DNA of 64,000 bases from Dehalococcoidia bacterium (GTDB lineage: Bacteria; Chloroflexota; Dehalococcoidia; Lucifugimonadales; UBA3495): assembly GCA_965204715.1 (NCBI GenBank), contig OZ242009.1:244893-308892 (forward strand). The letters are read 5' to 3'. The position numbers were made by a program, and so were the translations under genes. The notes under the pieces were generated by a model that did no database searches, was not told where the DNA came from, and worked only from the letters and a program-made list of their open reading frames with translations. Numbering within the stretch: position 1 is the stretch's first letter; the number at the start of each line of letters is the position of its first letter. This document shows positions 1 to 64,000 of this stretch, in pieces.

Positions 1-269
1 TTGCCCATAAAACTCACGACCAGGGACGTTCCCAGGACCGCGGCCGCCGTGTTCACCAGGTTGTTGCTCAGGAGCACGGTAGCCAGAAACCTTTCGGGCG
101 GCTGGAGCAGCCTGGCCACCCTGTTCGCTGCCGGGTGCCCGGTATTGACCAGATGGGTCAACCGGGCGTTGGAAAGAGCGACCATGGCCGTCTCCGAGCC
201 GGAGAAGAAACCTGAGAACACCAGGCAAACGCCGAGTAGGGCCAACCTCCATAAGTCTGAAGACTCCAT
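1..269 (-). CDS. CNNM/TlyC-type hemolysin-family membrane protein (DUF21 domain), N-terminal part; gene continues past the left edge
   Basis: Absent from the ORF track because it has no stop in the window. Reverse complement from ATG at 269..267 reads MESSDLWRLALLGVCLVFSGFFSGSETAMVALSNARLTHLVNTGHPAANRVARLLQPPERFLATVLLSNNLVNTAAAVLG. This is a typical DUF21 N-terminus (SGSETA, LLxxPxxxLxTxLxxNxxxN). Confidence 0.7.
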   Translation of the reverse strand, partial: MESSDLWRLALLGVCLVFSGFFSGSETAMVALSNARLTHLVNTGHPAANRVARLLQPPERFLATVLLSNNLVNTAAAVLGTSLVVSFMG

Positions 270-420
270 TTCCCGAGAACACCTCCGCAAACCAGGCCGG
301 TGTATTCGCTGGGGACGGACCTTATCCGCCGCTCCCCGGCCAACGCCTTGGCATGGGGCCGGGTTCTCAGCCGGACGGCCTGTTCCAGGATGATAGCACC
401 GGCCTCAAATCAGTGTAAAG

Positions 421-449
421 TTGACTCGACCGGGCCTCGTGCTTATGAT
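421..449 (+). promoter_or_regulatory. sigma70-like promoter candidate for tsaD
   Basis: TTGACT (421-426), 17-nt spacer, TATGAT (444-449). Lies about 90 nt upstream of the tsaD ATG. Confidence 0.45.
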
Positions 450-539
450 TTTCAGCGTTGCCAGACGCTGCCCGGCCATTGGAAACATGCCGGGCCAGCC
501 CACCGCGAATCTAATTTGCCCCCGGTATGCCGAGGTGAG

Positions 540-1577
540 ATGGGCCTGAAAGTCCTGGGCATTGAAACATCCTGCGACGAGACTGCCGTTGGAGTGGTTG
601 AAGACGGACGCCGCCTGCGGACGAACATCATCGCTTCCCAGGTAGACCTCCACTCCATCTACGGGGGAATCGTCCCGGAGGTGGCGTCGCGCCAGCACGT
701 CCGGGACATGGTCCCGGTGGTGGAAAAAGCGGTTTCGGACGCCGGCCTGGAACTGGAGGACATCGACGCCATCGGCGTAACCTACGGCCCCGGCCTGGGC
801 GGGGCGTTGATAACCGGGCTGAACACGGCCAAGGCCCTCGCCTTCGCCCTGGACCGGCCGTTGATCGGCGTCAACCACCTGGAGGGACACATCTATGCCT
901 CGTGGCTGACGTCCCATGTACCGGACGAGGACCCCGGTTTCCCCCTTGCGTGCCTGATCGCCTCCGGCGGCCACACCGACCTGGCGCTGATGGAAGGCCA
1001 CGGGAACTACAAGCTGTTGGGCCGGACCCGGGATGACGCCGCGGGTGAGGCTTTCGACAAGGCGGCCCGCATCCTCGGACTGGGCTTCCCCGGCGGCCCG
1101 GAGATTCAGCGGGTGTCGGCAGGGGCGACAGGGCAGGAGCGTCTCCCCAGGGCCTGGATGCGGGGCACGCTGGATTTCAGTTTCAGCGGCGTCAAGACCG
1201 CGCTGCTGCACCTGGCCCAGGCCAAGGGCATGTACCCCGAAGTCGCTGCGGAGCTGGACGAAGGCGAACTTGCGGGCCTTATCAGGGAGATGGCGGCGGC
1301 TTTCCAGGAGTCGCTGGTTGACGTGATGAGCGCCAAGCTGTTCGAGGCCGCCGAAAGCTACGGGGCCAAGGGACTGGTGCTTGGCGGTGGAGTTGCGGCC
1401 AACGCGCTTTTGCGGCAGGAAGTATCCGGGCGGTCTCCGCTGCCGGTGATCATCCCGCCGCCCATCCTGTGCACGGACAACGGGGCGATGATCGCCGCCT
1501 GCGCCTACTTCCAGTACATCCGCGGCGACCAGTTCGGCCTGGAATTGGACATCGACCCCAGCCTCACCCTGGGTTGA
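540..1577 (+). CDS. tsaD: tRNA N6-adenosine threonylcarbamoyltransferase TsaD (Kae1/Gcp family)
   Basis: ORF 300..1577. The homologous part starts at ATG 540 (MGLKVLGIETSCDETAVGVVEDG...). Family hallmarks GIETSCDET, GPGLGGAL and NHLEGH are present. Confidence 0.9.
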   Translation: MGLKVLGIETSCDETAVGVVEDGRRLRTNIIASQVDLHSIYGGIVPEVASRQHVRDMVPVVEKAVSDAGLELEDIDAIGVTYGPGLGGALITGLNTAKALAFALDRPLIGVNHLEGHIYASWLTSHVPDEDPGFPLACLIASGGHTDLALMEGHGNYKLLGRTRDDAAGEAFDKAARILGLGFPGGPEIQRVSAGATGQERLPRAWMRGTLDFSFSGVKTALLHLAQAKGMYPEVAAELDEGELAGLIREMAAAFQESLVDVMSAKLFEAAESYGAKGLVLGGGVAANALLRQEVSGRSPLPVIIPPPILCTDNGAMIAACAYFQYIRGDQFGLELDIDPSLTLG

Positions 1578-1685
1578 CCGGGTTTCCGGAAACCGGCCGC
1601 CCCGAAAACCCACTGTCACACCTGGGCGTCTTTCCGGTAGACTGTCCCATTCACAACCCGGAAATCGGGGCCTTAACACAGACCT

Positions 1686-2360
1686 TTAACCTGCCCGTCC
1701 CCGCGCCTGAAAGACCGCGTCCAGCAGTTCGTAGACGTGCTCCCTGGCCTTACGGCTCCGGCATGGGAACGAGAATGACCACGTGCCTCCCTGGAACGAT
1801 ATGGAACCTCCCTGGCCGGTGAAGTAGTGCTTCCACATTAGCCAGGCGGCCACGACCACCGCAAGCAGGACCGCGACGGCTCCCGCGTCCATGCGGATGA
1901 TGGGCATGACCGGTCCTTCAAAACTGCCGGTCAACTGGTAGGCCAACACCAAGTACACAGCCAGCGCGCCCAGGACCAGCAACAGCCCCTGGAAGAGAGA
2001 CCCCGTGCCCCTGGACTCCCTTCTGTACACCACGCCCTGCAGGGATTCCAGGGTGGCAAGATAGGTCTCATCGCTCCTGTCGTCCTGGGCGAACGCCAGG
2101 ACGCGGTGGGTGGTGGTTACAAGCAGGTAGCCCCGCTCCGATGGTTCATCGACGAAACCGAGGGACGGGGTAAACAGGTGTGTCACCCGCTCCCCCGGCA
2201 GCAGGGACACATTGCGGACCCGGGTGAGGTAGCTATCGCGCGTAGGAACCCCGTTCACCACTCCTTCTCCGCGCAATATAGTAACACACCCCACCAAACC
2301 GCGGTGGGTTTCCCCGGAACCGGGCGCCCGTATGCTGGAAGCTCGCGACTGCCTCCGCAT
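1686..2360 (-). CDS. hypothetical membrane protein (N-terminal PH-like region, two central TM helices)
   Basis: 224-aa ORF with two hydrophobic helices (LFQGLLLVLGALAVYLVLAY and AGAVAVLLAVVVAAWLMW). No family recognised and the start codon is uncertain. Confidence 0.45.
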   Translation of the reverse strand: MRRQSRASSIRAPGSGETHRGLVGCVTILRGEGVVNGVPTRDSYLTRVRNVSLLPGERVTHLFTPSLGFVDEPSERGYLLVTTTHRVLAFAQDDRSDETYLATLESLQGVVYRRESRGTGSLFQGLLLVLGALAVYLVLAYQLTGSFEGPVMPIIRMDAGAVAVLLAVVVAAWLMWKHYFTGQGGSISFQGGTWSFSFPCRSRKAREHVYELLDAVFQARGRAG

Positions 2361-2806
2361 ATCGAACGCTCACTGCTCTACGGCATCCCGTGCCTGTTGC
2401 CGGTCAAAATCATGGTGGTATACTTCCCGCATCGTGGCCCGATGTAATATTCAATACGCGAAACGGCCGGCTCCGCCCTCGACCGGCAGTGTAGACGACA
2501 TGAGGCATATAGCCGTCCGTATGGCAGCTATTTGAGTTGTGTATGGATCGTATTAGCGTAAATTGCCCTCTGCATGAAGCTATCCTGCCCATTCCCCCTT
2601 CTTTCCATATTCCGGGGCATTGCAGTGAGCTGTTATCCGGGCTTGTTGCCACGGCTATGCTCCTGCCCTCGCCTCTGCCCACCGCAAGCACGTGTTCAAC
2701 ACAACCTTCCGGATCACGGTCAGCCCAATTACAAATGCCGCAGTGTTAATCGGGAACGCTCTTGGGAATTATGGCATCATCGCCTCGATAGAATGGAGGA
2801 ATCGAC

Positions 2807-3973
2807 ATGACGGTCCAGAGAGCCGCTACAACCCAAGACGAACTGCTCAGCGAGTGGCACAAGAAAGCGTGGCTCAAGCGATTGTTCCTGCCTGGGGATT
2901 TCCTGGAGCAGGTCAGCATGGACGGGGCAGAAAACATGGTATGTCATAAGACCACTATGGAATATCTGTCTATGATCGACCAGGTAGAGACAAAGACCGT
3001 CAAAGTTTCTGAATCCCGCAAGCACTCAACCGACGTGGATTACCGCCCGCAGGAATTCAAGGACGAGATCCTCAAAATCATTACCAACGCTGCGAAAGTC
3101 AAATGCGACAGTTGCTCCGGGAGAGGGAGGAGTACCTGCGGGAAGTGTTCCGGAGATGGGAAAGTCACCTGTGGCAAGTGTTCCGGGAGAGGCGAAGTCA
3201 ACTGCGATACCACAAAGAATTGCGGATCCTGCGGGGGAAGCGGCAAACGCCGGGAGAATTGCGGGTCCTGCGGCGGCAGAGGCAAACATGAGAGGAAATG
3301 CGGGACTTGCGGCGGCGGCGGCGTTACTGGCCGCGGCGGCAGCGGCGCCGGGCCGTGCTACTCTTGCGGCGGGAGCGGCAAACATAGCAAGGATTGCGGC
3401 AGTTGCAGCGGGGGTAAAGTCACCAGGAATTGCGGCCGTTGCAGAGGAGGCAAAGTGACTTGCGACCGGTGCGGCGGGAGGGGCAGCGTTGGTTGTAACC
3501 GCTGCAACAGGAGCGGCATTCTGACCTGCAACCGGTGCAACGGGAGCGGCAGCGTGGTCTGCGGCACATGCGATGGGGCAGGCGAGCTGGTGAAGGGGGA
3601 TATCATCACCAGGAAATTTTCATGCTCAACGGACCTGACGTACCGGTTATCCGGGCTGGCCGCCAATGAGTTCAAGAACGGGCTGGCGGCCAAACACTTC
3701 GAGTCCGTAACCGGGGACCTGGTGCAAGAGGAATTACAGACCCCCGCCAGCAACGATATTGTGTTACAGCGGCAGACTGTCCACTCCTATGACGTGCTTT
3801 CGCACGGCTACTCCTACAACGGTGCGGAGTTCCGGTTAAACCGGATAACCACCGGCAACGGCTTGAAGTACGTCGCCTTGGGTATGCCCTTTTCCAAGAC
3901 CAGGACTGCCATAGCTGGCGCTGTATTCTTTGTTGCTGCGGCGGCAGTCTCAGCCCTATTGATATTTCTCTAA
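2807..3973 (+). CDS. tail-anchored protein with an array of 13 CxxC (DnaJ cysteine-rich-domain-like CxxCxGxG) zinc-finger motifs
   Basis: GGAGGA lies 6 nt before ATG 2807. Residues ~100-265 contain CDSC, CGKC x2, CGSC x3, CGTC x2, CYSC, CGRC, CDRC and CNRC x2, mostly followed by xGxG. The C-terminus is the hydrophobic AIAGAVFFVAAAAVSALLIFL. Confidence 0.75.
   Translation: MTVQRAATTQDELLSEWHKKAWLKRLFLPGDFLEQVSMDGAENMVCHKTTMEYLSMIDQVETKTVKVSESRKHSTDVDYRPQEFKDEILKIITNAAKVKCDSCSGRGRSTCGKCSGDGKVTCGKCSGRGEVNCDTTKNCGSCGGSGKRRENCGSCGGRGKHERKCGTCGGGGVTGRGGSGAGPCYSCGGSGKHSKDCGSCSGGKVTRNCGRCRGGKVTCDRCGGRGSVGCNRCNRSGILTCNRCNGSGSVVCGTCDGAGELVKGDIITRKFSCSTDLTYRLSGLAANEFKNGLAAKHFESVTGDLVQEELQTPASNDIVLQRQTVHSYDVLSHGYSYNGAEFRLNRITTGNGLKYVALGMPFSKTRTAIAGAVFFVAAAAVSALLIFL
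3218..3334 (+). repeat. three tandem 39-nt coding repeats inside the zinc-finger array
   Basis: Units begin at 3218, 3257 and 3296 (aattgcggatcctgcgggggaagcggcaaacgccgggag / aattgcgggtcctgcggcggcagaggcaaacatgagagg / aaatgcgggacttgcggcggc...). They encode NCGSCGGSGKRRE, NCGSCGGRGKHER and KCGTCGGGG. Confidence 0.7.
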
Positions 3974-4010
3974 GCGGCGTCCGGCGCTTTGGCGAAATGA
4001 GGCCTAAAGG

Positions 4011-4041
4011 TTGACATTAAGATTGTGAAACACCCTATGAT
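4011..4041 (+). promoter_or_regulatory. promoter candidate in front of the vWA/PP2C/kinase gene string
   Basis: TTGACA (4011-4016), 19-nt spacer (long), TATGAT (4036-4041). Lies about 90 nt upstream of ATG 4130. Confidence 0.35.
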
Positions 4042-4129
4042 ATGAACGCCTCAGCGCCTGAATGCTCTTGATGAGTCCTTCAGGCCCAATCCATCTGGAC
4101 TATCGAAATCTGAAAGGAGCGAAACAGCC

Positions 4130-4996
4130 ATGCCATATACTGCCGACATCAGCCGGGCCAACCCCGCCTGCTTCCTTTTCCTGATCGACCAGTCGGGATC
4201 GATGGAACAGGCATTGTCCGGCCAGCCCGGTTTTCGCAAGATGGACCAGGCGGCAATCGCGCTCAACGGCATCCTCAACGCCCTGTCACTGCGCTGCTCC
4301 CAGGGCATGGAGGTGCGAGACTACTTCCACATCGGCGTAATCGGCTACAATACCGACAGCTCCGGAAATCCAACGGTGCGAAGCGCCCTCCAGGGCACGT
4401 CCCCCGATTCGCCCTTCCTCCTGGTCAGCCAGGTGGTTGACCTCGCAGAAGTCGAAGACCGGCAGGTCAAGGAACCCGACGGCGCGGGCGGCCTGGTGGA
4501 AGTCACCCGGAAAGTGCCCGTCTGGTTCCACCCCCACGCCCAGTACGGCACCCCCATGTGCGAGGCTTTGGGGGATGCCGCCGCAGCCTTGCGGACCTGG
4601 ACCGGCGAATATCCCGACTCCTTCCCGCCCATAGTGATCAACATCTCCGACGGCATGGCCACCGACGGAGACCCGCAGGCCCCGGCAGACGAGATAATGG
4701 GGCTCGGCACCTCCGACGGCAACACCCTGCTCTTCAACATCCACCTTTCCGAAACGGCGGCAGTGCCCATCCAGTACCCCGACAGTGAGGATGGCCTGCC
4801 CGACGAGCACTCCAGGACGCTGTTCCGCATGTCCTCGGTGCTGCCTGAGTCCAGCCGGAGCATGGCCGTCACCCTGGACCTGTCGGTGAACGAGAACTCC
4901 CGCGGCTTCGTCTTCAACGCCAACATGGAGTCGCTGGTGCAATTCCTGGACATCGGCACCCGAGGGCCTTCCAACGCGCCTTCCGATCTGCACTGA
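4130..4996 (+). CDS. TerY-like von Willebrand factor A (vWA) domain protein, paralog 1
   Basis: N-terminus MPYTADISRANPACFLFLIDQSGSM carries the MIDAS DxSxS motif. The downstream MIDAS Thr (YGTPMCEAL) and Asp (NISDGMATDGD) are also present. No signal peptide. Confidence 0.8.
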   Translation: MPYTADISRANPACFLFLIDQSGSMEQALSGQPGFRKMDQAAIALNGILNALSLRCSQGMEVRDYFHIGVIGYNTDSSGNPTVRSALQGTSPDSPFLLVSQVVDLAEVEDRQVKEPDGAGGLVEVTRKVPVWFHPHAQYGTPMCEALGDAAAALRTWTGEYPDSFPPIVINISDGMATDGDPQAPADEIMGLGTSDGNTLLFNIHLSETAAVPIQYPDSEDGLPDEHSRTLFRMSSVLPESSRSMAVTLDLSVNENSRGFVFNANMESLVQFLDIGTRGPSNAPSDLH

Positions 4997-5055
4997 CAGC
5001 CAGGGGCAGGGGCGCCCTGCCAGCCACCAGCCACCGGAGAGGAGGAGAGCCGGAC

Positions 5056-6003
5056 ATGCCATACACCGCCGACATCAGCCGGGCCAATCCCAGTTGCTTC
5101 ATGTTCCTGGTTGACCAGTCCTACTCCATGGAGGGAGCGCTGGCAGGCCAGCCGGGGCAGCACAAAATGAACGCTGCCGCCGACACGATAAACCGAGTCC
5201 TGGAGAGTCTCACCCTGCGCTGTTCCCAGGGGATGGACGTTCGTGACTACTTCGACATCGGTATCCTGGGCTACGGCTGTGAACAGAAGGCGGAATACGA
5301 CCCGAATCAAGTCTACGGTTACCTGGATGCAAACGAGGTGTATCACGAAATACCACATGCCCAGTTGGACAAAGACAACCTCGTCGAATGCGTAGTAATC
5401 AGCGCCCTTCCTGGGACCACCCTGGAACAGCCCTTCCTGCCCATCAGCAGGGTGGTGGAAGTGGCCGAAATGGTGGACCGGCAGGTGAGAGAGAGCGACG
5501 GCAGAGGAGGAACAACCGAAGTAACCCGCAAGATGCCCGTCTGGTTACGGCCTCATGCCGGGGCGCAAACCCCGATGTGCGAAGCTCTGGCCCACGCCGG
5601 ACAGGCCATCGAACGATGGATCTCCCGGCACCCCGACTCCTTCCCCCCTGCCGTTATCAACATCAGCGACGGCGAGGCCAACGACGGCGACCCTGAGCCT
5701 GTGGCCCAGCAGATCATGGGCCTGCAAACGTCCGATGGCAACGTACTGATGTACAACTGCCACCTGTCCGAGTTGGCGGCAATGCCCATCCAATACCCCG
5801 ACCGGGAGGACGGCCTGCCCGACCAGTTCGCCCGGAGCCTGTTCCGCATGTCGTCGGTACTGCCCGATTCCATCCGGGGACTGGCGGCAACCCTGGCCCT
5901 GCCGGTCAGGGACAACTCCCGCGGCTTCGTCTTCAACGCCGACATGACTGCCCTGGTGCAATTCCTCGACATCGGCACCCGCGGCCCTTCCAACCTGCAT
6001 TAG
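5056..6003 (+). CDS. TerY-like vWA domain protein, paralog 2 (with ~30-aa insertion)
   Basis: MPYTADISRANPSCFMFLVDQSYSM (DxSxS), AQTPMCEAL and NISDGEANDGD. Collinear with paralog 1 except for an extra segment, EQKAEYDPNQVYGYLDANEVYHEIPHAQLDKDNLVECVV. Confidence 0.8.
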   Translation: MPYTADISRANPSCFMFLVDQSYSMEGALAGQPGQHKMNAAADTINRVLESLTLRCSQGMDVRDYFDIGILGYGCEQKAEYDPNQVYGYLDANEVYHEIPHAQLDKDNLVECVVISALPGTTLEQPFLPISRVVEVAEMVDRQVRESDGRGGTTEVTRKMPVWLRPHAGAQTPMCEALAHAGQAIERWISRHPDSFPPAVINISDGEANDGDPEPVAQQIMGLQTSDGNVLMYNCHLSELAAMPIQYPDREDGLPDQFARSLFRMSSVLPDSIRGLAATLALPVRDNSRGFVFNADMTALVQFLDIGTRGPSNLH

Positions 6004-6078
6004 GGACGCGGGTCCTCTGCACGGCGGAGGGCCGGAGCAGCCGTGGAGGATCCACGTTTCAGAAATTGAGAGGCATCT

Positions 6079-6852
6079 ATGGAACTGCGAGGTCTCAGAA
6101 CACTCTGGATGGCCAAAGCCGGCAATCGCCCGGAAGAATGTGAAGACTCCTACGCCTTCGACCCTCTGGCCTGCCGCGTGGGTTCAATGGGCGTTAATAC
6201 CGCCAGGATCGCGGTTTCCGATGGGGCCAGCGAGTCGGCCTTTGCCCGGAGCTGGTCGCAGGTCCTGAGCCAATCATTTATCGACAGGCCCCTGGACCTG
6301 TCAGGCATCGGCCAGGACGCCCTGGAAAGCTGGCTCGCTCCAGGCCAGCAGGCATGGGACGCAACAGTGCCCTGGGACCGCATCCCCTGGCACGGGGAGG
6401 CCAAGGCGCGGGCCGGAGCGCTGGCGACACTGCTCGGTCTGACCATCTCCCCGGCGGGCGCGGGGGCCCTGTCCTGGCAAGCAGTTGCCATAGGCGACTG
6501 CTGCCTCTTCATAGTCCGCGACGGCAAGTTGCTCCGGTCCTTCCCCCTCGACGATGCCGCCCAGTTCAACAACACCCCGGTCCTGATTTGCAGCAACCCG
6601 GCCAATAACCGGGGCCTTGGCGGTCACGTCCGGCAGGAACGGGGGGACTGCGCCCCCGGAGACCTGTTCCTCCTGGCCTCCGACGCCCTGGCCTGCTGGA
6701 TGCTGGAGGACCACGCCCAGGGCGGCAGCCCCTGGGACACCCTGCTGGCCTTGGACTCCCACCAGGCTTGGGAAGAATGGGTCAACACCCAGAGGCAAGA
6801 ACGCATAATGAAGAACGACGACACCACGCTGGTTGTTGTAGAGGTGGAGTAA
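6079..6852 (+). CDS. PP2C-family Ser/Thr protein phosphatase
   Basis: Acidic metal-binding motifs appear in PP2C order: PEECEDSY, AVSDGASES, ASDAL and a C-terminal KNDDTTLVVVEV. Its position between the vWA and kinase genes matches TerY-P triads. Confidence 0.7.
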   Translation: MELRGLRTLWMAKAGNRPEECEDSYAFDPLACRVGSMGVNTARIAVSDGASESAFARSWSQVLSQSFIDRPLDLSGIGQDALESWLAPGQQAWDATVPWDRIPWHGEAKARAGALATLLGLTISPAGAGALSWQAVAIGDCCLFIVRDGKLLRSFPLDDAAQFNNTPVLICSNPANNRGLGGHVRQERGDCAPGDLFLLASDALACWMLEDHAQGGSPWDTLLALDSHQAWEEWVNTQRQERIMKNDDTTLVVVEVE

Positions 6853-6873
6853 CAGAAAAAGTGAGGTGAGCTT

Positions 6874-8274
6874 ATGGCCTGGCCGCCGCCTGTTGACTTC
6901 AGGGACGCCGTCCAGAACCCCCAGAATTGCTTCGAGGTCCAGGATCTGGCCCAGGGGGCCACTGCGGTCACCCGCATGGGCACCCCGGTAGTCTGGTCGG
7001 GCAACTTCGCCTGCGTGTTCAAGGTGGCCACCCCCGGCGGCGACGTGGCCGTGCGCTGCTTCACCCGGGAGGTCAGGGACCAGCAGCAGCGCTACGGCCA
7101 TTTGAGCGAATACCTCGCCGGAGTCAGGCCGGGGTTCCTCGTGGGCTTTGAGTACGTGGAGCGGGGGATCAGGGTCAAGGGCGACTGGTATCCCATAGTC
7201 AGGATGGAGTGGGCCGAGGGAGACCGGCTGGACAAGTTCATCGAGGGACATCTAAACAGGCCGGACGTCATCATGGGTCTGGCCGCCAGTTGGCGCGGCG
7301 TAAACGGCGGGCTCCGGGGCCTTGAAATCGCCCACAACGACCTTCAGCACGGCAACGTCATGGTCCAGGAGCAGGGCGGCCTCCACCTCGTCGACTACGA
7401 CGGCATATACCTGCCCCGGTTCGAGGGAGAGCCCAGCCCCGAGATCGGCCACCGGCACTACCAGCACCCCAGGAGGACAGACCGGGACTACCATGCGGAG
7501 ATCGACAACTTCCCTTCCCTGGTCGTCTACCTGACCCTGATGGCCCTGGGCGTAGACCCCCAACTCTGGGACAGGTTCTACAACCAGGAAAACATGCTCT
7601 TCACCAGGGATGACTTCGCCGACCCCGCCAACTCCGATTGCTTCAAAGCCTTGAAGTCCAGCCCCGACGCCTACGTCGCCGAGCTGACCGGCATACTCGA
7701 AGGGTTCTGCTCCCAACCTGTGGAACAGGTGCCCCGGCTGGAGAACGTCCTGCGCGGCGTTACGGCCTCTCCGCCAACAGCGTCCACGTCCGCACCGGCA
7801 CCCGCGCCTGCTCCCGCTCCGGCGCCACCCGCACCCGCGCCCGGCGCTCCCACGGCTCCTCCATCATCAGCGCCTGCACCTCCACCTGCGCCACCTATCC
7901 CGCCGTCGTCATGGCCCGCGCCTGCACCGCCACCTCCGCCAGCGCCAGCGCCGCCTGTGCCCCCGTCGTCACGGCCCGCGCCACAACCGCCGCCCGTTCC
8001 CGGCGCTCCGGCGCCGCCCCCGCTTCCGCGGCCACGGGTCCCGTCAGCTTCGTCGCCAGGTCCGGGGGGACTCTTCGAAATGGCGAGAGAGTCCAACAAG
8101 CCGATATTTATCCTGGCTGGTCTCTGGCTCTTCTGCGCCATGCTGGGATCGTTTCTGCCCTTCTTCGGGGGGTTCGGCCTCATAGTCTTACTGGCGCTGA
8201 TTTGCGCCATCTGCTACAGAATACGGCCGGTACGTGAATGGATTGGCGACCGTTTAAGCAATCTCAGGAGATGA
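6874..8274 (+). CDS. Ser/Thr protein kinase-like protein 1: kinase domain + Pro-rich linker + C-terminal TM hairpin
   Basis: Catalytic loop [13 protein letters not shown] and DFG-equivalent [10 protein letters not shown]. The beta3 position reads VAVRCF (Arg, not Lys). About 90 aa of the linker are PA/PP-rich. The C-terminus PIFILAGLWLFCAMLGSFLPFFGGFGLIVLLALICAICYRIR forms two TM helices. Confidence 0.75.
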   Translation: MAWPPPVDFRDAVQNPQNCFEVQDLAQGATAVTRMGTPVVWSGNFACVFKVATPGGDVAVRCFTREVRDQQQRYGHLSEYLAGVRPGFLVGFEYVERGIRVKGDWYPIVRMEWAEGDRLDKFIEGHLNRPDVIMGLAASWRGVNGGLRGLEIAHNDLQHGNVMVQEQGGLHLVDYDGIYLPRFEGEPSPEIGHRHYQHPRRTDRDYHAEIDNFPSLVVYLTLMALGVDPQLWDRFYNQENMLFTRDDFADPANSDCFKALKSSPDAYVAELTGILEGFCSQPVEQVPRLENVLRGVTASPPTASTSAPAPAPAPAPAPPAPAPGAPTAPPSSAPAPPPAPPIPPSSWPAPAPPPPPAPAPPVPPSSRPAPQPPPVPGAPAPPPLPRPRVPSASSPGPGGLFEMARESNKPIFILAGLWLFCAMLGSFLPFFGGFGLIVLLALICAICYRIRPVREWIGDRLSNLRR

Positions 8275-8366
8275 CCAGCCCCGCGAACGGCGTCGAGTCA
8301 GACCGGCCATCGGGAACGCGGTCCCCCGGCGAGGGGGATGGCGTTCCGGAGAAAGCGAGGTGAGCC

Positions 8367-9689
8367 ATGGCACAGCCAACCAGGTCTCCAGCGCCCGCAT
8401 CAGCGCCTGCGTCGAGTAGTGGAGAAGACCTCGGCAACCAGTTCCTCCTGAGCGGCAAGTTCATAGCTGCCCTGTTTGTGACCGCCCTCATACTCGCTGC
8501 GCTATCTTTCTTCGCCGACCTATTCGGGCCGATTTCCCTCATAGTCCTTGCGTTGGCGATTTGCGCTCTCTGTTACAGGTTGAGACTCGCCATGAGGTTC
8601 CTGATATGCGCCCTGGTGCTGGCCGGTATAAGCCTTTACGTGGCCAGACCCATGCTGTCGGAGACCTTCTACGATGTGGGTTTGAAAGTCCTGAGTTCCT
8701 ACGGCGACCCCGGTGAGAGAGCAATCTGGCCCGACCCGGCCAGGAGGGACCTGCCGGACACGGTCGTCACAGAAGTCCCATACGGCGACGGCTTGCAGGG
8801 CTTCGACACCACCACCGCGGAAGGCAGGGTTGGGGCGATCTCGGGCCTGAAGTATGAAACGGGCGCAAGATACCTGGGGTACGCCGCTGCCGCACTACTG
8901 TTTACCGGGCTGGTCATTGCCTGCCTCGGCACAGCCTTGAGGCTGCTGGGAGTTACCAGGGAGCCGGCAGCGGCACCGGCATCCACGTCCAGCGCGTCGG
9001 GACTGTTCAGCAAGATTGGTCGAGACGTCAGGGTGGGGCTGGCCATGGTGGCCATCGGGTGGGTATTGTTCCTGGTCGGCGGGCTTCCGCAAGATATCTT
9101 CAATGGGTCACTCCCAGGGGGCGTGGACTATCTCAGAGGGGAGGGCATAAATTCGGAAGCCGCGCATCTATTCTGGCCAATGATGATACTCGATAAAGTC
9201 CAGTATATGGGTGGCGCACTCATTTGGATGGGGATTGCCTTCTCCTTCTTCCCATTGGTTAGAAGAGCATGGAGATGGGCCTGTTCAAAACATGACCACT
9301 ATTACAGAAAACTGGGATTTGCATTGGTGGCGTTCGGGACCCCAGTAAGTGTTTTCTCTCTGAATGTTCTGCCGGCGTTGATCATCCCAACGGTCCGGGA
9401 AACCGCGGCCCCGCCCGGCGATTTCATGTTTCTTTCCAGCTTCACCTACTACCCAGAGTGGCTCAGGACAAGTATGTCAATCATGGACATTCTGGGGCCG
9501 GCATGCATAATCGCCGGGATTCTCTTTATCCTGTTCGGAGAAAACACTCTGCCCTGGATTTGTAAACTTATAGCAAAATACTTTAGCTCCTGGTTCGCCT
9601 CGCCCGGTCGTCCGTCAAGTTCTGGTTCCCCCAGCAGCAGCGAAAGAGACAGCGGGCCGCCTACCCTATTTGACGGCAGGCCACGCTGA
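8367..9689 (+). CDS. polytopic membrane protein of unknown family, paralog P1 (~8 TM, Ser-rich C-terminal tail)
   Basis: 440 aa with a Pro/Ser-rich N-terminus and about 8 hydrophobic helices. Conserved blocks shared with P2 include ETFYDVGLKVLSSYGDP, LFWPMMILDKVQYMGGALIWMG, IPTVRE and WLRTSMSI. The tail is PGRPSSSGSPSSSERDSG. Confidence 0.6.
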   Translation: MAQPTRSPAPASAPASSSGEDLGNQFLLSGKFIAALFVTALILAALSFFADLFGPISLIVLALAICALCYRLRLAMRFLICALVLAGISLYVARPMLSETFYDVGLKVLSSYGDPGERAIWPDPARRDLPDTVVTEVPYGDGLQGFDTTTAEGRVGAISGLKYETGARYLGYAAAALLFTGLVIACLGTALRLLGVTREPAAAPASTSSASGLFSKIGRDVRVGLAMVAIGWVLFLVGGLPQDIFNGSLPGGVDYLRGEGINSEAAHLFWPMMILDKVQYMGGALIWMGIAFSFFPLVRRAWRWACSKHDHYYRKLGFALVAFGTPVSVFSLNVLPALIIPTVRETAAPPGDFMFLSSFTYYPEWLRTSMSIMDILGPACIIAGILFILFGENTLPWICKLIAKYFSSWFASPGRPSSSGSPSSSERDSGPPTLFDGRPR

Positions 9690-9714
9690 TCATAGGCGTT
9701 CTCGGAGGTAAGCT

Positions 9715-10947
9715 ATGGACCAGCCAACTAACCCGCCGACCCCCGCACCGACGCCTTCACCCGCATCACCACCTGAGACCGAGTCCGTTACGTTTTGGCC
9801 TCGCGGACTAATCTGTATCGGGGTCGGGATCATACTTATGATATTGGCCCCGATTGTGCAGGCGATCACGGGAAGTCTAGTCCTCCTATTCGTTAGCCTG
9901 ATAATCTTCGCCGTGGGATACTGCGTTGTCTCTTTCGATTTTAGACTGGTCCCCAGGCTGTTGGTGTTGGCCGTTATGGGAATTGCAATCATCTCTTTTC
10001 TGTCCACATTATTCCTGGGGGAAGTCTTCTATGATGCGGTGCTTAAAGTCCTGAATTCCTATACCGACCCGGTGCAAAGGGAGTTTTTGCCAGACCCAGA
10101 GCAAGCAGAGGCGGCGAAAGACATGCCCTTTGGTGTCGAGTCCAAATCTGAAATGGGTTCTCAACTCCTGGAGTTCACCGGGTACATATCCTTTGCGCTC
10201 GGAGTCATCGTTACTTGTCTTGGCGCATTGCTCAAATTTGCAGGCAAGTTTCGCGGGGTAATCGGAGTTGGACTGTCAATGATAATTATTGGCCTGTTCC
10301 TGCTTCTCACCCCCGCGCTTCCGCAGTACATCCTGGATGAGGTTCTCAGAGAAGGCACAGGTTATTCGAATGGGGCAATCAGCCCTAACTCCCCGGTCCC
10401 GTGGTTGTTCTGGCCGCTTTTCGCCCTTGACAAGGCATCGTACGTAGGCGGCGTAATCATGTGGCTTGGGGTATTCATCCTCATATTGGGCCTGATCGAC
10501 CGTCTGATCAACAGAAGGGGAGAGGATGCCGAGGTCAAGAGGCTGGGCCTGGCGTTATTCGCAATTGGAACACTCGGAGGCATCTTCCATTTTTATGTTC
10601 TGGAGGATTTCCTTATTCCAACTGCCCGGGAAATCGGAATTGCCGCGATACCGGGATGGCTCAGAACATCCATAAGCATCCTGGGCTACACGTGGTGGAT
10701 ACCCACATTGCTTGGGACCATATTCTTCATCGCAGGAATCAGGACCATGCGCAAGATTGGCTCTGCCGCAGAAAAAACCCTGGGCGCCATACATGACCAT
10801 ATTCCCGAACCATCTCCATCAAGCGGCGCGTCTTCCGAGAGTAGCAGCAGCAACGAGTCACCAGTCCCTGGAGGCGCCATCCAGGAAGCCAACAGAGCCG
10901 CACGTCGAGGCAACAGGGGCAGACGTGGCGGCGGTAGAGGCAGATAA
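9715..10947 (+). CDS. polytopic membrane protein of unknown family, paralog P2 (Ser-rich then Arg/Gly-rich tail)
   Basis: 410 aa. Blocks shared with P1 include EVFYDAVLKVLNSYTDP, LFWPLFALDKASYVGGVIMWLG, IPTARE and WLRTSISI. The tail is PSPSSGASSESSSSNESP...RRGNRGRRGGGRGR. Confidence 0.6.
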   Translation: MDQPTNPPTPAPTPSPASPPETESVTFWPRGLICIGVGIILMILAPIVQAITGSLVLLFVSLIIFAVGYCVVSFDFRLVPRLLVLAVMGIAIISFLSTLFLGEVFYDAVLKVLNSYTDPVQREFLPDPEQAEAAKDMPFGVESKSEMGSQLLEFTGYISFALGVIVTCLGALLKFAGKFRGVIGVGLSMIIIGLFLLLTPALPQYILDEVLREGTGYSNGAISPNSPVPWLFWPLFALDKASYVGGVIMWLGVFILILGLIDRLINRRGEDAEVKRLGLALFAIGTLGGIFHFYVLEDFLIPTAREIGIAAIPGWLRTSISILGYTWWIPTLLGTIFFIAGIRTMRKIGSAAEKTLGAIHDHIPEPSPSSGASSESSSSNESPVPGGAIQEANRAARRGNRGRRGGGRGR

Positions 10948-11082
10948 CCACATGACACAGTCGAGACCGACCCCGGCTCCTGTGCTGTGGACCCAGGAAC
11001 TTGCAATCAGCAGCCATAAGGCTACTCTAAGCGTTGTGGCATTCCAGCAGCACACGGGAGTCCCAGACCCAGGAGGTTGAAC

Positions 11083-12396
11083 ATGGCCTGGCCCGCGCCC
11101 ACTGATTTCAGGGATGCCGTCCAGAACCCCGAGAACTGCTTCGAGGTCCAGGACCTCGCCCAGGGAACGGCTTCGGTTACGCGCATGGGAACGCCGATGG
11201 TCTTCTCGGGCAACTTCGCCTGCGTGTTCAGGCTGGAAACCCCTGGCGGCAACGTGGCCGTGCGCTGCTTCACCCGGGAGGTGAAGGACCAGCAGGAACG
11301 CTACGGCCACCTCAGCTCCTACCTCGCCGGAGTCAGACCCGAGTTCCTCGTGGGTTTCGAGTACGTTGAACGGGGCATAAAGGTCAAGGGCGACTGGTAT
11401 CCCATCGTCAGGATGGACTGGGCCGAGGGGGACCGGCTGGACAAGTTCATTGGAGACCATCTGGACAGGCCGGACATCTTCATGGACCTGGCCGCCAGGT
11501 GGCGGGGCGTGAACGGCACCCTGCGAGGGCTGGGAATCGCCCACAACGACCTGCAGCACGGGAACGTTATGGTCCAGGAGCAGGGCGCGCTCCGCCTGGT
11601 CGACTACGACGGCATCTACCTGCCCCGGTTCGAGGGGGAACCCAGCCCCGAGATCGGCCACCGGCACTACCAGCACCCGAAGCGGACTTCCCAGAACTAC
11701 TATGAGGGCATAGACAACTTCCCCTCCCTGGTGGTCTACCTGACCTTCCTGGCGCTGCGGGCTGACCCTCAACTATGGGACAGGTTCTACAACCAGGAAA
11801 ACATGCTCTTTACCAGGGAAGACTTTGCCAACCCCGCCAACTCGGACTGCTTCAAGGCACTGAAGAGCAGCCCCGATGCCAACGTTGCCGAATTGACCGC
11901 CGTGCTAGAGGGACTCTGCTTTCAGCCCGTGGACCAGGTCCCTACCCTGGAAGAGGCTCTTCGCGGCGTCACCGTTGCCCCGTCAAGCGCGCCAGCCCCT
12001 CCGTCCCCGTCGAATGCGCCTGCTCCGCCCGCGCCGGCTCCCGCACCTGCCCCTCTGCCGTCCGCGCCCGCGCCGTCGGCGGGGTCTTCGTACCGGGACC
12101 TGCTCCAGTCCGGCCAGGCTGCCGCACCCGCATCACCCCCACCCGCGCCTCCATCATCAGCGCCCGCTCCGCCGCCGACGCCCACGCCGCCGCCTGCTCC
12201 CGCGGGCCCGGTGCTGGTTTGCCCCGGCTGCAACCGGACGAGCTCCACGGAGCATATATACTGCGGCTACGAAGACTGCGCCGCCGTGCTCCTTCCAGGG
12301 AGAAAGACCTGCAACGGCTGCAATTCCTCGATTCCGCTCAACGCCTACTTCTGCCCCGACTGCGGTGTCAATCTGGCGGCACCCGCCTCTATATGA
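11083..12396 (+). CDS. Ser/Thr protein kinase-like protein 2: kinase domain + Pro-rich linker + C-terminal double zinc ribbon
   Basis: AGGAGG lies 6 nt before ATG 11083. About 83% identical to kinase 1 over ~299 aa by manual alignment, with the same [13 protein letters not shown] and VAVRCF. The C-terminus is CPGCN...C..EDC...CNGCN...CPDCG. Confidence 0.75.
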
Positions 12397-13484
12397 AGTG
12401 CCCAACCTGCCAGTCCGTAGTACCAAGCACGGTCAGGTTCTGCGCTTATTGCGGGGCCGGGATTCTGGCGGCTCCGCCGTCTCCCGCTGCCCGACGGTCT
12501 GGGTTGTTCGGTTTCCTCTGGGCGCACAAGGCGCTGAGTTTCTTCTTCGGTCTCGGGTCCTTGCTGCTGATTGTGGCGCTGTTCTACGCGATGAATACGG
12601 GAGATGAGGAACCGGCAATGGCCTTGGCGCTGCCGCCCCCGACTGCCACCGCCGAGCCTGCCCCTGAGCCGGCAATTATACCTACGGAGACACCGGTCCC
12701 GACGGTTGGGCCGACAGAGGCTCCCGTGCCGGCAGTTGTGCCAACGGATACTCCGGCGCCGACAGCCACGCCCATTCCTACGCCCGAGCCGACGGAGACA
12801 CCGGTCCCGACAGTAACCCCAACCCCGAGTCCGACACCCATCCCAGCCGCGACTCCGACGCCTACGCCGGTCCCAACGGCGACGCTGATTCCGACAAATA
12901 CGCCGAGGCCGACGGCGACACCAGTCCCGACGGATACGCCTCAGCCAACGCCAACACTTCGTCCAACAGCCACCCCGACGCCCACGCCGCGTCCAACGCC
13001 CACACAGGTCCCGTGGAAGGACCACACCGGTAAGGGCGATAAGTGGGGCTACACAGTGGAAATCCCTGGAAACTGGAGGTCTGCGCGGGGCGGAAAGCAA
13101 GCAGAGTTGCGCTCTTCTGATGGCCGGGCTACCCTTACAATTAGCGTCAAGGACTATCCCGAAAAACTACCGCCGCAGCAGTTCGCCGAGGAGCACCGGG
13201 CCTCGCTGATCGCCAAATATGCCTATGATGCAAATTTTTTCAACATCCTGGGCTTCCGGGGAGTCCCGCTGGACGGCCACCAGTGGTTCCGGTTGTCGTG
13301 GCGCTTGCAGCAGAAGTCCGACTCATGTGTGCTGGACATCACCGACCTGGTCTCCCGTTCCCGGAACTTCCCCGGCTGGGACCAGGGGTATATCCTGAGC
13401 TTCCGGGTGTGCGATGAACATCTTCCCGCACATCTGAAGGACCGCAAGCGGATCCTGGACAGTTTCCGGGAACTCGCTCCATGA
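12393..13484 (+). CDS. zinc-ribbon / single-TM / Pro-Thr-rich linker / C-terminal globular-domain protein
   Basis: ATG 12393 overlaps the kinase-2 stop (ATGA). Sequence [21 protein letters not shown], then TM helix [21 protein letters not shown], then ~120 aa of PT-rich linker, then ~150 aa of non-repetitive C-terminus. The upstream part of track ORF 11775..13484 is a shadow frame. Confidence 0.65.
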
Positions 13485-13535
13485 GGCCGGAGCAGCCCTG
13501 TCCGGAAAGTTGCCCGATGACCCCATTCATCCTGT

Positions 13536-13564
13536 TTGACACCCGTTGCCATTCGTGATACGTT
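13536..13564 (+). promoter_or_regulatory. promoter candidate for the T-box leader / ilvB
   Basis: TTGACA (13536-13541), 17-nt spacer, TACGTT (13559-13564), preceded by TGa (extended -10 like). It sits just upstream of T-box stem I. Confidence 0.5.
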
Positions 13565-13690
13565 TCGCAATAGCAAAGGCTGTGATGGAGACGAGTAGGC
13601 AGGGGTAGGCGGTTAGCGAGCCTGGTACGGTGAAAGCAGGCGCGCCGAGCTTGTCCGAAAATCCCTCCGGAGCCGCCAGCCGAACCCCCG

Positions 13691-13715
13691 GTCAGTCGGC
13701 TACGGACTACAATAC
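13691..13715 (+). repeat. copy D of the 25-nt repeat (gtcagtcggctacggactacaatac), embedded in the T-box leader
   Basis: Matches the three copies at 59604, 59702 and 59806 at about 21-22 of 25 positions. It is flanked by complementary ccccgg/ccgggg, so it would sit in a hairpin loop. Confidence 0.6.
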
Positions 13716-13841
13716 ACGCCGGGGTATGTAAGCCGGGCCGGGCTCGCCGCCCGTTACCAACGGCGGGGCATGTTGGTGTCCTTATCGAGAGGTCTCCGCC
13801 CACGCGGGGGCAATTAGGGTGGTAACGCGGGAACTCGTTGA

Positions 13842-13871
13842 GTCTCGTCCCTAGAGGGGCGGGGCTTTTTT
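13842..13871 (+). terminator. intrinsic terminator of the T-box leader
   Basis: gtctcgtccc / taga / ggggcggggc gives a 10 bp stem (3 G-U pairs), followed by tttttt. Confidence 0.75.
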
Positions 13872-13950
13872 ATTTGCCCTGAATCAAGACCGTTGCGAGG
13901 CAACGCCCCTTCTCCCGGTAAGGCGCGCATAAGGGAACACTCTGGAGGTT

Positions 13951-15648
13951 ATGGTGAAACTCAAAGGCGCTGATATCATGTGCGAAGCTCTGCTCCGGGA
14001 AGGGGTTGACGTGGTTTTCGGCTACCCCGGCGGAGCAATCCTGCCCTTCTATGACGCCCTGTGGGGCCACCCGCAGCTCCGGCACATCCTGGTCCGGCAC
14101 GAGCAGGCCGCGGCCCACGCCGCCGACGGCTACGCCCGGGTAACCGGCAAGGCAGGCGTCTGCCTGGCGACCTCCGGGCCTGGGGCCACCAACCTGGTCA
14201 CCGGCATCATGGGGGCCAAGGCCGATTCCGTGCCGATGGTGGCCATCACCGGGCAGGTGGCCCGCACTGCATTGGGGTCGGAGGCGTTCCAGGAATGCGA
14301 CACCTGCTCCATCACCGCCCCATGCACCAAGAAGACCTACATGGTCATGTCGGCCCGGGACCTGGCTCCTACTATCCGGGAGGCATTCCAGGTCGCCCAG
14401 GAGGGAAGACCCGGCCCGGTGCTCATCGACGTGCCCCGTGACGTACAGTTGGAGGAGGCCGAGCTCGAGTTTTCCGACATGGACCGGGGCCGCAACGCTC
14501 CCCTGTCCAGGGAAACATTGCAGCACGTCTCCGAAGCGGCCAGGTTGATTAACGATGCCGAGCGTCCGGTCATCATCAGCGGGCACGGCATCCTCGCCTC
14601 GGGGGCCCACGAGGAACTGCGGGAACTGGCCGAGACCACAGGAATCCCGGTAATCACCACCCTGCTGGGACTGAGCGGGTTCCCCGGCAATCACCCCCTC
14701 AGCCTGGGGATGCTGGGGATGCACGGCATGTACTGGGCCAACCTGGCCGTGGACCAGGCCGACCTGGTCATCGGGTTGGCGATGCGCTTCGACGACCGGG
14801 TCACCGGCAGGACCTCGGGCTTCGCTCCCCACGCCCGGATCATTCACCTGGACATCGAGCCGACCCAGGTAGGCCGCAACGTTCCGGTGGAGGTCCCGCT
14901 GGTGGGGGACGCCAAGAAGGTGCTGTCGGCCCTGACGCCGCTGGTGAAGTACAAAGAACGCTCTGAGTGGATGGGCTACATCGACACCCTGCGCCGGGAG
15001 CACCCGTCTCTGGCCATCCCCAACGGCCACAGGTTGCAGGTGCAGCACGTTCTGCGAGACATGAACGGACTGCTGGAGGAAGACGACCGCACGGTGGTGG
15101 TCACCGGGGTAGGGCAGCACCAGATGTGGGCCGCCCAGTTCCTGTCCTTCAACCGCTCCAATACCTTCGTCTCGTCGGGCGGGCTGGGGGCAATGGGATT
15201 CGAGCTTCCCGCGGCGATGGGAGTGCAGGCAGGCAAGCCGGATATTCCGGTCTGGAGCATCGCTGGCGACGGGGGATTCCAGATGGTCTCCCAGGAGTTG
15301 GCCACGGTCGCCGAAGAGAATCTGCCGGTGAAGATCGCCCTGTTCAACAACGGCTACCTGGGAATGGTGCGCCAGTGGCAGGAGATGTTCTTCGAGAAGC
15401 ACTTGAAGGCAGTCCCGATCTCCGGCCCCGATTATGTCAAGCTGTCAGAGGCGTATGGAGTCCCGGCGCTCCGGGTCAGCGACCGGGAGGAGGTGATGCC
15501 GGCCCTGCGGCAGGCCCAGGCCCACGACGGCCCCTTCCTGATTGAGTTCATCGTGGACCCGGACGCCAACGTGTACCCGATGGTCCCGCCAGGCGGTTCC
15601 CTGGCCGACACTATCGAAGACCCGCTGGTGACCAACGGGTCCGGGTAA
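13951..15648 (+). CDS. ilvB: acetolactate synthase (acetohydroxyacid synthase) large subunit, TPP-dependent
   Basis: GGAGG precedes ATG 13951. MVKLKGADIMCEALLREGVDVVFGYPGGAILPFYDAL...HEQAAAHAADGYARVTGK...GDGGFQM. The T-box leader supports a biosynthetic role. No ilvN-like gene follows. Confidence 0.85.
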   Translation: MVKLKGADIMCEALLREGVDVVFGYPGGAILPFYDALWGHPQLRHILVRHEQAAAHAADGYARVTGKAGVCLATSGPGATNLVTGIMGAKADSVPMVAITGQVARTALGSEAFQECDTCSITAPCTKKTYMVMSARDLAPTIREAFQVAQEGRPGPVLIDVPRDVQLEEAELEFSDMDRGRNAPLSRETLQHVSEAARLINDAERPVIISGHGILASGAHEELRELAETTGIPVITTLLGLSGFPGNHPLSLGMLGMHGMYWANLAVDQADLVIGLAMRFDDRVTGRTSGFAPHARIIHLDIEPTQVGRNVPVEVPLVGDAKKVLSALTPLVKYKERSEWMGYIDTLRREHPSLAIPNGHRLQVQHVLRDMNGLLEEDDRTVVVTGVGQHQMWAAQFLSFNRSNTFVSSGGLGAMGFELPAAMGVQAGKPDIPVWSIAGDGGFQMVSQELATVAEENLPVKIALFNNGYLGMVRQWQEMFFEKHLKAVPISGPDYVKLSEAYGVPALRVSDREEVMPALRQAQAHDGPFLIEFIVDPDANVYPMVPPGGSLADTIEDPLVTNGSG

Positions 15649-15776
15649 CGGGCATGTCCGGGGCCGCCGACGGCTTCTTGCGGCTCGCCGGTGAATCGCC
15701 TAGACTTGCAGCAAAACGGCCGTGTCGTCGATCAGCGCACGCGCGCCATCGCGCAGGTGACTAATCGGAGGTAGCA

Positions 15777-16172
15777 GTGGAGAAGGTAACTATACAAGAG
15801 GCCTCGCGGCGGCTGAACCTGTCCCAGGCCGACATCCGGGAGTCGATCCGCAACGGGGAACTGAAGGCCACGCGGGAGCCCAGCCCGTCCGGGCGCCGCT
15901 GGATGGTGGAGATGCCCGAGGACGGCTGGGAGCACCGGTTCACGTCGTCGCTGAGAAACCTGGCCCAGTCCATGACCCCCTGGTGGTGGTCCAACGCGCA
16001 GAACACCGGGTTCGTCCACTACGTGCAGGACCTGGGAATCGAGGAGATCGAACCTCTATACCTGTGCGGACTGAAGGGGGACAACGTCTGGGACGCCGCG
16101 GACCACACCATGGAGCAGCGTTGCCCGGAGTGCGCCGCCATCGCCAAGGAACGGGACCTGCCCCACGCCTGA
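15777..16172 (+). CDS. small HTH (excisionase/MerR-like) DNA-binding protein, hypothetical
   Basis: GTG start after GGAGG. N-terminus VTIQEASRRLNLSQADIRESIRNGELKA resembles excisionase-family HTH domains. The C-terminus carries a CPEC motif. Confidence 0.45.
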   Translation: MEKVTIQEASRRLNLSQADIRESIRNGELKATREPSPSGRRWMVEMPEDGWEHRFTSSLRNLAQSMTPWWWSNAQNTGFVHYVQDLGIEEIEPLYLCGLKGDNVWDAADHTMEQRCPECAAIAKERDLPHA

Positions 16173-16256
16173 CCCGCGCCGGTCTATCCACGAAGGACGC
16201 GGAGTTTCACTGACAATAAAGTCTTTGCGTCCGTTTCGCCGAAATAGGACGGGGGT

Positions 16257-17675
16257 CTAACCGCCCCCGCCTCCAACATTCACGCCCGGTTCGGTCATGG
16301 CCGCCGGGTCCAACAGTTCGTCCAGTTCCGAGTCGGACAGGCTGGTCTTCAGCTTGGCCACTTCCCGGATGGTCTTGCCTGTCGCCGCGGCCTCCTTGGC
16401 AATATCCGCTGCGGCATCGTAGCCGATGGCCGGCGACAGCCCCGTACCCAGCATCAACCCCTTCTCGACCATGTCCGGTCCCACACCGGTGGCCTCAATG
16501 CCCTTGACGCACTGCTCGGCGAAGTTGTTGGCCGACGAGGCCAGCAACGCTATGGACTCGAGGATATTGTGGGCCGCCACCGGCATCATGGTGTTCAGCT
16601 CGAAGTAGCTGCCGTGTCCCGCCATTGCTACCGTCGTGTGGTTGCCGAATACCTGGGCCACCACCTGGACCACCGACTCGGAGATAACCGGGTTGACCTT
16701 GCCGGGCATGATGGAACTGCCGGGCTGCACCTCCGGGACCGTGATTTCTCCGATTCCGGCCCTCGGCCCGCAGGCCAGAAACCGGACGTCGTTGGCGATC
16801 TTATGCAGACTGATAGCAATGGTCTTGAGAATGCCGCTGGCTTCCACCACCGCGTCGAGGGCCGCCTGAGCCTGGAAATGGTTGCTGGTCTCACGGATGT
16901 CCACGCCGGTCATCCCGGACAGCAGTTGGCAGGTGCGGGATGAGAACTCCGGGTGGGTGTTCACCCCGGTGCCGACCGCCGTACCGCCAAGGGCGACTTC
17001 CGCGAGCGCGTCCTGTGCCCTGCCCAGCCGCTTGATGCCGATCTCCGCCTGCCCCGCGAACCCCAGGAACTGCTGGCCCAACCGGATGGGCGTAGCGTCC
17101 TGCAAGTGGGTTCGCCCGGTCTTGATCACCGGCCAGAACTCATCGGACTTCTTGCGGAGTTCCCCGGCCAGGAACTGGAGGCCGGGAACCAGGTCTTCCC
17201 TGATGGCAATCAGGGATGCCAGGTGAATGCAGGTGGGGATAACGTCGTTGGACGATTGGCCCATGTTCACGTGATCATTGGGGTGGACCAGCCGGGAGCC
17301 CAGGTCACCGCCCATGATCTGGGAGGCGCGGTTGGCGATGACCTCGTTGGCGTTGGTATTGGTGGAAGTGCCGGAGCCGGTCTGGAAGATGTCCAGCACG
17401 AAATGCTCGTCCAACTTCCCGTCGGCCACCTCCTGGGCGGCGGTGACGATAGCGTCGGCTATGTTCTGGTCCAACAGGCCCAGGGAGGCATTGGTACGCG
17501 CCGCGGCCAGCTTCACCAGCCCCAGGGCGCGGATGAAGGTCCGGGAGAACCGCAGGTCGCTGATGGGAAAGTTGAGCACGGCCCTCATGGTGGAAGCGCC
17601 GTAGAGGGCATCCGCGGGCACTTCCATAGGCCCCATCGAGTCGCGTTCGACCCGGACGTTGGCATTGGTGGTCAT
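16257..17675 (-). CDS. fumC: class II fumarate hydratase / aspartase-family lyase (fumarase-like)
   Basis: Start at ATG 17675 (MTTNANVRVERDSMGPMEVPADALYG). Contains QTGSGTSTNTNANEVIANRA and the GSSIMPGKVNP signature. Confidence 0.8.
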   Translation of the reverse strand: MTTNANVRVERDSMGPMEVPADALYGASTMRAVLNFPISDLRFSRTFIRALGLVKLAAARTNASLGLLDQNIADAIVTAAQEVADGKLDEHFVLDIFQTGSGTSTNTNANEVIANRASQIMGGDLGSRLVHPNDHVNMGQSSNDVIPTCIHLASLIAIREDLVPGLQFLAGELRKKSDEFWPVIKTGRTHLQDATPIRLGQQFLGFAGQAEIGIKRLGRAQDALAEVALGGTAVGTGVNTHPEFSSRTCQLLSGMTGVDIRETSNHFQAQAALDAVVEASGILKTIAISLHKIANDVRFLACGPRAGIGEITVPEVQPGSSIMPGKVNPVISESVVQVVAQVFGNHTTVAMAGHGSYFELNTMMPVAAHNILESIALLASSANNFAEQCVKGIEATGVGPDMVEKGLMLGTGLSPAIGYDAAADIAKEAAATGKTIREVAKLKTSLSDSELDELLDPAAMTEPGVNVGGGGG

Positions 17676-17704
17676 ATTCCTGCTACCTCTCTTCCGAAGC
17701 TTGT

Positions 17705-18001
17705 CTAGTCTTCCATTCCGTATACTTCCCGGCATATCTGCCGGGCACCGCGGCGGCGTCCGGAACCGGTCAAGCTGAGGAACTGCTCCCTGGTCAGACC
17801 GGCGAGTTCAATAGCTCTGCCCAAAATTGCCGGATCCACATCGTGGCGCCGGTGGTCGGGAAAGATGAGGCTGACGCCTGGCATATTCGGATGCACCAAA
17901 CGAAGGTGCGAACCTCTCTGCGTATGTTCCTGCCAGCCCACCGACTCTAATCTGGCTACTGCGTCGGTGAAAGGGACACCCCTAATGAACGGGGGCATCA
18001 A
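17705..18001 (-). CDS. hicA: HicA-family toxin (mRNA interferase)
   Basis: ARLESVGWQEHTQRGSHLRLVHPNMPGVSLIFPDH has the HicA-type GSH motif and fold pattern. Overlaps the hicB 3' end by 20 nt. Confidence 0.65.
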   Translation of the reverse strand: MMPPFIRGVPFTDAVARLESVGWQEHTQRGSHLRLVHPNMPGVSLIFPDHRRHDVDPAILGRAIELAGLTREQFLSLTGSGRRRGARQICREVYGMED

Positions 18002-18308
18002 TAACTTTCCGGTCTATGCTAACCGTGGCTGTCTTGGCCGGAAAGCCGCCTTCCCGATATTCTGCCAGCCACTTCTCCTTACGACGTTCTGCATCATCCA
18101 CAGCGCCTTCCAGCCATAGACTGATGGCCTCTTGAATGTTCTCCAAGGCTTCAGCCTCACTATCGCCCTGTGAGAAGCAGCCGAGCAGCGCGGGACACAT
18201 TACCGCCCAACCCTCTCCAGACTCAACCAGTATCACCTCGTAGGTGATGCCAGTCTCCGTGATCCCCACCGCTGCGGCCTTGTTGATTGCAACTTCCTTG
18301 CCTTCCAT
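17982..18308 (-). CDS. hicB: HicB-family antitoxin
   Basis: ATG 18308 follows GGAGGA. YEVILVESGEGWAVMCPALLGCFSQGDSEAEALENIQEAISLWLE is a typical HicB/UPF0150 N-domain. Confidence 0.7.
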   Translation of the reverse strand: MEGKEVAINKAAAVGITETGITYEVILVESGEGWAVMCPALLGCFSQGDSEAEALENIQEAISLWLEGAVDDAERRKEKWLAEYREGGFPAKTATVSIDRKVIDAPVH

Positions 18309-18349
18309 CACTCCTCCAATGGGTCCATTGATCAGCCAGCTACCAACCG

Positions 18350-19900
18350 CTACTTCCCCTCCCTGATCCAGTCGGCCACGCGCTCGGCAATCATCAGTGT
18401 GGTGGCGTTGGTGTTGGCGCGGATGACGTCGGGCATCACCGAGGCGTCCACCACCCGCAAGGACTCCAGGCCGTGGACGTGGCAATACTGGTCAACCACG
18501 GCCATCGGGTCCGAAGCCTGGCCCATCTTGCAGGTGCCGGAGATGTGGTGCTGGGTGTAGGCGTTGCGCAGCATCCAGTTGTCCAGCGCATCGTCCGAGG
18601 CCAGGTCGGCGTCCGTCGGGTTCAAACGCTCGGCGATCATCTCCCGGAAGGGAGACTGCTCAGCCACCCGCAGGGCCAGCCGCAGCGCCTCGCGCATCCG
18701 CTGCCGGTCGTAGGGGTCGGAAAGGTAGTCGTAGTTGAAGTTGGGCTGCACGTGAGGGTCGGTGGACGCCAGGCGAAGCTCGCCCGCCGACACCGCGTTC
18801 TGCAGGGCGCAGCTAAGGCCGAAATGGAAGTCATCGCTCTCGATCCGCACGCTGGCCGGGCGGTGCTCGCTGCTCATCAGGATAGGACTTAGCTGGAAGT
18901 CGGCACGAGTTGGGGAGCCGGGGTTGCTGAACCTCAGACCCACCTGGATACTGGGCGCGGAGTCGTCGGGCGCCTGGCCGTTGCCGCGGAAGAGGATGAA
19001 AGCCGCCGGATGGTCTCTCAGGTTCTGGCCCACTCCCGGCATATCATGGACCACGTCGATGCCGAGGGAAGCCAATTGTTCCCTGGGGCCTACCCCCGAC
19101 AGCATCAGGACCTGTGGCGAGGCCACCGCCCCGCTGGAAAGGATGATCTGATCGCCGGTGACGGTGAACTTCTCGCCGCCGCTCTCGGCCTCGACGCCCA
19201 CAGCCCGCTTGCCATCGAAAAGGATGCGCCAGACGGTGACGCTGCCCCGGATTGTGATGTTGAGACGGTGCCGGGCCAGGGCCAGGTATGTAAGGGCTGC
19301 GCTCATGCGCACCCCGTCGATGTTGTTCAATGGCCGCGACGCGATGCCGTTGGAATCGGGATGGTTCTGGTCCGGGTCCTCGGGGAAACCCATCTCAACA
19401 CAGGCATCGTAGAATGCGCTGAAGGCTGGTAGCCAGTCCTCCCGCTTCTGCCTGCGCACCGGGATCGGCCCCTCGCTGCCGTGGAAGTCGCCGCCGGGGT
19501 AGTCCAGGTCGGTCTCCAACTTGCGAAAGTATGGCAGGACGTTGGTGAAAGACCACTCGGTGTTGCCCCACTCGGCCCAATTGTCATAGTCCTCGGGGAC
19601 GCCCCGGAACAGCACCTGCCCGTTGATGGCGCTGGAGCCGCCCATCGCCCGGCCCCGGGGAATTATGATGGGTTCGGACTGCAACGGGGTCCCGGTGGCC
19701 CGGTAGTCCCAGCTATGAGGGCCGTAGGCCGACCTCCATATGTTATAGCCCTCCTTCAGGTCGATGGGCAGATGCTCGAATTCAGGATAGTCGGGGCCGG
19801 CCTCCAGCAACAGCACCGACTTGCCGGGGTCCTCCGACAGCCGCGTGGCAAGGACACAGCCGGCGGAGCCGCCCCCAATGATTATGTAATCGTAATTCAT
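18350..19900 (-). CDS. GMC-family FAD oxidoreductase (choline dehydrogenase-like)
   Basis: Start at ATG 19900 (MNYDYIIIGGGSAGCVLATRLSEDPGKSVLLLEAGPD). Carries GMC signatures through to the C-terminus. Confidence 0.85.
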   Translation of the reverse strand: MNYDYIIIGGGSAGCVLATRLSEDPGKSVLLLEAGPDYPEFEHLPIDLKEGYNIWRSAYGPHSWDYRATGTPLQSEPIIIPRGRAMGGSSAINGQVLFRGVPEDYDNWAEWGNTEWSFTNVLPYFRKLETDLDYPGGDFHGSEGPIPVRRQKREDWLPAFSAFYDACVEMGFPEDPDQNHPDSNGIASRPLNNIDGVRMSAALTYLALARHRLNITIRGSVTVWRILFDGKRAVGVEAESGGEKFTVTGDQIILSSGAVASPQVLMLSGVGPREQLASLGIDVVHDMPGVGQNLRDHPAAFILFRGNGQAPDDSAPSIQVGLRFSNPGSPTRADFQLSPILMSSEHRPASVRIESDDFHFGLSCALQNAVSAGELRLASTDPHVQPNFNYDYLSDPYDRQRMREALRLALRVAEQSPFREMIAERLNPTDADLASDDALDNWMLRNAYTQHHISGTCKMGQASDPMAVVDQYCHVHGLESLRVVDASVMPDVIRANTNATTLMIAERVADWIREGK

Positions 19901-19931
19901 CGTGCTTGCCTTCCCGTCAATTGGACTGGGG

Positions 19932-21131
19932 CTACCAGATGGAGCGCAGGAGCGCCTCCAATTCACCCGGACCGCTCACCGGGCGGACGTTTCTCGTGAT
20001 GGCAAAGTCGGTCATGGAATCAACCGCAAGCTCTTCGATGCCCTCCTGGGGGACGCCGGCCTCTCGCAGGCGCGACGGCATACCCAGCGCGGCATAGGTC
20101 TCCTCGACCCAACGGGCCGCGCTCCCGGCGGACTCCCGGTCATCGCCGTTGGTTGCCACTCCAAGTATGGAGGCCAACCTGGCCTGTCCCGATGCGTTGG
20201 ATTCCGCGTTGAAGCGCATACCGGGAGCAGTCAGGATTGAGTACGCTGCCCCGTGGCTGCATTCGGGATACCGGGTGTCCAGGGAGTGTGCCAACGCACC
20301 CACCACACCCAGGCCCCGCCCCCCAGGGCCGCTGTCGGAGGCGCGGTTGCTCAGGTAGGCCGCGGCGCACAGGTTTAGGCGCGCCTGCCCATCCGGTCTA
20401 CCCAACGCGACGCGGGGCAGGTACTCACGCATCAGGCGCAGGGACTGGAGCAGGTCGCCTTCGGCCAGAGGGTTGGGGGGACGCTCCGACTGGAGCGCGC
20501 CGACAACCCCGCTAAGGCACGACGCGCCCGCGCTGAGGCACAGGGAAGGCGACGCGGTTAGCAGGGCATCGGTATCCCAAAACAGGGCCGAGGGCCGGGT
20601 CTTGGGGTCGAACATCTCCAGGCGGTGACCTGTCTCAGGGTCGATCACTGCGGTCCCGGCGCGGGTGGCGGCGGTAGTAGGCGTGGTCAGGACCACGATG
20701 TTGGGAATTTTGAGCTGCATCAACCGTGGACTGACCAGAGGCCGGCCGGGAGGGTATTTGGTGGCGTGGTCCCGGGCATGGCCTCCCTCTGCCAGCAGGA
20801 TTACTATCGCCCTGGCGGTCACGACGGCGCTGCCGCCGCCAAGGGCTATGATGGTGTCTGCTCCAGCATCGGATGCTGCGGCGACGCCAAGCTCGACCGA
20901 AGGCAGGGGCGAGCCGGCCTGAACGCCGTCGAACACTCCGGCGAACCTGTCTCCCAAGGCATCCTTCACCCGTTCGGGCAAGTCGGTACGGTGCGCGACG
21001 GTCTGACCGCAGACGACGAAGGCACGCTTGCCACGGGCGCGGCCCACCTCTTCACCAAGGCGTGAGAGTACACCCGTCCCGCCGTGGATGCGGATGGGGT
21101 AGCCAACGGACCGGAACTGCTCAGTGGCCAC
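19932..21131 (-). CDS. iron-containing (group III) alcohol dehydrogenase-family protein
   Basis: Fe-ADH-like layout: ...KRAFVVCGQTV...ADTIIALGGGSAVVTARA... Confidence 0.6.
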   Translation of the reverse strand: MATEQFRSVGYPIRIHGGTGVLSRLGEEVGRARGKRAFVVCGQTVAHRTDLPERVKDALGDRFAGVFDGVQAGSPLPSVELGVAAASDAGADTIIALGGGSAVVTARAIVILLAEGGHARDHATKYPPGRPLVSPRLMQLKIPNIVVLTTPTTAATRAGTAVIDPETGHRLEMFDPKTRPSALFWDTDALLTASPSLCLSAGASCLSGVVGALQSERPPNPLAEGDLLQSLRLMREYLPRVALGRPDGQARLNLCAAAYLSNRASDSGPGGRGLGVVGALAHSLDTRYPECSHGAAYSILTAPGMRFNAESNASGQARLASILGVATNGDDRESAGSAARWVEETYAALGMPSRLREAGVPQEGIEELAVDSMTDFAITRNVRPVSGPGELEALLRSIW

Positions 21132-21279
21132 TTATGTCTCCGATTCCAGGAATCTAGCCGTCTGGCAAGACCGCCATCCTATGTTGCCATCGGCCAACGC
21201 ATTTCGCAACCTGAGCGTCCGGGATGGCAGGGCCTTGGCAAAGTCCTTTCCTGCAACGAATTCCTGCCTCCAGGTAGCC

Positions 21280-21299
21280 ATTCCCGCTTTCGCGGGAAT
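21280..21299. repeat. 20-nt palindromic element ATTCCCGC-TTTC-GCGGGAAT (copy 1, intergenic)
   Basis: Perfect 8-bp stem with a 4-nt loop, lying between divergent genes. Related copies are at 26808, 31195, 41816 and 45931. Confidence 0.8.
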
Positions 21300-21383
21300 C
21301 CATTGCGTCTGGATATAAGAAGCGTGACCTTGCCAATGTCCTGGTCAACCAAGTCCCCTGTACGGCGTAGAAAGGGAATCCGG

Positions 21384-21392
21384 TGGTAAAAT
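21384..21392 (+). promoter_or_regulatory. extended -10 promoter candidate (TGgTAAAAT) for the TPP enzyme gene
   Basis: TGGTAAAAT lies about 40 nt upstream of ATG 21432. The -35 element is weak. Confidence 0.35.
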
Positions 21393-21431
21393 ACCCCGGA
21401 ATCCTAAGAGCAACATGCCGGGAGGTGAAGA

Positions 21432-23072
21432 ATGCCCGAGATGAGCGGAGCGCAGGCGCTGGTGCGTTCCCTGGCCCGGCACGGCGTCGAGGTAGTGTTC
21501 GGGCTTCCCGGCGTGCAGATCATGGACGCCTTCGACGCCCTGTACGACGAACCCGGAATCCGCATGGTACTGACCCGCCACGAGCAGGCGACGACCTACA
21601 TGGCTGACGGCTACGCCCGGACCACCGGCAAGCCCGGCGTGGCGCTGGTGGTGCCGGGGCCGGGTGCGCTGAACGCCACGGCGGGGCTGGGCACTGCCTA
21701 CGCCGCATCCTCCCCGGTGCTGCTGGTGTCGGGGCAAATCGAAAGCTACAACCTGGGCCGGAACCGGGGCGCGCTCCACGAAATCGGCGAACAGTTGGAC
21801 GTCTTCAAGCACCTGACCAAGTGGCGCCAACGTGCAGAGACCGTTCCGGACATTCCCGGCCTGGTACAGAACGCTTTCCGCCAGATGTCCTCGGGCCGGC
21901 CAAGGCCCGTGGAGATAGAGATTCCCTGGGACGTTCTCCCCATGACGGATGAAACAGACCTCCCGGAACCCGAAGGCCCCGGCAAGCAGCCGCCCGAACC
22001 CGCGCTGGTCAGGGAGGCGGCCCAGTTGCTGGCAGGGGCCAGCCGCCCCCTGATCTGGGCCGGCGGCGGCACAAGAGAGGCGGACGTTTCCGCAGAGCTT
22101 CTGGAGCTTGCCGAGTCCCTGAATGCCCCGGTGATAACAACGCCGGAGGGCAAGGGCGCAATCCCGGAAGACAATCCGTTGTCGCTGGGCAGCTTCTACT
22201 ACGCCCACGGTCCAGGCCACATGGCCCTGCCCCAGGCGGACGTGGTCCTGGCCATCGGGAGCCGGATGCTGTTCACCCCCAGCGTTCCCTGGGGTATCCA
22301 GCCCCACCAGAAGGTTGTCCAAATCGACGCCGACACCGAGGAACTGGGCCGTAACGTCCCTGCCGCGGTGGGAATCTCCGCCGACGCCCGGCTGGGGGTG
22401 CAGGCACTGCTGGCGGAACTGGGCGGCAAGACACACGCCAGCCAGTGGACCGAGGCGGAGACCACGGCCATCCGCCGGCAGGCAGACCGGGAAATCCGGG
22501 AGATGGCGCCCTTGCAGGTGGAGATCATCGAGACCATCCGCCGTGAACTGGACGACGACGCGATCATGGTGGCCGGGACCACCGACATCGGTTACTGGAG
22601 TCACCTGGCATACCCGGTTCTGGCCCCCCGTTCCTACCTCACGTCGTCCTACTTCGCCACCCTGGGGTACGCCTTCCCCACGGCCCTGGGAGCCAAGGTC
22701 GGCAACCCCGGCAGGCAGGTGGTGGCCACGACGGGGGACGGCGGGTTCGGGTACGCCTCCAGCGAACTGGCCACAGCCGTTCAAGAAGGGATCAACGTGG
22801 TAACCCTGGTGTTCAACAACGAGATGCTGGGAGCGTCGCACCACGACCAGCAGCAGCGTTTCGGCGGGCGGGTAATCGGCACCCGCCTCCACAACCCCGA
22901 CTTCGCCCAACTGGCCGAGGTATACGGGGCCGCGGGAGTCAGGCTGGACAGCCACGAGGGTCTGGGAGACGCGCTTCGCGACGCCCTGAGAGCAGACCGC
23001 CCGGTTGTGATCGAGGTGCCCATCCCCAACCTGGCCCCGCCGTTCCAGGTGGCCCCCCACGGGGCTGGATAG
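21432..23072 (+). CDS. thiamine-pyrophosphate-dependent enzyme (acetolactate synthase / benzoylformate decarboxylase-like family)
   Basis: MPEMSGAQALVRSLARHGVEVVFGLPGVQIMDAFDAL...HEQATTYMADGYARTTGK...TGDGGFGY. Confidence 0.8.
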   Translation: MPEMSGAQALVRSLARHGVEVVFGLPGVQIMDAFDALYDEPGIRMVLTRHEQATTYMADGYARTTGKPGVALVVPGPGALNATAGLGTAYAASSPVLLVSGQIESYNLGRNRGALHEIGEQLDVFKHLTKWRQRAETVPDIPGLVQNAFRQMSSGRPRPVEIEIPWDVLPMTDETDLPEPEGPGKQPPEPALVREAAQLLAGASRPLIWAGGGTREADVSAELLELAESLNAPVITTPEGKGAIPEDNPLSLGSFYYAHGPGHMALPQADVVLAIGSRMLFTPSVPWGIQPHQKVVQIDADTEELGRNVPAAVGISADARLGVQALLAELGGKTHASQWTEAETTAIRRQADREIREMAPLQVEIIETIRRELDDDAIMVAGTTDIGYWSHLAYPVLAPRSYLTSSYFATLGYAFPTALGAKVGNPGRQVVATTGDGGFGYASSELATAVQEGINVVTLVFNNEMLGASHHDQQQRFGGRVIGTRLHNPDFAQLAEVYGAAGVRLDSHEGLGDALRDALRADRPVVIEVPIPNLAPPFQVAPHGAG

Positions 23073-23225
23073 CGTCAGGGGGTATAAGTTGTGACGCATA
23101 GGGGCCTTCCGGCTGACAGGATAGCTACAGAGCGCAGCGTATATTCCTCGCTCGTCCTGCCCTGGCCAACTCCCGGAAAAAGGGGGCCTCTTGATGCGGG
23201 CTTTAAGATAAAGGGAGTGTCACAC

Positions 23226-23567
23226 ATGGGACTGGTGAAAATCACCGGAGAAATCGGCCGGACCCAGGAGGAACTGACCGAGGTGGAGTTCCTGGTGGAT
23301 ACCGGCTCCCTTTTTTCCATGATCAGCCCCGCCCTGGCTGCGGAATTGGGCATCGACCTTCCGGTAACGGCCAACATAGTGACGGCTGACAGCACTCGGT
23401 TGGAAGTCCCCGTGGGAGTAGCCTGGTTGCGTCTGAAAGACCGGGAAGGGGGAATAATGGTGGGAGCAATGGAAGTCCCAATACCCCTGCTGGGAGCCAC
23501 CGGCTTGCAGATTCTGGGCCTGAAGGTCAATCCGGTGGAAGAAACCATAGAGCACGCCTGGCCGTGA
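23226..23567 (+). CDS. retropepsin-like (clan AA) aspartic protease, paralog 1
   Basis: ATG 23226. Contains FLVDTGSLFSMIS (DTGS active-site motif) and a C-terminal LLGATGLQILGLKV. Confidence 0.65.
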   Translation: MGLVKITGEIGRTQEELTEVEFLVDTGSLFSMISPALAAELGIDLPVTANIVTADSTRLEVPVGVAWLRLKDREGGIMVGAMEVPIPLLGATGLQILGLKVNPVEETIEHAWP

Positions 23568-23674
23568 CCGGCTGTCCCGAAGCTGCGACCGCCCAAACGT
23601 CCTGTATGGCGCCTGCGCCAACGCTGAAATCGGGACCCCAAGATCGGGACCCCAAGATTGGAGAGATCAAGAAC

Positions 23675-24061
23675 TTGGCTATTGATACCCGGAGAATCCG
23701 CCGTTACCGCGACCAGAGCCTGCGACTGCTGGGCGATTCCCTGGAGCACGTCCGTTCCGGGCGCTGGAACCGGGCCGAAGACCTGCTCTGGGGCAGCCTG
23801 ACCCAGGCTGTCAAGGGGGTGGCCCTCTCCCGCGGGGTCGAGCTTGACGGAGATGAGGCGGTGCGGGCCTATGCCGCGGAACTGGGAGAGGAGACCCGGG
23901 ACCGGAGAATCCGGGAAGGGTTCAACCGCCTGCGGACTTTCGGGGAAGTGGTCCAGGGAATCCGGGACTCCCGCACCAGGGTTGACCGGCTGTTCCCTAT
24001 CGTGGAGGACATCACCAATGCCGTCGAGAGGTTATGGGAGTTGGCCCCTGTTGACTGTTAG
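23675..24061 (+). CDS. PaREP1-like helical protein (hypothetical)
   Basis: RAEDLLWGSLTQAVKGVALSRGVELDGDEAVRAYAAEL...FNRLRTFGEV resembles PaREP1-family proteins. The start is uncertain: TTG 23675 after GGAGAG, or alternatively ATG 23606 or GTG 23564. Confidence 0.45.
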   Translation: MAIDTRRIRRYRDQSLRLLGDSLEHVRSGRWNRAEDLLWGSLTQAVKGVALSRGVELDGDEAVRAYAAELGEETRDRRIREGFNRLRTFGEVVQGIRDSRTRVDRLFPIVEDITNAVERLWELAPVDC

Positions 24062-24107
24062 CAACCCGCTGCCGTTGAACAGCCTCAGTGAAGTTGCTGC
24101 GCCAACG

Positions 24108-25424
24108 GTGGCGATACAGACCCACGGCTGCAAGCTGAACCAGGCCGACAGCGACCAGCTCGCCCGGAGGTTCGTCGAGTCCGGCTACCGGGTGGTGGAC
24201 GCGGGCGAACCAGCCGACGTCTTCGTGCTCAACACCTGCACGGTTACACTCACCGCCGACTCCAAGGCCCGGCAGGCGCTCCGCAAGGCACATCGCGCCA
24301 ACCCCGGCGCGCTCATCGTGGCCACCGGCTGCTATGCCCAGCGCAGCAGAGACGAGTTGGCTCAGGTCGACGGCGTATCGTTAGTAGTGGGCAACACCGG
24401 CAAGGAAAGGCTGCCGGACATGGTGTCTGAAGCCCTTGGCCGCAACAGGCACGGCGAGACCAGCGCCGCGCCTGTACAGCCCGTTCCCGCCAATTCGGAG
24501 CATCCCGCTCCAGCGGCTGCATCACCACTGTGGCCAGGGTTATCTAGGAACCGCGCGATGGTCAAGATTCAGGAGGGCTGCAACCAGGTCTGCGCCTACT
24601 GCATCGTGCCCAAGGTCCGGGGACGGGAACGGAGCATCCCGCCGGAAACATTGGTGGACCAGATTAACGACAGGGCCGGTCGCGGCTACCGTGAAGTGGT
24701 GCTCACCGGCACGCAACTGGGAACCTACGGATACGACCTGCCGGGCATGAATCTCTCCGCGCTGATCGAGAGACTATTGGCGGATACTACCGTCCCCCGG
24801 ATAAGGGTATCATCGCTCCAGGCCCATGAGATCAACCCGCGACTTCTCGACTTGTGGCAGCACGGCCGCCTCTGTCCCCACTTCCATGTGCCGCTCCAGA
24901 GCGGGAGCGGTCCGGTGCTGCGTGCCATGAGGCGCCGTTACACGACCGGGCAGTTCGCCGCGACGCTGGAGTTGATAAGGAGCCGGATGCCCGACGCCGG
25001 CATAACCACCGACGTGATCGTGGGGTTCCCCGGAGAGGGCGACGCCGAGTTCCGGGAAAGCCTCGACTTCGCCCGGCAGATGGCCTTCAGCGACATGCAC
25101 GTCTTCCCTTTTTCGCCCCGGCCCGGAACCAGCGCGGCCTACCTTGAGGACACCACACCTGCCCGGGTCAAGAAGGAACGCACCGCCGAGATGCTGGAGC
25201 TTTCCGTCCTGGGGGCGGCGAAGTTCCGCCACAGCCAGTTGGGGAGTATCCGCCCCGTACTGTGGGAGTCGTCAAGCCGCGATGGCTCAGGGACGGTATG
25301 GCAGGGTTTGACGGACAACTACATCCGGGTCAGGACCTCAAGCGGGAGAGACCTGCGGGACAGCATTACGCTGGCCAGGCTGATAGCGCCGGACGGCGAA
25401 ACGGTCTCAGTAGAAGTCCGGTAG
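24108..25424 (+). CDS. mtaB: MiaB/MtaB-family radical-SAM tRNA methylthiotransferase
   Basis: VAIQTHGCKLNQADSDQLARRF at the N-terminus. Radical-SAM motif CNQVCAYCIVP. The start is uncertain (GTG 24108 or TTG 24075). Confidence 0.75.
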   Translation: MAIQTHGCKLNQADSDQLARRFVESGYRVVDAGEPADVFVLNTCTVTLTADSKARQALRKAHRANPGALIVATGCYAQRSRDELAQVDGVSLVVGNTGKERLPDMVSEALGRNRHGETSAAPVQPVPANSEHPAPAAASPLWPGLSRNRAMVKIQEGCNQVCAYCIVPKVRGRERSIPPETLVDQINDRAGRGYREVVLTGTQLGTYGYDLPGMNLSALIERLLADTTVPRIRVSSLQAHEINPRLLDLWQHGRLCPHFHVPLQSGSGPVLRAMRRRYTTGQFAATLELIRSRMPDAGITTDVIVGFPGEGDAEFRESLDFARQMAFSDMHVFPFSPRPGTSAAYLEDTTPARVKKERTAEMLELSVLGAAKFRHSQLGSIRPVLWESSSRDGSGTVWQGLTDNYIRVRTSSGRDLRDSITLARLIAPDGETVSVEVR

Positions 25425-25544
25425 CCGACGAACAGCGGGAAGACCGCGGGGGACGCAACAATAGCGGCGGCCCCGCAACCCTCATCCGGGGTTTGAGGGG
25501 CCGCCTGCATTGTCCTTAGCCGTGCGGTCTTTGTCGCCGGAGAG

Positions 25545-26378
25545 CTAGAGGTCCACGGGACGCAGGAACGTCATGTCTCCCTTGCGCTCCAGGTAGCCCG
25601 CGCGGACGTCATGCCCGTGAGAGAAGACCAGCAGCCATCCATCTTTCTCCGCACGACCCGATATTTCGCGCTTCTGCTCCAGGGTCACCTCCGGCGACCG
25701 GTCGAAGGCGGAGATTACCGGCAGATTCAGGTGGTGCGGCGTGGGCACGATGTCCCCCAAGAAGACTACCCGCTCGCCGCCGTGATTGAACATTACCATC
25801 TGGTGTCCCTTGGCATGTCCATCGGTAACGGCGACGTTCAGGCCCGGGAGAATTTCGGCGTCCCCGTTCAGCATCGTCAGTTGGCCGCGTTCCTGGATCG
25901 GCGCGAAGTTGTCGACACGGTGGCCGACGTGGCACCTCTCGTTGGGATTACATGCCTCGTCCCAGCAAGTCTCCTGCACGTAATACTGGGCCTTGGGGAA
26001 GGTCGGGGCCAGATTGCCGGCACGGTCCAGGCGGGTACAGCCACCGCTGTGGTCGAAATGAAGATGAGTGAGAATTACTGCATGTATGTCCTTGGGACCC
26101 AGACCCAGTCCCTTAAGCCCCTTCAGGAGCCTGCTGGGGACCAGGCCCAATTGCTCCCTGTCCTCGATAGCCGCTTCCTTGGAACCTACGCCGGTATCTA
26201 CCAGAATGTTCTGCCCGCATACCTGGAGCAGCAGGCAGTTCAAGCCCAGAGTCATCCGGTTCTTCCGGTCGGTGACCACTGAGCCTTCCCAGGCAACCTT
26301 GGGCACCTGCCCGAACATTGAACCTGCGTCCAGCTTAATCACACCATCGCTTATCACCTTTACAGCTGTCGACATCAT
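25545..26378 (-). CDS. MBL-fold metallo-hydrolase
   Basis: ILTHLHFDHSGG (HxHxDH motif). The likely start is ATG 26378 (MMSTAVKVISDG). Confidence 0.75.
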   Translation of the reverse strand: MMSTAVKVISDGVIKLDAGSMFGQVPKVAWEGSVVTDRKNRMTLGLNCLLLQVCGQNILVDTGVGSKEAAIEDREQLGLVPSRLLKGLKGLGLGPKDIHAVILTHLHFDHSGGCTRLDRAGNLAPTFPKAQYYVQETCWDEACNPNERCHVGHRVDNFAPIQERGQLTMLNGDAEILPGLNVAVTDGHAKGHQMVMFNHGGERVVFLGDIVPTPHHLNLPVISAFDRSPEVTLEQKREISGRAEKDGWLLVFSHGHDVRAGYLERKGDMTFLRPVDL

Positions 26379-26807
26379 CTTAAACACCCAAACCCTTCTG
26401 CGAATTTTAGCTTGTCCCTCGCCTTCCTCGAAGCTGCTTCCGTCAAGGGCCCGGTTAAGATGGATGACGATAACAGGGTTGCCGCCGACAATCTTGGAAA
26501 GAAGACAGGCCCATGCCAGGAACGTAGCCTCGAAGCTCATCGCGGGCGGGGTTGGAGCCGGTTGGGACTCATTGGTCCCGGTATATATGTCTCTCGACCA
26601 CCTCCTTTCTTCCCGTCTCTAAAAACACTGGGGTTGCACTCCCCCACTCCAACCCAACTGGGTATTAAGGATACGGGGTCGAAACTGGTGGCTGTCAAGA
26701 CTTTTTTACAGCAATTTTATACTAATTTCAAAATTAGACCAAATAATTGGATGTCAGACCGGCAGTGTTCCGTTTTAGGTGGTGTGGTCAACCGGCGGCG
26801 GCCGGAG

Positions 26808-26829
26808 CATTCCAGACCCCGCGGGAATG
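26808..26829. repeat. degenerate copy of the palindromic element (CATTCC-agaccccgcg-GGAATG)
   Basis: Shares the outer arms and the gcgggaat half with the 20-nt palindrome. Followed by a second hairpin, gggcggt-aataag-accgccc. Confidence 0.4.
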
Positions 26830-26884
26830 AGGGCCGGGCGGTAATAAGACCGCCCAAATCGCAACACTGAGCGCGTCGCCCGGG

Positions 26885-28585
26885 TTACCCCTGCTGCGAC
26901 TGCTCGATCCTGGCCCAGCTATCGCGCAAGGGGACTGTGCGGTTGAATACCAGTCTTTCGGGGGCGGAGTCCATCGTATCGACGCAGAAGTAGCCCTGTC
27001 TCTCGAACTGGTAGCGGCTTCCCGGCACGGCCCCGGCAAGGCTGGGCTCGACTTTGCACCCGGTCAGGACCTCCAGCGAGCCGGGGTTCAGGTCGGCCTT
27101 GAAGTCCCTGCCGTTTTCCTCGCTGCCCGGCGCCGGTGAGTTGAAGAGAGTTTCGTAGAGGCGGACCTCAGCATCCACGGCGTGTGCCGCCGAGACCCAG
27201 TGCAACGTGGCGCGCACTCTGCGTCCGTCGGGTGAGGAACCACCCCGGGACTCAGGGTCATAGGTGCAATGCAGTTCGACCACTTCCCCGGTCGACTCGT
27301 CCTTCACCACGTCAACGCAGGTGATGTAGCAGGCGTAGCGCAATCGCACCTCGCGGCCCGGGGCCAGGCGGAAGAACCGTCGCGGCGGGTCCTCCCGGAA
27401 ATCGTCCTTCTCGATGTAAATGACCCTGGAAAAAGGCACCCTGCGAGAACCCATTGCAGGGTCCTCCGGGTTGTTGATGGCGTCGAACTCCTCTTCCTCG
27501 CCTTCCGGATAGTTGTCGATGACAACCTTAAGGGGATTCAGGACAGCCATGACTCTGGGCGCTCTGAAATTCAGGTCTTCCCGGACGCAGTTTTCCAGTT
27601 GCCCCAGGTCCACCAGGGCGTTGCGCTTGACGATGCCGGTCCCATCGACGAACTTGCGGATGGCCTCGGGCGTGTAACCACGCCGGCGCATGGCCGACAG
27701 AGTGGGCATACGCGGGTCGTCCCAGCCGGAGACGTAACCCTCATTCACCAGTTGCAGCAGCCTTCGCTTGCTCACCACCGTATGGCTGACATTCAGGCGG
27801 GCGAACTCTATCTGCTGCGGGTGGTATATGTCCAGTTCGTCCAGGAACCAGTCGTAAAGCGGCCTGTGGTCCTCAAATTCCAGGGTGCAGATGGAATGGG
27901 TGATTCCCTCGATGGAGTCGGACTGGCCGTGAGCGAAATCGTAGGTCGGATAGATGCACCATTTGTCCCCGGTGCGGTGGTGCGATTCGTGGAGTATCCG
28001 GTACAGCACCGGGTCGCGCATGTTCAGGTTGGGCGAAGCCATGTCGATCTTGGCCCGCAGCACCCGCGCGCCGTCCTCGAACTCGCCCGCCTTCATCCGC
28101 TCGAACAGGTCCAGGTTCTCCTCCACCGAGCGGCCCCGGTATGGGCTGTTCCGCCCCGGCTCGGTCAGAGTGCCCCGGTACTCCCTCATCTCCTGTGCTG
28201 GCAGGTCGCAGACGTAGGCTTTGCCCTTGCGGACCAGCGCGACCGCGAAGTCGTACAGCTGGTCAAAGTAATCGGAGGCGAAGTAAAGGTGTTCCCCCCA
28301 GTCCCAACCCAGCCAGCGGATATCCTCCATGATGGACTCGACGTACTCGGTGTCCTCCCGGCTGGGGTTGGTATCGTCGAAGCGCAGGTGACACCTGCCG
28401 CCCTCATACTCAGCCGCGATGCCGAAGTCTACCGCGATTGCCTTGGCATGGCCGATGTGCAGGTAGCCGTTGGGTTCGGGAGGAAAGCGGGTCACTATCC
28501 GACCGCCGAACCGGTTACTGGCCATGTGGCCGGCAATGATCTCATGTATGAAGTCAGAGGGGCCGGAGGATTCTTCGGAGGTCAT
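26885..28585 (-). CDS. glnS: glutamine--tRNA ligase
   Basis: [24 protein letters not shown]...RFDDTNP, with full-length GlnRS-like collinearity. Confidence 0.9.
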
Positions 28586-28646
28586 TTTCCTTAACCTTCA
28601 GCGATGGTAGTGGGGATGTTGCAGGTAGTTCAAACCTGCCGGCGGG

Positions 28647-30116
28647 TTAGGTCAACTGGTTGATCACTGCGCAGGCACGGTCAAGACGCCGCAGAACCCG
28701 GTCCCTGCCCAAGACTTCCATCGTCTCGAACAGCGGCGGAGTGGCGGTGCGCCCCGTCACGGCCACGCGCAGGGAGCCGAAGAACTGCCGCGGCCCGAGA
28801 CCAAGCTCCTGTCCTGCCTCCCGGAGGGTCTGCTCCAGGCGCTCATGCTCGAAGCCGGGGCTTTCTCTCAGGTGTTCCAGGGCAGCCTGTAAAGCAGGTT
28901 TGGTCGATGCCGCGTCCATACCCCGTTGCACCAGCATGGCCGGGTCGTACTCCGGCAAGTCCTCAAAGAAGTATTGGGTCATACCAGCCGCGTCGGACAG
29001 GAGCTTGATTCGCTCCTGAATCAGCGGAGCGATGCCGGCCAGATAGTCCCGGTCCACCGGCAGTAGCTCCGGCGGCAGGTCCCGCTCCAGGAACGGCATC
29101 AGCCGGTCGGCGAGTTCCTCCGCGCTCAGGTCTCGGATGTAGACGCCGTTCATCCAGGTCAGCTTCTCACGGTCGAAGATAGCCGACGACTTGGTGACAC
29201 CCTCCAGGGAAAACTCGCGGATGATGGCATCGGTGGACATGACCTCGGTCTTGTCGTCCAGCGCCCAACCCAGCAGCACCATGAAATTCAGCAGCGCCTC
29301 CGGCAGGTAGCCCTCCTCCCGGTAGTCCAACAGCGCGGTGGCTCCGTGACGCTTGGAGAGCTTGGCGCGGTCGGGACCCATGATGATCGGCAGATGTCCA
29401 AATTTCGGCGGCTCGAAATCAAGGGCCTGGTAAAGCTGCAAGTGGCGCGGCGTGCTGGGCAGCCACTCCTCGGCCCGCAGCACGTGGCTGATCTCCATCA
29501 GGTGGTCATCGGTGACCACGCCGAGATGGTAGGTCGGGAAGCCATCGGACTTCAGGATAACGAAGTCGTCCAGCAGTTCATTGCGCCATTCGACGTGGCC
29601 GCGAATCAGGTCCTCAACCTCGGTGACCCCGGACGTAGGCATGGCGAACCGGATGACCGACGGCGCGCCCTCCGCTTCCAGGTCCCGGCGTTCCCGGTCG
29701 GAGAGATGGAGGCAGCGGCGGTCGTACCCGGACCCCTGCCTGCTGCGCTGCTGCTCCCTGCGCATCTCGTCCAGGCGTTCCCGGGTGCAGTAGCAAGGAT
29801 AGGCGGCCCCGCGCTCCACCAGCTTGTTCGCCAGCTCCTTGTAGATGTCCAACCTTTGAGACTGGACGTAAGGGGCGTGGGGGCCGTCGACGCGGGGGCC
29901 TTCTTCCCAGTCGATTTTCAGCCAGTCCAGGCTTTCCAGCACCGCTTCCAGCGCGCCGGGAACGAGCCGCTCCTGGTCGGTGTCCTCGACCCGGACCACG
30001 AACTGGCCGCCGTGCCGGCGGGCGAAGAGCCAGTTGAACAGCGCGGTGCGGATGTTGCCGATATGCGGCTCACCTGTGGGGCTGGGAGCGAACCTGACAC
30101 GGACGTTTTCCGCCAT
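28647..30116 (-). CDS. gltX: glutamate--tRNA ligase
   Basis: RVRFAPSPTGEPHIGNIRTALFNWLFARRHGGQFVVRVEDTDQER and KLSKRHG. Confidence 0.9.
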   Translation of the reverse strand: MAENVRVRFAPSPTGEPHIGNIRTALFNWLFARRHGGQFVVRVEDTDQERLVPGALEAVLESLDWLKIDWEEGPRVDGPHAPYVQSQRLDIYKELANKLVERGAAYPCYCTRERLDEMRREQQRSRQGSGYDRRCLHLSDRERRDLEAEGAPSVIRFAMPTSGVTEVEDLIRGHVEWRNELLDDFVILKSDGFPTYHLGVVTDDHLMEISHVLRAEEWLPSTPRHLQLYQALDFEPPKFGHLPIIMGPDRAKLSKRHGATALLDYREEGYLPEALLNFMVLLGWALDDKTEVMSTDAIIREFSLEGVTKSSAIFDREKLTWMNGVYIRDLSAEELADRLMPFLERDLPPELLPVDRDYLAGIAPLIQERIKLLSDAAGMTQYFFEDLPEYDPAMLVQRGMDAASTKPALQAALEHLRESPGFEHERLEQTLREAGQELGLGPRQFFGSLRVAVTGRTATPPLFETMEVLGRDRVLRRLDRACAVINQLT

Positions 30117-30167
30117 GTCTCTGCCTCCTTATGACAACGAAACCATTGTACCACGAAGGCAATAAGG

Positions 30168-31196
30168 CTATCCCGGCGTCTGTGCGCCGAGATACTCCAA
30201 GACCGCTGCCAGGTCAGTAGGAAGCACTGAATGGAAGTCCATCCACTCGCCGCTGTTTGGATGCTCGAAACCAAGGTGATGCGCGTGTAGGAACTGGCGG
30301 GCAAGCAGAGGGCTGGCGCGGCCATAGGTATCGTCACCCAGCAGCGGGTGGCCCAGGTAAGCCAGGTGGACCCGGATCTGGTGGGTGCGCCCCGTCTCCA
30401 GAAGCAGATCAAGCAGCGTGTGGCCGGACGGGTTCTCCCTGGGGACAGGTCCTGCCCGCCGCGCAAGTTGCACTTCCCCTGCCGGTATGGCGGTATGGGG
30501 CGGTATTGCCAGTAACGTTCGATAGCGGGTGCGGGCATCCCGCCCCCCGGCGGCCACCGCCATGCGCTTCCGGTTGCGGATGTCCCTGGCAATGGGCGCG
30601 TCTATCAGCCCCTCTGCCGGGGCCACTTGCCCCGTTGCCAGGGCAAGGTAGCCCTTGGCCACGCGGCGGGACTTCAACTGTCCGGAAAGGGACTGGTGGG
30701 CGGCGTGGGTCTTGGCGACGGCCATCAAGCCCGACGTATCCTTGTCCAGCCGGTGGACTATGCCGGGGCGGATGTCTCCGCCGATGCCCTGGATGTCCGG
30801 GCACAGGGCGAGCAGCCCGTTGACCAGTGTGCCGTCGGGATGGCCCGGCCCCGGATGCACCGGCAGCCCGGCGGGCTTGTCCACCACCGCCACATTTTCA
30901 TCCTCGTAGACCAGGTTCAGGGGAATCTGCTGCGGCGTCAGGTCCGTGGGGCGCGGCGGCGGCACGGTCAGAAGGACCCGGTCCCCGGTCCTCACCTTTT
31001 GCGAAGCCCGGGCCGGAGAACCGTTCAGACTCACGTATCCCTCACCTATCAGCTTCTGCAACCGGGCGCGGGTGAGGTCTGACCGTTTCTGGGCCAGGTA
31101 TACGTCGAGCCGCACCTGGCCAACGTCTACCCTATACTCTCTGGTTGCCGGTGTCGCCACTTCCAGTCCTCGCTCAAGCCTTGCCCCATCGGTCAT
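30168..31196 (-). CDS. rluD: RluA/RluD-family 23S rRNA pseudouridine synthase (S4 domain + catalytic domain)
   Basis: S4-like RLDVYLAQKRSDLTRARLQKLI and the catalytic HRLDKDTSGLM motif. The ATG overlaps the lspA stop (ATGA). Confidence 0.85.
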   Translation of the reverse strand: MTDGARLERGLEVATPATREYRVDVGQVRLDVYLAQKRSDLTRARLQKLIGEGYVSLNGSPARASQKVRTGDRVLLTVPPPRPTDLTPQQIPLNLVYEDENVAVVDKPAGLPVHPGPGHPDGTLVNGLLALCPDIQGIGGDIRPGIVHRLDKDTSGLMAVAKTHAAHQSLSGQLKSRRVAKGYLALATGQVAPAEGLIDAPIARDIRNRKRMAVAAGGRDARTRYRTLLAIPPHTAIPAGEVQLARRAGPVPRENPSGHTLLDLLLETGRTHQIRVHLAYLGHPLLGDDTYGRASPLLARQFLHAHHLGFEHPNSGEWMDFHSVLPTDLAAVLEYLGAQTPG

Positions 31197-31891
31197 TCCC
31201 GCGAAAGCGGGGGTCCGCCGTCGTCAGTTGCCTGGGCCAGAAGCGCTACACCGCATGAAGCGCATCGCCTGCCCCGGGACACAGCGTCCAGCTTCCCGCC
31301 GCAGACGGGGCAGACTGTCACGCTCACCGAGAGACCATCGGGCGGGACTGTCAGGCGCGCGGTATTCGACTCAGCGTCGGGGGTATGGCGGGCGGTCTTG
31401 CTTCCCGGCCCCAGGAAAATCCAGCCTAGAATCGCCAACCCGACCACTATGGAGGAATCGGCGATGTTGAATACCGGCCACGGTCCCACGTCCAGGAAAT
31501 CGGTTACGTGACCCAGGCGTACCCGGTCGACAAGGTTGCCGAATGCCCCGCCGATTTGCAGGGCGATGCTGGTCCGCAGCAGGTTGGTGCGCTGCCTCTG
31601 GCTGTAGTAGACCAGCACCAGGACGCCGATCCCGAAGATGGCCACCAGTATCAGGGGGAAGTTGTGGCCCTGAAACAGCCCGAATGCGCTGCCGGTGTTG
31701 TGGATGTGGGTCAGTCGGAAGAACCCTTCAGCCGGGAAGGAGTCCCGGAAGGGCAGAAAAGCCCGGACCAGGAACTTGGTGAACTGGTCGCACAGGAACA
31801 CCAGCGCAGCCAGTTGGAGGAGAATGAAGTCGGTGTATATCCCCGATGGACCTGAAGCCTTCGGGCCTGGAGCATCCCCAACACGGTCCAT
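31193..31891 (-). CDS. lspA: lipoprotein signal peptidase II with C-terminal zinc-ribbon extension
   Basis: Core motifs NTGSAFG and FNIADSSI. An extra ~60-aa tail contains CPVCGGKLDAVSRGRRCASCG. Confidence 0.8.
   Translation of the reverse strand: MDRVGDAPGPKASGPSGIYTDFILLQLAALVFLCDQFTKFLVRAFLPFRDSFPAEGFFRLTHIHNTGSAFGLFQGHNFPLILVAIFGIGVLVLVYYSQRQRTNLLRTSIALQIGGAFGNLVDRVRLGHVTDFLDVGPWPVFNIADSSIVVGLAILGWIFLGPGSKTARHTPDAESNTARLTVPPDGLSVSVTVCPVCGGKLDAVSRGRRCASCGVALLAQATDDGGPPLSRE
31195..31213. repeat. palindromic element copy 2 (ATTCCCGC-GAAA-GCGGGGG), at the lspA 3' end / rluD start
   Basis: Imperfect copy. It encodes the last residues of LspA (..PPLSRE) and abuts the rluD ATG. Confidence 0.65.
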
Positions 31892-31897
31892 AAGTTG

Positions 31898-32539
31898 TTA
31901 CTTTAGAGCTTCCAGGAAGTACGCGCCCACACGGGAGGCTAACTCTCCCTCATGGCCGCCCCAGAAGTGGTCCGCTCCGGGCACGATGTGGCATTCGGGC
32001 CGCTTGGAAAAAGTATCCAGCGCGGCTGTCAGTTCCGCTGACCCGACGAGCTTGTCGCGGTCGCCCGAGATAAAGAAGGCGGAGCGTTTGCCTTTCCTCA
32101 ACGGTGTGCTTTCCAGGGCGCGCAGGGGTGGAGAGATCAGGGCCAGCGCCTTCGACTTCTTGTGCAGTTTCTCACTGCCCATAACTACGGAGGAACCGAA
32201 GGAGTAACCGGCCAGCCCGATCTTGCGGCCATCGACTCCGGGCCATGCTTTCATCAGGTCTATCGCCGCCAGGGTTTCCTGGTGTTCCAGTTCTCCCTTG
32301 GCGTGCTCCCCCTGGCTGTTGCCAACGCCCCGGAAATTGAACCGGATCACGGCCATTCCCTGCTCCGCCAGCGCGAACGCGATGTTGAGGACGACACTGT
32401 TGTCCATGTTGCCGCCGAACAACGGGTGCGGATGGCAAATCACAACCGCCGGAAACGGCCCGGCGATACCATCCGGCTGGGCAATCACTCCCTCGATATT
32501 CAGGCCCTCGGCTTCAAAGGAAACTGCGGTCTGGCGCAC
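31898..32539 (-). CDS. alpha/beta hydrolase-fold protein
   Basis: PAVVICHPHPLFGGNMDNSVV and GYSFGS (nucleophile elbow). Confidence 0.65.
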   Translation of the reverse strand: MRQTAVSFEAEGLNIEGVIAQPDGIAGPFPAVVICHPHPLFGGNMDNSVVLNIAFALAEQGMAVIRFNFRGVGNSQGEHAKGELEHQETLAAIDLMKAWPGVDGRKIGLAGYSFGSSVVMGSEKLHKKSKALALISPPLRALESTPLRKGKRSAFFISGDRDKLVGSAELTAALDTFSKRPECHIVPGADHFWGGHEGELASRVGAYFLEALK

Positions 32540-32722
32540 GTCGCTCGGCCTCCTGTAATGTCATTCCATCTTAGGAGAGGCAACCCCCCTTTGGCAACCT
32601 GGACTACCATGGCTACGAAATCCTGCCCGGAATGATGTTCATAGAGCGCAATTGTTCCTGCTCAGCCGCCTATGTTAGTGTTAGACGATGTACCAGCCCA
32701 TCTGCGCACCGGAGATTTCCAC

Positions 32723-33496
32723 ATGAGGTTAACCAGAATAATCACCGGAGTCATGATCGTTTCCGTCGCGCTGGTCCTGATTAGCGCACTGCTCAATTCA
32801 GTAGACGTAGTTGCGATAACCAGCGCCGTAGTCGGTAAGCAGAGTAACGGGTGGTCCGGTTCACTGGCGATACTGTTGGCCATAGCGGCGCTGGCCGTAT
32901 TCGTCTACGCCTCCCGGCGGTTAATTTGGAACTGGATAATTCGAGGCGCTTTGTTGGCATTAGGGGGAATAATTTTCGTCATTGCGCTTGTCGGAATGGC
33001 GGACAACTTCGTAATGAAATTGGGGGATGGACGTGACTTCACGTGGTCTCAGGGAAGTCCATTGGGACCAGGGGAAGCATACAGGGTAGTCCACGACACA
33101 TTCGCTGTAGTCGATGTTGACTTCATGCTGGTTATGATGCTGGTTGGGAGCATCGGAATTGCCGCTGCTGCCCTTTGGGGAGCGCTCAAGTGGGAGTCGG
33201 CCAAGACCCAGGAGATCAAGGACGAGGAGCTTCGGAGCATCCCCGATGAAGCTCTAGCGAGACTGCTGGAAGATGAATTGGGCCGTCCTCCCGGCTGGAC
33301 GCAGACTGCGGCCGGCGCTTCCGGCCAAAACGCGCCCCCGGTCCAGCCACCGCAGGCCCCAACTCCTCCGGGACCATCCAATCAGTCACCCGCCCCCACG
33401 CCGCAAGCCGGCGGACGCAGGCGCCATTGTCCGCGGTGTTGGACTGAACTGGAGCCGGGCGCGCAGTCCTGCGCCGCCTGCGGGGCGGGCCGGTGA
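32723..33496 (+). CDS. membrane protein with Pro-rich linker and C-terminal zinc ribbon (hypothetical)
   Basis: ATG 32723. Four or five hydrophobic helices, then a PPVQPPQAPTPPGP linker, then CPRCWTELEPGAQSCAACG. Confidence 0.5.
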   Translation: MRLTRIITGVMIVSVALVLISALLNSVDVVAITSAVVGKQSNGWSGSLAILLAIAALAVFVYASRRLIWNWIIRGALLALGGIIFVIALVGMADNFVMKLGDGRDFTWSQGSPLGPGEAYRVVHDTFAVVDVDFMLVMMLVGSIGIAAAALWGALKWESAKTQEIKDEELRSIPDEALARLLEDELGRPPGWTQTAAGASGQNAPPVQPPQAPTPPGPSNQSPAPTPQAGGRRRHCPRCWTELEPGAQSCAACGAGR

Positions 33497-33609
33497 CTCC
33501 GCGCTTCTCTCACCCTTGGTAGTCTGACTTTGCAATTGTCCGGCCGCTTCAGGCAGTCCGCGTCCCGGCCATCCCGGTTAGCCTGGTGAATGGCCTCGCC
33601 GGTAGCCTG

Positions 33610-33638
33610 CTGACGCCCAACAGCCGGTTTGCTAGAAT
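33610..33638 (+). promoter_or_regulatory. extended -10 promoter candidate for ltaE (cTGACg-N17-TAGAAT, TGc upstream)
   Basis: TGCTAGAATGGTG at 33630-33642. The same GCTAGAATGGTG 12-mer occurs upstream of phhB on the other strand. Confidence 0.45.
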
Positions 33639-33704
33639 GGTGCAACCCCATTAGCGTAGATCCGTGCCGGACAATTATCCCACTCTCAGGAAAGGAAACC
33701 CCAG

Positions 33705-34760
33705 ATGAACGTTATCGATCTTCGCAGCGACACCGTAACCAAACCCACCGATGAAATGCGCCGCGCCATGTACGAGGCCGAGGTGGGCGACGACGTTTAC
33801 GGCGAGGACCCGTCCATCAACCGCCTCCAGGAGCGCGCCGCCGAAATGCTGGGCAAGGAGGCCGGTCTGCTTACCGCCAGCGGCACCATGAGCAACCTGG
33901 TCGCCGCCCTCACCCACTGCCAGCGTGGGGACGAGATTGTCATGGGCGACCAGGCCCACATGTTCTGGAACGAGTCGGCCGGCGCGTCGGCCCTTGCCGG
34001 GGCCCAGGTAAGGCTGGTGCCCAACGACGACCAGGGGCGCATCGACCCCGGCGACCTGGCAACCGCCATCCGTCCCAGGGGCAATGTTCACATGCCCCCG
34101 ACCACCCTGGTCTGCCTGGAAAACACCCACAACCGTTGCAGCGGCGGCGTCCTCACTCCCGAGGACACGAAGCGGGTGGCCGACATAGCCCACGCCGCCG
34201 GAGCGAAGGTCCATCTGGACGGGGCGCGCATCTTCAACGCCGCCGTATCTCTGGAGGTGCCGGCCAGCGAACTGGTGAAGGACGTTGACGACGTTTCCTT
34301 CTGCCTGTCCAAAGCCCTTAGCTGTCCCGTCGGGTCGGTGCTGTGCGGCTCCAGGGAGTTCATCGAGGACGCCCTGAAGTGGCGCAAGATGGTGGGCGGC
34401 GGTATGCGCCAGGCCGGAGTGCTGGCTGCCGCGGGCCTGGTGGCCCTGGACAGTATGGTGGAACGGCTGGCCGACGACCACGCCAACGCCCGGCGTCTGG
34501 CCCAGGGGCTGGCCAACATCAACGGCCTGAGCCTGGACCCTGACAGCATCCAGAGCAACATCGTCATCTTCGACGTGGATGAGTCCCTGGGCGCCGCCGC
34601 CGCATTCACGTCCGCGCTGGACCGGGAAGGCGTGAAAGTTTCCTCCCCAGGCCCCAAATCCATCCGCATGGTAACCCATCGCCACATCTCCAGCGAGGAC
34701 GTGGACGAAGCCCTGAACCGCGTGTCCAGGGTGTCAGGGGAGTTGTCGCGGAATGTATAG
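33705..34760 (+). CDS. ltaE: low-specificity L-threonine aldolase (PLP-dependent)
   Basis: [42 protein letters not shown]. Confidence 0.85.
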
Positions 34761-34796
34761 ATCCCAGTGCGATACCGAGGCCCGAAGGAGGTTGCC

Positions 34797-35060
34797 GTGT
34801 CAGCCCAAGACAAAGACGTGGGGGCCATTGGCAGGGCCATATACAGGGACAAGATACTGAAAGGTCTGGATGAGACGGCGGACAAGGGTAAGCTCGTGGT
34901 TATAGACGTGAACAGCGGCGACTACGAGATCGCCGATGATGATCTGTCCGCCATGCTGGTTCTGAGGGGGCGGAGGCCGGATGCGTTCTTCTGGATTGAG
35001 CGTATCGGTTTTCCCGCACCCTATAGCATGGGCGGCAGCCTACGGTTTCCGCGGCGGTGA
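34797..35060 (+). CDS. small hypothetical protein, translationally coupled partner of retropepsin-like paralog 2
   Basis: GTG 34797 follows AGGAGG. 87 aa (..KLVVIDVNSGDYEIADDDL..). The stop overlaps the next start (GTGA). Confidence 0.45.
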   Translation: MSAQDKDVGAIGRAIYRDKILKGLDETADKGKLVVIDVNSGDYEIADDDLSAMLVLRGRRPDAFFWIERIGFPAPYSMGGSLRFPRR

Positions 35061-35440
35061 TTTCAGGGCAGGTGGGTCCAGACCTGAAAGCCCGGTTGAT
35101 CGTAGACCTTATCGCCATAGGCGGGACTAACCATCCGGTGGAATTCGAGATTGATACGGGATCTACTGGTTCGATTACATTACCCAGAGACCTCATCCGC
35201 CTGCTAGGTCTGACTCAGCAGGGTACAAGCCTCGCCACACTCGCAGACGGCCAAGTGGTGGAGTTCAACATATACATAGCCCGTGCAGCATGGCATGGAC
35301 AACCGAGCAATGTCTATGTTGTCGAGTCTGAATCAGAACCCCTCCTTGGAATGTCCATGCTGAAAGGCAGCAGGCTCACCTTGGAGGCAGAGGAAGGCGG
35401 GGAGGTCACCATCGAGGAAATGCGCCTGACGACGGAGTAG
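35057..35440 (+). CDS. retropepsin-like (clan AA) aspartic protease, paralog 2
   Basis: FEIDTGSTGSITLP (DTGS motif) and a C-terminal LLGMSMLKGSRLTL. Confidence 0.65.
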   Translation: MISGQVGPDLKARLIVDLIAIGGTNHPVEFEIDTGSTGSITLPRDLIRLLGLTQQGTSLATLADGQVVEFNIYIARAAWHGQPSNVYVVESESEPLLGMSMLKGSRLTLEAEEGGEVTIEEMRLTTE

Positions 35441-35447
35441 GTGAGAT

Positions 35448-36038
35448 ATGACCGAAATCACCCTGGATAAAAGCTCCACCGCACTGCTGATTGCAGACTT
35501 CTACGCCGACGCGATGGGGAACTTGCCCCACGCCACGGAACGGGGCGTCGTGGACAGGACCCAGGCCCTGCAGGCGGCGGCACGGGACGCCGGGATTCTC
35601 GTCTGCTACTGTGCCACTGTGTTCCGGACGGGATACCCGGAGATCAGCGACAGGAACAAGACCTTCAGCCAGCGGAAGAGTTCCGGGCAACCGGCGGTCA
35701 GCGACCCGGTGGACCTGATTCATCCCTCCGTCGCCCCCGGTCCGGGGGAGATAGTCGTGGGCAAGCACCGGGTGAACGCCCTGTTCGGCACCGACCTGGA
35801 CATGACACTGCGGGCCAATGGGATTGAGACGCTGATCATCCTGGGCTACGCCACCAGCGGGGTCGTTCTCTCCACCGTCCGCTACGCCGCCGACCTGGAC
35901 TACCGGCTTCTGGTTATCGAGGACTGCTGCGCCGACCAGGACAGCGAAGTCCACGACTTCCTGACCCAGCGCATCTTCCCCAGGCAGACCGACGTCGTGA
36001 TCTCTCAGGACGTTATCGGGGCACTGCGTCAACCGTGA
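35448..36038 (+). CDS. isochorismatase-family cysteine hydrolase
   Basis: TALLIADFYADAM...HRVNALFGTDLDMTLRANGIETLIILGYATSGVVLSTVRYAADLDY, with the catalytic Cys context IEDCC. Confidence 0.75.
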   Translation: MTEITLDKSSTALLIADFYADAMGNLPHATERGVVDRTQALQAAARDAGILVCYCATVFRTGYPEISDRNKTFSQRKSSGQPAVSDPVDLIHPSVAPGPGEIVVGKHRVNALFGTDLDMTLRANGIETLIILGYATSGVVLSTVRYAADLDYRLLVIEDCCADQDSEVHDFLTQRIFPRQTDVVISQDVIGALRQP

Positions 36039-36148
36039 CAACGCCCGTGCGAAAGTCACTCATGAGATGGGAGACCTTATCCCATCAAAGGAATTGAATC
36101 CGGGGCGGTCGCGTTTCAGTACGACTGTTTCGGCATGACCAATGAAGC

Positions 36149-37510
36149 CTATTCCTCACCCCTCTTTGACACACCCCCGTCATCCCAATCTCCCCACCAC
36201 TTCCTCATGCGGTCTGCAATCTGACGCTCCGCCCCTTCTTCGGTGGGCTGGTAATACCTTCTCCCCTTCAGGGAGGGCGGCAGGTATTCCTGGTCTACGA
36301 AATGGCCTTCATAGTCGTGGGAATACCTGTAGTCCTTGCCGTAACCCATCCGTCCCATCAGGCCAGTGACAGCGTTGCGCAGGTGCAACGGAACGGGTGG
36401 GTTGCCTTGCCGACGGACGTCATCCAGGGCCTTTTCGATGCCCAGGTAGGCCGCATTACTCTTGGGAGAAGTGGCCAGGTAGACAGTAGCCTCGGCCAGC
36501 GGGATGCGGCCCTCCGGCATACCCAGAAAGTGGACCGCCTGCTGGGCCGCTACAGCTACCGGCAGCGCCCCGGGCTGGGCCAGACCGATGTCCTCGGCGG
36601 CCAGAATCACCAGGCGGCGGGCGATGAACAGCGGGTCTTCCCCCGACTCGATCATGCGCGCCAACCAGTAGAGAGCGCCGTCGGGCGACGAACCCCGGAC
36701 CGACTTGATGAAGGCTGAGATAGTGTCGTAGTGAGCGTCACCAGCCCTGTCATACAGGGGAGAACGACGCTGGAGTGCGTCGGATATGGTCGCCAGGTCG
36801 ATAACTTTACTGCCCACGGCATCGGCGGCGAAGGCTGCGGTCTCCAGCGCGTTCAACGCCACCCGAGCGTCGCCGTTGGCGATGTTGATGAGGTGGTCGA
36901 GGGCGTCCGGGCCTATTCCCACACCCAAACGTCCCAGCCCGCGCTCGTCGTCACCTAACGCCCGCTGGATGATGGTTGCCACTTCCTCGGACTTGAGAGG
37001 TTCGAGGGCGAATACGCGGCACCGCGAAAGCAGTGGAGCATTGACCTCGAAAGACGGGTTCTCGGTGGTCGCCCCGATGAACGTCACCGTTCCGTCCTCC
37101 ACGTGGGGCAGGATGACGTCCTGCTGAGCCTTGTTGAAACGGTGTATCTCATCAACGAAGAGGATGGTCCCCTGCCGGTACATCCCCTGCCTGTCCTTGG
37201 CTTCCGAGACGATGCGGCGCAGGTCGGCTACCCCTGATGTTACGGCGCTTACGGGCTGGAAAGACGCTTCTGTGGCCTGGGACACCAACCGGGCCAGCGT
37301 TGTCTTGCCTGTGCCGGGCGGTCCCCACAGGATGAAGGACGGTACTCGTCCGGCAGCGATGGCCCGGCGCAGCACACGGCCTTCACCGATGACATGCTCC
37401 TGTCCGACAAACTCGTCGAATGACCTGGGGCGCATCCGGTCGGCCAGCGGTGCGTCCCTGGCGGCCTGCTGCTGGCGTTGGTGCTCGAAAAGAGACTCGG
37501 AAGAGGCCAT
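36149..37510 (-). CDS. rarA: replication-associated recombination protein A (AAA+ ATPase, MgsA/RarA)
   Basis: Walker A GPPGTGKTTLA and ILFVDEIHRFNKAQQD, with a MgsA C-terminal region. Confidence 0.9.
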   Translation of the reverse strand: MASSESLFEHQRQQQAARDAPLADRMRPRSFDEFVGQEHVIGEGRVLRRAIAAGRVPSFILWGPPGTGKTTLARLVSQATEASFQPVSAVTSGVADLRRIVSEAKDRQGMYRQGTILFVDEIHRFNKAQQDVILPHVEDGTVTFIGATTENPSFEVNAPLLSRCRVFALEPLKSEEVATIIQRALGDDERGLGRLGVGIGPDALDHLINIANGDARVALNALETAAFAADAVGSKVIDLATISDALQRRSPLYDRAGDAHYDTISAFIKSVRGSSPDGALYWLARMIESGEDPLFIARRLVILAAEDIGLAQPGALPVAVAAQQAVHFLGMPEGRIPLAEATVYLATSPKSNAAYLGIEKALDDVRRQGNPPVPLHLRNAVTGLMGRMGYGKDYRYSHDYEGHFVDQEYLPPSLKGRRYYQPTEEGAERQIADRMRKWWGDWDDGGVSKRGEE

Positions 37511-37580
37511 TTCAGTGTCCGGCGCTCAGTCGTCAGTGAATAGTTGGAAGTGGCTGGCGCTGGTCACCATCCACCGGCCA

Positions 37581-38594
37581 CTAACCCAGATGGGGCATCA
37601 CCTCGGCGGCGAAGAGACGCATCGAGGACTCCACCTGGGCATGGGTCAGCAGTCCTCCAGTGTTGAACCAGCAAATCAGTCCCTGGGGGTTGTACATCTT
37701 CCTGAACCGGAGCAGCTTGTCAGTCACCTGTTCCGGCGTGCCCACGGCGGCGAACTCGTCCAGCACCGTCTCGTAGTCCAGGGACTGGGCGCGAGAAGAG
37801 CCGCGGGCCGAACTGGCCATGTCCCGGAGAGTGTCCAGGTAGTTGTTGATGGTGGTCTCGAAACCCTTTCGGGCCTCGGTCTCAGATATGGACACGTTGA
37901 CGTGGACGGTGACGAAAACGTTGCGCTCGGACTCGTCGTGACCAGCCTCAGCCAACTCCTGCCGGTAGGATGCAAGCCCGTCTATTGCCCCCTGGGTGGA
38001 GACGATGGTCGGGGCCACCAGGATGTTGTGCCCCAGGTTCCCGACTATGCCGAATGTGTCAGCGCTGTTGGAGGCAATGAACACTGGCGGGTGTGGTTCC
38101 TGCAACGGCTTCGGCGCGATGGTCAGGTCTTCGGCCCGGTAGAACTTCCCCTGATAGGAGAACTTGTCCTTGGCCCACATACCCAGCACCATCTCCAACC
38201 CTTCCAGAAACCGGTCACGGGCCTCCTCCCGGTCAATACCATAGCCTTCAAAGTGGGTGGGGATGGAACCCCGGCCAATGCCGAAAATGGACCGGCCTCC
38301 AGACATTACGTCCAAGGTGGCAGCTTCTTCCGCCAGACGGATGGGGTGATGGAGAGGCATAAGGTGGACCGCCGTGCCAATCCTGATCCTGCTGGTAGTC
38401 TGGGCGATAGCGGAAGCAACCATCAGCGGCGCGGGCATGACAGAGAAGCGAGGGTTGAAGTGCAGTTCGGCCAGCCACGCGGAGTCGAAACCCAGCTCGT
38501 CGGCCAACTGGCATTGGGCGATGGTGTCCTGGTAACGCGCCGCGGGCGACTGGTGGGTCGCGCACGGCATCTGGTAGAACACACCAAATTTCAT
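37581..38594 (-). CDS. LLM-class (luciferase-like) flavin-dependent oxidoreductase
   Basis: ATG 38594. MKFGVFYQMP...ADELGFDSAWLAELHFNPRFSVMPAPLMVASAIAQTTSRIRIGTAV. Confidence 0.8.
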   Translation of the reverse strand: MKFGVFYQMPCATHQSPAARYQDTIAQCQLADELGFDSAWLAELHFNPRFSVMPAPLMVASAIAQTTSRIRIGTAVHLMPLHHPIRLAEEAATLDVMSGGRSIFGIGRGSIPTHFEGYGIDREEARDRFLEGLEMVLGMWAKDKFSYQGKFYRAEDLTIAPKPLQEPHPPVFIASNSADTFGIVGNLGHNILVAPTIVSTQGAIDGLASYRQELAEAGHDESERNVFVTVHVNVSISETEARKGFETTINNYLDTLRDMASSARGSSRAQSLDYETVLDEFAAVGTPEQVTDKLLRFRKMYNPQGLICWFNTGGLLTHAQVESSMRLFAAEVMPHLG

Positions 38595-38664
38595 CCGAGT
38601 CTCCTGGGAATAATGTGCCGGAGAACCAGCAGGCATGGGAACGGGGGATTGACTGCTCTTGAAA

Positions 38665-40227
38665 CTACAAGGGGATGTTCCCGTGCTTCTTGGCGGGAAG
38701 GCTGTCGCGCTTGTTCTGGAGCATTTCCAGGGCGCGAATCAGCCGCGGCCGCGTTTCCGCCGGGTCGATCACGTCGTCAATGTACCCCCGGTTGGCCGCC
38801 ACGTAGGGGTTGGTGAACTTCTCCTGGTAATCGTCGATAAGCTCCTGCCGGGTACTGGACGGGTCTTCGGCAGCGGCGATCTGCTCCCTGTAGATTATGT
38901 TAATGGCGCCGTCAGCACCCATCACCGCTATTTCGGCAGAAGGCCATACCAGGTTGATGTCGGAACGCAGGTGCTTGCTGCTCATCACGATGTACGCGCC
39001 GCCATAGGCCTTTCGGGTTATGACGCAGACCTTCGGGACCGTGGCCTCAGCATAAGCGTAGATGAGCTTGGCCCCGTGGCGTATGATCCCGCCGTATTCC
39101 TGCTCCACTCCGGGCATGAAACCGGGAACGTCCACCAACGTAATCAGGGGAATGTTGAAGCAGTCGCAGAACCGGACAAACCTGGCCGCCTTGGCCGAAG
39201 CGTCGATGTCCAGCACTCCCGCCAGGTGAATGGGCTGGTTGCCCACGATACCCACGGGACGGCCCGCTATCCGCCCGAACCCGACCACAACATTGGGGGC
39301 AAAGTTCTGATGGACTTCCATGAAATCGTCGTCAACAATGCGGTCGATGATGTCCCGCATGTCGTAGGGCCGGTTCGCATCGTCGGGTATTATGTATCTC
39401 AACCCCGGGTCGGAGGCGGTTGCAGACTTCAGGTTAGGTCCCATCGGCGGATCTTCAAGGTTGTTGCCGGGTAGAAAACCCAGCAGCCGACGCACCTCGG
39501 CCAGACACTCCTCTTCAGTGCCGTACACGAACTGGGCAACGCCGCTGCGGGTAGCATGGGAGGCCGCTCCTCCCAACTCCTCATGGGTCACGTCTTCCCC
39601 GGTAACCGCCTTGATGACGTCGGGGCCGGTGATGTACATCTGCCCCGTGCCCTGGACCATGAATATGAAGTCCGTTATGGCCGGGGAATATACCGCGCCT
39701 CCCGCAGCCGGGCCTACAATCACGGAGATTTGCGGCACTACCCCGGAGAACAGCGTGTTGCGCAGGAAGATGTCCCCGTATCCGGCGAGGCTGTTGACTC
39801 CTTCCTGAATCCGCGCCCCCCCGGAGTCGTTCAGGCCGATGAAGGGGCACCCAGTCTTGGCAGCCAAGTCCATGGCCTTGCATATCTTCTGGCTGACGAC
39901 CTCTGACAGGGACCCGCCGAACACGGTGAAGTCCTGTGCCGAGACGAAGACCTGCCGCCCTTCCACGCGCCCGAAGCCGGTGACTACCGCGTCGCCGAGG
40001 AACTTCTGGTCGGCCAGCCCGAAGTCCGTGGTGCGGTGGGTGACAAAGGTGTCCAGTTCCTCGAAGGTCCCGGGGTCTAAGAGCGCCATGATGCGCTCTC
40101 TGGCAGTCATCTTGCCCCTGGAGTGCTGCTGGTCGATGCGACGCTGTCCACCGCCCTTGTGCGCCTCCTGGCGCATCTCATCCAGCGTGGTCAACTTCTG
40201 GTCGATCAGGCGGTCTTCCGTTGCCAC
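38665..40227 (-). CDS. acyl-CoA carboxylase carboxyltransferase (beta) subunit, propionyl-CoA carboxylase beta-like
   Basis: [21 protein letters not shown]...[24 protein letters not shown], with full-length carboxyltransferase collinearity. Confidence 0.85.
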
Positions 40228-40351
40228 GGGCCCTCCGCTCCGTAATGTGGATCCTCCACGGGATCGCCACCCATAGGCTGGTAGAGGACCCGTCCCTCAA
40301 GAGATGGTCTCAGCCGAAGATGGCAACATCCTAGCAGACGGGTATATGCGG

Positions 40352-40380
40352 TGCAAGAAACGCCTGTCCGGTGCTAGAAT
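40352..40380 (+). promoter_or_regulatory. extended -10 promoter candidate (TGCAAG-N17-TAGAAT with TGc)
   Basis: GTGCTAGAAT at 40371-40380, about 55 nt upstream of ATG 40435. Confidence 0.4.
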
Positions 40381-40434
40381 CAGATAAGTAAGCCCCCAGC
40401 CCATCGTTGTCAATCCCCATTAAGGTGGAAACTA

Positions 40435-40818
40435 ATGGCGGAGAACAACCAGCCAGCCACCATCTTCTAGGATGCGCAAGTCCTCTACGCGGACGCACTG
40501 GAAGAACCGGAGCGCAGCAAGCTGAGGAACTCAGCGGAGAAGGCACGGGGCGCCACCAGGCGCGCTACCGATGTCCTCATACTGGCCCAGACTGGCAAGT
40601 TGACCGAATTTACATCCAATACATCCCAGGAACCGGTCCGGTTGGCCAACCAGCTGGATGGTGGCGAGAGTCTGGTCAGCCGCTATTACGTTCGGACCGG
40701 ACGTCTGCAAGGAGATTGCTTCTACAAGGGTCTGTGTGACCCTATAGAAGACACAGAACGACGCATAAGAGAAACCATTGACTATATCCAGGACGCCGAA
40801 AGGCTGGCGTCCCCCTGA
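40435..40818 (+). pseudogene. PaREP1-like gene interrupted by an in-frame TAG at codon 12
   Basis: AAGGTGG SD, then ATG 40435: MAENNQPATIF-TAG(40468)-DAQVLYADALEEPERSKLRNSAEKARGATRRATDVLILAQTGK... This runs in frame into track ORF 40600..40818. Confidence 0.5.
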
Positions 40819-40830
40819 CCGGAACCTGAT

Positions 40831-41712
40831 TTGCCATCTCCCAAGAAAACACTTAAGGAGTTGACCGTATCCGGCGGGGAACCGTTAATCTGGGGACAAC
40901 GCACCTACGTCATGGGGATCGTCAATGTCACCCCCGATTCCTTCTCCGGTGACGGCCTGGCCACTGACATTCCCAGAACTGTCGATCAGGCTCTGCGGAT
41001 GGAAGACGAGGGGGTGGATATCCTCGACGTGGGCGCGGAGTCCACCCGCCCCGGCTCAACTCCTGTCGCGGCGGACGAAGAAGCGCGCCGCCTAGTCCCG
41101 GCACTGGACGCAATCGCCCATCGGGTGCGGGTGCCCATCAGCGCCGACACCTACAAGCCCGAGGTTGCCAGGCAGGCGTTGGAGGCAGGGGCGACGATCA
41201 TCAACGACCAGTGGGGGCTGCTGGCCGACCCGGGTATGGCGACGCTGGCCGCCGAGTCCAATGCGCCCGTCATTCTTATGCACAACCAGTGTGGTAGCAT
41301 ATACCACGACCTTTTATCCGACATACGCACATCATTGTCCCGCAGTGTCGGTATTGCCCTGGACGCCGGTGTCTCGCCGGAGAACATCGTCCTCGACCCT
41401 GGAATCGGGTTTGGCAAGACAGCAGACCATAACCTGGAGGTCCTCAGGCGGCTGGGTGAGATCAGAGACCTGGGTTACCCGCTGCTGGTCGGCGCTTCCC
41501 GTAAGTCCACTATCGGGCGGGTCCTGGACCTTCCGGTGGGTCAGCGGGTGGAAGGAACGGCGGCGGCGGTGAGCCAGTCCATCAGCGGCGGAGCGGACAT
41601 AGTGCGCGTCCACGACGTGCAGCACATGGTCCGAGTCAGCCGCATGACCGACGCCATCGTGCGGGGGTGGAGGCCAACAGGTTGGCGGAATCGGAGCGGG
41701 GGCGGGATATAA
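40831..41712 (+). CDS. folP: dihydropteroate synthase
   Basis: YVMGIVNVTPDSFSGDG, DILDVGAESTRPG and RVHDV. The exact start is uncertain (TTG 40831). Confidence 0.85.
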   Translation: MPSPKKTLKELTVSGGEPLIWGQRTYVMGIVNVTPDSFSGDGLATDIPRTVDQALRMEDEGVDILDVGAESTRPGSTPVAADEEARRLVPALDAIAHRVRVPISADTYKPEVARQALEAGATIINDQWGLLADPGMATLAAESNAPVILMHNQCGSIYHDLLSDIRTSLSRSVGIALDAGVSPENIVLDPGIGFGKTADHNLEVLRRLGEIRDLGYPLLVGASRKSTIGRVLDLPVGQRVEGTAAAVSQSISGGADIVRVHDVQHMVRVSRMTDAIVRGWRPTGWRNRSGGGI

Positions 41713-41714
41713 AC

Positions 41715-42260
41715 GTGGCATCAGTAACCGCCTACCTGGGCCTGGGGTCAAACCTAGGAGACCGCTTCAACAATCTTCGCATGGCCTACAGGTTGCTCCG
41801 CCTCCCCCAATCGCCATTCCCGCGAAAGTGGGAATCCACTCCCAACGGCGTCCTGACTCACTTGAGATCATCCCCGGTATATGAGACCGCTCCCTGGGGA
41901 ATCACCGAACAACCCGATTTCCTCAACTGCGTCCTAGAAGTCCAGACCTCCCTGTCTCCGCAGGACCTCCTTTGCTGGGTGAAGCGGGTGGAAGCCAACA
42001 TGGGCAGACAGGAAGGTCCCAGATTCGGTCCCAGGAACATCGATGTGGACGTCCTCGTATACGGAGACACAACCGTCGAAGAGCCGGACCTGCGAGTCCC
42101 CCATCCCCGAATGCACGAACGGGCCTTCGTGCTGATTCCCCTAGCGGGTCTGGCGCCCCAGTTGCGTCACCCAACCCTCGGAACGACCATCGGGGACCTT
42201 GTGGTCGCAGCCCCGGAACCGGAGGGAGTGCGGAGATGGGGGCCGCCGCTGTCGGCTTAG
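41715..42260 (+). CDS. folK: 2-amino-4-hydroxy-6-hydroxymethyldihydropteridine diphosphokinase
   Basis: GTG 41715 lies directly after the folP stop. AYLGLGSNLGD, SSPVYETAPWG, RFGPRNIDVDVLVYG and VPHPRMHERAFVL. Confidence 0.85.
   Translation: MASVTAYLGLGSNLGDRFNNLRMAYRLLRLPQSPFPRKWESTPNGVLTHLRSSPVYETAPWGITEQPDFLNCVLEVQTSLSPQDLLCWVKRVEANMGRQEGPRFGPRNIDVDVLVYGDTTVEEPDLRVPHPRMHERAFVLIPLAGLAPQLRHPTLGTTIGDLVVAAPEPEGVRRWGPPLSA
41816..41835. repeat. palindromic element copy 3 (ATTCCCGC-GAAA-GTGGGAAT), in frame inside folK
   Basis: One stem mismatch. It is translated as ..SPFPRKWES.. within a loop that is ~12 aa longer than in E. coli FolK (comparison from memory). Confidence 0.7.
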
Positions 42261-42385
42261 TAAGCCCACGGGCAACCGGATCAGTATGGAAATCTACACC
42301 ACCATCAGTCCACGACAATGGCGGGACTTGTTCGTAATGGGATACTGTGTATCGTAATGGGATACCGTGTATAGGAGGTTGGAAG

Positions 42386-43102
42386 ATGATAAAGCCTCTG
42401 GCGATTGCGGTGGTTCTTCTGCTGGTGGTTGCTTGCGGCAGCGCGGCTACGCCCACACCGGAGCCAACGGCGATGGCCATACCAACGCCCACATCTGGAC
42501 CGGAGCCGACGGCGACGGCCGAGCCTGCTCCTTCACCCACGCCCACAATGAAACCGACGGCGACGAAACCAACGGCGACCTCGACTCCTGTTGCCACTCC
42601 TGCGCCGCCGACGGAACATGCTGAGCGGCTCCCAAGCAAATTCGACTCTCGCCTCGACGCTATCCGGGAAAAGATGGAGTCAGTCGAGCCGGTATGGACG
42701 GTCTATTTTCATAGCGAGGACTGGCAGACCCCTGGGAAAAACACCCTGATGAACGACTTGTTCGAACTGCTGAAGCTGGAAAACATCGCCACCCACGAGG
42801 GATACCAGCGAATCAGCCCGGAAATGATCACTGACCGGGAACCTGACATCATCATCGCGGACTCGATAGAAAGCGTCGTGGAAAACCCCGATTTGTCCGG
42901 CCTGCATATGGTGCAGGACGCGGCACATATCCCGGACCACATCTTCGTACTGAGCGAGGGATACTCTTTCGGCATGGACAATCATCATTTCATGGACGCC
43001 GTGGAGGAATTTGCCGCTTTTGTCTACCCAGAGGTTTTCGCTCAGGAAGAAAAGGCGGATGGGGGGCATGGCCATGAAAAAGGAGGGAAACACTCGCATT
43101 AG
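42386..43102 (+). CDS. lipoprotein with Pro/Thr-rich linker and periplasmic-binding-protein-like C-terminal region, His-rich tail
   Basis: AGGAGG precedes ATG 42386. Signal peptide and lipobox MIKPLAIAVVLLLVVACGS. PT-rich ~70 aa. Tail GGHGHEKGGKHSH. Confidence 0.6.
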   Translation: MIKPLAIAVVLLLVVACGSAATPTPEPTAMAIPTPTSGPEPTATAEPAPSPTPTMKPTATKPTATSTPVATPAPPTEHAERLPSKFDSRLDAIREKMESVEPVWTVYFHSEDWQTPGKNTLMNDLFELLKLENIATHEGYQRISPEMITDREPDIIIADSIESVVENPDLSGLHMVQDAAHIPDHIFVLSEGYSFGMDNHHFMDAVEEFAAFVYPEVFAQEEKADGGHGHEKGGKHSH

Positions 43103-43223
43103 AGGGCAGGGCAGCGCATGGACGGACCGTCAGATATCCGCACGCTCCAATAGTTAGCGTCAAAACAGGCGGAATTCCCACTGCCATTTGAGGGCAGTTG
43201 TGATGCGGAACAGCGATTTCCAG

Positions 43224-43252
43224 TTGACAATCCAACGCCTCTATCGCATATT
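43224..43252 (+). promoter_or_regulatory. promoter candidate for groL (TTGACA-N17-CATATT)
   Basis: Sits about 100 nt upstream of ATG 43353. No CIRCE-like inverted repeat was seen. Confidence 0.35.
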
Positions 43253-43352
43253 TGTAAGCGTGTAAAATTCATGTCCGCACCTGCATGGGACCGATTCCCG
43301 GTCGGCCCGGACAGGTCCCGCTGGCAAGCGGACGGTCTATCGAGGAGATAGC

Positions 43353-44978
43353 ATGGCAGATAAACAGCTAACTTTCGATGAGGACGCACGTAACAGCCTG
43401 ATGCGCGGGGTGGACGAACTGGCCCGTGTAGTCGGTTTGACCCTTGGGCCCAGCGGACGCAACGTCTTGTTGAGCCGCATGTTCGGCTTGCCGGTAGTGT
43501 GCAGTGACGGCGTTACCATAGCCAAAGAGGTGGAGTTGCCCGACGCCTACGAGAACATGGGCGCACAGTTGGTCAAGGAGGCGGCCTCCAAGACCAACGA
43601 CGTGGTGGGCGACGGCACCACTACGTCAGTGGTGCTGGCCCGGGCGATGGTGCGCACCGGCTTTATGAACGTGGCCGCGGGCGCCAGCGGCATGGCGATC
43701 AAAGAGGGAATCGACAGAGCCGTAGACGCGGTCGTAGAGGAACTGAAGAGCCTGGCCGTGCCGGTGGAGGACAAAGAGCAGATCGCAAGGGTTGCGGCCC
43801 TGTCCGCCCACGAGGAGACCATCGCCGCGCTGCTGGCCGACGCGATGGACAAGGTCGGGCGCGACGGCGTGATCACCGTGGAAGAATCCAAGGCCCTGGC
43901 CGACGAGTTGGAGTTTGTCGAAGGCGTGAGGGTTGACCGGGGTTACCTGTCGCCCCACTTCGTTACCGACACGGAGCGGATGGAGGCGTCCCTGGAAGAA
44001 CCTCTCATTCTCCTGACCGACCAGAAGATCAGCGCACCCAACGACGTTGTACCCATCATGGAGAAGGTAATCCAGGGAGGACGCCGCCCGCTGGTGATCA
44101 TTGCCGAGGACGTGGAAGGGGAGGCTCTGGCCACTCTGGTGGTGAACAAGATGCGGGGCACCCTCGACTGTGTGGCCATCAAGGCCCCGGGTTTCGGTGA
44201 GCGGCGGAAGGCCCTTCTGCAGGACATCGGAATCCTCACTGGAGCAACCGTCATAAGCTCTGATGTGGGTTTGAAGCCCGAGACGGCGGAATTGGAGCAG
44301 CTCGGTTCTGCCCGCAGAGTGGTTGTGGCCAAGGACGACAGCACCATCGTCGAGGGCCGGGGTTCGACACAGGACATCCGGGAGCGGGCCGAGCAACTGC
44401 GGGTGCAGGTCGAAGAGACCACCTCCGATTACGACCGGGAGAAACTGCAAGAGCGCATGGCCTCCCTGGTCGGCGGCGTCGCCGTCGTCAAGGTCGGCGG
44501 GGTCACCGAGCCGGAGGTCAACGAGCGCAAGTCCCGCACCGAGGACGCGCTTTCAGCCACGCGGGCCGCGGTGGAGGAAGGCATAGTTCCCGGCGGCGGC
44601 GTGGCCATGATCAGATCTGAACATGTGCTGGCGGATCTGGAAGCCAGCATGGCGGGAGATGAAGCCCTGGGCGTCCGCCTGGTGCGCAACGCTCTGAGCG
44701 CGCCCCTGGTACTGATCGCCAACAACGCCGGTTATTCCGGTGAGGTCATCGTGGACGGCGTCCGCAAGGGAGAGGGCGACTGGGGGTTCGACGCGGAGAA
44801 AGGCGAATTCTGCCACCTCATCCAGCAGGGTATCGTCGATCCGGTCAAGGTCACCCGCTCCGCCCTGGAAAATGCCGGCAGCATCGCCGGCATGATGCTG
44901 ACCACCAGGGCCGTAATCACCGAGATACCCAAGGAAGAGCCGCTGCCTGCCGACGTTCAGGACTTCATGCACGATTAG
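43353..44978 (+). CDS. groL: chaperonin GroEL (Cpn60)
   Basis: [40 protein letters not shown]...[13 protein letters not shown].. with full-length collinearity. No groES is adjacent. Confidence 0.92.
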
Positions 44979-44989
44979 GGGCACAGTGG

Positions 44990-45014
44990 CTCGCCGGTAG
45001 TCAGTACCGGCGAG
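44990..45014 (+). terminator. perfect 10-bp hairpin after groL (ctcgccggta-gtcag-taccggcgag), no U-tract
   Basis: Lies 12 nt after the groL stop. The missing T-run makes intrinsic-terminator function uncertain. Confidence 0.35.
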
Positions 45015-45038
45015 AGCGGCGGGAATCAAATCGGATCC

Positions 45039-45090
45039 AGACCGGCCCGGGAACACCGTCTACGTATGACGCTGGCGCCCGGGCCGGTCT
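45039..45090 (+). other. perfect 13-bp GC-rich inverted repeat (agaccggcccggg-N26-cccgggccggtct)
   Basis: Arms at 45039-45051 and 45078-45090. It is followed by ctcttt and ends 4 nt before the SD of the next gene. Confidence 0.5.
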
Positions 45091-45104
45091 CTTTGGAAGG
45101 AGCT

Positions 45105-45623
45105 ATGACTACCACCGCCTTGGATAGGGAGTCCATCGGGGACCTGGTATTGGGCAAACCTCCCTTGATTGAGGAATATATCTCCCTTGATGAACAGCTA
45201 CAGCCCAACGGGTTCGATCTGACTCTACGCGACGTTAAGAGCATGACATCTGCCGGCAGCATGGGGGATACCCCGGACCAGAGGGAGTTGGCTGGTACGG
45301 AGCCCGTTCCATTCGGGGCTCATGGCTGGCTCGATCTCCGGCCGGGGTCATACCTGCTGACCTTCAACGAAATCATCAACCTCCCCCTCAACCTGACGGC
45401 TTTGGGTTTCCCCCGCTCCAGCCTGCTACGAAGCGGCGTAAGCATCCACACCGCCGTCGGCGACGCGGGTTACCGGGGCCGCCTTCAGGCGTTGATGGTA
45501 GTCCACAACCCCGCCGGCTACCGGGTCAGGCGCAACGCCAGGCTGTGGCAGTTGGTGTTCTTCCAACTTGCCAGGACGGTAAGCCAAGGCTACCAGGGCC
45601 GGTTCCTGGGTGAGAACCTGTAA
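45105..45623 (+). CDS. dCTP deaminase/dUTPase-family protein (probable dUTP diphosphatase)
   Basis: GGAAGGAG precedes ATG 45105. PNGFDLTLRDV, FPRSSLLRSGVSIHTAVGDAGYRGRL and ARLWQLVFF. Confidence 0.7.
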   Translation: MTTTALDRESIGDLVLGKPPLIEEYISLDEQLQPNGFDLTLRDVKSMTSAGSMGDTPDQRELAGTEPVPFGAHGWLDLRPGSYLLTFNEIINLPLNLTALGFPRSSLLRSGVSIHTAVGDAGYRGRLQALMVVHNPAGYRVRRNARLWQLVFFQLARTVSQGYQGRFLGENL

Positions 45624-45686
45624 CATCCGAGGCACACTGGGATGGCAGAAAACCGTAGACTGATGAGCTAACGACGGAAGCCCTCC

Positions 45687-46934
45687 TTGGAAATTGAACA
45701 GCTAGTCAAGGACCATGCCAAAGCCCTGGGCTTCGATCTGGTCAGAATCGCCTCCGCGGAGGAGTTCGTCGAGGACAGGGATGCGGCGTTGGAGCGTGTG
45801 CGGGACGGACACATGGACGGGCTGCCCTGGTTCACCGGGTCGCGGGTGCGACGCGGAGCGGACCCGCAGACGTTGCTGACGGGAGCGCGTTCCATCATTT
45901 GCCTGGGCCTGAGCTACATTCCGGGCGAAGATCCCCGCTTTCGCGGGAATGACGGGCAAGTAGATGAAACTCCGGAGCCGCCGCTTCCCATGTCCGGCAG
46001 GGTGGCCCGCTACGCGCGGCTCCGGGACTACCACCGGGTGATGAAACGGCGGATGCGCGCCTTGGTCCGCGAGTTGTCCAATGCCCTGGAAACACAGGTG
46101 TCCGCCCGCTGGTACGTGGACGATGGCCCGATGCTGGACCGGGCTGCGGCCAACCGTGCGGGACTCGGCTGGTTCGGCAAGAACACCAACATCCTCACCC
46201 CCAGTCATGGCTCTTGGGTCTTCCTCGGCCAGGTGATCACCGACCTGGAACTGACCCCCGACCTTCCCCTGAGTAAGACTTGCGGCGCGTGCGTCCGCTG
46301 CATAGACGCCTGCCCTACCGGGGCCATCGTCGCGCCCTACGTCATCGACAACTCCCGGTGCATCTCCTACCTGACCATCGAGAACCGGGGGCCGATACCG
46401 CGGGGCCTTCGCCCTCAGATGCTGGACTGGGTGTTCGGCTGCGACATTTGCCAGGAGGTCTGCCCCGTGAACCGCAAGGCGTCCACAGGTGACCCCTTGG
46501 TCTGGAAACGGGCCGGAGAATCCCTCCGGCGCCGTGACCCTCAAGACACCAGCGGGCATACAGACGATGGTCCATCACCGGCCCGGAATGGTGGTCTGGA
46601 GCTGTTGGACCTTGTAGAGCTGCTTCGTATGAGCGAGGGAGACTTCCAGGAGCGGTTCAAGGGCACGCCCATCATGCGTGCGAAGTGGGACGGGATGCGG
46701 CGCAACGCCTGCGTGGCCCTGGGCAACCTCGCCGCCCCGGAGTCTGTCCCGGCGCTGCGCGACGCTCTGGAAACCGGCAGCGTCCTGGTGCGAAGTCACG
46801 CGGCATGGGCACTGGGCCGCATTGATACACTGGATGCCCAACGGGCCCTCGAAAATGCCGCAACCACGGAGACTGACGAGGTTGTAACCGGGGAAATAGA
46901 AGCCGCGCTGGCCCAGATGCTCAGTCCAGGTTAG
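45687..46934 (+). CDS. queG: tRNA epoxyqueuosine(34) reductase QueG
   Basis: GRVARYARLRDYH, CGACVRCIDACPTGAI, RCISYLTIE and GCDICQEVCPVN, plus a C-terminal HEAT-like region. TTG start. Confidence 0.85.
   Translation: MEIEQLVKDHAKALGFDLVRIASAEEFVEDRDAALERVRDGHMDGLPWFTGSRVRRGADPQTLLTGARSIICLGLSYIPGEDPRFRGNDGQVDETPEPPLPMSGRVARYARLRDYHRVMKRRMRALVRELSNALETQVSARWYVDDGPMLDRAAANRAGLGWFGKNTNILTPSHGSWVFLGQVITDLELTPDLPLSKTCGACVRCIDACPTGAIVAPYVIDNSRCISYLTIENRGPIPRGLRPQMLDWVFGCDICQEVCPVNRKASTGDPLVWKRAGESLRRRDPQDTSGHTDDGPSPARNGGLELLDLVELLRMSEGDFQERFKGTPIMRAKWDGMRRNACVALGNLAAPESVPALRDALETGSVLVRSHAAWALGRIDTLDAQRALENAATTETDEVVTGEIEAALAQMLSPG
45931..45950. repeat. palindromic element copy 4 (ATCCCCGC-TTTC-GCGGGAAT), in frame inside queG
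   Basis: Translated as ..DPRFRGND.. in a loop ~10 aa longer than in E. coli QueG (comparison from memory). Confidence 0.7.
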
Positions 46935-46972
46935 GTACTAACCAACCGTCAGTTGCCAGGTGAAGAATGGGG

Positions 46973-47584
46973 CTAGGCAGGCGTGCGCCGCCTTTGTCCC
47001 CGAGGCTTCGCAGGAGCATTCGCGGCCTCACTCTGGGGTCTGGCGCGGGATGAGTCCCTGTTGCGGCTCCTTCTGGAACCGCTCTTCTTACGGCGGGCCG
47101 TCTCACCTATGGGTGGGGCCGAGTCCGGGTCGTAGTCCGCGCCAAGGCTGAGCTTCTTCATCTCCTCCTCTATGAGCAGGAAGTCGCTCTTGGGCAGCAG
47201 GTGCAGGTTGCCCTGAAACGCCATGTACCAGTCCTCGGGGGGCCAACGGCGCACGTAGTCCAGCCTCGGCGCCAACAAGTTGGCATCGATGAATTGGCTG
47301 TCGTCCAAAACAATTGCGGGCACAGTCTTGACCCGATAGGGCCAGTCTGACACACCTTCTTTTTCCCAAATGGGCGTTGCGTCCTCGACGTAGGAGTCCG
47401 TGGCCGTAGCCGTGGCGGCAAAGCAGCGGACGTGGGTGACGTAGAAGAGGATGCGGTCCCCGTTGCCGATGCGCTGGACCTTGCGGCGGTGCTGCCCCTT
47501 GAGTCCCAGCAGCGTAAAACCCATGTCATGCGTGATTCTAAAATTCTTCTCGTTGCTGACAACCATCCAGAAATTATGAGGCAT
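46973..47584 (-). CDS. EVE (PUA-like) domain protein with basic C-terminal tail
   Basis: ATG 47584. MPHNFWMVVSNEKNFRITHDMGFTLLGLKGQHRRKVQRIGNGDRILFYV...WPYRVKTVP has an EVE-like pattern. The tail is RRKKSGSRRSRNRDSSRARP...RGQRRR. Confidence 0.6.
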   Translation of the reverse strand: MPHNFWMVVSNEKNFRITHDMGFTLLGLKGQHRRKVQRIGNGDRILFYVTHVRCFAATATATDSYVEDATPIWEKEGVSDWPYRVKTVPAIVLDDSQFIDANLLAPRLDYVRRWPPEDWYMAFQGNLHLLPKSDFLLIEEEMKKLSLGADYDPDSAPPIGETARRKKSGSRRSRNRDSSRARPQSEAANAPAKPRGQRRRTPA

Positions 47585-47742
47585 ATCTATCCCGGCGCAT
47601 TCCGCGCCGCCAAACAAATTCAAGAGTTGGACACTCTTCAATATTCTACCACGGAGACGCCGCAGCATCCGGGAGTCTGCGGCGAGTGTTGAGGATATTG
47701 GGAGTTACAGGAAAGCCATGGGCCTTACCGCAAGAGGGCTTG

Positions 47743-48474
47743 CTAATCTTCCCATTCGAACGATAAAGATGGCTTGAGGCGAAGGTATTGCACTCTCCAA
47801 CTGGCCATCTCCTTCAACCCGGTCAGCCCGATGCGCACCCGGAATTCTTCCCCGCGAGACGGCGCATTCCTGCCCGCCAGCCAGAATGTTGTCGCCGGAT
47901 TGGGATTATACCGTTCTTGGAGCATTCCATTAGGGAGGCAAGTGATGCTAATTGAGTGAAGTTGGTTGCCAACCTCCGGGATTTCCTCGTAATTGTACTT
48001 CACAAATATGGTAGTGGTAAGAAACGCGAGGTTGTCCCTGTCGCGGTAGATAAGAGGGACCGTACCCGGAACGTCGACGGCTGCTCCAGACCGGACCTGA
48101 CGAACTCTCATGGAGGTCTGAGAGGTCTGAGAAGTCTGAATCGTGACGGTTCTTGAACCCTCTACTTTCTCCGCTTTCGAGTCGACGAACAGCGCTTGGC
48201 GCAGGGAAAAGTCGGGAGAGAAGAGATAGCGAGCCCGCTTATAATCGATGGTGCCGAAAAGCCTTACCGGAATGATGGACGTGCCAATTCGGTCCATTGC
48301 CTCTCGAGTGACGTCCTCTGCGATGTCCTGTACGTCGTCCCTCTCGTTCTCGAATATGTCTGCCGCTTCAGTGGCAAATGAATATATCGCCTGGACTACA
48401 AGCCTGAGAGAGGCTTTTTCCACCGATTCAAGCAAGTCCAGGTCTTGATCAAGTGAAGCCGGGTCAAGAGTCAT
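47743..48474 (-). CDS. putative type II restriction endonuclease (PD-(D/E)xK-like)
   Basis: Lies immediately downstream of the methyltransferase (3-nt gap). Candidate motif ..IDYK...FVDSKAEK. No family recognised. Lower GC: 30 of 60 on line 48001. Confidence 0.4.
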   Translation of the reverse strand: MTLDPASLDQDLDLLESVEKASLRLVVQAIYSFATEAADIFENERDDVQDIAEDVTREAMDRIGTSIIPVRLFGTIDYKRARYLFSPDFSLRQALFVDSKAEKVEGSRTVTIQTSQTSQTSMRVRQVRSGAAVDVPGTVPLIYRDRDNLAFLTTTIFVKYNYEEIPEVGNQLHSISITCLPNGMLQERYNPNPATTFWLAGRNAPSRGEEFRVRIGLTGLKEMASWRVQYLRLKPSLSFEWED

Positions 48475-48477
48475 GAC

Positions 48478-49473
48478 CTACGAATGCGACTCCAACGCGA
48501 TTCTGCCGGATGCCATTTCCACGTATTCGGGCACGGAGTCAATGCCTATGTAGCTGCGCCCCTCTCGAATCGCAGCCACGGCCATTGTTCCCAGCCCCAT
48601 GAACGGGTCGATTACCAGGTCGCCGTGACCGGAGAAAATGCGAATTACCCGCCTCGGGAGTTCGACTGGAAATTGGGCTTCGTGTTTGGTGTTGCTTCTG
48701 ACGGAGGGTATGTTCCAGACTGCCCTTGATCCCCAATCACTCCATTCCTCTTTACTCAGCCGGTTCCGGTCAATGACGGAAATTCCCGGTTTCCAGAACA
48801 CATAGACGTACTCGAACTCGTCAACCGCCCGGTAGGAGAGGCTATGCCAGCGAGAGTTCTCCCAACAGGGGTCCTTAACCCATGCCCTCCGGTCATAGAG
48901 GAAGAACCCAGCTGCCTCGGCCCATTCCTGCACCATGCCGCCGACCAGCAATACCTTGGTCTGGGTCGAGTATTTGCCTCCGCGGACGTTATTATGGTTC
49001 AGCCGCCGGTCAATGGTCTGCTCACTGCAACCCAGCATCTCGGCCAACTGATAGCGATTGAGATGCGGGTGAGTCAACTTCGCAGATAAGACCTGTTCCC
49101 TGGTAACTCCGGACCGTTTCAAGGTCACGTTGTCGGCTTGAATTCTCGGCATCTCAGGATCGGGAAAAGCCAGAATATCAGCGATATTTATGGCAAGAAA
49201 TCCCCCCGGAGCAATCAAGTCGAAGTGCAAAGCGATCACTTCCTTGAGGAGCGCCTGCCACTCGTCGAACAGCAGGTCTTTCTCGTAGCTCTTCCCCACG
49301 AAATAAGGTGGAGACCAGAAACTCAGGGCAACTGTCTCCGGTTCGATCCGCCGCATAAGCCCGCGGCAATCGCCGCAATAGAGGCGGTTGACGGCAAGGC
49401 ATTCGGTCTCATTAGGGTGTCCGAGAGGCAACCGGAGAGGAATCGGAGTGTTATACCTCGAGTCAATGTCCAT
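48478..49473 (-). CDS. beta-class DNA methyltransferase (SPPY motif IV before FxGxG motif I; likely N4-cytosine or N6-adenine) with internal HTH insert
   Basis: ATG 49473. FWSPPYFVGKSYE (motif IV) and LVIDPFMGLGTMAVAAIREGRSYIGID (motif I). HTH-like insert RYQLAEMLGCSEQTIDRRL. Confidence 0.75.
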   Translation of the reverse strand: MDIDSRYNTPIPLRLPLGHPNETECLAVNRLYCGDCRGLMRRIEPETVALSFWSPPYFVGKSYEKDLLFDEWQALLKEVIALHFDLIAPGGFLAINIADILAFPDPEMPRIQADNVTLKRSGVTREQVLSAKLTHPHLNRYQLAEMLGCSEQTIDRRLNHNNVRGGKYSTQTKVLLVGGMVQEWAEAAGFFLYDRRAWVKDPCWENSRWHSLSYRAVDEFEYVYVFWKPGISVIDRNRLSKEEWSDWGSRAVWNIPSVRSNTKHEAQFPVELPRRVIRIFSGHGDLVIDPFMGLGTMAVAAIREGRSYIGIDSVPEYVEMASGRIALESHS

Positions 49474-49723
49474 CAATGAAACCCTTGCAACTCCGTCTCG
49501 GCCCGCCGGGCAACATTTCACCACGGAAAAGCCGCAACAAGCAATCCTTCGCACGTCAGGGGCGGGGCATTTCCATTTCCAGGGAAGTCGCGGCAGAAGG
49601 TCGAGTCCCACTAACCAATGGTTGTTGTCGGCCCCTGGTTAGTGTACCATCGCCAAAGCCTTTGACCTGATGGCGGACCAACCAGCCGCCTCGGTTCAGG
49701 CACACTTATCAGAGGGTATTGGA

Positions 49724-50899
49724 ATGACATCTAGCACTCGCGGGGAACGGGACATCGCAATTGTCGGTGTCGCCGAGTCCGATGAGATGGGCACCGTTCC
49801 CAACAAGTCGTCCCTGCAACATCATGCCGAGGCAGCCCACAACGCCTTGGAGGATGCGGGCCTATCCAAGTCCGACGTGGACGGCGTGTTTACCGCCGGG
49901 TTCTCCACTCTAGCCACCGCGGAGTACCTGGGGATTCAACCGGGGTACACCGACAACACCTCGGTCGGCGGGTCCTCCTTCGTGATTCACGTGGCCCATG
50001 CCGTCGCGGCCATCCGCGCCGGGTTCTGCGAAGTGGCGCTGATTACCCACGGTCAGGCCGGGCGCTCAACCAGGGGCAGGGTCGGCGGCGACCCCAACCA
50101 GCCTACGGCGCAGTACGAGGCCCCCTTCGGGATGATCGGGCCACCCATCAATTATGCGATGGCCTGCTCCCGCTACATGCACCAGTACGGCGAGGACAAG
50201 ACCCGCCAGGGCATGGCCGAGATCGCCGTATCCACCCGCAAGTGGGCCAACCTCAACCCCAAGGCGGTGATGCACGAGACGCCGATGAGCTTCGACGACT
50301 ACCACAACTCCCGGTGGGTCGCATGGCCCTTCCATCTGTTTGACTGCTGCCTGGTCACCGATTCGGGGGCGGCCATCATAGTGACCACCGCGGAGCGGGC
50401 GCGAAACTGCGCCAAGGAGCCAGTCTGGGTCCTGGGAGCGGCAGAGGGCCACGACCACAACATGATCACCATGATGCCCGACCTGACATCCCTCATCGCG
50501 CGGGAAACCGGCCCCAGGGCTTTCGGACGGGCAGGCATGACACCCGACGACATTGACCTGACCATGATTTACGACTCCTTTACATACACGGTGATGCTCA
50601 CCCTGGAGGCCCTCGGGTTCTGCGGGCCGGGGGAGGCGGCGGACTTCGTGGCAGGCCAGCGTACCGCACCGGGCGGAGACTTCCCGCTGAACACCAGCGG
50701 CGGCGGCCTGTCCTATACCCACCCCGGCATGTACGGCAGTTTCCTGCTGGTAGAGGCGGCACGGCAACTCCGGGGCGAAGCCGGGGAACGCCAGGTCAAG
50801 GGCAGGCGCGACCCGTCCCAGAATCCGAAGACCTCCGTGGTCAACGGCACCGGCGGCTCTCTTTCATCCACCGGCACGGTAGTCCTGGCTACGGGGTAG
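49724..50899 (+). CDS. thiolase-like (SCP-x/lipid-transfer type) acetyl-CoA acetyltransferase-family protein
   Basis: ATG 49724. RDIAIVGVAESDEMG...FDCCLVTDSGAAIIVT...NTSGGGLS. Confidence 0.7.
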   Translation: MTSSTRGERDIAIVGVAESDEMGTVPNKSSLQHHAEAAHNALEDAGLSKSDVDGVFTAGFSTLATAEYLGIQPGYTDNTSVGGSSFVIHVAHAVAAIRAGFCEVALITHGQAGRSTRGRVGGDPNQPTAQYEAPFGMIGPPINYAMACSRYMHQYGEDKTRQGMAEIAVSTRKWANLNPKAVMHETPMSFDDYHNSRWVAWPFHLFDCCLVTDSGAAIIVTTAERARNCAKEPVWVLGAAEGHDHNMITMMPDLTSLIARETGPRAFGRAGMTPDDIDLTMIYDSFTYTVMLTLEALGFCGPGEAADFVAGQRTAPGGDFPLNTSGGGLSYTHPGMYGSFLLVEAARQLRGEAGERQVKGRRDPSQNPKTSVVNGTGGSLSSTGTVVLATG

Positions 50900-50974
50900 C
50901 CGGACCGATGTATTCGGCCTGGCAGTCCGGCTGCTGACCGGCGTCCTGCCAGATGGCTGACAAAGCCGCTTTCG

Positions 50975-51010
50975 CCTCCCTCCCGCAGCGTTGCGGGAGG
51001 GAGGTTTTTT
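50975..51010 (+). terminator. intrinsic terminator after the thiolase-like gene
   Basis: Perfect 12-bp stem cctccctcccgc-agcgtt-gcgggagggagg, followed by tttttt. Confidence 0.85.
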
Positions 51011-51237
51011 CGCTGTTTGGAGACGGACACTCCGGCGGGCGGGACGCCCGGCGCTCCGGGTTGCGGTCCATCTGGGTGAGCGGCGAACCTGCGCTAACTC
51101 GTATCCGGGATGCTAGGGAAATTTTCTGGCGCTGTGCTAGAGTGGCCCTACGAATTACTGGCGCGGCGGCTTGCCGACCGTGTCATCTTTGTACACCCGT
51201 GGCGACTCATTCGCCGGAGGTGAAAGGATATGAACAT

Positions 51238-52152
51238 ATGGAGCCGTCTATTCGTTCGTTTCTAGAGCATCTTATTGTCGAAAAGGGATTCTCACAAAAC
51301 ACATCCGACGCCTACCGCAACGACCTGACCCAGTTCTGGGAGTTTTATCAGCAGAAGCGCAGCCCCCACAGCAACGGTCACAGTCCCTGGGCCTACGTGG
51401 ACATCGACCTGCTGAACGAGTACATAGAGAGCCTCCGCGGCGCACGCGGCTACCGTGAGACCACTACCGCCCGCAAGGTGGCAGCCATCAAGTCATTCTT
51501 CGGTTTCCTGTCCGAAAACGGCGTCGTCACGGAAGACCCCACCCAGTCCCTGGGTTCCCCCAAAGTAGGCCGCAACCTCCCCAAGTACCTCACCGAAGAC
51601 GAAGTCAACCGGCTTCTGGACGGCGCCGCACACTCCGGCACCCCGGAAGGGCAACGGGACGCCACCATCCTGGAACTGCTGTACGCCACCGGACTGCGCG
51701 TAGGGGAACTGGTCTCCCTGGACGTTTCAAGTCTGGACCTCAACGAGTCCTACATCCGGTGTTGGGGTAAAGGCTCCAAGGAACGCATCGTGTATGTGTA
51801 TCCCAAGGCGTGGGACTCCCTGCAGGACTACATAAAACGGGGAAGAAAGAACCTCGTGGGGTCCCGCAAGGACCAGAAGGCCCTGTTCGTGAACCACCGG
51901 GGGGAACGGCTGACCCGGCAATGGGTCTGGAACATCATGAAGAGATATGGGGCCAAGGCGAACATCAACGCCCACATCACACCCCACACCCTGCGGCACA
52001 GCTTCGCCACCCACCTGCTCCAGAACGGCGCGTCCCTCCGGCACGTGCAGGAATTGCTGGGCCATTCCAGCATCTCCACCACTCAGGTATATACACACCT
52101 TACGGACAACTACGTCCACGAGGAGTACGAGAAGAGCCACCCCAGGGCGTAG
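51238..52152 (+). CDS. XerC/XerD-family tyrosine site-specific recombinase
   Basis: ATG 51238. FLEHLIVEKGFSQNTSDAYRNDL (SAM-like N-domain), ATGLRVGELV, HTLRHSFATHLL and LGHSSISTTQVYTH. Confidence 0.85.
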   Translation: MEPSIRSFLEHLIVEKGFSQNTSDAYRNDLTQFWEFYQQKRSPHSNGHSPWAYVDIDLLNEYIESLRGARGYRETTTARKVAAIKSFFGFLSENGVVTEDPTQSLGSPKVGRNLPKYLTEDEVNRLLDGAAHSGTPEGQRDATILELLYATGLRVGELVSLDVSSLDLNESYIRCWGKGSKERIVYVYPKAWDSLQDYIKRGRKNLVGSRKDQKALFVNHRGERLTRQWVWNIMKRYGAKANINAHITPHTLRHSFATHLLQNGASLRHVQELLGHSSISTTQVYTHLTDNYVHEEYEKSHPRA

Positions 52153-52281
52153 CTGGGCGGCAAGGTCAAGGCATGAAAAATTGCAGGGATAACCCTGCCT
52201 GGCTGCTGCCAAATTATGTAAATTGCTGTTATATTGGTGGGGAATTAGCCGGGCCCGCGGGGTCACTTGTGGGTCCGGCGA

Positions 52282-52290
52282 TGGTATTAT
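52282..52290 (+). promoter_or_regulatory. extended -10 promoter candidate (TGgTATTAT)
   Basis: Lies 22 nt upstream of ATG 52313, in an AT-richer spacer after the xer gene. Confidence 0.35.
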
Positions 52291-52312
52291 GGACGTGAGG
52301 AGATAGACCCCC

Positions 52313-52687
52313 ATGCCAGGCAAAGCCCGCCGCGTAGCATCGCGCCAGTCACAATTGAACCAGCGGCGCAAGAAGCAGAACCGGGGACCCAGAGGGATAC
52401 CGGCCGCCGTAGGGGCGCGCCCCAGCGTCAATAACGGCGCCGACGGGGGGCCAGAGGCCCAAGCGACGGAACCCTCTCGCGTTGCCCAGCCGGTTGCAAC
52501 AGCCGTGCGGCCGGAAAGATCCCCGGAGCGGCCAAGCCCCGTCAACAGGCAGGCCCAGGACTCTTCCCGAACGCATCGTCGAGAACCCACGGGAGCCACC
52601 AGCTACGTCGGGTATGAAATCAAGCGCATCCTGGTCCTGGCAGGGGCAGTAGTGGCGGTTATCGTTGGTCTATCTTTCGTCGTATAG
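52313..52687 (+). CDS. small basic hypothetical protein with C-terminal TM helix
   Basis: GAGGAG SD. Basic, low-complexity N-terminal half. C-terminus ILVLAGAVVAVIVGLSFVV. Confidence 0.4.
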   Translation: MPGKARRVASRQSQLNQRRKKQNRGPRGIPAAVGARPSVNNGADGGPEAQATEPSRVAQPVATAVRPERSPERPSPVNRQAQDSSRTHRREPTGATSYVGYEIKRILVLAGAVVAVIVGLSFVV

Positions 52688-52692
52688 CGATC

Positions 52693-54615
52693 ATGGCCAC
52701 ACGGTCACTAATGAGCTCGAGGTTCGAACGCCGCCTGCTGGCGGCACCCGACCGGCCGGGCGTTTACCTGATGAAAGACGCCCGGGGCAATGTGTTGTAC
52801 GTCGGCAAGGCCAGCGTTCTTAGCAACCGGCTCCGGTCCTACTTCGGTTCCCCCTCCGGTCTTCCCGCCAAGACCCGGCGAATGCTGGGACAACTTGACG
52901 ATTTCGAGTGCATCGTCACCGACACTGAGGCCGAGGCGCTGATCCTGGAAAACACGCTGATCAAGCGTCACCGGCCCCGCTACAATGCCCGTCTCAAGGA
53001 CGACAAGACCTACCCGTATCTGAAGATCGCGCTCAACGAGGACTTCCCGAGGGTGTACATCACCCGGCGGGTAGCCAAGGACGGCGCGCGCTACTTCGGC
53101 CCCTTCGCCACCACCGGGACGGTGCGGAAGACCATGGACCTGGTGAAACGGCTGTTTCCCTACAGGTCTTGCACCAAGAACATCACGGGCAAAGACCCGC
53201 GCCCATGCCTGGAATACTTCATCAACAGATGCGTTGCCCCCTGCACCGGCCATGCCACCAGGGAAGACTACGACAAGGTCATCCAGCAAGTGGTCCTGTT
53301 CATGGAAGGGGACACGGAGGCGGTTACACGGGACCTTCAGGAGAACATGCAGAAGGCATCGGACAACCTGGAGTTCGAGCGGGCCGCGGTGCTGCGGGAC
53401 CGAATGCGCAGCGTGGAGCGGGTGGCCGAGGAGCAACGCATCAAGGTAGACGCCAACCCGGTCAGCGATATGGACGTTATCGCCCTGGCCCAGAAGGACC
53501 AGGAGACCTGGATGGAAGTGTTCTTCGTCCGGCGCAACAAGCTCATCGGACGGGACCACTTCTTCATGGAGGGGGCGCAGGAGGACGACCCGGGGCTGAT
53601 CATCGGCCAGTTCATCAAGCAGTTCTACCAGTCGGCGTCGGAGATTCCCCGCCGCATACTGGTCCAGCACCCGCTGGAAGAGGAGGAGCTTATCCGGGAG
53701 TGGCTGCAAGGCCTGCGGGATGGTCCGGTACGCATAGTCCTCCCCAAGCGGGGCCAGCACAAGAAGCTGGTCAATCTGGTGGCGGAGAACGCCAGCCAGG
53801 GCCTGGACCAGTACCGTGTCCGTTGGCTGGACAATGCCGACGTCATCAGGAGCGCGATGGCGGAGTTGCGGGAGGAGTTGGGCTTGCCCCAGGCCCCAGG
53901 GTCTGACAGCTTGCGCCGGATGGAGTGCTACGACATCTCCCACATCCAGGGGTCCAACACCGTCGGCAGCATGGTGGTGTTCGAGGAGGGCAAGCCAAAG
54001 CCATCCCAATACCGCCGCTTTCGGGTAAAGACCGTCGAGGGCGTGGACGACTTCGAGAGCATGAGGGAGGTTCTTCGCCGGAGGTTCAACCGGATGGCCG
54101 AGGTCCGGGCGCGTCAGGCCCGCGAAAGAGGCACGGGGGACGACGGGGATTCCCGCCCGGCCCCGGCTGAAGAAGACCATACGTGGGGAATCTTCCCGGA
54201 TCTGGTCCTGATTGACGGCGGGAAGGGACAGCTCTCAGCGGCCCTGGAAGTGCTCCTGGAGATGGGACTGGACAACGTGCCACTGGCCTCCCTGGCCAAG
54301 GAGAACGAATGGCTGTTCGTCCCCCACACTCCGGAGCCCATCATTCTCCCAAGGGACTCCCAGGCGCTGTACCTGGTGCAGCGGATCCGCGACGAGGCGC
54401 ACCGCTTCGCCGTCACCTACCACCGAAACCTGCGCAGTAAGAGCAGCCTGCGTTCGCCCATCGACTCGGTCAACGGCATAGGGCCGAAACGGAAGCGGAT
54501 GCTGATGCGGAAGTTCGGTTCTCTGAATGGCATCAAACAGGCGTCGATTGACGAGATCGCCGCCGTTCCGGGGATGACCCGTTCCCTTGCCCTGCTGGTC
54601 AAGCAGAGCATCTAA
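52693..54615 (+). CDS. uvrC: excinuclease ABC subunit C
   Basis: GIY-YIG N-terminus (PGVYLMKDARGNVLYVGKA), a UVR domain, an endonuclease domain and a C-terminal (HhH)2. Confidence 0.92.
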   Translation: MATRSLMSSRFERRLLAAPDRPGVYLMKDARGNVLYVGKASVLSNRLRSYFGSPSGLPAKTRRMLGQLDDFECIVTDTEAEALILENTLIKRHRPRYNARLKDDKTYPYLKIALNEDFPRVYITRRVAKDGARYFGPFATTGTVRKTMDLVKRLFPYRSCTKNITGKDPRPCLEYFINRCVAPCTGHATREDYDKVIQQVVLFMEGDTEAVTRDLQENMQKASDNLEFERAAVLRDRMRSVERVAEEQRIKVDANPVSDMDVIALAQKDQETWMEVFFVRRNKLIGRDHFFMEGAQEDDPGLIIGQFIKQFYQSASEIPRRILVQHPLEEEELIREWLQGLRDGPVRIVLPKRGQHKKLVNLVAENASQGLDQYRVRWLDNADVIRSAMAELREELGLPQAPGSDSLRRMECYDISHIQGSNTVGSMVVFEEGKPKPSQYRRFRVKTVEGVDDFESMREVLRRRFNRMAEVRARQARERGTGDDGDSRPAPAEEDHTWGIFPDLVLIDGGKGQLSAALEVLLEMGLDNVPLASLAKENEWLFVPHTPEPIILPRDSQALYLVQRIRDEAHRFAVTYHRNLRSKSSLRSPIDSVNGIGPKRKRMLMRKFGSLNGIKQASIDEIAAVPGMTRSLALLVKQSI

Positions 54616-54654
54616 CACCCCGGCGCGTTAGTCACACTTTTGCCGTTTCTCCGG

Positions 54655-54683
54655 TTGCCCAACATGGTGTTGTCCGGTAGTAT
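54655..54683 (+). promoter_or_regulatory. promoter candidate (TTGCCC-N17-TAGTAT)
   Basis: Lies about 50 nt upstream of ATG 54735. Confidence 0.4.
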
Positions 54684-54734
54684 TGGAGCCGTACACCCAA
54701 CTTTGGGCCGGGACAATCGGACGGGTTTGGGTCC

Positions 54735-55478
54735 ATGATCAAGGTCTCTATCTCGCTCCCAAACAACGCACTGATCACCTTCGAATCGGAGGAGACTGCT
54801 GTCGTCCAGGAAGTAGTCACCGCCGTCTTGCGGGACCTTCCGCGCGACCTGATGCAGGCCGGCCAGCCAGTCCACAGCAACGGCCACACCCCCGGAAATT
54901 GGGAAGACGGCGACGGCGCAGCCCCCCATACTTCCGCGGATAATGGGATGGCCTCCCAGGTTCCTCCAGCCGTATCCCAGCCCCAGGTCGCCGTGGAGAG
55001 CAACGGCATCCACATGACTCCAACGCAGGCGCAGTCAACGCACCAACCTGAGACGATTCCGGACCACGCTCCAATAACTCCCAACCCTCGGGAGACTGCT
55101 CCGAATTTCCAGGAAGGGATACAGGAGAAGATTGGCGAGGTTAGCATTACGGACCGGCGGATCGCCGAAAAAGCCGCCCTGTCTGCGGCGGCAGACCTGG
55201 CGTTCATCCAGTTCTGCCAGTCGGCCAATCCTGTAGGAGACATGCGCAAGGTGGTCGTTGCCGCCGAAGGGGCCGCCCAATTCCTGGAAATGCCCAGCGT
55301 GTCCGCGGAGGACCTGGAAGACCTCTTCGACAGGGTAGGCTGGCTCCAGCCGCACAACTTCACTCAGACTCTCAGGAACGCTGCCCGCAGCAAGTTCCGG
55401 TGGCTGGAGCGGGTCCCCGGCCGCGCCGGGCAGTACACCGTCACCTCGTTAGGGCGGGAAACAACCTTGAACACGTGA
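54735..55478 (+). CDS. hypothetical protein (low-complexity middle, possible C-terminal winged-helix region)
   Basis: 247-aa ORF. No motif recognised. The C-terminus is ..FRWLERVPGRAGQYTVTSLG. Confidence 0.4.
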   Translation: MIKVSISLPNNALITFESEETAVVQEVVTAVLRDLPRDLMQAGQPVHSNGHTPGNWEDGDGAAPHTSADNGMASQVPPAVSQPQVAVESNGIHMTPTQAQSTHQPETIPDHAPITPNPRETAPNFQEGIQEKIGEVSITDRRIAEKAALSAAADLAFIQFCQSANPVGDMRKVVVAAEGAAQFLEMPSVSAEDLEDLFDRVGWLQPHNFTQTLRNAARSKFRWLERVPGRAGQYTVTSLGRETTLNT

Positions 55479-55726
55479 CGGCCTAATTCCCCACGGTCTT
55501 CCGTCCGCGCAGCCCCATCCCAATCGCCCCTCATGTTTAACCCAGTGCCTTTCCGTTCCTGGAAAAGCTCTACTATCCCTTGAGGAGAGGGGAATAAACA
55601 GACTCCCACGTTTACCTGCGCCGGGTTGCAGCCAAGACGCTCCGGGACTATTCTAGACATGGTTGCGCTGCCCCGAAGCGGGGGCGAGCCGCAACGCCGC
55701 GAAATCAGCAAACTGGAGTGTGGGCC

Positions 55727-57139
55727 ATGAGGATGTACCTGAACGGCAACTGGGTAGACCGGGACGAGACTATACCGGTGTTCAACCCCTTCGACCAGAC
55801 GGTGATCGACACCGTACCCAAGGGGAATGCCGCCGACGTTGACCTGGCCATCAGCAGCGCCGTCCGGGGCGCCGAAGCGATGGCCAAGCTCCCCGCCTAC
55901 GAGCGTTACGCCATCCTCCGCCGCACCGCCGACCTGATGGCCGAGCGGGCCGAAGACCTGGGACGCACCATCACCCTGGAGGAAGGGAAGGTCATCTCTG
56001 AAGGCCGCGGCGAGGTGCAACGGGCCATCCAGACCATCACCACGTCCGCCGAGGAAGCCAAGCGACTGCACGGCGAGACGGTGCCCCTGGACGCCGCTCC
56101 GGGCAACGTGAGCCAGTTCGGGTTCACTATCCGGGTCCCGGTTGGGGTGGTCGCAGCCATCGCTCCCTTCAACTTCCCCCTAAACCTGGTCTGCCACAAG
56201 GTCGGCCCAGCCCTGGCCGCGGGCAACTCGGTAGTGCTCAAGCCCGCAGGTGACACGCCTCTCTCGGCGCTGAAGCTGGTGGAGCTTCTTTTGGAGGCGG
56301 GTCTGCCGGACGAGGCAATACAGTGCATCACCGGCCCCGGCAGCGAGATCGGCGACGTCCTCACCGGAGACCCGCGGGTACGCAAGATCACTTTCACCGG
56401 CAGCATGGAGATCGGTGAGCGCATCTGCCGCAACGCCGGCATCAAGAAGGTAACGATGGAACTTGGCTCCAACAGCCCGCTCATCGTCATGTCCGACGCT
56501 GACCTGGAGAGGGTCGCCGCCGCCACCGTGGCCAGCGGGTTCGCCAACGCCGGACAGGTCTGCATCTCCACCCAGCGGGTCTTCGCCGACCGCCGCATCT
56601 ACGCCGACTTCCTGGATGCCCTGGTCGCTCCCACCGAGGCTTTCTCCACCGGCAATCCGCTGGATGAAGCGATACGAATGGGACCCATGATCCGGGCAAC
56701 CGACGCCGACCGTGTGGGACAGTGGATTACCGAGGCCGTGCAGGGCGGCGCACGAGTGATCGCCGGCGGCGACCACGAGGGCACCATGCACGCCCCCACG
56801 GTGGTAGCCGATGCCACACCCGATATGCGCGTCTCCCGCGAGGAGCTTTTCGGCCCTGCCGTGGCCGTGGCCGCCTTTGACGACATCGACGACGCTATCG
56901 CCAAGGCCAACGACACCCGGTTCGGCCTGTCTGCGGGAATTTTCACCCAGAACGTGGACTGGGCCATGCGGTTCGCCAGGGAAGTCCATTCCGGCAACCT
57001 GCACATCAACTCCCACCCCCAATGGCGCGCCGACCTGATGCCCTACGGTGGCCTCAAAGACAGCGGCATGGGCAAGGAAGGCCCCGCCTACGCGGTGCAG
57101 GAAATGACGGAGTTGAAGATGGTGGTCTTCCACCAGTAG
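55727..57139 (+). CDS. NAD(P)-dependent aldehyde dehydrogenase-family protein
   Basis: MRMYLNGNWVD..., FNFPLNL, VTMELGSNSP (catalytic Glu context) and NAGQVCIS (catalytic Cys). Confidence 0.85.
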   Translation: MRMYLNGNWVDRDETIPVFNPFDQTVIDTVPKGNAADVDLAISSAVRGAEAMAKLPAYERYAILRRTADLMAERAEDLGRTITLEEGKVISEGRGEVQRAIQTITTSAEEAKRLHGETVPLDAAPGNVSQFGFTIRVPVGVVAAIAPFNFPLNLVCHKVGPALAAGNSVVLKPAGDTPLSALKLVELLLEAGLPDEAIQCITGPGSEIGDVLTGDPRVRKITFTGSMEIGERICRNAGIKKVTMELGSNSPLIVMSDADLERVAAATVASGFANAGQVCISTQRVFADRRIYADFLDALVAPTEAFSTGNPLDEAIRMGPMIRATDADRVGQWITEAVQGGARVIAGGDHEGTMHAPTVVADATPDMRVSREELFGPAVAVAAFDDIDDAIAKANDTRFGLSAGIFTQNVDWAMRFAREVHSGNLHINSHPQWRADLMPYGGLKDSGMGKEGPAYAVQEMTELKMVVFHQ

Positions 57140-57196
57140 AAGCGGAGCGCGGGCATCCCGCCCCGGGAAAGGAATACTCCTTTGCAAAAACCAGAA

Positions 57197-57955
57197 ATGA
57201 CCAACACCGGCATGGAACTGATCACCCAGCCGCCCAGGCGGGCTATGGCCGTCACGCCTCACCCCGACGATTGCGAGGGCGGCTGCGGCGGCACCCTGTC
57301 CAGGTGGATCCGGGAAGCCGCAACGGAGGTCGTCATAGTGCTTTGCACCAACGGCGACAAGGGCACCTCAGACCGGGACATGACCTCTGCCAGGTTGGCG
57401 GAAACCAGGGAGCGGGAGCAGCAGGAGGCGGCCGACGTGCTGGGCGCAAAGGAGGTGGTGTTCCTTTCCTATCCCGACGGCGGGCTGGAAGACACCAAGC
57501 TCTTCCGCAGTCAGGTGGTCCGTGCCATTCGACGCCACAAGCCGGAGGTGGTCCTGGCTATCGACCCCTATCGCAGCGTCAGCCATACCCACCGCGACCA
57601 CCGGATGAGCGGACAGGTGGCCGTGGACGCAGCCTACTCTTACGCCTGGAGCTATCTCCACTTCCCGGAGCAAATCACCGAAGAGGGGCTGGAGCCGCAC
57701 CGGGTCCGCGAGGCGTACCTATGGGGCAGTGAATCACCGGACATCTGCGTGGACATCGAAGGCTTCATGGACGACAAGATCGACTCCCTTTCCAGGCACG
57801 CCAGCCAGATGGGAGGCAGGCTGGTTGACAGGGGAGACCGCTACCGGCGCTGGGCATCCCACAGCGCGGAACGCACCGGCCTGCCTTACGCTGAATCGTT
57901 TCGGAGAATACAGTTCGAGATCGGTTCCCCGGCCTGGCAGTTCCTGAACACGTAG
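57197..57955 (+). CDS. PIG-L/LmbE-family N-acetylglucosaminyl deacetylase
   Basis: MAVTPHPDDCEGGCGGTL and HTHRDH metal-binding motifs. The start is uncertain (57182, 57197 or 57212). Confidence 0.75.
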   Translation: MTNTGMELITQPPRRAMAVTPHPDDCEGGCGGTLSRWIREAATEVVIVLCTNGDKGTSDRDMTSARLAETREREQQEAADVLGAKEVVFLSYPDGGLEDTKLFRSQVVRAIRRHKPEVVLAIDPYRSVSHTHRDHRMSGQVAVDAAYSYAWSYLHFPEQITEEGLEPHRVREAYLWGSESPDICVDIEGFMDDKIDSLSRHASQMGGRLVDRGDRYRRWASHSAERTGLPYAESFRRIQFEIGSPAWQFLNT

Positions 57956-58019
57956 GATATGCGGCCAGTGGATCAGGGTAACCACAAGGGTTGCCCCTGC
58001 CAACGGAGGACCATTTCGC

Positions 58020-58050
58020 AGGGCGTCCCTCGTGGACGCCCTTATTGCTT
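58020..58050. terminator. hairpin between convergent genes (agggcgtcc-ctcgt-ggacgccct + tattgctt)
   Basis: Perfect 9-bp stem with a moderately T-rich tail on the + strand. Confidence 0.5.
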
Positions 58051-58127
58051 GAAACCATGACAAAATCGGCTGCCCATTATTTCAAGGATTTCGGACTGCC
58101 GGCGGCCGGTATCAGACGGCGTGGCCA

Positions 58128-59150
58128 TCACCCCGCGTCATGGAATCGGCGGATGATCCGCCGCAACTGCTCTTCTTCTACCGGGGCGCTGGTGGTCAGG
58201 GACAGGCTCATCTCGTCCAGCAGGCCGCCGTAGCGTTCCAGGTACTTGTCGGCGATCTCGTCGTACTCGCCGATTACGGCGAAGGCGTCCAGCATCTCGT
58301 CGCTGACCAGTTCTCCCATCTCCGCCCACTCTCCCCTCAGCGACATCTGGTGCAGCTGCGGGCCGACTTCAGTGAAGCCGTGGCATTCCAATACCGGGAA
58401 GTAAGTGCGGGTGGACGCATAGAAAGCGATGCGCCGCCTCACCTCTGCCTTGGCTTCATTGATGCTCGACTGGTCCGGGCCGGTGATGATAAATCCACCG
58501 CCGCTGACCTTAATGTCCGGCATGCGGCGTTCCGATTTCTCAGCGCCCAGGGCGACGCCGGGGCGTACTATGTCCCGGACGTACTCCGCCGACGTCAGGC
58601 TGTGCAGCATCAGGCCGTCGCACACCTCCCCCGCGACCCGGCAGTTGTAACCGTTCACCGCACCGGTGAACACCTGGGGCGGGTCGTAAGCGGAAGGCCC
58701 GGGGTTGAAGAACGGAGTCATCAATGAGAACTGGTAGTAACGGCCCTGGTAGTCCAGCCGGCCGCCATTGTCCCAACAGTCCCAGATGTGGCGCAGGGAC
58801 TCGACGTACTCCCGCAGCCTGGGGCCGGCCGGTTCCCAGCGGGTGGAAAACCTCCGCTCGATATGCCCCTTCACCTGTGTTCCCAAGCCAAGGCGGAACC
58901 GGCCCCTGGAAAGGTCCTGGATGTCCCGGCTCGTGTGGGCCACCACCATCGGCGAGCGGGGAAAGGCGATGGCCACCCGGGTCTCAAGAGTGACCCGTGA
59001 AGTGCTGGTGGCCGCCAAAATCAACGGGATGAACGGGTCGTGGGAGGTCTCGCTGCTAGAAATGCCGTCGTAGCCCATCGATTCAGCCCAAGCAGCCTCG
59101 GAGGCCACTGCGTTCAGGTCCCTGGAATGGAGGCGGTAAATTACTCTCAT
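58128..59150 (-). CDS. LLM-class F420-dependent oxidoreductase-like protein
   Basis: WAESMGYDGISSSETSHDPFIPL...RFRLGLGTQVKGHIERRF, resembling F420-dependent LLM families. Confidence 0.7.
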   Translation of the reverse strand: MRVIYRLHSRDLNAVASEAAWAESMGYDGISSSETSHDPFIPLILAATSTSRVTLETRVAIAFPRSPMVVAHTSRDIQDLSRGRFRLGLGTQVKGHIERRFSTRWEPAGPRLREYVESLRHIWDCWDNGGRLDYQGRYYQFSLMTPFFNPGPSAYDPPQVFTGAVNGYNCRVAGEVCDGLMLHSLTSAEYVRDIVRPGVALGAEKSERRMPDIKVSGGGFIITGPDQSSINEAKAEVRRRIAFYASTRTYFPVLECHGFTEVGPQLHQMSLRGEWAEMGELVSDEMLDAFAVIGEYDEIADKYLERYGGLLDEMSLSLTTSAPVEEEQLRRIIRRFHDAG

Positions 59151-59189
59151 TTGGCCCTCAGCTTCCTGTTTAACGGTACTCCTTTAACG

Positions 59190-59546
59190 CTACTTCGAGG
59201 GGGACATTTCCTGGTAGATTCCGTCGGACTTGGCAGCCATTATGAAGTCGTTGACGTGCAGGTTGCGAATCTTATGAGTCCACCAAGTCACCCTGACGCG
59301 GCCCCACTCGGTCACCAGCCTTGGATGGTGGCCCTCATCGTCGGCGGCTTCACCCACGGCTTTGGTGAAGTTCAACGCCTGCTCGAAGTCCTTGAACCGG
59401 AAGACCCGGTCCAGTTTCGGAATCCCGTCCTCGGTCACCAAGTCCCAGTCGGGCACCTCCGGGGACAATTCGGCCATTTCGGAGTCGGTTGCCGGGGGAG
59501 AGTCGCGGCGGCAGGCGGTACACTTTCGGCTGGTCAGTTGAGTCAT
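59190..59546 (-). CDS. phhB: 4a-hydroxytetrahydrobiopterin (pterin-4a-carbinolamine) dehydratase
   Basis: WDLVTEDGIPKLDRVFRFKDFEQALNFTKAVGEAADDEGHHPRL..W.RV.V.WWTH. Confidence 0.85.
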   Translation of the reverse strand: MTQLTSRKCTACRRDSPPATDSEMAELSPEVPDWDLVTEDGIPKLDRVFRFKDFEQALNFTKAVGEAADDEGHHPRLVTEWGRVRVTWWTHKIRNLHVNDFIMAAKSDGIYQEMSPSK

Positions 59547-59596
59547 TTCGCCTCCTTAATGGCCTCCTCCGGCCGCGGGAAATATGGATTCACACC

Positions 59597-59625
59597 ATTC
59601 TAGCTCAGTCGGCTACGGACTACAA
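59597..59625 (-). promoter_or_regulatory. promoter candidate for phhB (TTGTAG-N17-TAGAAT on minus strand), overlapping repeat copy A
   Basis: Minus strand reads TTGTAGtccgtagccgactgagcTAGAATGGTG. The -10 element is ~50 nt upstream of the phhB ATG. Confidence 0.4.
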
Positions 59626-59628
59626 AAC
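59604..59628 (+). repeat. 25-nt direct repeat, copy A (ctcagtcggctacggactacaaaac)
   Basis: First of three copies in the 298-bp phhB / TIM-barrel intergenic region. Confidence 0.75.
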
Positions 59629-59701
59629 AGCGGGCATCCCGGCCACGCACCAAGCCTGTTGCCTCTGCAGAGAGACAAACTGCGTCTTCCTGCCACTGAT
59701 T

Positions 59702-59726
59702 CTCAGTCGGCCACGGACTACAAAAC
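59702..59726 (+). repeat. 25-nt direct repeat, copy B (ctcagtcggccacggactacaaaac)
   Basis: 24 of 25 identical to copy A, 98 nt downstream. A partial ttctcagcgggcca follows at ~59774. Confidence 0.75.
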
Positions 59727-59805
59727 GGTAGTGACAAAGAGACTCCCCGGCACTTAATATGGCTCCAGACCAATTCTCAGCGGGCCATCTCAACCCGGCC
59801 CGCAT

Positions 59806-59830
59806 CTCAGCCGGCTACGGACTACGAGAC
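59806..59830 (+). repeat. 25-nt direct repeat, copy C (ctcagccggctacggactacgagac)
   Basis: 22 of 25 identical to copy A. It ends 4 nt before the AGGAGG SD of the gene starting at 59845. Confidence 0.7.
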
Positions 59831-59844
59831 GCAGGAGGACCGCT

Positions 59845-60663
59845 ATGATTCCCGGAGCGATTACGAATTCCTGGAGGCTGCAACTGGCAGACCGGGACCT
59901 CATCAGCCTGATAGAGGAAGCAAAGAGCAAGGGCGCACGCCACGTAGAGCTACGCCAGACGTGCCTGGGCGATTGCGAGACCGGCGAGGGAGCGGACTGG
60001 CGGCCCGTCCTGCCAAAACTTCGGGCCGTTGTCGATGCGTTCCCGGACATGACCTTCGATCTGGCGATGGCCTATCCCTGCCTGACCCAGGAAGCCGAAC
60101 CTGCCGGGGAGCAGTTCCAGGCTGCGTTGGAGGCTGCCAAGCTGGTCGGGAAGGATACACCCCACCTGCGCATGGTGGACCCCAACACGGCTGACCAGCC
60201 GTGGGAGCAGGCAGAAGAGCTTCCCAAAGAGGCTCTGGGACTGGCCGACCTAGCCCGGGAGGCCGCACGGCAGGGGGTCATCCTGTCCGTGGAGAACTCG
60301 GGCCAGCCGCTGCGGAGCATGGCGCTCCTCACCCGGGAGGCCCGGTCACGCCTCACCAACGAGGAAGGTCAATACTTGGGACTGTGCCCCGATCCCACCA
60401 ACCAGTTGCGGCGTCACCCGGACAGCAACCCGTTGGCGGAGCTGGATGCCCTGCCGCTGGACATGGTCAAGATCGTCCACTTCAAGCAGGCCCGCAACGG
60501 CGCGGCCCTCCCCAGCGTGGACACCGGCGACCTCGACTGCATCCAGATGCGGGAGATACTGGAGCGCAACGGTTACGACGGCCCCGCCGTGATGGAAATC
60601 CCTCCGGACCAGCAGGTCTTTGGCAATCTGGAGTCCAGCTTTGCCTACCTGGGAGTCGGATAA
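59845..60663 (+). CDS. sugar-phosphate isomerase/epimerase-like (xylose isomerase-like TIM barrel) protein
   Basis: AGGAGG SD. The length and the pattern (..ARHVELRQ.., ..ILSVENS.., ..VHFKQ..) suggest this fold. Assignment is tentative. Confidence 0.45.
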   Translation: MIPGAITNSWRLQLADRDLISLIEEAKSKGARHVELRQTCLGDCETGEGADWRPVLPKLRAVVDAFPDMTFDLAMAYPCLTQEAEPAGEQFQAALEAAKLVGKDTPHLRMVDPNTADQPWEQAEELPKEALGLADLAREAARQGVILSVENSGQPLRSMALLTREARSRLTNEEGQYLGLCPDPTNQLRRHPDSNPLAELDALPLDMVKIVHFKQARNGAALPSVDTGDLDCIQMREILERNGYDGPAVMEIPPDQQVFGNLESSFAYLGVG

Positions 60664-60689
60664 ACTTGGACTTTTAAGAAGGGGAGGTG

Positions 60690-61073
60690 ATGGGGTTGAC
60701 CAGTGTAAACATCGAGATTGCCAACCCGTCCGAACTGAGCATGACAGAAACGGTCAAATTGTTGGTGGATTCGGGAGCCTATCTTTCTGTGGTCCCCCGC
60801 GAGATATTGGAAGGGTTGGGAATCCGGCCTCACTCAGAACGGCGACTCCGGCTTGCCGACGGGTCGGTGATCGTCCGCGAGCGGGGGACAGCATCGTTCA
60901 AGTACGGTGAAAGAATTGGCGGCGCGGACGTGATCTTCGGGAACCCGGGAGACGCTCACATCCTGGGAGTAATCGCCCTCGAATCCCTTGGTTTGGGCCT
61001 TGACCCGATACGACGGGAACTGGTGGACATTCCCACTGTCCTGTACGGGTCTATTGACCTGGGGCCCGGATGA
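60690..61073 (+). CDS. retropepsin-like (clan AA) aspartic protease, paralog 3
   Basis: LLVDSGAYLSVVP (DSGA motif) and ILGVIALESLGLGLD. The stop overlaps the argH ATG (ATGA). Confidence 0.6.
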   Translation: MGLTSVNIEIANPSELSMTETVKLLVDSGAYLSVVPREILEGLGIRPHSERRLRLADGSVIVRERGTASFKYGERIGGADVIFGNPGDAHILGVIALESLGLGLDPIRRELVDIPTVLYGSIDLGPG

Positions 61074-62419
61074 ACAGCTACAACGACTACACGGTTTCCA
61101 TCCACTACGACCGGCGGCTGTACCGGCAGGACATTGACGGGTCAATCGTCCACTCCCGGATGCTGGCCCGTCAGGGCATCATCTCCAATGAGGACGCGGC
61201 TCTCATCGTTGAGGGCCTGGGGAAAATCCGGGCAGAGATAGAATCGGGAGAATTCCCCTGGGACAGTTCACTGGAAGACCTCCACATGAACATCGAGACC
61301 CGCCTGCGCCAGCTTATCGGCCCGGCGGCGGGACGGCTTCATACCGGCCGTTCCCGCAACGACCAGATTGCGCTCGATATGCGCCTCTACACCAGGGAGG
61401 TTATCGAGAACACCATCAAGGGCCTGAGAGGTGTTCAGCAAGCGTTGGTGTCCCTGGCGGAGCGATACCGGGACACAGTGATGCCCGGTTATACCCACTT
61501 GCAGAGGGCGCAGCCCGTCCTCTTTGCCCACCACATGCTGGCCTACTTCCAGATGTTCCAGCGCGACATGGAGCGGTTCCAAGACTGCCACACACGGACC
61601 GACGTACTGCCCCTGGGCAGCGGAGCGTTGGCCGGGGTTGCATACCAGACTGACAGAGAGTACCTGGCGCGGGAATTGGGGTTCAGCCGGACCAGCGCCA
61701 ACAGCATGGACGCGGTATCGGACAGGGACTTCCTGCTGGAATACCTGTCCGCGGCCTCCATCTGCATGATGCACCTATCCCGCCTGTCTGAGGAGATCGT
61801 GGTCTGGTCGAGCCGGGAGTTCGAGTTCATCCGACTCAGCGATGAGTTCACCACCGGCAGCAGCATCATGCCGCAGAAGCGCAACCCGGACTTCGCCGAG
61901 CTTGCCCGAGGCAAGACGGGACGTGTCTACGGCCACCTCATGGGCCTGCTGACGGTGATGAAGGGCCTGCCACTGACCTACAACAGAGACCTCCAGGAAG
62001 ACAAGGAAGGGTTCTTCGACAGCTCGGACACCCTGCTGGCAACACTGCACGTTTTCCAGGGGATGCTCAACGGGTTGACCTTGAACACGGAGAGGGTCAC
62101 GCAGGTCTCGGGGGAGAGCTTCGTGCTGGCAACCGATATGGCGGACTACCTGGTGGGGAATGGAGTGCCGTTCCGGGAGGCCCACGGCACGATGCGGGAG
62201 TTGTGCGGGTACTGCGAGTCCAAGGGCAAAGAGTTGCTCGACCTCTCCCTGGAAGAGTTGCAGCGTTTCTCACCCCGATTTGGCGAGGACGTGTACCGGA
62301 TCACTCCCGCCAGTTCAGCCGCGGCCAGAGACAATCCCGGCGGCACCGCACCCAACCGGGTGGCGCATGAACTGGAGCAGGCCAGGAAGCTATTGCAGGA
62401 GGGGCCGGATGGTCTCTGA
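61070..62419 (+). CDS. argH: argininosuccinate lyase
   Basis: HTGRSRNDQIALDMRLY and GSSIMPQKRNPD. The N-terminus looks ~15-20 aa shorter than usual, beginning at ..SIHYDRRLYRQDI. Confidence 0.88.
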   Translation: MNSYNDYTVSIHYDRRLYRQDIDGSIVHSRMLARQGIISNEDAALIVEGLGKIRAEIESGEFPWDSSLEDLHMNIETRLRQLIGPAAGRLHTGRSRNDQIALDMRLYTREVIENTIKGLRGVQQALVSLAERYRDTVMPGYTHLQRAQPVLFAHHMLAYFQMFQRDMERFQDCHTRTDVLPLGSGALAGVAYQTDREYLARELGFSRTSANSMDAVSDRDFLLEYLSAASICMMHLSRLSEEIVVWSSREFEFIRLSDEFTTGSSIMPQKRNPDFAELARGKTGRVYGHLMGLLTVMKGLPLTYNRDLQEDKEGFFDSSDTLLATLHVFQGMLNGLTLNTERVTQVSGESFVLATDMADYLVGNGVPFREAHGTMRELCGYCESKGKELLDLSLEELQRFSPRFGEDVYRITPASSAAARDNPGGTAPNRVAHELEQARKLLQEGPDGL

Positions 62420-63098
62420 CGCCCGAATTCTAATCGCGCCTTCCGTCCTCGCGGCGGACTTCGCCAACCTGGGCCGACAGGTACACGAGGCCACCGAGGC
62501 TGGTGCGGACCTGATCCACGTGGACGTGATGGACGGACGCTTCGTCCCCAACATCTCCTTTGGAGAGGCAGTGGTGGACGCCATACGCAGGTCAACAGAC
62601 GCGCCGCTGAACATCCACCTGATGATCGTGGAACCGGACGACCTGCTGCCGGGGTTTATGAAGTCGGCGGAAGACCAGGTAATCGTCCACGCGGAGGCGT
62701 GCCGGCACCTGCACCGCACAGTCACTCGGATTAAAGAAGCGGGGTGTCAGGCGGGCGTGGCCATCAACCCCGGAACGCCCATCACAGCCGTGGAGGAAGT
62801 CCTGCCCCTCTTGGACCTGGTGCTGGTGATGACTGTGAACCCCGGTTTCGGCGGACAAGCCTTCATCCCCGGCGCGTTGACCAAGGTCGAGAGACTGTAC
62901 CGTACCATTCAGAGGGAAGGGTACGATGCTCACCTGGAAGTGGACGGGGGCATCAAGGCCGACTGGACCGCACAGGACTCGGTGAAAGCGGGGGCGGACA
63001 TACTGGTGGCTGGCACCGCCATCTTCAACGACTCTGAACCCGTATCGCAAGCAATGGCGGGGATGCGGAGCTGCGTCCACGGGATACGGCCAGTCTAG
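62409..63098 (+). CDS. rpe: ribulose-phosphate 3-epimerase
   Basis: ATG 62409. ILIAPSVLAADFANLG...IHVDVMDGRFVPNISFG...MTVNPGFGGQAF. Confidence 0.9.
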   Translation: MVSDARILIAPSVLAADFANLGRQVHEATEAGADLIHVDVMDGRFVPNISFGEAVVDAIRRSTDAPLNIHLMIVEPDDLLPGFMKSAEDQVIVHAEACRHLHRTVTRIKEAGCQAGVAINPGTPITAVEEVLPLLDLVLVMTVNPGFGGQAFIPGALTKVERLYRTIQREGYDAHLEVDGGIKADWTAQDSVKAGADILVAGTAIFNDSEPVSQAMAGMRSCVHGIRPV

Positions 63099-63150
63099 GA
63101 TACAGGGGAGCGGGTGTTCGCTGACCCGGCCGAAACCGGCAGCGGCCCCT

Positions 63151-63360
63151 TCACTTGATGGCAGCCAGCGCCTTGCGCACCTTGGCCGACTTGTGCAGCG
63201 ACCGCAGGCAGCGGCTGCAAATCTTCACCTTTATGGCTCTGCCGTCCTGAAACAAGGTCTGCTTGTGGACGTTGGCCTTGAACCTGGTCTTGGTGTGGCG
63301 GTTGGAGTGGCTGACGTTGTTGCCGCTCATGCCCGACTTCAGGCAAATCTCACATCTCAT
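63151..63360 (-). CDS. rpmB: 50S ribosomal protein L28
   Basis: MRCEICLKSGMSGNNVSHSNRHTKTRFKANVHK. Confidence 0.85.
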   Translation of the reverse strand: MRCEICLKSGMSGNNVSHSNRHTKTRFKANVHKQTLFQDGRAIKVKICSRCLRSLHKSAKVRKALAAIK

Positions 63361-63413
63361 GCCGTTAAAGTGTCTCCCGTCCGGGACTTATACGCCCTCG
63401 TGTAATTGTCCAG

Positions 63414-63443
63414 AGTATATCACGGCTCACGCAGCCCAACCAA
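63414..63443 (-). promoter_or_regulatory. promoter candidate for rpmB (TTGGTT-N18-TATACT, TGa upstream of -10)
   Basis: Read on the minus strand. Lies about 54 nt upstream of the rpmB ATG. Confidence 0.3.
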
Positions 63444-63504
63444 CCGCTTGAATCGTGACCGGCGAGAGAGTTTCATCCGGCAGCAAGTCGAAAGACCCCT
63501 GCCG

Positions 63505-63888
63505 TCACCCTCTGGCGCGATAGATTTCGACCGCAGCGTGTTCGATTACAGAGCCGCGAACCGGGGGCCTGGGTTTTTTGACCCTGACATGCACCGCATC
63601 CACGGGGTACCCGGCAAGGACAACCGCGGCGATTTCGTGGGCCGTGGCCTCCAGCAGGTTCTTGGGCTGGCCTTCGACCACGGACTGGACCGACCTATAG
63701 AGATGGGGGTAGCTGACCGTGTCCTCCAGCCGGTCCGACTCACCCGCGCTGCTCAGGTCCAACTCCACCGCCAGGTCCACCACGTAAGCCTGCCCCAACG
63801 CCCGTTCCTCCGGGTTTACGCCGTGGTAGCCGTAGAACTGCATCCCCTCCAGGACTATGCGGTCCGGATAATCAGGGCGAACCGTCAT
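63505..63888 (-). CDS. folB: dihydroneopterin aldolase
   Basis: DRIVLEGMQFYGYHGVNPEERALGQAYVVDL...DTVSY... Confidence 0.85.
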   Translation of the reverse strand: MTVRPDYPDRIVLEGMQFYGYHGVNPEERALGQAYVVDLAVELDLSSAGESDRLEDTVSYPHLYRSVQSVVEGQPKNLLEATAHEIAAVVLAGYPVDAVHVRVKKPRPPVRGSVIEHAAVEIYRARG

Positions 63889-63894
63889 GGAACG

Positions 63895-64000
63895 TCAGCT
63901 GCTCCTCGACTCGATAGCCGCCATGCGAGCCAGCAGGTTCTCGGCCCGCTTGAACACGGGAACGTCGATCATCCTGCCGTCCAGGTCAGCCGAGCCGCGC
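63895..64000 (-). CDS. C-terminal fragment of a possible HpcH/CitE-like aldolase/lyase (gene starts beyond right edge)
   Basis: Reverse-strand frame reads ..RGSADLDGRMIDVPVFKRAENLLARMAAIESRSS-stop(63895-63897). The resemblance to CitE-type C-termini is weak. Confidence 0.3.
   Translation of the reverse strand, partial: RGSADLDGRMIDVPVFKRAENLLARMAAIESRSS

What the first reader, a model, noticed from the sequence alone, without database searches (positions are those of the whole stretch)
8367..10947. Two paralogous ~8-TM proteins of unknown family with Ser-rich tails and atypically low GC, wedged between the two kinases
P1 (440 aa) and P2 (410 aa) share several conserved blocks: E(T/V)FYD..LKVL.SY.DP, LFWP...LDK..Y.GG.I.W.G, IPT.RE and WLRTS.SI. 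I recognise no known domain in either. Both begin with Pro/Ser/Thr-rich segments. Both end in Ser-rich cytoplasmic tails (P1 PGRPSSSGSPSSSERDSG; P2 PSPSSGASSESSSSNESP, then RRGNRGRRGGGRGR). Such tails are plausible substrates for the adjacent Ser/Thr kinases and the PP2C phosphatase, but that is inference. Composition is atypical. Hand-counted lines give 28 of 60 GC at 9301 and 32 of 60 at 9841, against about 43 of 60 at 14101. This points to a different origin or different constraints.
Basis: partly seen in the sequence, partly recalled or inferred. Interest (0 to 1): 0.7.

Follow-up and report, generated by a model that had tools for sequence, protein, structure and literature searches.

The report
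Swappable membrane module of defence kinases
Two neighbouring genes encode an undescribed eight-helix membrane protein family from Chloroflexota that is fused or adjacent to the kinase of a known anti-phage-type signalling cassette (TerY-P), and part of it is swapped between near-identical strains.

Summary
P1 (8367-9689) and P2 (9715-10947) are real paralogues (32% identity, E 2e-38) with about 8 TM helices and Ser-rich tails. Their GC is the lowest of any 1.8-kb stretch in the window.

Neither protein matches Pfam, NCBIfam, PADLOC, PHROGs, PDB sequences or PDB/BFVD folds. The family is tiny: 38 representatives among 1.84 billion proteins. Every record that names an organism is Chloroflexota or Dehalococcoidia.

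The neighbours form a TerY-P triad operon: two TerY vWA genes, PP2C, and two TerY-P-type kinases.

The link to the kinases goes beyond adjacency:
- In relatives, the same kinase is fused N-terminally to this membrane domain.
- STK1 in the window ends in a TM hairpin that resembles TM1-2 of P1.

Charge alternation and the fusions both indicate N-in/C-in topology, so the Ser-rich/RGG tail is cytosolic. The most conserved residues lie in the outer loops.

A strain with 95-99% identical flanks has unalignable DNA at about 9000-10950. P1 itself is a chimera of two subtypes.

Best reading (inferred): an outward-facing sensor or scaffold module of a split receptor-type kinase, with a tail regulated by phosphorylation, sitting in a recombining cassette. 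Function is untested.

The parts
4130..4996 (+). TerY-like vWA protein 1 (MIDAS motif DQSGS)
   Evidence: PADLOC TerY E 7e-84. Weak Pfam VWA hit. Sequence.
5056..6003 (+). TerY-like vWA protein 2 (MIDAS motif DQSYS)
   Evidence: PADLOC TerY E 3e-81. Pfam VWA E 1.5e-5.
6079..6852 (+). PP2C-type Ser/Thr phosphatase
   Evidence: PADLOC PP2C E 5e-35. Pfam PP2C_2 E 3e-5.
6874..8274 (+). STK1: TerY-P-type kinase (aa 1-300), Pro-rich linker, then a C-terminal 2-TM hairpin (about nt 8101-8214) that resembles TM1-TM2 of the P1/P2 family
   Evidence: PADLOC STK_OB, model positions 1-299, E 1e-71. TM segments. Hairpin against the P1 N-terminus: BLASTP 35% over 60 aa, E 4e-7. Family HMM positions 33-76, E 9e-4.
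8367..9689 (+). P1: 8-TM protein of the new family. It is a chimera with an A-type N-half (aa 1-246) and a B-type C-half. The tail is Ser-rich and ends PPTLFDGRPR.
9715..10947 (+). P2: second 8-TM paralogue. The tail has a Ser-rich stretch, a short helix (GGAIQEANRAARR) and an RGG/RGR C-terminus.
9105..10895 (.). Low-GC, strain-specific replaced segment covering the P1 C-half and nearly all of P2
   Evidence: 53.2% GC, the lowest in the window, with GC3 about 0.60. No DNA similarity to locus L002, whose flanks are 95-99% identical.
11083..12396 (+). STK2: TerY-P-type kinase, Pro-rich linker and a C-terminal double zinc ribbon. The likely start is ATG 11083 (MAWP...), not TTG 11077.
   Evidence: PADLOC STK_OB E 2e-72. 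Pfam DZR. Start context.
12393..13484 (+). Zinc-ribbon, single-TM, Pro/Thr-rich-linker protein with a C-terminal globular domain. Its start overlaps the STK2 stop codon (ATGA).
   Evidence: Pfam Zn_Ribbon_1. TM. Sequence. Conserved in the syntenic loci.
13840..13867 (+). Terminator-like hairpin (12-bp stem followed by a T-run), the likely end of the operon
   Evidence: No comparable hairpin lies between the genes from 4130 to 13484.

Best explanation
P1 and P2 are tandem paralogues of an undescribed 8-TM membrane-domain family. So far it is seen only in Chloroflexota/Dehalococcoidia. It appears to be the membrane module of TerY-P-type Ser/Thr kinases.

Shown:
- Relatives encode one polypeptide with the cytosolic TerY-P kinase, a Pro-rich linker, this membrane domain, and a Ser-rich/RGG tail.
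- In the window the arrangement is split. STK1 keeps only a TM1-2-like hairpin. P1 and P2 are separate genes in one operon with two TerY, PP2C, STK1 and STK2.

Inferred:
- The topology is N-in/C-in.
- The conserved aromatic, proline and acidic motifs face outward. They would form a sensing or binding surface for an envelope or phage-derived cue.
- The cytosolic Ser-rich stretch next to a basic RGG end is the likely phospho-acceptor or docking element. The kinases would write it and PP2C would erase it. The phosphorylated tail might be read by the metal-site (MIDAS) vWA TerY proteins.
- The gene pair sits between two 83%-identical kinase repeats and behaves as a recombining cassette. The outer-loop-bearing C-half is exchanged between strains, which also explains the low GC3.
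For: Fusions:
- P0018, P0019 and P0021 (772-795 aa) carry the kinase plus the family domain.
- Their kinases match the TerY-P kinase model, E 1e-61 to 7e-66.
- A further fused copy lies in a Dehalococcoidia MAG.
- P0010 keeps a kinase N-terminal remnant, and P0014 has a J-domain in the same position.

STK1 hairpin: it resembles P1 TM1-2.

Synteny: the family genes lie between the two kinases in four genomes.

Operon: all genes are on the same strand with short gaps, there is one ATGA overlap, and a single strong terminator-like hairpin follows at 13840.

Topology: loop net charges alternate (-0.4, +0.8, -6.1, +0.9, -2.1, +2.7, -0.9), with +3.2 for the C-terminal tail.

Conservation: it is concentrated in the outer loops.

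Tail: its architecture is conserved, including in the fusions.

Cassette behaviour:
- DNA identity profile against L002.
- Chimera analysis.
- One to three family genes or fragments per locus.
- Transposases next to other family members.
- Low GC3 across loci.

TerY-P background comes from PMC11090510 and PMC7699616.
Against: - No experiment or structural analogue shows sensing.
- Four family members stand alone with no kinase within 8-10 kb, so the domain does not strictly need the kinase.
- The fused forms lack the large acidic outer loop (HMM positions 99-167), so that loop cannot be essential.
- Fused kinase-membrane genes occur without TerY or PP2C nearby. The proposed TerY read-out of the tail is therefore speculative.
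- Phosphorylation of the tail is untested.
- The AlphaFold models rest on only 21-24 sequences (pLDDT 77-78).
Confidence: 0.5

Rival explanations
1. P1/P2 are the effector. They would form a phosphorylation-gated pore or membrane-disrupting protein that the TerY-P kinases switch on to abort infection.
For: - The operon has no nuclease or other recognisable effector. The only accessory genes are membrane proteins.
- TerY-P clusters elsewhere carry effector modules (PMC4978471, PMC11090510).
- Heptad-spaced Gly pairs occur in TM4-8. From general knowledge, such motifs are reminiscent of tightly packed channel helices.
- A cytosolic Ser-rich tail could serve as the gate.
Against: - No channel or pore fold match was found.
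- No conserved polar or charged residue lies inside the TM helices. Conservation sits in the outer loops.
- From general knowledge, known defence TM effectors are usually small 2-4 TM proteins.
- The only SLATT hit was E 0.014 in 1 of 21 members.
- Family members stand alone in housekeeping contexts.
Confidence: 0.2
2. There is no functional link. A mobile membrane-protein cassette happens to be lodged in a recombination hot-spot created by the duplicated kinase genes.
For: - Low GC3.
- Strain-specific replacement.
- Transposases beside several family members.
- Stand-alone copies in L005, L010, L012 and L015.
Against: - Independent kinase fusions fall in at least three clusters at 50% identity or less.
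- STK1 has a family-like TM hairpin.
- The position is conserved in four genomes whose flanking DNA identity to the window ranges from about 77% to 95%.
Confidence: 0.1
3. P1/P2 are an envelope-biogenesis or transport protein whose activity faces outward. It would be regulated by Ser/Thr phosphorylation rather than acting as a sensor.
For: - Conserved acidic and aromatic motifs in the outer loops.
- A polytopic architecture.
- Cytosolic regulatory tails.
Against: - No match to any transporter, GT-C, Wzy or TerC family, by sequence or by fold.
- The family is extremely rare: 38 representatives among 1.84 billion proteins.
- The halves are swapped between near-identical strains. That is unusual for a housekeeping enzyme.
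Confidence: 0.1

Closest known systems
TerY-P (TerY-phosphorylation) triad (Anantharaman, Iyer & Aravind 2012; stand-alone anti-phage system in Gao et al. 2020, as summarised in PMC11090510 and PMC7699616)
   Same: The surrounding operon has all three components: TerY vWA (two copies), PP2C, and the TerY-P-type kinase (two copies). STK2 has the C-terminal zinc ribbon described for the triad.
   Different: - The papers I could read and PADLOC list no polytopic membrane partner.
- The kinase OB-fold of the tested defence version is absent. Only positions 1-300 of the 562-position model match.
- STK1 ends in a TM hairpin.
- Two 8-TM genes sit between the kinases.
- In relatives the membrane domain replaces the OB-fold or zinc ribbon at the kinase C-terminus.
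Bacterial receptor-type Hanks kinases (PknB/PrkC-like), from general knowledge
   Same: The fused relatives have an N-terminal cytosolic kinase, a linker, a membrane-spanning region, and outward-facing conserved elements.
   Different: - The membrane part is an 8-TM domain of unknown fold, not a single TM followed by PASTA or other soluble sensor domains.
- In the window the kinase and the membrane part are separate polypeptides.
- The kinase belongs to the divergent TerY-P clade, with Arg in place of the beta3 Lys.
Transmembrane effectors of defence systems (SLATT and other 2-4 TM effectors), from general knowledge
   Same: They are membrane proteins encoded inside a defence-type signalling operon.
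   Different: - No significant similarity. The only SLATT_6 hit was E 0.014 in 1 of 21 members.
- P1/P2 are much larger, with 8 TM.
- Conservation is in the outer loops, not in a pore lining.
Membrane-anchored J-proteins such as DjlA, from general knowledge
   Same: One family member (P0014) has an N-terminal J-domain in place of the kinase. This suggests the membrane domain recruits or controls cytosolic signalling partners.
   Different: DjlA has a single TM and no homology to this family. Only one family member shows the J-domain fusion.

Membership tests
TerY-P triad (neighbourhood) | TerY-like vWA protein with a MIDAS motif | tested here: met
   PADLOC TerY E 7e-84 and 3e-81. DQSGS and DQSYS motifs are in the sequences.
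TerY-P triad (neighbourhood) | PP2C-type phosphatase adjacent | tested here: met
   PADLOC PP2C E 5e-35. Pfam PP2C_2 at its gathering score.
TerY-P triad (neighbourhood) | TerY-P-clade Ser/Thr kinase adjacent | tested here: met
   PADLOC STK_OB E 1e-71 and 2e-72 over model positions 1-300. HNDLQHGN and DYDG motifs align with the MEK1 catalytic loop and DFG motif.
TerY-P triad (neighbourhood) | Kinase C-terminal zinc ribbon (Aravind/CoCoNuT type) or OB-fold (Gao type) | tested here: inconclusive
   STK2 has a double zinc ribbon (Pfam DZR E 4e-4, below the gathering score). Neither kinase matches the OB half of the PADLOC model. STK1 has a TM hairpin instead.
TerY-P triad (neighbourhood) | Anti-phage or stress-response activity | not testable with these tools
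   This needs experiments. The literature reports activity only for other members (PMC7699616).
Any curated protein family (P1/P2) | Significant profile match in Pfam, NCBIfam, PADLOC or PHROGs | tested here: not met
   No hits at E up to 0.1 or 0.01. Scanning all 21 aligned members against Pfam gives only Pkinase and DnaJ from the fused parts. This covers TerC and the transporter families held in Pfam.
Any solved or viral predicted fold (P1/P2) | Foldseek or sequence-profile match to PDB or BFVD | tested here: not met
   P1 model (pLDDT 77.9): best PDB E 0.81, TM up to 0.23; BFVD best E 1.0. P2 model (pLDDT 76.8): best PDB E 0.41. Profile against PDB sequences: best E 0.26.
Receptor-type Ser/Thr kinase (works-like comparison) | Kinase and membrane or sensor part in one polypeptide, with the kinase cytosolic | tested here: inconclusive
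   Met in the relatives P0018, P0019, P0021 and L013. In the window the parts are split between STK1 and P1/P2. Physical association was not tested.

The most novel reading that the evidence does not exclude
The P1/P2 family is a new-fold, outward-facing phage or envelope sensor. It gives TerY-P kinases a transmembrane input. Its outer-loop-bearing half is diversified by cassette recombination between tandem paralogues flanked by duplicated kinase genes, so the locus would act as a built-in specificity-swapping site for a bacterial immune kinase.
Probability: 0.2. Interest if true: 0.8.

Novelty: new variant of a known kind. Interest (0 to 1): 0.6.

Why it matters
How TerY-P triads sense infection and what they act on is not described in any paper I could find here. 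A membrane domain that is repeatedly fused to the TerY-P kinase occupies the position of the OB-fold or zinc ribbon. It gives a concrete, testable candidate for the input or docking side of this system.

It also defines a protein family and probable fold with no described relatives. And it shows a clear example of half-gene cassette replacement between strains whose flanks are 95-99% identical.

Tried and rejected
Searches that failed or added little:
- Alignment A1 could not seed a genome scan because it has no conserved 7-10 column stretch.
- The alignment-based word search A2 returned only 8 proteins and added one fragment, P0044. I suspect low-complexity Pro/Ser words filled the candidate list.
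- The Anantharaman 2012 paper is not held, either by DOI or as PMC4104200. TerY-P background was taken from PMC11090510, PMC7699616 and PMC4978471.
- P0020 is not on record for a context look-up.

Searches with negative results:
- No relatives in viral contigs, in the phage and plasmid collections or in PHROGs.

Ideas considered and rejected:
- Channel or transporter fold: no Foldseek support.
- TerC or another ter-operon membrane protein: no Pfam hit.
- SLATT effector: one hit at E 0.014, not significant.
- Low GC as a mere effect of membrane-protein amino-acid composition: rejected because GC3 drops as well.

Not pursued:
- The possible internal repeat TM4-5 versus TM6-7 (hhalign probability 76%, E 2e-5). 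TM composition bias can produce such a signal, so it is only suggestive.
Full report
**1. Observation**

P1 (8367-9689, 440 aa) and P2 (9715-10947, 410 aa) are intact + strand ORFs. Both have Shine-Dalgarno-like sequences upstream. They are paralogues: 32% identity, E 2e-38.

Hydropathy and AlphaFold2 helices both give about eight membrane helices. The P1 model has pLDDT 77.9 and pTM 0.67. The P2 model has pLDDT 76.8 and pTM 0.62.

The composition anomaly is real.
- 9105-10895 is 53.2% GC, the lowest 1.8-kb stretch of the window (mean 62.0%, sd 2.6).
- GC3 falls to about 0.60, against 0.78-0.89 in neighbouring genes. Amino-acid composition alone therefore does not explain it.
The line at 14101 is 47/60 rather than 43.

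**2. Neighbourhood**

PADLOC models identify the following genes:

| Coordinates | Call | E-value |
|---|---|---|
| 4130-4996 | TerY vWA | 7e-84 |
| 5056-6003 | TerY vWA | 3e-81 |
| 6079-6852 | PP2C | 5e-35 |
| 6874-8274 | TerY-P kinase (STK1) | 1e-71 |
| 11083-12396 | TerY-P kinase (STK2) | 2e-72 |

- The kinases match only positions 1-300 of the 562-position model. The OB half is absent.
- STK2 ends in a double zinc ribbon. This is the architecture described for TerY-P triads in PMC11090510.
- STK1 ends in a Pro-rich linker and a two-helix TM hairpin.
- A zinc-ribbon/TM/Pro-Thr-linker protein (12393-13484) overlaps the STK2 stop codon.
- One strong terminator-like hairpin follows at 13840.
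- All genes are on one strand with short gaps, so a single operon from 4130 to 13484 is likely. This is inferred.
- TerY-P is reported to protect against T7-like phages (PMC7699616). It is proposed to be a metal-sensing phosphorylation switch (PMC11090510, citing Anantharaman 2012).

**3. The family**

P1 and P2 have no hit in any library searched:
- Pfam, NCBIfam, PADLOC and PHROGs.
- PDB sequences, best E 0.26.
- PDB folds, best E 0.81 and 0.41, TM below 0.25.
- BFVD.
- Viral contigs, phages and plasmids.

Word-based searches of 5.8 billion proteins gave 3 and 6 hits. An exhaustive profile search of 1.84 billion representatives gave 38 at E up to 1e-3, of which 21 are below 1e-30.

Every record that names an organism is Chloroflexota or Dehalococcoidia. 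The one NCBI name found is 'hypothetical protein' (MDE2780940.1).

**4. Link to the kinase**

- Three representatives (P0018, P0019, P0021; 772-795 aa) are fusions. Each has an N-terminal kinase, a Pro-rich linker, this membrane domain and an RG-rich or KG-rich end.
- Their kinases are the same TerY-P type, E 1e-61 to 7e-66.
- A further fused copy lies in a Dehalococcoidia MAG.
- P0023 is a fused fragment. P0010 keeps only the first 47 or so kinase residues ahead of the linker. P0014 has a J-domain in the same position.
- The fused genes stand alone, with no TerY or PP2C within the sequence available.
- In the window, the STK1 C-terminal hairpin resembles P1 TM1-TM2. BLASTP gives 35% over 60 aa, E 4e-7. 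The family HMM gives E 9e-4, and the same hit appears in L002 and L003.
- The P/S/T-rich N-termini of P1 and P2 look like the end of the fusion linker. This is inferred.
- In four syntenic genomes (window, L001/L004, L002, L009) the family genes lie between the two kinases.
- Four other members (L005, L010, L012, L015) have no kinase nearby.
- Overall, 8 of 12 distinct loci are kinase-linked.

**5. Topology and conserved features**

Net loop charge alternates across 15 aligned members:

| Region | Net charge |
|---|---|
| L1-2 | -0.4 |
| L2-3 | +0.8 |
| L3-4 | -6.1 |
| L4-5 | +0.9 |
| L5-6 | -2.1 |
| L6-7 | +2.7 |
| L7-8 | -0.9 |
| C-terminus | +3.2 |

Together with the cytosolic N-terminal fusion partners, this indicates an N-in/C-in topology with 8 TM. 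The Ser-rich tail and the Ser-rich 193-222 loop would then be cytosolic.

The most conserved positions lie in the three large outer loops:
- Y102, D114, P115, R118, F120, W121, D123.
- Y255, R257.
- L268, W270, P271, L275, D276, K277.
- T342, E345, P363, W365, L366.

Heptad-spaced glycine pairs occur in TM4-8. No conserved charged residue sits inside the helices.

The fused forms lack the large acidic L3-4 loop.

The tail architecture recurs in about 15 of 22 full-length representatives, including the fusions. It has a Ser/Thr/Gly-rich stretch, then a short 'hGG(A/M)hxAxxxA' helix (predicted in P2 at 387-399), then an RGG/RGR or KGG end. P1 and P0009 share a different ending, '...DSGPPTxFDGRPR'.

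**6. Cassette behaviour**

Locus L002 has flanking proteins 87-100% identical to the window: TerY 98%, PP2C 99%, STK1 94%, STK2 87%, ilvB 99.6%. It carries a single family gene that is only 58% identical to P1.

DNA identity in 150-bp bins against L002 (blastn blocks):

| Window coordinates | Identity |
|---|---|
| Up to about 8400 (lowest bin 90%, in the Pro-rich linker) | 90-99% |
| 8400-9000 | 79-95% |
| 9000-10950 | About 60% or unalignable |
| 10950 to about 11850 | 95-99% |

The replaced stretch coincides with the low-GC segment.

Segment-wise identities show that P1 is a chimera:
- Residues 1-170 are 81-85% identical to the P0006/7/8/L001_451 type. Residues 247-400 are only 32-36% identical to that type.
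- Residues 247-400 are 82% identical to P0005, 59% to P0013 and 54% to P0009.

Locus content varies between genomes:
- L001 has both parental types in tandem, plus a 200-aa family-like fragment.
- L009 lacks P1 and has a frameshifted P2-like gene.

Other features fit a mobile, recombining gene pool:
- The kinase domains that bracket the cassette are 83%-identical direct repeats.
- Family genes have lower GC3 than their neighbours in most loci examined.
- Several family genes sit beside transposases.

**7. Interpretation**

Shown: this is a new membrane-domain family that is linked, genetically and by fusion, to the TerY-P kinase. It sits in a strain-variable cassette.

Inferred: it acts as the outward-facing sensor or scaffold half of a split receptor-type kinase. 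Its cytosolic Ser-rich/RGG tail would be a phospho-regulated element, possibly docking the MIDAS-containing TerY proteins.

Rivals:
- A phosphorylation-gated membrane effector. It is plausible because no other effector is visible, but there is no pore-like fold and no polar lining.
- An unrelated mobile cassette. The fusions and the STK1 hairpin argue against it.
- A regulated envelope enzyme or transporter. No family or fold supports it.

None of these can be settled without experiments.

**8. Novelty**

The operon is a recognisable TerY-P triad. The polytopic membrane partner appears in none of the libraries or papers I could consult. The same is true of its fusion to the kinase in place of the OB-fold or zinc ribbon, and of the half-gene swapping.

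I classify it as a new variant of a known kind of system, built around a protein family and probable fold that are themselves undescribed.

Noticed in passing
window 2807-3973 (+): A 388-aa ORF directly upstream of TerY1 has 10 CxxCxGxG (DnaJ-type zinc-finger-like) repeats and a C-terminal TM helix, and no Pfam hit. The stretch from about 2700 to 4000 has no counterpart in the syntenic loci L001, L002 or L009. It is somewhat low in GC (57.8%, GC3 0.71). It may be a strain-specific addition to the operon.
   Followed up: partly
window 6874-8274 and 11083-12396; P0018, P0019, P0021: Both kinases and the fused relatives have 'VA(V/I)RCF' where Hanks kinases have the beta3 VAIK lysine. In the MEK1 alignment the Arg sits one position before the Lys. 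The catalytic loop (HNDLQHGN) and the DFG-like DYDG are intact. Whether Arg substitutes for Lys is unknown.
   Followed up: partly
window 12393-13484 (+): This protein has a zinc ribbon, a single TM, a long Pro/Thr linker and a globular domain of about 150 aa. It is translationally coupled to STK2 through an ATGA overlap and is conserved in the syntenic loci. Its linker length varies between strains. Its C-terminal domain has no Pfam hit.
   Followed up: partly
P1 residues 165-250 versus 272-345 (window about 8860-9400): There may be an internal duplication. TM4-5 aligns with TM6-7 (hhalign probability 76%, E 2e-5). Each of TM4-8 carries a G-x6-G heptad pair.
   Followed up: partly
L001 7780-8382: A 200-aa multi-TM ORF lies between STK1 and the first family gene. 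It starts MNQPTGP like family members. By eye it resembles the L6-7/TM7 region of the distant members P0016, P0026 and P0027, so it is probably a cassette fragment.
   Followed up: partly
L002 5002-5145: A 48-codon duplicate of the TerY1 5' end (98% identical) lies upstream of the intact TerY1, at the place where the window has the Cys-rich ORF. This looks like a scar of rearrangement.
   Followed up: no
L008 3787-8664; L014 1-1018 and 5569-7530: The fused kinase-membrane genes lie next to very large LRR (1625 aa) or ankyrin-repeat proteins and transposases. These regions look variable and possibly conflict-related.
   Followed up: no
window 26001-27000, 32001-33000, 47001-50000: These are other stretches of lowered GC (0.55-0.57 per kb). 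They were not examined.
   Followed up: no
L005 6461-7285: A fused nucleotidyltransferase-HEPN protein lies about 2.7 kb upstream of the stand-alone family member in Dehalococcoidia chromosome OZ241919.1.
   Followed up: no
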